Positions 1-24,000 of a DNA stretch of 24,000 bases are shown here, in pieces. A program made the translations under genes and the position numbers. The notes beneath the pieces are model-generated. The model was not told the origin of the DNA. It saw nothing but the letters and a program-made list of their open reading frames with translations, and did not search any database. This DNA comes from Campylobacter sp. RM5004 (GTDB taxonomy: Bacteria; Campylobacterota; Campylobacteria; Campylobacterales; Campylobacteraceae). How positions within the stretch are numbered: position 1 is the stretch's first letter; every line of letters starts with the position of its first letter. Where the stretch lies: positions 66,409 to 90,408 of the forward strand of contig NZ_CP059599.1 of the NCBI RefSeq assembly GCF_022369455.1, read 5' to 3'.

Positions 1-17
1 TCTAACGAAGGATTAAA

Positions 18-503
18 ATGGATAAAACTACTAAATTACCAATATTTGGGGTAGGACCTATTTATGTCATAACTTGTCTTTTGCTTACGATTTTTGGACT
101 TCGTTTGGATTATTTTGGTTTTTTAGATTTTGCAAAATTGCCAAAGGCAAGAGCTTTTATGTCTATTTTGGGTAGTATTTTTATCGTTGGTGGTGTTATT
201 TTATGGGTAAAGTCCGTTATATTTTCAAAGATTAGCGAGAAAATCAAATCAGGACTTTTAGTTACAGACGGAGTTTATAGCATAGTAAGAAACCCGATAT
301 ATTCGGCTTTTTTGTTTATTTTCACTGGGGCTTTATTATTTACTTATAATTTTTGTTTATTAGTTTTACCTTTTATTTTCTGGGCTTTTCTTACCATTTT
401 AATGAAAAACACAGAAGAAAAATGGTTACAAGAAAAATTCGGCGACAGTTACACGCAGTATTGCAAAAAAGTAAATAGAATAATCCCATGGTTTAAAAGA
501 TAA
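18..503 (+). CDS. Polytopic membrane methyltransferase, isoprenylcysteine carboxyl methyltransferase (ICMT)/phospholipid methyltransferase family
   Basis: The 161-aa ORF has an RBS (AAGGA) a few nt upstream of the ATG. It has several hydrophobic helices and the family-typical C-terminal core LVTDGVYSIVRNPIYSAFLFIFTG. The family assignment is from motif memory only. Confidence 0.65.
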   Translation: MDKTTKLPIFGVGPIYVITCLLLTIFGLRLDYFGFLDFAKLPKARAFMSILGSIFIVGGVILWVKSVIFSKISEKIKSGLLVTDGVYSIVRNPIYSAFLFIFTGALLFTYNFCLLVLPFIFWAFLTILMKNTEEKWLQEKFGDSYTQYCKKVNRIIPWFKR

Positions 504-545
504 ATTACGGATTTAAATTCTTCTAAAATACACGAAATAAATTCC
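502..545 (+). repeat. Junction repeat copy: 3' part of submotif A (AAATTACGGATTTAAATTC) followed by an exact submotif B (AAAATACACGAAATAAATTC, 525-544)
   Basis: It starts at the stop codon of the 18-503 gene. The B 20-mer is identical to copies at 8425-8444 (+), 15856-15875 (-) and 20860-20879 (-). Confidence 0.8.
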
Positions 546-696
546 ACGATTTAATCCCTATATTTCACGCAACATAACACAAGTTTATGGCTTTAAAGTT
601 TATAAAATTACATTCTAATTTTAATACTATTTTACATTATATTTTATCAAATAAAAGATAGGATAATATGTAAAATATCTCAAAATAAGGATAAAA

Positions 697-2640
697 ATGA
701 GAAGGTTTATAACGGATATTATTTTTATAATCTCATCAATTACTTTTATGATTTATTTGTTTATGGTGTATTTTGCTGACTTTGATACTTTGAATGATGA
801 TTTTTTATATGGTTTTGCTATGTGTTTAGGTGCTACGATTATCGCTCCTTGCTTATGTTTTTTACTTACAAAAGATAAGCCAAAAGCCTATGATGATTCT
901 ATATCAGAAGAAAGCCAAGCGGATATAAAAACCATTGTGGAAACATTTAGCCAAAACAAAACTAAGCATTCCATAGCATTGCTAGGCAAATGGGGTTGTG
1001 GCAAGACATATTTATGGGAGCATTTTATAAGACCAAAAATTGCCATAAAATACGAACTAATCACAGCCAATCTAGCAAAATCAATGGCTATTGTTTGTGG
1101 TTTGTTTTTGCTTGCGTGCTTAAATGATGATTTGATAAAGCTAATTAGAGCTTATTTTTGCGTTAGTTATTTTGACTTTTTTAAGCCTATATTTTTATTT
1201 CCGATACTTTTAGGACTTTTTATTTATATTAGGATTTTTAGTAGCTATAAAAACTCTATTATTTACATAAGTTTATACGGCAAAAATGATTTCAAATCAG
1301 CTATAGATGAGATTTATCAAAAATCACAAGATAGTAAAGACTATCTAATAAGACTTTTAAACGGACTAAGCTCCAAAATCACAGGAATTGAAAATCTATT
1401 TTATAAGCTTGATGAAGACGGCTTTGAAAATAAAATCATTTGCATTGATGATATAGAAAGACGCCCAAAAAGTATGGAGCTAGAAGATGTCTTTGGTTTG
1501 GTATCTCATCTAAAAGAGAGTAAAAAATGCCATGTTTTGGCGATTTTCGGCGAGGGGGTGTATTATGTTGGTGAAAAATCTAAATGGGGTGAGTTAGCTA
1601 GTAAATTTGACAATACACCAAAGCCAGAAAAGCCACAAAAAGACCCCAAAAATACAATTAATTATTTTGTAAATCACGACTTTTTTGAAAAAACTTTTGA
1701 TATAAAAATTGATATGAGTAATAATTATTTTTTACTTCTTTACTTGGTGAGTAAAAGCAGTATAAAATTAAGTCTTAAAGGCAAAGAAGAGCTAATTAAA
1801 TTTATATATGATTTAGAAGAGTATAAAACAGAAGGAACTTCAATACAAGCTAATATTAGGTGGTTTGAAAAAAATTTTCAACAATTTGAAGCAAAATTGA
1901 GAAAATTAAATTTATTAGAGCTTGATAAAGATTTTTTAGAATTTTACTATGCTGATTTTTTCAAGCAAGTTTATGATATATATGATTTTAATTATCCCGA
2001 TGCTAGATATTTTGGTCATGTTTTTTGGTTAGACTGCGAACGCCAAATTACAAATAATTCTTTTGCAACTTTTGATAACTCTTATAGATATTTTATAGAT
2101 TGCTATAAAACCTACGAACACTTAAACGCTATAAAAGAATTTTATGCCGCAAGTGTTGAGATAGATAATTTTTATGATATTTTGAATTATAAAATATTTA
2201 AATTTCAAATACTATTTTTGCTAAGATTAGCCTATGAAGATAAGTGTAATTATAAAGAAGATTTTAGAAAAATATATAAAAATATCCTAAACTATACAAT
2301 CTCAGATTTATCACATTTAAAAAATGTTATCAAGCTACTAAAAAAATACGATTTTACAAAAGATATAAAGTGCAATGAAGAAATAAATTCAAAAATGAGT
2401 GAGCTTATGCATTATAGAAGTGATAAAGTTTATTTTCATCATATTAGTCTTTATAATTTATACAAACTTATACTAAATGATAATTCACAAGGCTTTGAAG
2501 CCATAAACAACTCTTATTTTAAAGTCTCGTTAGAATTGCTCTTAGCTTTATTATTAGACTTTGATACGCAAGATGATGAAAATCATACTGAGGTTATAAA
2601 TAAACTTAAAGAGATTTTAGGGACAAATAGCATTGAATAA
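697..2640 (+). CDS. KAP-family P-loop NTPase with transmembrane helices (Tmn-like candidate defence NTPase)
   Basis: The 647-aa ORF has an RBS AAGGA. Walker A is LLGKWGCGKTYL (GKWGCGKT at nt 985-1008) and Walker B-like is KIICIDDIERR (DD at nt 1447-1452). Two hydrophobic helices lie between Walker A and B (MAIVCGLFLLACL and IFLFPILLGLFIYIRIF), plus two N-terminal helices. A membrane insertion inside the P-loop domain is the KAP hallmark. Confidence 0.7.
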   Translation: MRRFITDIIFIISSITFMIYLFMVYFADFDTLNDDFLYGFAMCLGATIIAPCLCFLLTKDKPKAYDDSISEESQADIKTIVETFSQNKTKHSIALLGKWGCGKTYLWEHFIRPKIAIKYELITANLAKSMAIVCGLFLLACLNDDLIKLIRAYFCVSYFDFFKPIFLFPILLGLFIYIRIFSSYKNSIIYISLYGKNDFKSAIDEIYQKSQDSKDYLIRLLNGLSSKITGIENLFYKLDEDGFENKIICIDDIERRPKSMELEDVFGLVSHLKESKKCHVLAIFGEGVYYVGEKSKWGELASKFDNTPKPEKPQKDPKNTINYFVNHDFFEKTFDIKIDMSNNYFLLLYLVSKSSIKLSLKGKEELIKFIYDLEEYKTEGTSIQANIRWFEKNFQQFEAKLRKLNLLELDKDFLEFYYADFFKQVYDIYDFNYPDARYFGHVFWLDCERQITNNSFATFDNSYRYFIDCYKTYEHLNAIKEFYAASVEIDNFYDILNYKIFKFQILFLLRLAYEDKCNYKEDFRKIYKNILNYTISDLSHLKNVIKLLKKYDFTKDIKCNEEINSKMSELMHYRSDKVYFHHISLYNLYKLILNDNSQGFEAINNSYFKVSLELLLALLLDFDTQDDENHTEVINKLKEILGTNSIE

Positions 2641-2727
2641 TTTGATAGATTTACAGCTTGATACGATATACTTTATCTTTTTTATAATTATGATTTTGTG
2701 TATTTATTCAATGCAAAAGACATTTAG

Positions 2728-2788
2728 AAAAAATACGATTTAAAGGACACAAGATGAAACAAACAAACGAAATTCCGAATTTAAATTC
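2728..2788 (+). repeat. Junction repeat copy: degenerate B (AAAAAATACGATTTAAA) plus submotif A (AAACAAACGAAATTCCGAATTTAAATTC, 2761-2788, 1 mismatch)
   Basis: This is a direct sequence match to the other copies. The ATG of hsdM-A (2754) lies inside the repeat, so A is translated as KQTNEIPNLNS. Confidence 0.8.
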
Positions 2789-4366
2789 TGATATTGAAAC
2801 AATAGAAACCACCGAGCCGACCACAGCGACCGAGCAACAAAAAGCCGAAAAAGAACCGACCACCGAACAAAACCAAACCAACCAAAGCACCGAAGCCACC
2901 CCAACCCCCAAAACCACCACCGCCCAGATAAACGCCAAACTCTGGGACGCGTGCAACACCTTCCGTGGGCTAATGGACGGCAGTGATTACAAAGACTACA
3001 TTCTCACCATGCTATTTATCAAATACCTAAGCGACACCTACACCGAAAAAATCACCGAGCTAAAAGCTGTGGCATCGACTCAGTCTATAAAGCCCTACTA
3101 AATCAACTAGATTTCAAGCTAGAAGAGCACTCAACATTCGCCTACCTACAAGAGCACAAAAACGCCACCAACCTAGGCGAGCTAATCAACACCGCCCTAA
3201 GCAGCCTAGAAACGCTAAACAAAGAAAAGCTAGAAGGCATATTCACCCACATAGATTTCAACAATCCTTCTAAGCTAGGCGACACTCAGCAAAGAAACAC
3301 CACCCTAAAACAGCTCATAAACGACTTTTCAAGCCTTGATTTACGCCCAAGCCGCCTAGAAAACAAAGACATCATAGGCGACGCATACGAGTATCTAATC
3401 GCAAAATTCGCAAGCGATTCAGGCAAAAAGGGCGGCGAGTTTTACACCCCTAGCATGGTGAGCGTCCTACTTGCCGAGCTAGTCGGCATCAAAGACGGCG
3501 AAGAGATATACGACCCTACTTGTGGTTCAGGCTCACTTTTGCTAAAAGCAAGCCAAAAAGGCACAAACAACTTCATCTACGGACAAGAAAAAAACGCCCA
3601 AACCTACGCCCTATGCGTTATGAATATGTTCTTACACAATATCCCAAACCCTAAGATAAAGTGGGGCGACACACTCACAAACCCACTTCACCTAGATGCT
3701 AACGGCGATTTAAGACGCTTTAGCAAAATAGTCGCAAACCCACCTTTTAGCCTTGATAAATGGGGCTATGAAGAGCTAAAGGAAGATAGATTTTCAAGGT
3801 TTAACTACGGTATGCCACCTAAAAGCAAGGGCGATTATGCCTTTTTACTCCACATGATAAAGTCTTTAAAAAACGGCGGAACCTTAGGTGTAGTAATGCC
3901 CCACGGAGTGCTTTTCAGAGGCTCAAGCGAGGGCAAAATAAGGGCAAGTCTTATAAAACAAGGCTACCTAAAAGCCATCATCGGACTTCCAAGCAACCTT
4001 TTTTATGGCACGAGCATACCGGCTTGTATAATGATTTTTAGCAAGGAGCAAAACGAAAAAGTGATTTTCATAGATGCAAGTTCTTGCTATGAAAAAGGCA
4101 AAAACCAAAACACCCTAAAAGACATTGACAAAATCCTAAAAGCCTATCACGGAAACACCGACATAAACGGCTTTTGCAAGGTAGTAAGCCTTGATGAGAT
4201 AGAGCAAAACGACTTCAACCTAAACATACCAAGATATGTAGCAGCAGAAGATGAAACCTTGCAAATTGACTATACCGAACTAAAAGAGCAAATAAACAGC
4301 CTAAACGCCAAGCTAGAACTCTCAAACGCCAAATTACAAGGATACCTAAAGGAGCTAGGATTATGA
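2754..4366 (+). pseudogene. hsdM: Type I R-M DNA methyltransferase subunit HsdM (locus A), disrupted by one frameshift
   Basis: ORF 2754-3101 encodes the HsdM N-terminal domain (LWDACNTFRGLMDGSDYKDYILTMLFIKYLSD) and then hits TAA at 3099-3101. A second frame, open from 2987, continues with YKALLNQLDFKLEEHSTF, GDAYEYLIAKFASDSGKKGGEFYTP, motif I YDPTCGSGSLL and NPPF (3737-3748), up to TGA at 4364-4366. The listed ATG at 3455 is internal. A sequencing error cannot be excluded. Confidence 0.8.
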
Positions 4367-5502
4367 GTATTCCAAAAGGTTGGGAAGAAGTAAGGCTGGG
4401 GGATATTTGTGATAAACTCGGAGATGGCATTCATACTACCCCAAAATACGATGATAATGGGGAGTATTTTTTTATAAACGGCAATAATTTAGAAAATGGC
4501 AAAATAGTTTTCAAAGAAGATACAAAAAGAGCAAGTGAAGAAGAATTTATTAAACATAAAAGAGAGTTAAATGATAGAACAATTCTAGTTTCAATAAACG
4601 GCACTTTGGGAAATGTAGCAACTTATAATAATGAAAAATGTATATTAGGTAAAAGCGCTTGTTATTTTAATGTTTCACAAGGCGTAAGCAAAGAATTTAT
4701 CAAACAAGTTGTAATGCACAGAGATTTTCAAAATTATATAAGACTTTCCGCTACAGGAACAACAATTCCAAATGTTTCGTTGGCTGTAATGAGAACTTAT
4801 AAATTTAAACTCCCACCATTAAAAGAGCAAGAAAAAATCGCTGAGATTTTAAGTAGTTGCGATGAGCATATAAAAAATCTAAAGAATTTGAAATCGGAAT
4901 TAGAAAAAGAAAAACTCCACCTAATGAACGAGCTACTAAGCGGCAAAACCCGTTTTAGTAGCTTCACCACCCCTTGGCAAGAAGTAACTCTCGCCGACAC
5001 TTGCGACATACAAAAAGGGCAACAGCTAAACAAACTTAATTTGCAAGAAAATGGAAAATTCCCCGTAATAAATGGTGGAATAGAGCCATCGGGGTATTAT
5101 GATGAGTTTAACACACAAGAAAATACGATAACCATTAGTGAAGGTGGGAATTCGTGTGGCTATGTTAATTTTTTAACCACTAAATTTTGGAGTGGGGGAC
5201 ATTGTTACACTTTGCAAAATGTAAAAATAGATAATAAATTTTTATATTTTTATTTGAAATATCAAGAAAAAGACATTATGAAATTAAGATTAGGCAGTGG
5301 GTTGCCAAATATTCAAAAAGGCTCAATTTCGGCAGTAATAATAAAATATCCAAGCCTAGAAGAGCAGAAGAAGATAGGGGAAGTCTTAAGTGCGTGTGAT
5401 GAGCGTTTGGAGTGTCTAAACGAGCTAATAACAGCCCAAACCACCCTCAAATCCCACCTCCTCACCGAACTCTTAAGTGGAAATATAAGGGTAAACACCT
5501 AA
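4363..5502 (+). CDS. hsdS: Type I R-M specificity subunit HsdS (locus A)
   Basis: The start overlaps the hsdM stop (ATGA). There are two target-recognition regions separated by conserved helices: LPPLKEQEKIAEILSSCDEHIKNL...LMNELLSGKTRF and YPSLEEQKKIGEVLSACDERLECL...LLTELLSGNIRV. Confidence 0.9.
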   Translation: MSIPKGWEEVRLGDICDKLGDGIHTTPKYDDNGEYFFINGNNLENGKIVFKEDTKRASEEEFIKHKRELNDRTILVSINGTLGNVATYNNEKCILGKSACYFNVSQGVSKEFIKQVVMHRDFQNYIRLSATGTTIPNVSLAVMRTYKFKLPPLKEQEKIAEILSSCDEHIKNLKNLKSELEKEKLHLMNELLSGKTRFSSFTTPWQEVTLADTCDIQKGQQLNKLNLQENGKFPVINGGIEPSGYYDEFNTQENTITISEGGNSCGYVNFLTTKFWSGGHCYTLQNVKIDNKFLYFYLKYQEKDIMKLRLGSGLPNIQKGSISAVIIKYPSLEEQKKIGEVLSACDERLECLNELITAQTTLKSHLLTELLSGNIRVNT

Positions 5503-5545
5503 GCTATCAAGCCCAAGGCAACCCTTAGCCCCAAACCCAAGATAA

Positions 5546-5574
5546 CCCCCACAAAAAAACCTTTTCAGTGGGGG
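5546..5574 (+). terminator. Candidate hairpin downstream of hsdS-A (CCCCCAC-15 nt-GTGGGGG)
   Basis: A perfect 7-bp GC-rich inverted repeat lies 44 nt after the hsdS stop. The loop is long and no U-tract follows, so terminator function is uncertain. Confidence 0.25.
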
Positions 5575-5597
5575 CTTATCCATTCTTTAGATTTTAT

Positions 5598-5690
5598 AAA
5601 TTTCGCTTGTTGGTAGAATTTATTTTATGTATTTTCACCCAAACAAACGAAATTCCTATTTTAAATTCCAAAATACACAAAAATAAATTT
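5598..5690. repeat. Junction repeat cluster: inverted A core (5598-5613), inverted B (5616-5635), forward A (5641-5668), forward B variant (5669-5690)
   Basis: GAATTTATTTTATGTATTTT (5616-5635) is the exact reverse complement of the B variant at 8090-8109. The forward A has 3 mismatches to the consensus. Confidence 0.85.
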
Positions 5691-5849
5691 TATTAAATAT
5701 TTATATTATTTATTAAAAATATTTTTTTAATAATTTTCTAGGAAATATGAGCTAGATTTTAAAAATATAAATGTAAAATCGTGGTATTTGTTTTTAAGTT
5801 TTTTATTTTAAAATGTATTATTAAAATATAGGAAGTTATAGGAGAAATA

Positions 5850-7787
5850 ATGTCAGGTTCTTGTAAAACATATTCTACTAAGATTACTCTAAAAAGTCTA
5901 AAATCAACTAATGCAAAGTCAAATGCTATAATTGAAGCTGTTGCAAATTCTATTGATGCAAATAGTAAAAATATATATATTAATCTTCATAAAGAAACCG
6001 GTGACATTTTTGAAACATACTTTTTATGTATTAATGATGATGGGTGTGGTTTTCCTAGTGATGATAAGGAATTTGGCATTGCTCTGTCTGAATTTATGGT
6101 TTCAAATAAAACTAAAGCAAGGTATGGTAAAAAGGGCAAAGGTAGATACGCTTTTGCTCTTGCTACAGACTCACCATTTGAAGATGGGGCTGTTATTTAT
6201 ACAAAAAGAAATAATGGAATAACAAAAATTAGTTTTAAAACAGATGTGAATGGTAATATTGAATTTAATTGTAGTGAAAGTAGTGAAAGTTTTGAAGATA
6301 ATATTGTTACAAGCGTTATTATAAAAGATTTAAATATTAAGCATTTTCATTTTGATAATATTAAAAGTGATGACATTAAAGAATATCTAACCGTTATTAA
6401 ATCAGATATTATTACTTATTTCGCAGATATTATTGCTTCTGATAGTGTAAGTATATATGTAAATGATGAAAAACTAATTATAGATGACTATTTGATAAGT
6501 AAAGCAAGTGAAACGATTATGCTAGAAGAACAAGAATTTAATGTTGATTATTATATTTGGAACGAAGAGATTAAATTAATTGGTGATAGACAAAAACATA
6601 TGCTATTTTTTGATGGTAGTGGTAGTTTGGTTGCAAAACGACCTTCGGGAGTTGAAAAGGTTGATTGTATAGATTATAAACAGTGTCATACAGCAATTAT
6701 TAAAAGTCAATATCTTAGTGAAATACAAGATGAAATTTTTGATGAGCAGATTTTGATGTCAGATGATATATTAATAAAGCTTTGTAGACAAATAACTTTA
6801 AAATTAAAAGAATTACTTAGGCAAGAATATTTAAAGACCTATAATGTTTCAGTGAATGATTATATCGCAAGAATGGATGTTAAGGTTAAGTTAGATGATA
6901 CAACAGATACAGTTTATAATGCTTTATTAAATCCATTTGTTGAAAAATTTTATGGTAAAAAAATTGGAGATAATTTAAAAACTATTGTTGCAAGACTAAT
7001 TAAGGTTATGATAAATACAAGCTCAGATGAATATTTGGATAATCTTAAGTATATTTTAGATTTAAACGACGAGCAAATAAAAAAATTTGATTATGTTAAT
7101 AAAAATGTAGGGATAATAAAACTTGTTAACAAATATGAAAAATATATTTTAAGGCTTGATTTTTTAAATCATTTTGAAAAAATTGTTTATGGAGAAGAAA
7201 GGCAATATATAAAAGAAAGGACAATGCTTCATAAAGTTGTTGAAAAGAATTTATGGATAATAAATGAAGAGTATGAAACTGTTTCTAAAGAAAATATCAA
7301 TAGTGACGAATCAATAAAGCGTATTATAAAAACAAATAATTTTTTTTCTAGCGATAGTATTAAGTTAGATGAAATTGTTTCTAAAGAAAATATTAGTCTA
7401 GATAAAATACCTGATATTTTTATAACATTTAAAAAAGATAAAGAAATACACATTATTGAATTAAAACGACCTATTGTCAATATAAATCTTGGCATACTTA
7501 GAGAAGTTGAAGATAAATATACAAATGCATTCAATACGCTTTCTCAAGAATATGGCGAAGAAGTAACTATAAAGGCTATGGCAATTTCATCTGAACTTAA
7601 AGATATGACAAAGGATAAAATCATAAAAGACAAAGGGTATGTTATACAGCCAAACACTTGGAGAAATTTAATTAATGGTGCTAGAGATGTATTAGCTCAA
7701 AAATTAGAAAAATTAGACAAGCAAATTAAGCATAGTCAATGGAATGAAATAAAAGAGTTCTTAAGAGATTATGGAGCTAAGGTATAA
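5850..7787 (+). CDS. GHKL (Bergerat-fold) ATPase fused to a C-terminal PD-(D/E)xK nuclease-like domain; function unknown, candidate defence protein
   Basis: The 645-aa ORF has an RBS AGGAG (5840-5844). GHKL motifs appear in order: IEAVANSIDA (E29/N33/D36, nt 5934-5960), DDGCGF (nt 6036-6053) and the Gly-rich YGKKGKGRYAF. The C-terminal motif is IPDIFITF...IHIIELKRP (D522, E537, K539; nt 7410-7466). The gene is markedly AT-rich. Confidence 0.65.
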   Translation: MSGSCKTYSTKITLKSLKSTNAKSNAIIEAVANSIDANSKNIYINLHKETGDIFETYFLCINDDGCGFPSDDKEFGIALSEFMVSNKTKARYGKKGKGRYAFALATDSPFEDGAVIYTKRNNGITKISFKTDVNGNIEFNCSESSESFEDNIVTSVIIKDLNIKHFHFDNIKSDDIKEYLTVIKSDIITYFADIIASDSVSIYVNDEKLIIDDYLISKASETIMLEEQEFNVDYYIWNEEIKLIGDRQKHMLFFDGSGSLVAKRPSGVEKVDCIDYKQCHTAIIKSQYLSEIQDEIFDEQILMSDDILIKLCRQITLKLKELLRQEYLKTYNVSVNDYIARMDVKVKLDDTTDTVYNALLNPFVEKFYGKKIGDNLKTIVARLIKVMINTSSDEYLDNLKYILDLNDEQIKKFDYVNKNVGIIKLVNKYEKYILRLDFLNHFEKIVYGEERQYIKERTMLHKVVEKNLWIINEEYETVSKENINSDESIKRIIKTNNFFSSDSIKLDEIVSKENISLDKIPDIFITFKKDKEIHIIELKRPIVNINLGILREVEDKYTNAFNTLSQEYGEEVTIKAMAISSELKDMTKDKIIKDKGYVIQPNTWRNLINGARDVLAQKLEKLDKQIKHSQWNEIKEFLRDYGAKV

Positions 7788-7812
7788 TTTTTTAGTTTTT
7801 AGTGGAAATTTG

Positions 7813-8446
7813 CCAAACAAACGAAATTCACTCTCGGAAAATTACAAACCATCAAAGAATTTAAAATCAGAATTTCGTTTGTTGGGGTGCTTGATTTACG
7901 CTGTAGAATTTAACAGCGTAAATTACTAATCTTAAACCTCAAAATACACAAGATAAATTCCTAAACAATAAAAACTTATACACCCCAAGATACAAGCCCA
8001 AAGCAAGGTTAAAAAACAAAAAATAAAAAAGTTTCGATTGTTTGTAACTCTATGCCAAGATTTATCAAAACAAAACCTACCCAAAGCCTAAAATACATAA
8101 AATAAATTCTTTAAACAAACGAAATTCCGAATTCAAATTCCAAATACGCAAATAAATTTCAAGCTGTAAATTTCGTTTGTTTGGTAATTTTATGCAGAAA
8201 TTTATGGCTTTTAGCCAAACAATCGAAACTTATTTAAAAAGTATCAAAATCACAAAGAATTTAAAATCAGAATTTCGTTTGTTTGTAGCTTTGTAAGGTT
8301 ATTTAAGGGTATTTATAAACAAACGAAATTCCGAATTCAAATTCCAAATACGAAAATAAATTCCAAGCTTTAAATCTCAAAATACGATATAAAATTCCAC
8401 AAAAATACACAGATTAAATTCTAAAAAATACACGAAATAAATTCCC
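7813..8446. repeat. Gene-free array of junction repeats (A and B submotifs in both orientations)
   Basis: Forward A cores are at 7814-7829, 8113-8140, 8215-8229 (variant) and 8317-8344. Inverted A cores are at 7870-7885, 8031-8044 (variant), 8168-8184 and 8270-8285. B units are at 7941-7961, 8090-8109, 8141-8160, 8345-8364, 8379-8398, 8402-8421 and 8425-8445. An identical 31-mer occurs at 7853-7883 and 8253-8283. Confidence 0.9.
7895..7922. other. Perfect 10-bp stem / 8-nt loop hairpin (TTTACGCTGT-AGAATTTA-ACAGCGTAAA)
   Basis: A direct inverted repeat in the sequence. It lies inside the repeat array, ~110 nt after the 5850-7787 stop codon. Confidence 0.6.
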
Positions 8447-8524
8447 ACTACGCAAGGGCTTTTGCATTTAGCCTAAATTAATGCAAGTTGTTTAAAATGT
8501 ATTTAAAATTTCAAAGGCATAGCG

Positions 8525-11399
8525 ATGGATTTTAGTATAGAAAGCAATGTAAAAGCGTATTTTATAGAGACTTTAAAGGATTTGGGCTGGCAGTATCTAA
8601 GCGAAAAAGAATGCAACGAGCTTAGGCAAAACGACTTTAACGAACCTTTGCTTTTAGCTAAGCTTAAGGAGTTTTTAAGGACAAATTATCAGCTAAATGA
8701 TGATGAGCTCATCATAATGATAAACAAGCTAAAAGCCCCAATTACCAGCCTAATCACAGCCAACGAAACCATCACAAAGCTTATTTTACTTGGCGAAGGC
8801 TTAGAGCAAAAAGGCAAACCTTCAAGGCATATAAACTACATAGATTACGAAAATCCGTCTAAAAACTCATTCATAATCACAGAAGAATTTAGCCTTACAA
8901 ACGCCAAAAACGAGCAAAAGAAAAGCACTAGGATTGATTTGGTGTTGTTTGTAAATGGTATCCCGCTTGTTAGCATTGAGCTTAAAAACTCGTGCGTTGG
9001 AGCAGCTGAAGCGATAAACCAACTCCTAAACCACCAGCACCCAGATAGGATTGAGAACTTTTATAAGTTCATTCAGCTTTGCGTTGCAAGTTGTGGCACT
9101 ATCACTAAATACGGCACAACGCTAACGCCTAGCAAATTTTACAATGTCTTTAAGGATAAAAGCAACGATGATAGCGTAAAAGTGCTTTGTAACAATATCT
9201 TAAAGCCTAGAAATTTGCTTGAGTTTATAAGTGATTTTATATTTTTTAGCAAGTCTAAAGACAAAACTAACAAAATCGCAAGCCGTTATCAACAATACTT
9301 TGGCATAAAAGAAGTGATAAAAGCTATCAAAGATAAGCACGGCGGTCTAGTATGGCACACTCAAGGCAGTGGCAAAAGCTACACAATGCTAATGCTAGTA
9401 AATATCCTAGCTAGACTAAACAGCACAGCCCAAAAAATCATCATCACAGATAGAATAGAACTAGATGAGCAAATCTCAGCGACCATAAACGGCACGGCAA
9501 ATCTTGACACCTTGCACCACGCCAAAAACACAAGCCATTTAAACGAGCTTTTAAACGATGATGGAGTGGGGCTTATCACGACTACGATTTTTAAATTTAG
9601 CGATTTAAAAGATATAAAAAATAGAACAAGATTTATCCTAATAGATGAAGCCCACAGAAGCCAAAACGGCGAACTTCATATGCAAATGCTTGATAACTTA
9701 GGCGAAAATGCCTACATCATAGCATTTACAGGAACGCCGCTTTTATCTAAAGAAAAATCAAGCATAGCAAAATACGGCGGACTTTTGCATACTTATAATA
9801 TCGGCGAAGCAGTAGAAGATGGTGCTATCGTGCCACTTTTGTATGAAAACAAAATGATAGAGCTTGGTCTTAGCAATAAAGAAGAGCTAGAAAAAAGATT
9901 TGATGAGCTTACGCTTGGGCTTAGTAACGAGCAAAAAGAGCAAATCAAGCAAAAATGGGCGAAGATTAAAAAAGCTTCATACTTCAATTTCAAGGCTTGA
10001 ATACATCGCACTTGATATAAACGAAGACTTTAAACAAAGCCTTAAAAATACGCCGTTTAACGCAATGCTTGCAACTAATTCTAAGTTTGAGGCGATGAAA
10101 TATTATAAAGTTTTTAAAGAACTTGGGGATTTGGAAGTTAGGGTCGTGATATCCACAAATGCAGCAGATGAAAACGAAGGCGAGCAAGAAAAATGGGTAA
10201 GCGATGAGTATGCAAAGCTAAATCACGCAGAGTATGAAGAGCAGTGCAAGAGTGATTTTAAGGATAGGAAAGTGGATTTGCTAATCGTGGTAGATAAGCT
10301 ACTTACGGGCTTTGACGCTCCTTGTGCTAAAAAACTTTATATAGATAAAAACCTAAAAGAACACAACCTACTTCAAGCCATAGCAAGGGTAAATAGGCTA
10401 AAAGAGGGCAAAGATGAAGGGATAATCGTGGATTATAGAGGGCTTCTTAGTGAGCTTGATACCACGCTTAGTAGATACGACGCGCTTAGTGGATATGATG
10501 AGAGTGGTTTGGTGGGGGCAGTTTTTAAAATAGACGGCTCTTTAGATGATATGTGGGAGAGCCTAGCTGTGCTTGATGAGATGTTTGCAGGGCTTGATGA
10601 TGAAGTAGAAAAGCTAAAGGTTTTAAAAGATTTATCGTTTAGGGATAGGTTTTGCAAGGTTTTAGCAAGGTTTAGCAACCTTGTGGGCGTGGTGCTAAAT
10701 ACTCGTAAGCTAAGGGTAAGTTTAAGCGAGAATGAAAGGGAGAAAATCAAGGCAAGTCTTAAAAAATACTTAAGCTTAAGAAGTTCGGCACAGGTATTTT
10801 ATGCTGAGGATTTTAGCCTAAAAGAATACGAGCAAAGTATGCAAAAGCTACTAGATGAGCATTTAAAAGTAGGGCAAATTTATACGCTAAATGAACCGCT
10901 TGATATACTAAGCGATGATTTTTCAAGGGTTGCGGGTGATTTTAGCGATGAGGTGAAGGCTCATGGAAAGCTAAACGCACTAGAAAAAGAAGTGAAAAAA
11001 TGTGAAGTGTTTAACCCTGATATGTTTGAAAGGTTTAGTGCAAGGATAGAAGAGATTTTGGAAGATTATAGGGCAAAAAGGCTTAGCGAGAGCGAGTTTT
11101 ATAAGCTTAGTTGTGATTTGGCTAGGGATTTTAAAAAGGATTTGACAGATGACCCACTTGAGCGTAATCTTGCTAGGGATTTTGACAAGGATGATGTTGG
11201 GCAAATCATTGCCTTGCTTGATAGTGAGTTTGGCAAGTTTTCTAATGTGCCTGAATTTGATGAAAGTATCAAAAACAAAATCGCAACCGAACTCATAGTA
11301 AAAATGCTACCATTTTTAACAAAAATTAACAAAGTAAATGACATAGAAAACTACATAAACTCCCTAATCAAAATCTACTTAGGAAAATATGGTAGATAG
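8525..11399 (+). pseudogene. hsdR: Type I R-M restriction/helicase subunit HsdR (locus A), split by one frameshift
   Basis: ORF 8525-10000 carries the nuclease motif DLVLFVNGIPLVSIELKN and helicase motifs VWHTQGSGKSYTM, ILIDEAHRSQ and FTGTPL. ORF 9900-11399, in another frame, carries LLIVVDKLLTGFDAPCAKKLYIDK and QAIARVNR. Both frames are open across 9900-10000. Removing one A from the A6 run (9968-9973) gives a continuous ...KWAKIKKLHTSISRLEYIALDI.... Confidence 0.8.
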
Positions 11400-11431
11400 T
11401 TTGTATCTTTAGCTGGGGGTTTTTGAGATAT

Positions 11432-11485
11432 AAATTTCGTTTGTTTGTAGCAAATACGAACAAACGAAATTCCGATTTTAAATTC
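11432..11485. repeat. Junction repeat copy: inverted A core + forward A forming a 13-bp stem hairpin
   Basis: AATTTCGTTTGTT (11433-11445) pairs with AACAAACGAAATT (11459-11471) across a 13-nt loop. The forward A continues as CCGATTTTAAATTC to 11485. It lies 33 nt after the hsdR-A stop. Confidence 0.85.
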
Positions 11486-11677
11486 TTAATTTTTTGAGTT
11501 ATTTTATAAGCAAACCTACAAGAACATAAAATAAAATACTTTCACGCAAGCTTTAAAAACAAAAATGAGTTTGCATAAACTATAATTTTATAATAGAGGC
11601 CATTCGTTAATTAATTTTTAGCAAGATCTTTGTTATTAATTTTTTATTAATAAATATTATTTAACTAAGGAGAAAAC

Positions 11678-12643
11678 ATGAAAGAAAATCGAGATAGTAG
11701 CTTCTTATCGAATGCCCAAAAAGCAATTAGTATGATTGGGCAAGTGGTTCAAAATTTGGTTATAGTGCTAGTATTTTTATGGTTCATTAGTTCAGTTATT
11801 TTATATTGCAAACATTATGTCTTTGGGATTGAAGATTTTCCTGATTTCAGTATGGAAGAATTATTGGCATTAGGTTTTCATGTTGGTGCATGGTTGATGC
11901 TATTACTCTTTGTACCTCTTGGATGTTATTTGTTTGCAGTTACTTATTCGAAAATTACCAAACAAGATTGTGATAAAATAACTGATAATAAAACCTCTAA
12001 ATGTGAATATTGGGCAATGATAAAATCTAATTTTATCATTGTATTTAATTCAATACCTTATATAGCTACATTTATTACTGCAATTATATGCATATTGTTA
12101 TCAGCATATCTAGCTTATGAGTTTAAGGATAAGCAAGTTTGTTATACACTAATATTTTGTTTAATTTATAGTGTATTATTTATATTTGCTCGTAGTGGTA
12201 AGTTTAAAATATCAATTGCAATTTTAATAATTATTGCTTATTTTATATTTACATATATAAATATTATGGGTAGAGCAGGGATTGGCAATTATTATGCTAA
12301 CATTATTATTGAAACAGCTACACTTGATAGAGTTTATTTAAATCAAAAGGGTATAGAATTCCAAGATGACAATATATGCGAAGAAGGTAAAAAAGATAAA
12401 AATACTCAAGAAGAAAAGCAACCAATATCAGAAAATACTTCAAAAGAAAACACTACAAAAGAGATTAAAGATGTATATTGTGTAGATAAAAATATTATAA
12501 GATTTGATAACGCAAAAGTTTTATCAAGTATAGGTAAAAAAACATTTTTAGAATATAAAGTTAATGATAAAGCTATAAAATTAAATTTTGATAGTTCAAA
12601 AGTAAGGTTTGTAAAGAAACAAAATACCCCAATAGAGAATTAA
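11678..12643 (+). CDS. Polytopic membrane protein of unknown function (paralogue of 20948-22039)
   Basis: The 321-aa ORF has an RBS AAGGAG. It has multiple hydrophobic helices, a K/E/N/T-rich linker and a small C-terminal domain (IIRFDNAKVLSSIGKKTFLEY...VRFVKK). I recognise no family. Confidence 0.6.
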   Translation: MKENRDSSFLSNAQKAISMIGQVVQNLVIVLVFLWFISSVILYCKHYVFGIEDFPDFSMEELLALGFHVGAWLMLLLFVPLGCYLFAVTYSKITKQDCDKITDNKTSKCEYWAMIKSNFIIVFNSIPYIATFITAIICILLSAYLAYEFKDKQVCYTLIFCLIYSVLFIFARSGKFKISIAILIIIAYFIFTYINIMGRAGIGNYYANIIIETATLDRVYLNQKGIEFQDDNICEEGKKDKNTQEEKQPISENTSKENTTKEIKDVYCVDKNIIRFDNAKVLSSIGKKTFLEYKVNDKAIKLNFDSSKVRFVKKQNTPIEN

Positions 12644-12661
12644 ATAATACCCCTTCCTTCC

Positions 12662-12698
12662 AAGCCTAGCGGAAGCTAGGCAAATATAAGGCTTTTTT
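12662..12698 (+). terminator. Candidate terminator: GCCTAGC-GGAA-GCTAGGC hairpin followed at a distance by T6
   Basis: A perfect 7-bp stem (12664-12670 / 12675-12681) begins about 20 nt after the stop codon. The T6 run at 12693-12698 is 11 nt from the stem, which is non-canonical spacing. Confidence 0.3.
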
Positions 12699-12730
12699 GC
12701 TACACTAAGAAAAACCACTTAAGGATAAAA

Positions 12731-14236
12731 ATGGCAAAGAAAGTAGAAATTAAACTAGAAGATGCGTTGTGGAAAAGTGCCGATAAATTACGCAAAAACA
12801 TCGATGCAGCAGAGTATAAACACATAGTTTTAGGACTTATATTTTTACGCTACATTAGCGATAGCTTCATGCAAAAATACGAAGAATTACTCAAAGAACA
12901 ATCCGAAGGAGCCGACCCAGAAGATGCAGACGAATACCTAGCTGACAATATCTTTTTTGTCCCAGAAAAATCTCGCTACAACTACATAAGAGATAACGCC
13001 AAAAACCCCAAAATAGGCAAAATGTTAGATGAAGCAATGGATGAGATAGAAAAACACAACGATACCTTAAAAGGAGTTTTGCCAAAAGTCTATGCTAAAG
13101 ACAATCTAGATAGCAAATGCCTAGGCGAACTCATAGACCTGATAGGCAACATCGCCTTTGATACTGGTAAAAGTGCTGATGTTTTAGGTCATGTATTTGA
13201 GTATTTTTTAGGTGAGTTTGCCCTAGCTGAAGGCAAACAAGGCGGACAATTCTACACTCCAAAATGCGTCGTAGAACTCCTAGTAGCCATGCTTGAGCCA
13301 TACAAGGGCAGGGTGTTTGACCCTTGCTGTGGAAGTGGCGGTATGTTTGTTCAAAGCGAAGAGTTCGTAAAATCTCGCCAAGGCAGACTAGATGACATCT
13401 CAATCTATGGTCAAGAGTCAAATCAGACCACCTACAAACTCGCCAAAATGAACCTAGCCATAAGAAAAATTGAAAGCTCACAAGTGATATGGAACAACGA
13501 AGGCTCATTTTTAAACGACGCCCACCAAGACCTAAAAGCTGATTTTATCATAGCCAACCCACCATTTAACGACTCAGACTGGAGCGGCGAACAGCTAGAG
13601 CAAGACGGCAGATGGAAATACGGCGTCCCACCAGCAAGTAACGCCAACTACGCTTGGATACAGCACTTTTTATATCATCTATCGCCAAACGGCGGTGTAG
13701 CAGGATTTGTCCTAGCTAAAGGCGCACTTACAAGCAATACCACAAATGAAGCAGCTATTAGAAAAGCACTCATTGAAGATGATTTGATAGATTGTATAGT
13801 AAATCTACCCGCAAAGCTGTTTTTAAACACAGGTATCCCCGCATCACTTTGGTTTATAAGACGCCAAAAGCTACCAAACACAGCTAAAAAGACGCTTTTT
13901 ATAGATGCAAGAGATTTAGGAACTATGATAAATAGACGCAACAAAACCCTAAACAAAGATGACATAAACCAAATCGCAAACACTTATAAAGCTTGGAAAA
14001 ACGGCACCGACTATGAAGACATAAAAGGCTTTTGTAAAAGTGCTAGCATAGATGAGATAAGAGAGCTTTCTTATGTGCTTACCCCAGGGCGTTATGTGGG
14101 GCTTGCTGATAGTGATGATGAGTTTGATTTTGATACTAGATTTAACGAGCTTTTAACCAAGCTAAAATCCCAAATCAAAACCGAGCAAGAGTTAAGCGAA
14201 ACTATCTTAAAAAACTTAGAGAAGATTAGAATATAA
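12731..14236 (+). CDS. hsdM: Type I R-M DNA methyltransferase subunit HsdM (locus B)
   Basis: The 501-aa ORF has an RBS AAGGA. The HsdM N-domain is LWKSADKLRKNIDAAEYKHIVLGLIFLRYISDSF. It also has GGQFYTP, motif I FDPCCGSGGMF and motif IV NPPF (13556-13567). Confidence 0.93.
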   Translation: MAKKVEIKLEDALWKSADKLRKNIDAAEYKHIVLGLIFLRYISDSFMQKYEELLKEQSEGADPEDADEYLADNIFFVPEKSRYNYIRDNAKNPKIGKMLDEAMDEIEKHNDTLKGVLPKVYAKDNLDSKCLGELIDLIGNIAFDTGKSADVLGHVFEYFLGEFALAEGKQGGQFYTPKCVVELLVAMLEPYKGRVFDPCCGSGGMFVQSEEFVKSRQGRLDDISIYGQESNQTTYKLAKMNLAIRKIESSQVIWNNEGSFLNDAHQDLKADFIIANPPFNDSDWSGEQLEQDGRWKYGVPPASNANYAWIQHFLYHLSPNGGVAGFVLAKGALTSNTTNEAAIRKALIEDDLIDCIVNLPAKLFLNTGIPASLWFIRRQKLPNTAKKTLFIDARDLGTMINRRNKTLNKDDINQIANTYKAWKNGTDYEDIKGFCKSASIDEIRELSYVLTPGRYVGLADSDDEFDFDTRFNELLTKLKSQIKTEQELSETILKNLEKIRI

Positions 14237-14244
14237 GGATAGCT

Positions 14245-15696
14245 ATGAATTTTGAGTTTATACAAAAATTATTAGAAGCAAAAACGCAAGAAAATGAAGT
14301 GGTTGAATATAAACAAAACAATAAAGAGATAAATACATTGGCAAAAAATATTTCAGCTTTATCAAATACAGCTGCTTTGCTAGGAATTGATAAAGCTTAT
14401 CTTGTTTTTGGCATTGAAGATAAAACATTAAAGATTGTCGGCACGAAATTTAAACCTAAAAAAGAAAAAAAAGGAAATGAAGAGCTTGAGAGTTGGTTGC
14501 ATAAAGCTTTAACACCTAACATAGAATTTACAATTCATGAAATTTCTAAAGACGAGATTAATTTAGTAGTATTTGAAATTGATGCTACTAAAATTTCGCC
14601 AATAAAATTTGAAGAAAAAGCCTATATAAGAATAGGTAGCAATACAAAACAATTAGATAAATATCCAGAAAAAGAGAAAAAGTTATGGCAAGTTCTTTCA
14701 GGCTTTTCTTTTGAGACTGAAATAGCAAAGTCAAATTTAAATATTGATGATATATATGATTTGTTAGATTGTCAAAAATGTTTAAATATGTTAAAAATAC
14801 CTTACAATGACAATGTATCTCATGATTATGTTATTGAAAATTTGATTAAATTGGAGTTGGTAAAAAAAATAAATAATTCTTTTGCTATTACTAATTTAGG
14901 TGCTATTTTATTTGCAAGAGATTTAACAAAATTTGAAAGCCTAGATAGAAAAAGAATTAGATTTATAAGATATAAAGGCAAAGGTAAAATTGATGCATTA
15001 GAAGAATTAGAAGGTAAGAAAGGATATGCAATTGGTTTTAAAGGGTTGATTTCGTATATAATGAAATATGTTCCTAAAAATGAAGTTATAGAGAATGCGA
15101 TAAGAAAAGACACTACTTTATATCCAGAAATTGCGATAAGAGAACTTGTAGCTAATGCGATAATTCATCAAGATTTTACAATAGATGGTAGAAATCCAAT
15201 GATTGAAATGTATAGCGATAGAATAGAGATAACAAACAATGGAAAATCTCTCATAGATATCAAACGCTTAATAGATATGCCATCAAAGTCAAGGAACGAT
15301 AAACTAGCTAACCTAATGAGAATAATGGGTATATGTGAAGAAAGAGGATCTGGTGTGGATAAGGTTATAGATAGTGTTGAATTTTATCAATTGCCAGCAC
15401 CAGAATTTACAAATGACGGGGATTATTTTCAGGCAATTTTATTTTCCTATATGCCTTTAGAGGATATGACTAAACAAGATAGAATAAGAGCTACTTATCA
15501 GCATTGTTGTTTAAAATGGGCTTCAAGGGATGTGATGACAAACGCTAGTTTAAGAGCTAGATTTAAAATAGGCGACAAACAACACTCAAAAGCTTCTAAA
15601 ATAATCAGTGATACTTTAGAGGTGGGTTTGATTAAACAACAAGACCCAGAGAACAAATCTACAAAACATACCAAATATGTTCCATATTTTGTTTAG
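14245..15696 (+). CDS. AlbA_2 (Schlafen-like DNA-binding) + HATPase_c_4-like protein of the so-called RecG-like/transcriptional-regulator family; hsd-embedded passenger
   Basis: The 483-aa ORF starts 8 nt after the hsdM-B stop and has an RBS AAGGA. The N-terminus has EVVEYKQNNKE...ISALSNTAALLGIDKAYLVFGIEDKT. The C-terminus has IRELVANAIIHQDFTIDGRNPMIEMYSDRIEITNNG and SRNDKLANLMRIMGICEERGSGVDKV. The assignment is from motif memory. Confidence 0.65.
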   Translation: MNFEFIQKLLEAKTQENEVVEYKQNNKEINTLAKNISALSNTAALLGIDKAYLVFGIEDKTLKIVGTKFKPKKEKKGNEELESWLHKALTPNIEFTIHEISKDEINLVVFEIDATKISPIKFEEKAYIRIGSNTKQLDKYPEKEKKLWQVLSGFSFETEIAKSNLNIDDIYDLLDCQKCLNMLKIPYNDNVSHDYVIENLIKLELVKKINNSFAITNLGAILFARDLTKFESLDRKRIRFIRYKGKGKIDALEELEGKKGYAIGFKGLISYIMKYVPKNEVIENAIRKDTTLYPEIAIRELVANAIIHQDFTIDGRNPMIEMYSDRIEITNNGKSLIDIKRLIDMPSKSRNDKLANLMRIMGICEERGSGVDKVIDSVEFYQLPAPEFTNDGDYFQAILFSYMPLEDMTKQDRIRATYQHCCLKWASRDVMTNASLRARFKIGDKQHSKASKIISDTLEVGLIKQQDPENKSTKHTKYVPYFV

Positions 15697-15707
15697 GTTT
15701 TATGTTA

Positions 15708-15827
15708 TGCTTTCGTCAAAATTACTTAAACCTAGCTTAATTTATACAGCTCACAGCTTGAAAATACGAGCTTTTAGCGTTTTTTCTTCTGTTGTGCTTT
15801 CGTCATTATCTTTTAAACCAAGCTTAA
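15708..15827 (+). repeat. Pair of 33-bp imperfect direct repeats (TGCTTTCGTCA-N9-AAACC-N-AGCTTAA) 87 bp apart
   Basis: The copies are at 15708-15740 and 15795-15827, with 27/33 identical positions. The first begins 12 nt after the 14245-15696 stop. The second abuts the junction repeat. Confidence 0.7.
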
Positions 15828-15877
15828 ACAAACGAAATTCCGAATTCAAATTCTTGAATTTATTTCGTGTATTTTTT
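15826..15877. repeat. Junction repeat copy: exact forward A (15826-15853) followed by exact inverted B (15856-15875)
   Basis: The 28-mer is identical to 8113-8140 and 8317-8344. It lies inside the hsd-B operon, in the 218-bp spacer upstream of hsdS-B. Confidence 0.9.
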
Positions 15878-15914
15878 GGATTTTTTATGGAAATAAATTC
15901 TAAAGGATTAAGAT

Positions 15915-17114
15915 ATGAATAATTGGAAAAAATGTAAGCTTGGGGATGCCCCATTAGAATTTATAGACGGAGATAGGGGCAAGAACTATCCAAAACAAAA
16001 TGAATTTCATTCTAATGAATACTGCTTATTTTTAAGCACTAAAAATGTAAGAGAGAATGGTTTTGATTTTAGCGAATGTCAGTTTATTACCAAAGAAAAA
16101 GATGAGATTTTAAAAAAAGGTAAGTTAAAAATCAATGATTTAGTTTTAACCACAAGGGGAACTATCGGAAATCTAGCATTATATAAAGAAAATATATCTT
16201 ATAAAAATATAAGAATAAACTCGGGAATGCTTATAATTAGACCAAATAATGAAGAGTTGGATAGCAGATATGCGTTTTATCTTTTTAAAAATTTAAAAGA
16301 TGAATTTGATAATTTTGTTTCTGGGAGTGCTCAACCACAGCTACCTATTAGAGATTTAAAAGAAGTTGAAATTACACTACCACCACTAGAAGAGCAAAGG
16401 CAAATCGCTGCTATTTTAAGTAGTATTGATGACAAGATAGAGCTACTACACGAGCAAAACAAAACCCTGGAAGAACTCGCCCAAACTCTTTTTAGACACT
16501 ATTTCATAGAAAACCCAAACCCATCTTGGCAAGAAAAACCATTGAGTGATTTTGGCAATATAATTTGTGGAAAAACTCCATCAAAAAAGGTTAATGAGTA
16601 TTACAATGGAGATATTCCATTTATTAAAATTCCTGATATGCACGGAAATATTTTTGTGTTTAAAACAAATGAGTATTTATCCGAGCTAGGCTCACAAACT
16701 CAAATAAATAAATTAATCCCAAAAAAGAGTATTTGCGTCAGCTGTATAGCTACGGTTGGCGTGGTATCTATGAATGCTTTTGAAAGTTATACAAATCAGC
16801 AAATAAACTCTATCGTTCCTAAAAAAGAGCATTATAGATATTTTCTTTATTTGTATATGAAACATTTGTATGATTATTTGCAAAGTATGGCAAGTGGTGG
16901 CACGGCAACGGCTAATTTAAATACAAGGGATTTTTCAAATATTCATATTTTAATGCCAGATGAAGAAATTATGATAAATTTTAATGGTAAAACAAGTGAG
17001 TATTTTGACAAAATATTTAAAAATTTAGAACAAATCCAAACCTTAGAAAATATGCGTGATATACTTATACCAAAACTCCTAAACGGAGAAATAAAAGTAG
17101 GTGGTAATCAATGA
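15915..17114 (+). CDS. hsdS: Type I R-M specificity subunit HsdS (locus B)
   Basis: The 399-aa ORF has an RBS AAGGA and two TRDs. The central conserved helix is LPPLEEQRQIAAILSSIDDKIELLHEQNKTLEELAQTLFRHYF and the C-terminal conserved helix is LENMRDILIPKLLNGEIKV. Confidence 0.9.
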   Translation: MNNWKKCKLGDAPLEFIDGDRGKNYPKQNEFHSNEYCLFLSTKNVRENGFDFSECQFITKEKDEILKKGKLKINDLVLTTRGTIGNLALYKENISYKNIRINSGMLIIRPNNEELDSRYAFYLFKNLKDEFDNFVSGSAQPQLPIRDLKEVEITLPPLEEQRQIAAILSSIDDKIELLHEQNKTLEELAQTLFRHYFIENPNPSWQEKPLSDFGNIICGKTPSKKVNEYYNGDIPFIKIPDMHGNIFVFKTNEYLSELGSQTQINKLIPKKSICVSCIATVGVVSMNAFESYTNQQINSIVPKKEHYRYFLYLYMKHLYDYLQSMASGGTATANLNTRDFSNIHILMPDEEIMINFNGKTSEYFDKIFKNLEQIQTLENMRDILIPKLLNGEIKVGGNQ

Positions 17115-17689
17115 ATTTTGATTTAAGTGAATTTTTAAAGTATTTTAAAAGTTTATTTTCTGTTGCATTTGCTGTTTTGATAGCTGGGGTTATCTTGCTA
17201 AGCTTTGAAGATTTTTTAGGAAAATTTTTAGGGATAGAAGAATTGCTAAATAATTATAAAGGCATATTAGGTTTAGCAGTGTTTCTATCTTTTATAATTG
17301 TTTTAGCAAAAGCATTTGAACAGATTGTTGTTTTTTATAAAGATATAAAGAAAAAAAGAGATTTGCAAAATAAATATAACAATAAAAAATCAGCCTATAA
17401 AAATACTTTAATAAATCTAAAACTAGATGAAAAAATGTTGCTTATGGAATTTTTATGCGATGAAACAGGTATGATAAGAATTGATTTTGATTTCAATAGA
17501 TATGATGGGATAGACAGAGTTGTAACTTTTTTAACTACAAGAAAAATAATATATCTAGCATGTAATGAGTATATTAGTGGTATTTATAAGATTGATAAGC
17601 TTTATTTTGAAATAATGCAAGAAAATCCAAAAGAAATATTTTACGAAGATGAATTTAAAGAATACTTTATAGAAGAAAAGGAGAGTTAA
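17111..17689 (+). CDS. Small two-TM membrane protein, possibly SieB (superinfection exclusion B)-like; hsd-embedded passenger
   Basis: The 192-aa ORF has an ATG that overlaps the hsdS-B stop (ATGA), and its own stop lies 1 nt before the hsdR-B ATG. Two hydrophobic helices (LFSVAFAVLIAGVILLSF, ILGLAVFLSFIIVLAKAF) are followed by a basic coil and a soluble tail (LDEKMLLMEFLCDETGMIRIDF). The SieB resemblance is from memory of the family layout only. Confidence 0.6.
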   Translation: MNFDLSEFLKYFKSLFSVAFAVLIAGVILLSFEDFLGKFLGIEELLNNYKGILGLAVFLSFIIVLAKAFEQIVVFYKDIKKKRDLQNKYNNKKSAYKNTLINLKLDEKMLLMEFLCDETGMIRIDFDFNRYDGIDRVVTFLTTRKIIYLACNEYISGIYKIDKLYFEIMQENPKEIFYEDEFKEYFIEEKES

Positions 17690-17690
17690 A

Positions 17691-20600
17691 ATGAGCAAGG
17701 CGAAGACTAGCGAGTTTGATTTGGAGCAGTTTGTCATATCATCACTGCTTGAGCATGGGTGGTGCTATGAAAAGCCTATAAGAGCTACCGATGAAGTCTT
17801 GCTAGAAACTAGCCTTATAAATGCACTTTGTAGGCTAAATCCACAGCTTGATTTATCAAAAGCTAATGAGATTTATAAAGAGTTAAAAAGCATAAATCAT
17901 CTTAGCCTTTTAGATAGTAACGAAAACTTTCATTATAAGCTTGTAAATGGCGTAAATATAAGCACCACAAAAGACGGCGAAAGTAGAGCCGATATCATAA
18001 ATCTAATTGATTTTGATAATGTAAGCAACAATGAATTTATAGTAACAAACCAGCTAAGTATCACAGAAGCTAAAGAAAACAAAATCCCCGATGTAGTGCT
18101 ATACATAAATGGAATTCCACTTGTTTTAATGGAGCTAAAAAGCCCAAGTGATGAAAACGCCACGATAAACTCAGCCTATAATCAAATAAACACTTATAAA
18201 CAAGCAATCCCAAGTATTTTTGTCTACAATGCTTTTTGTGTGATAAGCGATGGGTATTTTGCTAGGGCGGGGAGTATTTCGGCTGATTTTTCAAGGTTTA
18301 TGGCGTGGAAAAGTAGCGACGGGATAAACTACGCTCCAAACAAGTCTTTAGAGATAAAAACCCTAATAGATGGTATGCTAAACCCAAAAACCTTGCTAGA
18401 TATCATTTGCAATTTTATAGTTTTTGAAAAAGAGCAGATAAAGGATATAAACGATATTTTGAGCATAAAAACTACCAAAAAAATCGCAGCCTATCATCAA
18501 TACTACGCAGTAAATAAAGCTATTAGTAGAACAATCACGGCAAGCAGCAAAGACGGAGACAAAAAAGGCGGCGTGGTATGGCATACGCAAGGTAGTGGGA
18601 AGTCTTTGTCTATGGTGTTTTATAGTGCTAAAGCGATAAAGGCTTTAAACAATCCTACGATTTTGGTTATCACGGATAGAAATGACTTAGATGACCAGCT
18701 TTTTGGCACTTTTGCAAGTTGTGCGAACCTTTTAAGACAAGAGCCAAAACAAGCAAACGATAAAGAGCATTTAAAAGAGCTTTTAAAGGTGGCTAGTGGT
18801 GGAGTGGTATTTACTACTATTCAAAAATTTAGCCCAGAAAATGACAATGTATTTGAGTGCTTATCGCTTAGGGATAATATCATCGTGATTGCAGATGAAG
18901 CACACAGAACCCAATATGGCTTTGATGCAAAAGTAGTAGAAGAAAAGTCAAAAAGTGGCGATGTGCTAGGGCAAAAGATAGTCTATGGTTTCGCAAAATA
19001 TTTGCGTGATGCTTTGCCAAATGCTACTTATATAGGATTTACAGGGACACCTATTGAAAGCCATGATGTAAATACCCCTGCAGTTTTTGGAAACTACATA
19101 GATATATATGATATATCAAGAGCTGTTGAAGATGGTGCTACTGTGAGTATATACTATGAAAGCAGACTTGCTAAAATAGAGCTAAGCGAAGAAGGAAAAA
19201 AGCTCATAGATGAACTAGATGAAAAGCTTGAAAATCAAGAAAACGAAAAAGCAAAAGCTACCAAGCTAGAAGCAGTAGTGGGTAGCACAAGCAGACTAAA
19301 ACAAATCGCTAAAGATATAGTAGAACACTTTGAGGCAAGGTCTAGTAAGCTCGGCGGAAAAGGTATGATAGTAAGTATAAGCCGAAGTGTAGCTATAAAG
19401 CTATATGATGAAATTATAAAAATAAGACCAAACTGGCATAGCGATGAGCTAAATATCGGGGCTATAAAAGTAGTGATGACTTCAAGCTCTAGCGATGGAG
19501 CAGAGTTCAGCAAACATCACACAAGCAAGGCTCAAAAGCAGTTTTTGGCAAATCGTATGAGAGATATAAACGATGAGCTAAAGCTTGTTATCGTGGTGGA
19601 TATGTGGCTAACTGGCTTTGATGTGCCATCGCTTCATACTCTTTATATAGATAAGCCTATGAAAGGGCATAACCTAATGCAAGCGATAGCTAGGGTAAAT
19701 AGGGTTTATAAGGATAAACCTAGTGGGCTTGTGGTGGATTATCTTGGGATTGCAAGTGATTTGAAAAAGGCTTTATCGTTTTATAGTGAAAGTGGTGGCA
19801 AGGGCGATATAGTAACCACTCAAGAAGACGCTGTAAAGGTGATGATAGAAAAGCTAGAGATTGTAGAGCAAATGCTACCAAATGACTATGAAAGATATTT
19901 TGAGCTTGATACTGGGGCTAGGCTTGATTATATCCTTGATGTAGAAGAGCATATATTATCAAATGAAAATGGCAAAGATAGGTTTATGAGCGAGTTTGCA
20001 AGGCTTGATAAAGCCTATACGATAGCTATACCGCACGAAAAAGCCTTGAGTATAAAGGATAAAATCGCTTTTATGTATGCGATAAAGGCTAGATTTTTAA
20101 AGTTTGCTAGGGTAAATGAGAGTGAAAACTCGCTTAATCAAACTTTGATAAAACAAGTGGTAGATAAGGCTATCGTATCATCTAGTGTGGTGGATATTTT
20201 TGATGCTAGTGGGATAAAAAAGCCTGATATATCTATACTTTCTGATGAGTTTTTGCTAGAAGTAAAGAATATGAAGCGTAAAAACTTAGCCTTTGAAATG
20301 CTAAAAAAGATACTAAACGATGAGATAAAATTAAGGCAAAAACTAAGCCTAACAAAGACTAAAAAACTAGCCGAAATGCTAAACGAGGCTATCAAAAAAT
20401 ATAACAATAAGCTAATCTCATCAAGCGAGGCACTAGATGAGCTAATAAATATGAGTAAAAGCATAGCAAGTATGGATGATGAGGCTAAAAAACTAGGGCT
20501 AAAAGACTATGAATACGCTTTTTACTCAGCACTTGCTTGTAATGATGAGTATGAAAAAATCTTAGGAAATGAAAAGCTTTTAGCCCTTGTTAGCGAGATA

Positions 20601-20786
20601 CTACAAATCATCAAAAATAATGCAAGTATAGACTGGATGATAAAAGAAAATGTAAGAGCAAGGCTAAGAGTAGCTGTAAAAAGAGTGCTCAATAAATACG
20701 GCTATCCACCTGATATGCAACAACTTGCGATTGATGGAGTTTTAGCTCAAGCTGAGATTTTGGCTATGGAATTAGCTAGCGAGTAG
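17691..20786 (+). CDS. hsdR: Type I R-M restriction/helicase subunit HsdR (locus B), full length
   Basis: The ORF is 1031 aa. The nuclease motif is IPDVVLYINGIPLVLMELKSP. Helicase motifs are VVWHTQGSGKSLSMVF, VIADEAHRTQYG, FTGTPI, VVDMWLTGFDVPSLHTLYIDK and QAIARVNRV. It has a long helical C-terminal region. Confidence 0.93.
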   Translation: MSKAKTSEFDLEQFVISSLLEHGWCYEKPIRATDEVLLETSLINALCRLNPQLDLSKANEIYKELKSINHLSLLDSNENFHYKLVNGVNISTTKDGESRADIINLIDFDNVSNNEFIVTNQLSITEAKENKIPDVVLYINGIPLVLMELKSPSDENATINSAYNQINTYKQAIPSIFVYNAFCVISDGYFARAGSISADFSRFMAWKSSDGINYAPNKSLEIKTLIDGMLNPKTLLDIICNFIVFEKEQIKDINDILSIKTTKKIAAYHQYYAVNKAISRTITASSKDGDKKGGVVWHTQGSGKSLSMVFYSAKAIKALNNPTILVITDRNDLDDQLFGTFASCANLLRQEPKQANDKEHLKELLKVASGGVVFTTIQKFSPENDNVFECLSLRDNIIVIADEAHRTQYGFDAKVVEEKSKSGDVLGQKIVYGFAKYLRDALPNATYIGFTGTPIESHDVNTPAVFGNYIDIYDISRAVEDGATVSIYYESRLAKIELSEEGKKLIDELDEKLENQENEKAKATKLEAVVGSTSRLKQIAKDIVEHFEARSSKLGGKGMIVSISRSVAIKLYDEIIKIRPNWHSDELNIGAIKVVMTSSSSDGAEFSKHHTSKAQKQFLANRMRDINDELKLVIVVDMWLTGFDVPSLHTLYIDKPMKGHNLMQAIARVNRVYKDKPSGLVVDYLGIASDLKKALSFYSESGGKGDIVTTQEDAVKVMIEKLEIVEQMLPNDYERYFELDTGARLDYILDVEEHILSNENGKDRFMSEFARLDKAYTIAIPHEKALSIKDKIAFMYAIKARFLKFARVNESENSLNQTLIKQVVDKAIVSSSVVDIFDASGIKKPDISILSDEFLLEVKNMKRKNLAFEMLKKILNDEIKLRQKLSLTKTKKLAEMLNEAIKKYNNKLISSSEALDELINMSKSIASMDDEAKKLGLKDYEYAFYSALACNDEYEKILGNEKLLALVSEILQIIKNNASIDWMIKENVRARLRVAVKRVLNKYGYPPDMQQLAIDGVLAQAEILAMELASE

Positions 20787-20815
20787 AGCTTGGCTTAAAG
20801 CTAAGTGTGATTTTA

Positions 20816-20948
20816 GGAATTTGAAATAGGAATTTAAAAGTAAATTTCGTTTGTTTAAGGAATTTATTTCGTGTATTTTTGGCTAGGTTTTATTGTGAAA
20901 TCCTAACCCAAAGTGGTGTCAAACAAACGAAATTCCGAGTTTAAATTC
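20816..20948. repeat. Junction repeat cluster between convergent genes: inverted A (20816-20856), exact inverted B (20860-20879), forward A (20921-20948, 2 mismatches)
   Basis: These are direct matches to the other copies. The forward A ends at the stop codon of the - strand gene. Confidence 0.85.
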
Positions 20949-22039
20949 TAGTTATTTTTAGTGGTGTTTTCTTCTTTTTTGCTTTCTTTAGATTTTTCTA
21001 AATCTTGTTCATTTTGTTCTTTGTTTTCATTGTTTGTTTTATCGCTACTATCTTCTGTATTAGCAATATCTTGCTTTTTACCATCTCTTATTATGTGAAT
21101 GTCTTTTTTGACAAATTCAACCCTTATGCTTTTTCTACAATCATCTAATGTTTTGTTTATTTCCATATTTTCACTGCATAACTCCACATAGGCAATGTCT
21201 CCTAAAGTTGATAATATTTTCACATCTTTTAGCTCAATATGATCGCCTTTATAATGATAATTTTTTGTATATTTCTCTTTTTTATCTTCTATATCTACAA
21301 TATCTTTTATAAAGTTATTTTTATCAACCATTATTGTAGTATTATAATCTCCTAAGCCAGAAAGAGATGAAATACTTATCTTAGACAAAGCAAAAATAGT
21401 TACTGATACAAATAGTATTATCGGTCTAATGTAGTTTATGTTACTTTTGTTTGCTTTAAAAAATACTATAAGATTTAATATAATTAAGACTATAAATAAT
21501 ACAAAAAATAAATAAATATCTTGCTTTTCATAATTATTGTAAAATATCATAAAAATAGAAACATAAACTATCAGCAATACAATTATAAAGTATATATAAT
21601 CATAATATTTTAGTGGCTTACCATCTTTTTTTGAATTTTTAATTTGCCATACAAATTCTGTTGAAATATATAACATAAATATTAAGAACATAAACCAAGA
21701 TAAGTTAGAAAACCCAAAGGCCAATAATTGTTCAAATGTTAAATCTACTTGATAGCGTAAGTCTAAAACATATATTTTTGCATAATTTAGTGCAGAGCCT
21801 ATAATTAGTATTAGTAATAAAATTTACCCTAAAGCAAGAGATGTTTGTCCATATTTTTTAATATTTTTATATATCCGTCTTGTTGTTAGTTTATTAGTTT
21901 GAAAAAAATCTTCATCATTTTGTTCTTTGTTTGTAGAAGTTGCAGGTTTATCTTTTATCTGCTTATGATTTCTTTGTAAACATGGAAAAATATTGTTAAA
22001 TAGTTCTATAGTTTTGTTTATATATTTTTTTATACTCAT
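20948..22039 (-). pseudogene. Polytopic membrane protein, paralogue of 11678-12643, interrupted by one in-frame TAA
   Basis: The listed ORFs 21824-22039 and 20948-21724 are in the same frame, and the 33 codons between them are open. The only interruption is the TAA at 21824-21826. A good RBS (AAGGA) precedes the ATG at 22039, but none precedes the TTG at 21724. The residues right after the stop (ILLLILIIGSAL...YAKIYVLDLRYQVDLTFEQLLAFGFSNLSWFMFLIF) align with the paralogue (15/36 identical). Confidence 0.55.
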
Positions 22040-22130
22040 TTTAATCCTTTAAATATTTTTTTATATTCTAGCATATTAATATCCCGTGAAGTTTGTTTGA
22101 TTATCATTTAGTAAAAACAAAGGGAAGAAA

Positions 22131-24000
22131 ATGCCTATAAGTTTTACAGATAATGAAAGAAAAGAATTTCAAAGCGGAATAAATGCTTTTATTAGCGAAA
22201 TAAATAAATGTCTTAAAAATAAAAACAAATCAACCAAAGGCTTTAGCGTTAATAATATTAAGCCATTTTTTAATTTCTTTGAAAATAGTTATGAATATAG
22301 CATAGGTAGCGGTAGTGGGACTTTGGCTGATACTTGTTGGATTATTTTTGTTAGAAAAGAGCTTTTAAGTGATGAGCTTATAAATACTAGCAAGGTTAGT
22401 CCTAGATATGGTGTTTATGTTTATTTCGGGTATTCTCACTCTTTAAAAGAAGGTTTTAAATATCGTTTAGCATTTGGATTTCCAAAACATGATATTGAAA
22501 ACGCAAGGTGCAAAGCCGTTGATGAAATGGAGCGAAGTGGCAAACTAACTGAGCTTGATTTTACTTATGACAAACTAGATTTAGAGCAAATTACAGATGA
22601 TTTTATAAAGCTTTTAGAATATTATGAGAGTTTTAGCAAAGATGATTTTATCCCAAAAAATCCTAAAAATAACGATGATTTTTATGAGTGGCTTAGTAAA
22701 AATGCAAGGCAAGATAACGGAGAGTTTTACTCAGATGAGAGCAAGAAAAACGAAAGCTCAAAGACAAATACCCTAAAAACTTTGATTAAAAATAAAAGCT
22801 TAAAAGATTTGGCAAATTATATAAAAAGTGATGATTTTATAAGTATTCAAGATAGTAGAAAAGGTAGAGATTTTGTCTATACAGCAAGGATTTACGCTGA
22901 TTATTTAAATGAAAAATATTATAAGCAAAACAAAGCTCCAAGCGAAGAAGAACAAGAGCAAAGATTTGCTTTTTGGTTAGAAGTTCGCTTAAGAGATAGC
23001 AAGGATTATTTAAAGCTAATTGATGATTTTAAAAGCTCGTTTTTGGCTAAATATCAAAGAAATATTTTTAGTATTTTAGAGTTAAACGAGTTAATAAACA
23101 TAATCGGCAAAAATACCTACAACGACTACATAGCAAGCAAAAGCGACGCTAAAAGAACTATGAAAGAGTTTATTAGATTTTTGATAAAAGACTACTCAAG
23201 CGATGCTAAAAATATATTTTTACAAGATGAGCCAAAGCAAAACCCTAAAAATATCCCACTAAATCAGATTTTATATGGAGCGCCTGGGGTTGGTAAGACT
23301 TACAATACCATAAATATAGCTTTAGAGATTTTGGGCGAAGATTTTTCAACTCAAACAAACGAAATTTACACAAGAAAAGCAATGCAAGAAAGGTTTAAAG
23401 ACTATGTAAAAAACGGACAAATAGTATTTACAACCTTTCATCAAAGCTATGGGTATGAAGAATTTGTAGAAGGAATTAGACCTGATTTTGATAACGATGA
23501 GCTAAGATATGTGATAGCTGATGGCGTGTTTAAGGATTTGTGTAAAAAAGCTAAGCAAAATTATATAAATTACTCTACTCCAAATGAGCTAGATTTTGAC
23601 AAGCTGATAAATTATTTTGCTGAGTATGTAAAGAGCGAGTTTTTAGACCAAAACAAGGAGTTTTTGCTAGAAAAGGGCGTAAATATTCATAGTATTTTTT
23701 ATGATAAAGACGGCGAGTGTCGTTCGTTTGAGCTAGGTGGCACTACTCAAAGCGGACAAAGATTAACCCTTGATATAATCAAGCGTGATTATGAAGAATT
23801 TAAAATAGGAAATATAAAAAGCTACAAAGATATAAAGCCAAAGTTTGAAAGCAAAAGCATTCATCATGGTAATGCGGGGTATTATTTTATGCTTTATAAA
23901 AAGCTTTTTGAGTTTGAGAAAAAAGATGATTATAAAAACCAAAAAGAAGATTTAAAGCCATATATAATCATCATTGATGAGATAAATCGTGGGAATATTA
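22131..24000 (+). CDS. mcrB: McrB-family AAA+ GTPase (Type IV restriction, B subunit-like), 3'-truncated by the window end
   Basis: The frame is open from the ATG at 22131 (RBS AAGGGA) to the window end, which I checked codon by codon. It is absent from the ORF track, presumably because it has no stop. Walker A is LYGAPGVGKTY (23277-23300). The McrB signature is VFTTFHQSYGYEEFVEGIRP. Walker B is IIIIDEINRGN (DEINR at 23976-23990). The N-terminus (GSGSGTLADTCWIIFVRKE, GVYVYFGYS) resembles the MrcB_N/DUF3578 DNA-binding domain. Confidence 0.8.
   Translation, partial: MPISFTDNERKEFQSGINAFISEINKCLKNKNKSTKGFSVNNIKPFFNFFENSYEYSIGSGSGTLADTCWIIFVRKELLSDELINTSKVSPRYGVYVYFGYSHSLKEGFKYRLAFGFPKHDIENARCKAVDEMERSGKLTELDFTYDKLDLEQITDDFIKLLEYYESFSKDDFIPKNPKNNDDFYEWLSKNARQDNGEFYSDESKKNESSKTNTLKTLIKNKSLKDLANYIKSDDFISIQDSRKGRDFVYTARIYADYLNEKYYKQNKAPSEEEQEQRFAFWLEVRLRDSKDYLKLIDDFKSSFLAKYQRNIFSILELNELINIIGKNTYNDYIASKSDAKRTMKEFIRFLIKDYSSDAKNIFLQDEPKQNPKNIPLNQILYGAPGVGKTYNTINIALEILGEDFSTQTNEIYTRKAMQERFKDYVKNGQIVFTTFHQSYGYEEFVEGIRPDFDNDELRYVIADGVFKDLCKKAKQNYINYSTPNELDFDKLINYFAEYVKSEFLDQNKEFLLEKGVNIHSIFYDKDGECRSFELGGTTQSGQRLTLDIIKRDYEEFKIGNIKSYKDIKPKFESKSIHHGNAGYYFMLYKKLFEFEKKDDYKNQKEDLKPYIIIIDEINRGNI

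Follow-up and report, generated by a model that had tools for sequence, protein, structure and literature searches.

A GHKL ATPase–PD-(D/E)xK nuclease gene in a disrupted Campylobacter type I restriction-modification locus, probably a divergent relative of Shedu type I-D defense proteins

The stretch of DNA analyzed here, in the following called the window, comprises 24,000 nt from Campylobacter sp. RM5004 and contains two hsd loci, that is, type I restriction-modification (R-M) loci. Between hsdS and hsdR of one of them lies a single, intact open reading frame with an ATG start, which encodes a protein of 645 residues. The features of this gene and of its immediate surroundings are the following:

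5599–5668, no strand assigned: upstream intergenic inverted-repeat element, AATTTCGCTTGTTGG ... CCAAACAAACGAAATT, in which 5636–5668 is the left arm of a 33-nt pair (repeat search; hairpin dG -14.8 kcal/mol, z -3.5)
5840–5844, plus strand: Shine-Dalgarno-like AGGAG, 5 nt 5' of the ATG (read directly from the sequence)
5850–7787, plus strand: coding sequence, stop codon included, of the 645-residue GHKL ATPase/S5-like/PD-(D/E)xK nuclease protein (open reading frame list, Pfam, homologs, hhalign)
5907–6344, plus strand: GHKL (Bergerat-fold) ATPase domain, residues ~20–165 (Pfam HATPase_c_3, conservation, fold matches to TopoVI-B/MORC/GyrB)
5934–5960, plus strand: GHKL motif I with E29, N33 and D36, read as E29-x3-N33-x2-D36-A
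6036–6050, plus strand: GHKL motif II, D63xGxG67
6126–6146, plus strand: GHKL glycine-rich lid, G93..G96xG98R99
6357–6734, plus strand: transducer/S5-like, β-rich middle domain, residues ~170–295 (AF2 secondary structure, Foldseek, hhalign collinear with VcSduA)
6735–7199, plus strand: all-helical linker or arm, residues ~296–450 (AF2 model; aligned to the matching region of the VcSduA family)
7200–7724, plus strand: RecB-like PD-(D/E)xK nuclease domain, residues ~451–625 (conservation, AF2 model, sub-threshold Pfam matches, weak Foldseek matches)
7215–7217, 7413–7415, 7458–7460 and 7464–7466, plus strand: candidate catalytic residues E456, D522, E537 and K539
7813–7889, no strand assigned: downstream inverted-repeat element, CCAAACAAACGAAATTC, 40 nt, GAATTTCGTTTGTTGGG, in which 7857–7889 is the right arm of the pair (repeat search)

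The motifs that the initial annotation had placed in this reading frame were all found again at their positions: in addition to motif I, these are DDGCGF (6036–6053), YGKKGKGRYAF (6123–6155), the nuclease-side motif LHKVVEKNLWIINEEYE (7227–7277) and IPD522...IIE537LK539RP (7407–7472). The frame is full-length, and every catalytic residue is intact.

The same cannot be said of the type I locus around it, which had been described as decaying and is indeed disrupted: both hsdM (2754–3101 and 3455–4366) and hsdR (8525–10000 and 9900–11399) are split. The gene is set off from its neighbors by repeat-filled spacers of 347 and 737 nt, and because of these gaps it is plausibly monocistronic; a consensus scan around it revealed no terminator, and promoter-like sites were no more frequent than in shuffled sequences. 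It had also been described as much more A+T-rich than the flanking hsd genes. The counts behind this view are exact (12 of 60 nt are G or C at 6361–6420, 30 of 60 at 2821–2880), but the gene is not unusually A+T-rich, with a G+C content of 25.9% compared to 23–30% in the other non-hsd genes, 34–46% in the hsd genes and 31.8% in the whole window. The contrast is therefore one of G+C-rich hsd core genes and not of an A+T-rich passenger, and we reject the notion that low G+C content marks this gene alone as foreign. Two further passengers, an AlbA_2/HATPase_c_4 gene and a SieB-like gene, are found in the second hsd locus.

Repeats are a prominent feature of the region. CAAACAAACGAAATT occurs 17 times in the window, compared to an expected 0.32, and the repeat is present at nearly every gene junction of both hsd loci. 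As had been proposed, it lies on both sides of the gene, where the two elements contribute the arms of a 33-nt inverted pair (5636–5668 and 7857–7889); since nearly all hsd-locus junctions carry the repeat, this bracketing may be incidental. In the window, the repeat is not accompanied by any transposase or integrase, and an Rfam search of the whole window gave no match. The same repeat is also found 5' of the gene copy in C. jejuni. These C. jejuni copies (30 sequences, 8 contigs) are the closest relatives of the window gene, and in them deletions of 4 bp and 2 bp break the GHKL domain, leaving a frameshifted pseudogene. Together with the split hsdM and hsdR and with the inverted pair, this could be taken as a sign of decay or selfishness: the gene would be a remnant, carried between the inverted repeats, that no longer benefits its host and is perhaps retained only as an addictive or mobile nuclease. 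We regard this as quite improbable, as the window copy is full-length with all of its catalytic residues in place, as the repeat comes without a transposase or integrase and is found all over the hsd loci, and as a dN/dS of 0.21 between the window copy and the C. jejuni copy (431 codons) indicates purifying selection on the former over most of their divergence. In Campylobacter, the cassette may nevertheless be on its way out, given the broken type I locus in the window and the frameshift in the nearest C. jejuni ortholog.

The assignment of the N-terminal part to the GHKL ATPases holds. Pfam HATPase_c_3 matches residues 25–105 with an E-value of 2.1e-10 and 41 bits, above the cut-off of 25; K87 is conserved, and motif IV is represented by T154. 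A Foldseek search with an AlphaFold model, as the initial annotation had recommended, recovered GHKL-plus-transducer folds: the full-length AF2 model, which is of moderate confidence (pLDDT 76.6), retrieved the ATPase-plus-transducer structures of TopoVI-B, MORC3/4, GyrB, ParE and SMCHD1 with E-values from 2.5e-8 to 1e-5 over 360–530 columns; for TopoVI-B, MORC3/4 and GyrB 43K, the aligned length is 378–532 columns. Accordingly, the ~330 residues in which no motif had been recognized are not featureless; the AF2 model, Foldseek and hhalign point to a transducer/S5-like domain and a helical linker. In the model, the S5/transducer domain lies directly 3' of the GHKL domain, and it is closed by a near-invariant S286-x-Y/F motif; no conserved transducer lysine was identified in the family alignment.

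The combination of GHKL, S5 and nuclease domains is also the logic of MutL, and there are weak matches to MutL. The NCBIfam model TIGR00585 matches with an E-value of 6e-4, and the PDB sequences found with the full-length profile are weak ATP-site matches to MutL and MORC only (Mlh1/MutL, E 0.02–0.07), while the 645-residue sequence alone yielded chance matches only. A repair role has moreover been raised for those members of the paraMORC3 family, discussed below, that are not linked to R-M systems (PMC2292703). Still, it appears very improbable that the gene encodes a housekeeping factor of DNA repair or recombination, in the manner of a MutL/MORC-like ATPase equipped with an endonuclease of its own. 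The MutL match reaches 18.8 bits where the cut-off is 180, and it is confined to residues 25–74, i.e. the ~50 residues of the ATP site, and the sole other NCBIfam match, to the ATP site of sacsin, is likewise far below threshold. In addition, the family is distributed sporadically, is associated with mobile elements as well as with R-M genes and is represented by a pseudogene in C. jejuni, and the homologous VcSduA of Vibrio cholerae, to which we return below, is a defense protein (PMC12137116). MutL or MORC proper we reject, both for the MutL score and for the PD-(D/E)xK domain at the C-terminus.

For this C-terminal domain, the proposed PD-(D/E)xK arrangement is borne out by an E-D-ExK signature conserved throughout the family and by a consistent domain model: in the AF2 model of residues 425–645 (pLDDT 92.9), the aspartate sits at the start of a strand and ExK on the next one. 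ExK is followed by P541 and by a Q/E552...Y557 helix motif, present as Q...Y in most members. Foldseek searches with this model gave weak matches to PD-(D/E)xK nucleases. All of the best 50 PDB matches are weak (E 0.01–0.5) and no solved Shedu structure is among them; the top one, the N-terminal domain of YqgP, was rejected at an rmsd of 15 Å and a TM-score of ~0.3. A search of PDB sequences with the nuclease-domain profile returned nothing at E<=10.

The initial annotation had further seen a likeness to DUF4263/SduA, the nuclease of the Shedu systems, and this stands in part. The window protein itself has no match to any Pfam nuclease model, and specifically none to DUF4263 at E<=1; among 30 C-terminal domains of the family, however, four match Pfam SduA_C (best E 2.5e-4) and three the PADLOC SduA model PDLC00391 (best E 1.2e-4), with further single matches to SduA models. 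These matches span only the helix that carries the first glutamate, and SduA models are the sole defense family matched repeatedly. By the standards of Pfam, the nuclease does not qualify as a clear DUF4263 domain, and PF14082 is absent from the precomputed Pfam annotation of the homologs. The commonest Pfam match of the 30 domains is HSDR_N_2 (21/30), always sub-threshold with at most 22.4 bits (cut-off 25), and a few match VRR_NUC, PDDEXK_9 or Cas4; as the HSDR_N_2 matches are sub-threshold only and a helicase domain is absent by Pfam, we reject an identity as type I HsdR.

The family to which the protein belongs is large and uniform. About 40 full-length homologs are 35–42% identical to it, and a profile search retrieved 823 clusters (50% identity) at E<=1e-3, 389 of them at E<=1e-10. 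Members occur in Campylobacter, Aliarcobacter, Sulfuricurvum, Nautiliales, Actinobacillus, Vibrio, Bacteroidales, Lentisphaeria and Treponema, and so far bear only names such as ‘ATP-binding protein’ or ‘hypothetical protein’. They share one fixed architecture with little or no variation at either catalytic site: in an alignment of 75 sequences, N33, R99, W469, D522, E537, K539, P541 and W604 are invariant, and E29, D63, G65, G67, K87, G96, G98, E456 and D486 are conserved to at least 90%. D36 of motif I and G93 of the lid also belong to the conserved positions of this alignment. Searches with tblastn against plasmids and phages were uninformative, with one weak partial match each (a Paracoccus yeei plasmid and Pasteurella phage Pmp3).

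The protein can be connected to a defense function through VcSduA (A1552VC_00276) from the WASA lineage of V. cholerae, a validated single-gene anti-phage system of the GHKL-Shedu type (Adams et al., Nat Microbiol 2025, PMC12137116). Its defense is non-abortive and requires both the ATPase glutamate and the nuclease lysine, as E27A and K557A each abolish it, and it also functions alone after transfer into E. coli (PMC12137116). For the comparison, we represented the VcSduA family by its relatives on viral contigs, a scan of which yielded 23 VcSduA-like loci, and VcSduA itself by residues 1–399 (bioRxiv supplement); one member of this profile (L026) is 89% identical to these residues and has K557 in VEIKRP. 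Aligned with hhalign, the window family and the VcSduA family match end to end (18–634 and 18–674) over 570 columns with a probability of 99.9% and an E-value of 4.9e-31, and their catalytic residues coincide; for the N-terminal part by itself, the E-value is 6e-17 over 290 columns. E29 and K539 of the window protein align with E27 and K557 of VcSduA, and both are conserved in the family.

Judging by this sequence relationship, the gene probably encodes a self-contained, ATP-dependent defense nuclease of the paraMORC3 or GHKL-headed Shedu type I-D class. The initial proposal of an ATP-gated, single-gene, Shedu-like defense nuclease with a GHKL head is thereby supported, because the homology to the family of a validated protein extends from end to end. 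The suggestion that such a system was not yet characterized does not hold: the architecture was described in 2008 as paraMORC3, in a paper that the initial annotation itself had cited, classed as Shedu I-D in 2023 and validated in VcSduA in 2025.

A survey of the genomic neighborhoods of the homologs, likewise recommended at the outset, led to defense islands, R-M loci or mobile elements, as in L007, where the neighbors of the gene are an integrase, an AAA_21/OLD-TOPRIM pair and also a type I system; in one context, L009, there were no defense genes nearby. The arrangement of the window, with the gene between hsdS and hsdR on one strand, recurs in unrelated hosts among relatives of 20–40% identity, namely on two uncultured epsilonproteobacteria-like contigs (L004, L005/6) and in Actinobacillus (L024/25), the window being the fourth case. 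Spacing is tight in the other three, with overlaps of 14 and 4 nt in L004, an overlap of 14 nt in L005 and gaps of 28 and 9 nt in L024. Elsewhere, the gene immediately follows hsdR on its 3' side (L010/11, L014) or, within an integrase island, the res gene of a type III system (L021). These placements, and the proposal that paraMORCs work within R-M systems (PMC2292703), could point to a functional coupling to the host's type I system. The protein might act as a guard, triggered once HsdMSR has been disabled by an anti-restriction factor of a phage, in the manner of PrrC, or as an additional nuclease driven by ATP, for which HsdM/HsdS methylation would be the mark of self.

We nevertheless consider such coupling unlikely. 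Many members stand by themselves, and the 7–10 kb around them contain no R-M gene; their neighbors are transposases, an integrase or the end of a prophage. L049–54 adjoin transposases, L001–3 are found where a P2-like prophage ends, with left flanks of three different kinds, and no hsd genes were found around L016–18. VcSduA works alone in E. coli (PMC12137116), and the window gene is intact and separated by long spacers while its hsdM and hsdR are disrupted. Finally, unrelated passengers (DUF1016, AAA_13, AlbA_2 and a SieB-like gene) share the same slots, which argues for a hotspot rather than a partnership. We consider the interval between hsdS and hsdR to be, most plausibly, a slot in which passenger defense genes preferentially land and are co-expressed. 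For the window subfamily in particular, we see only a slim chance of a functional type I add-on, co-transcribed with hsdS and hsdR and serving as a guard or user of the methylation mark; if true, it would represent an epigenetic targeting mode for Shedu-type nucleases that has not yet been described.

As a self-contained defense nuclease, the protein might operate as follows. Two protomers would bind ATP with their N-terminal GHKL domains and dimerize through them, as in MutL, MORC, GyrB and TopoVI-B, and DNA would be clamped by the helical arm together with the transducer/S5-like domain. An ATP-driven conformational cycle would license the RecB-like domain with E456, D522, E537 and K539 to cut, the presumed target being invading phage or plasmid DNA, and the host would be spared by analogy with VcSduA.

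In practical terms, a family of ~800 clusters can now be annotated as GHKL-Shedu/paraMORC3 defense nucleases. A PADLOC run, another of the initially suggested checks, gave no match to a defense model for the 645-residue protein, and the relatives of validated VcSduA likewise go unrecognized by PADLOC v2 and by the Pfam Shedu model, so that Shedu-type systems are at present undercounted. For Campylobacter, the gene adds to the variable hsd loci a candidate obstacle to the uptake of phages and plasmids, and its recurrent placement between hsdS and hsdR in distant hosts offers a handle on distinguishing co-location from functional coupling of type I passenger nucleases.

Among known systems, the passengers of other hsd loci are alike in position. 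Campylobacter hsd loci reportedly carry unrelated rlo genes (Miller et al. 2005, as cited in the initial annotation), and rlo and prrC/rloC passengers are defense-type genes between hsdS and hsdR. PrrC and RloC are ABC-ATPase plus HEPN-like anticodon nucleases, PrrC being kept latent by EcoprrI, and they have no sequence relationship to the window protein. Canonical Shedu (SduA, DUF4263/PF14082) of Bacillus cereus and E. coli is likewise a single-protein PD-(D/E)xK nuclease with a variable N-terminal regulator. Canonical SduA, however, forms tetramers and has no ATPase (bioRxiv 10.1101/2023.08.10.552793), whereas the N-terminus of the window protein is an ATPase and the protein matches neither SduA_C nor the PADLOC SduA model. 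We therefore reject an identity as canonical SduA, also in view of the missing PF14082 match and of the best 50 fold matches, which contain no Shedu.

The fit is closer for paraMORC3, the earlier name of the VcSduA-type architecture (Iyer, Abhiman and Aravind 2008, Biol Direct 3:8, PMC2292703), whose definition calls for an N-terminal GHKL domain that retains its ATP motifs, for an S5 domain and for an additional RE-fold domain at the C-terminus, RecB-like and bearing E-D-ExK. Its distribution was described as patchy and laterally mobile across proteobacteria and Bacteroidetes, in part R-M-linked and in part standalone (PMC2292703). Every defining feature fits the window protein, which we assign by this family description and not by a member list; as predicted from sequence and model, its family combines GHKL, S5 and an RE-fold E-D-ExK domain with a patchy, mobile distribution. 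The emphasis of that work is on SF-II helicase or type III-like links or on the lack of a conserved neighborhood, and the type I hsdS-hsdR slot is not mentioned (PMC2292703).

VcSduA, whose class was set as Shedu type I-D in 2023 (bioRxiv 10.1101/2023.08.10.552793), is of the same length class (673 and 645 residues) and has the same order of GHKL ATPase, S5-like domain, helical region and E-D-ExK nuclease, the same proline after ExK followed by a Q...Y helix, and the same occurrence as a single gene in a defense island or mobile element. It differs in its ATPase motifs (EAVxNSIHS instead of ExxxNxxDA, KGCRGVGRL instead of GKKGKGRY), and VcSduA-like proteins match HATPase_c_3 slightly or not at all, whereas the window family matches it well. 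VcSduA adjoins GrwAB in VSP-II, whereas the window subfamily recurs in a type I R-M operon slot. The two family profiles are only 13–18% identical, and pairwise BLASTP found no significant match between the window protein and VcSduA residues 1–399, so that the function of the window protein could have diverged. As a distant relative of VcSduA, it would thus be a divergent member of a known defense class and not a new type of system, and we consider it mildly new: by sequence, a distinct subfamily that recurs in type I R-M operons.

The GHKL/nuclease gene of the window lies between hsdS and hsdR of the first hsd locus, and its frame and all motifs cited in the initial annotation were found on the sequence at the positions assigned to them:

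5850–7787, + strand: GHKL/nuclease ORF, a single frame of 645 codons with an ATG start
5 nt 5' of this ATG: AGGAG, read from the sequence
5934–5960: GHKL motif E29-x3-N33-x2-D36-A
6036–6053: GHKL motif DDGCGF
6123–6155: Gly-rich motif YGKKGKGRYAF
7227–7277: LHKVVEKNLWIINEEYE, in the C-terminal part of the protein
7407–7472: nuclease motif IPD522...E537-L-K539-RP

The N-terminus matches Pfam HATPase_c_3 (E 2.1e-10, 41.2 bits; curated threshold 25), and an open frame of 645 aa at 26% G+C is not a chance product. The gene had also been singled out as AT-rich; the figures are correct (25.9% G+C, compared with 34–46% in the hsd genes) but were over-read, since all remaining non-hsd genes of the window have 23–30% G+C.

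An AlphaFold2 model of the whole protein (pLDDT 76.6) consists of four parts:

aa ~20–165: alpha/beta GHKL domain
aa ~170–295: beta-rich domain
aa ~296–450: long all-helical region
aa ~451–625: C-terminal alpha/beta domain

With this model, Foldseek retrieved from the PDB the ATPase modules of TopoVI-B, MORC3/MORC4, yeast Topo II, GyrB-43K, ParE and SMCHD1 (E 2.5e-8 to 1e-5). As these alignments, of 360–530 columns, span both GHKL domain and transducer, the 330 aa in which the initial annotation saw no motif probably open with an S5/transducer-like domain, as is typical of GHKL enzymes that handle DNA.

The C-terminal 221 residues, modelled alone from a 30-sequence alignment, yielded a confident structure (pLDDT 92.9, pTM 0.85), in which a helix carries E456, D522 opens a strand and the strand after it contains E537-x-K539; this predicted placement is the canonical PD-(D/E)xK layout. 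On the next helix, most family members carry a Q-x3-Y motif, which agrees with the RecB-like character noted by Iyer et al., and the clade of the window protein has E552 and one additional residue. None of the Pfam nuclease families reached threshold in the C-terminal domains of 30 family members. Below threshold, HSDR_N_2 was the commonest match (21/30, best E 1.7e-6), besides VRR_NUC (6/30) and SduA_C (4/30, best E 2.5e-4), and SduA models were the sole defence family matched repeatedly by these domains. Fold matches of the nuclease model were weak (E 0.01–0.5) and mainly to PD-(D/E)xK nucleases: McrC, Nt.BspD6I, arenavirus cap-snatching endonucleases, R2 endonuclease, Card1 and SgrAI in the PDB, and Cas4, Mrr and further PD-(D/E)xK proteins in BFVD.

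About 40 full-length homologues share 35–42% identity with the window protein, and a profile built from its homologues matches 823 clusters (50% identity) at E<=1e-3 and 389 at E<=1e-10, almost all of them 640–700 aa long and matched from end to end. In an alignment of the window protein with 74 family members (16–42% identical to it), N33, R99, W469, D522, E537, K539, P541 and W604 are invariant, while E29, A37, D63, G65, G67, K87, G96, G98, S286, L405, E456, F471, D486 and Y557 are at least 90% conserved. Constraint across the family thus applies to the ATP site as well as to the E-D-ExK nuclease site. In some distant members (P0054, P0090), the first ~100 residues of the GHKL heads match the PADLOC 'REase_II' models PDLC03419 and PDLC03485 (E 2.6e-16 and 1.9e-12), an indication that GHKL-headed proteins are included in REBASE-derived sets of type II enzymes.

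The exact window protein was not found in a collection of 15 billion proteins. The relative closest to it comes from C. jejuni (84% protein and 88% DNA identity) and is a pseudogene (locus L019, 9365–11296; GCA_047181925.1), with a fragment of a DNA methylase on one side and a remnant of the hsdR C-terminus on the other. Here, two deletions, of 4 bp and 2 bp, disrupt the GHKL domain and shift residues ~50–205 out of frame, so that just a 431-aa C-terminal ORF is annotated, as 'hypothetical protein' (30 sequences, 8 contigs). The window allele is intact. Between the two copies, dN/dS is 0.21 over 431 codons, which indicates that the gene was under constraint until recently; that it is a decaying or selfish cassette seems quite improbable to us.

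We surveyed about 18 independent readable contexts of the family; in those given first, the gene stands within or next to R-M genes or mobile elements. An hsdS-X-hsdR arrangement on one strand occurs in four cases, namely the window, L004 (with overlaps of 14 and 4 nt with the adjoining genes), L005/6 and Actinobacillus porcitonsillarum (L024/25); the A. porcitonsillarum protein comes from a remote branch of the family (~20% identical, from the identity spread of the alignment). The repeated insertion of family members between these two genes, in hosts distant from one another, was unreported in the 2008 survey (PMC2292703). In two cases the gene lies directly 3' of hsdR (L010/11, L014); in one it follows a type III res directly, in a V. 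alginolyticus island bounded by an integrase (L021); in one it adjoins an integrase, an AAA_21/OLD-TOPRIM pair and a type I system (L007); and in one it sits at the tail end of a P2-like prophage, which occupies a different chromosomal site in each of L001-3. The C. jejuni copy stands between an N6_N4 methylase/ResIII pair and the hsdR remnant, other members are standalone beside transposases (L049-54), and the neighbours are uninformative at L009, L013 and L016-18. The hsdS-hsdR slot elsewhere holds unrelated passengers (DUF1016, AAA_13), as does the second hsd locus of the window (an AlbA_2/HATPase_c_4 and a SieB-like gene). These contexts are consistent with a mobile defence gene that is sufficient by itself and frequently inserts into R-M operons, with which it is then co-transcribed; coupling of the protein to the type I system is unlikely in our estimate, and a role in repair very improbable.

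The neighbouring genes are those of a decaying type I locus, as originally described, followed in tandem by a second, apparently intact one (12731–20786):

2754–3101 and 3455–4366: hsdM, first locus, split
4363–5502: hsdS, first locus, intact
8525–10000 and 9900–11399: hsdR, first locus, split
12731–14236: hsdM, second locus
14245–15696: AlbA_2 (Schlafen-like) + HATPase_c_4 passenger, second locus
15915–17114: hsdS, second locus
17111–17689: small SieB-like membrane protein, passenger, second locus
17691–20786: hsdR, second locus

The flanking repeat claimed earlier is real: the 15-mer CAAACAAACGAAATT has 17 copies in the window, compared with 0.32 expected, and marks nearly every junction of the two hsd loci.

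2760, 5599/5640, 7814/7871, 8030, 8112/8169, 8216/8271, 8316, 11433/11457, 15825, 20843/20920, 23352: copies in the window
9129/9155: copies in C. jejuni L019

They mostly form inverted pairs with spacers of ~10–60 nt at gene junctions; the pair at 11433/11457 has a perfect 17-bp stem (dG -24.3 kcal/mol, z -7), and in C. jejuni this pair recurs 5' of the orthologue, in a different context. The element had no match in an Rfam search; it may represent a terminator-like hairpin, something of the REP/MITE kind, or a site of recombination at which cassettes are exchanged.

One copy (2760–2774) falls within the first codons of the broken hsdM, whose N-terminus (2754–2960) bears an unusual low-complexity T/E/Q/P-rich extension of ~55 aa (...TEPTTATEQQKAEKEPTTEQNQTNQSTEATPTPKTTTAQ...) ahead of HsdM_N. 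Directly upstream of this locus, a 647-aa protein (697–2640) with seemingly transmembrane N-terminal segments has a marginal KAP-family P-loop NTPase match (E 4.8e-4) and may be a further defence-island gene. Each hsdR is followed by a multi-pass membrane protein gene without Pfam match (11678–12643, +; 20948–21724, -); these are weak paralogues (23% identity, E 6e-5) with a common C-terminal motif, ...LS(S/T)(I/L)G...V(R/E)FVKK. The AlbA_2/HATPase_c_4 gene type also occurs in the V. alginolyticus island.

The architecture of the window protein has precedents. Patchily distributed in proteobacteria and Bacteroidetes, paraMORC3 was defined by GHKL, S5 and, at the C-terminus, an RE-fold domain that carries E-D-ExK and has affinities with RecB (Iyer, Abhiman and Aravind 2008; PMC2292703), and type 1D Shedu homologues include HATPase_c_3-headed proteins with a GHKL-associated middle domain (Gu et al. 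2023, bioRxiv 10.1101/2023.08.10.552793). VcSduA from pandemic V. cholerae (GHKL, S5 and E-D-ExK nuclease) has exactly the domain architecture of the window protein; it confers protection from Drexlerviridae in E. coli and from phage X29 in V. cholerae, needs E27 (ATPase) and K557 (nuclease) alike, and is comparably robust at every tested MOI, which its authors read as direct restriction with host viability preserved (Adams et al. 2025, PMC12137116).

Using VcSduA residues 1–399 (preprint supplement) and two listed homologues as queries, we found 23 loci on viral contigs in IMG/VR (L026-L047); close relatives of this validated protein are thus common on viral/prophage contigs. L026 (673 aa) is 89% identical to VcSduA across residues 1–399 and has K557 in VEIKRP. 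The profiles of the window family (75 sequences) and the VcSduA family (15 sequences) align with 99.9% probability (E 4.9e-31, 570 columns, residues 18–634 versus 18–674), with motif I, DxGxG, the GxGR lid, the S-x-Y/F end of the S5 domain, the ER..LH helix, NLW, SD, PD, VE(L/I)KRP and Q..Y in register. Given this end-to-end match, a profile identity of 13–18% and no significant pairwise BLASTP match to VcSduA(1-399), the window protein is, on sequence grounds, evidently a bona fide VcSduA homologue in a separate subfamily. Five VcSduA relatives (L026, L037, L039, L043, L047) matched neither Pfam SduA_C nor PADLOC SduA, and none passed the HATPase_c_3 threshold, with almost no match. The tools that do not call the window protein Shedu thus miss these relatives too: standard hmmscan-based annotation would overlook a validated defence family, and a large subfamily escapes PADLOC v2 and Pfam nuclease models.

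Motifs, predicted folds, conservation and homology make an ATP-dependent GHKL/RecB-like nuclease our best-supported model, and a probable one, with less confidence in its details. The GHKL heads would dimerise in an ATP-driven manner, and the S5-like domains and helical arms would act as a clamp closing around DNA, whose conformational cycle would control the RecB-like nuclease that cuts invading DNA. By analogy with VcSduA, for which both are established, the window protein may require both activities and protect non-abortively. The initial reading as an ATP-gated defence nuclease, possibly a GHKL-headed Shedu-like one, is thus supported by profile homology to VcSduA. The gene was also put forward as the best candidate in the window for something uncharacterised, but its class had already been described as paraMORC3 in 2008 and type 1D Shedu in 2023 and was validated with VcSduA in 2025; the window protein is a new, divergent member of it.
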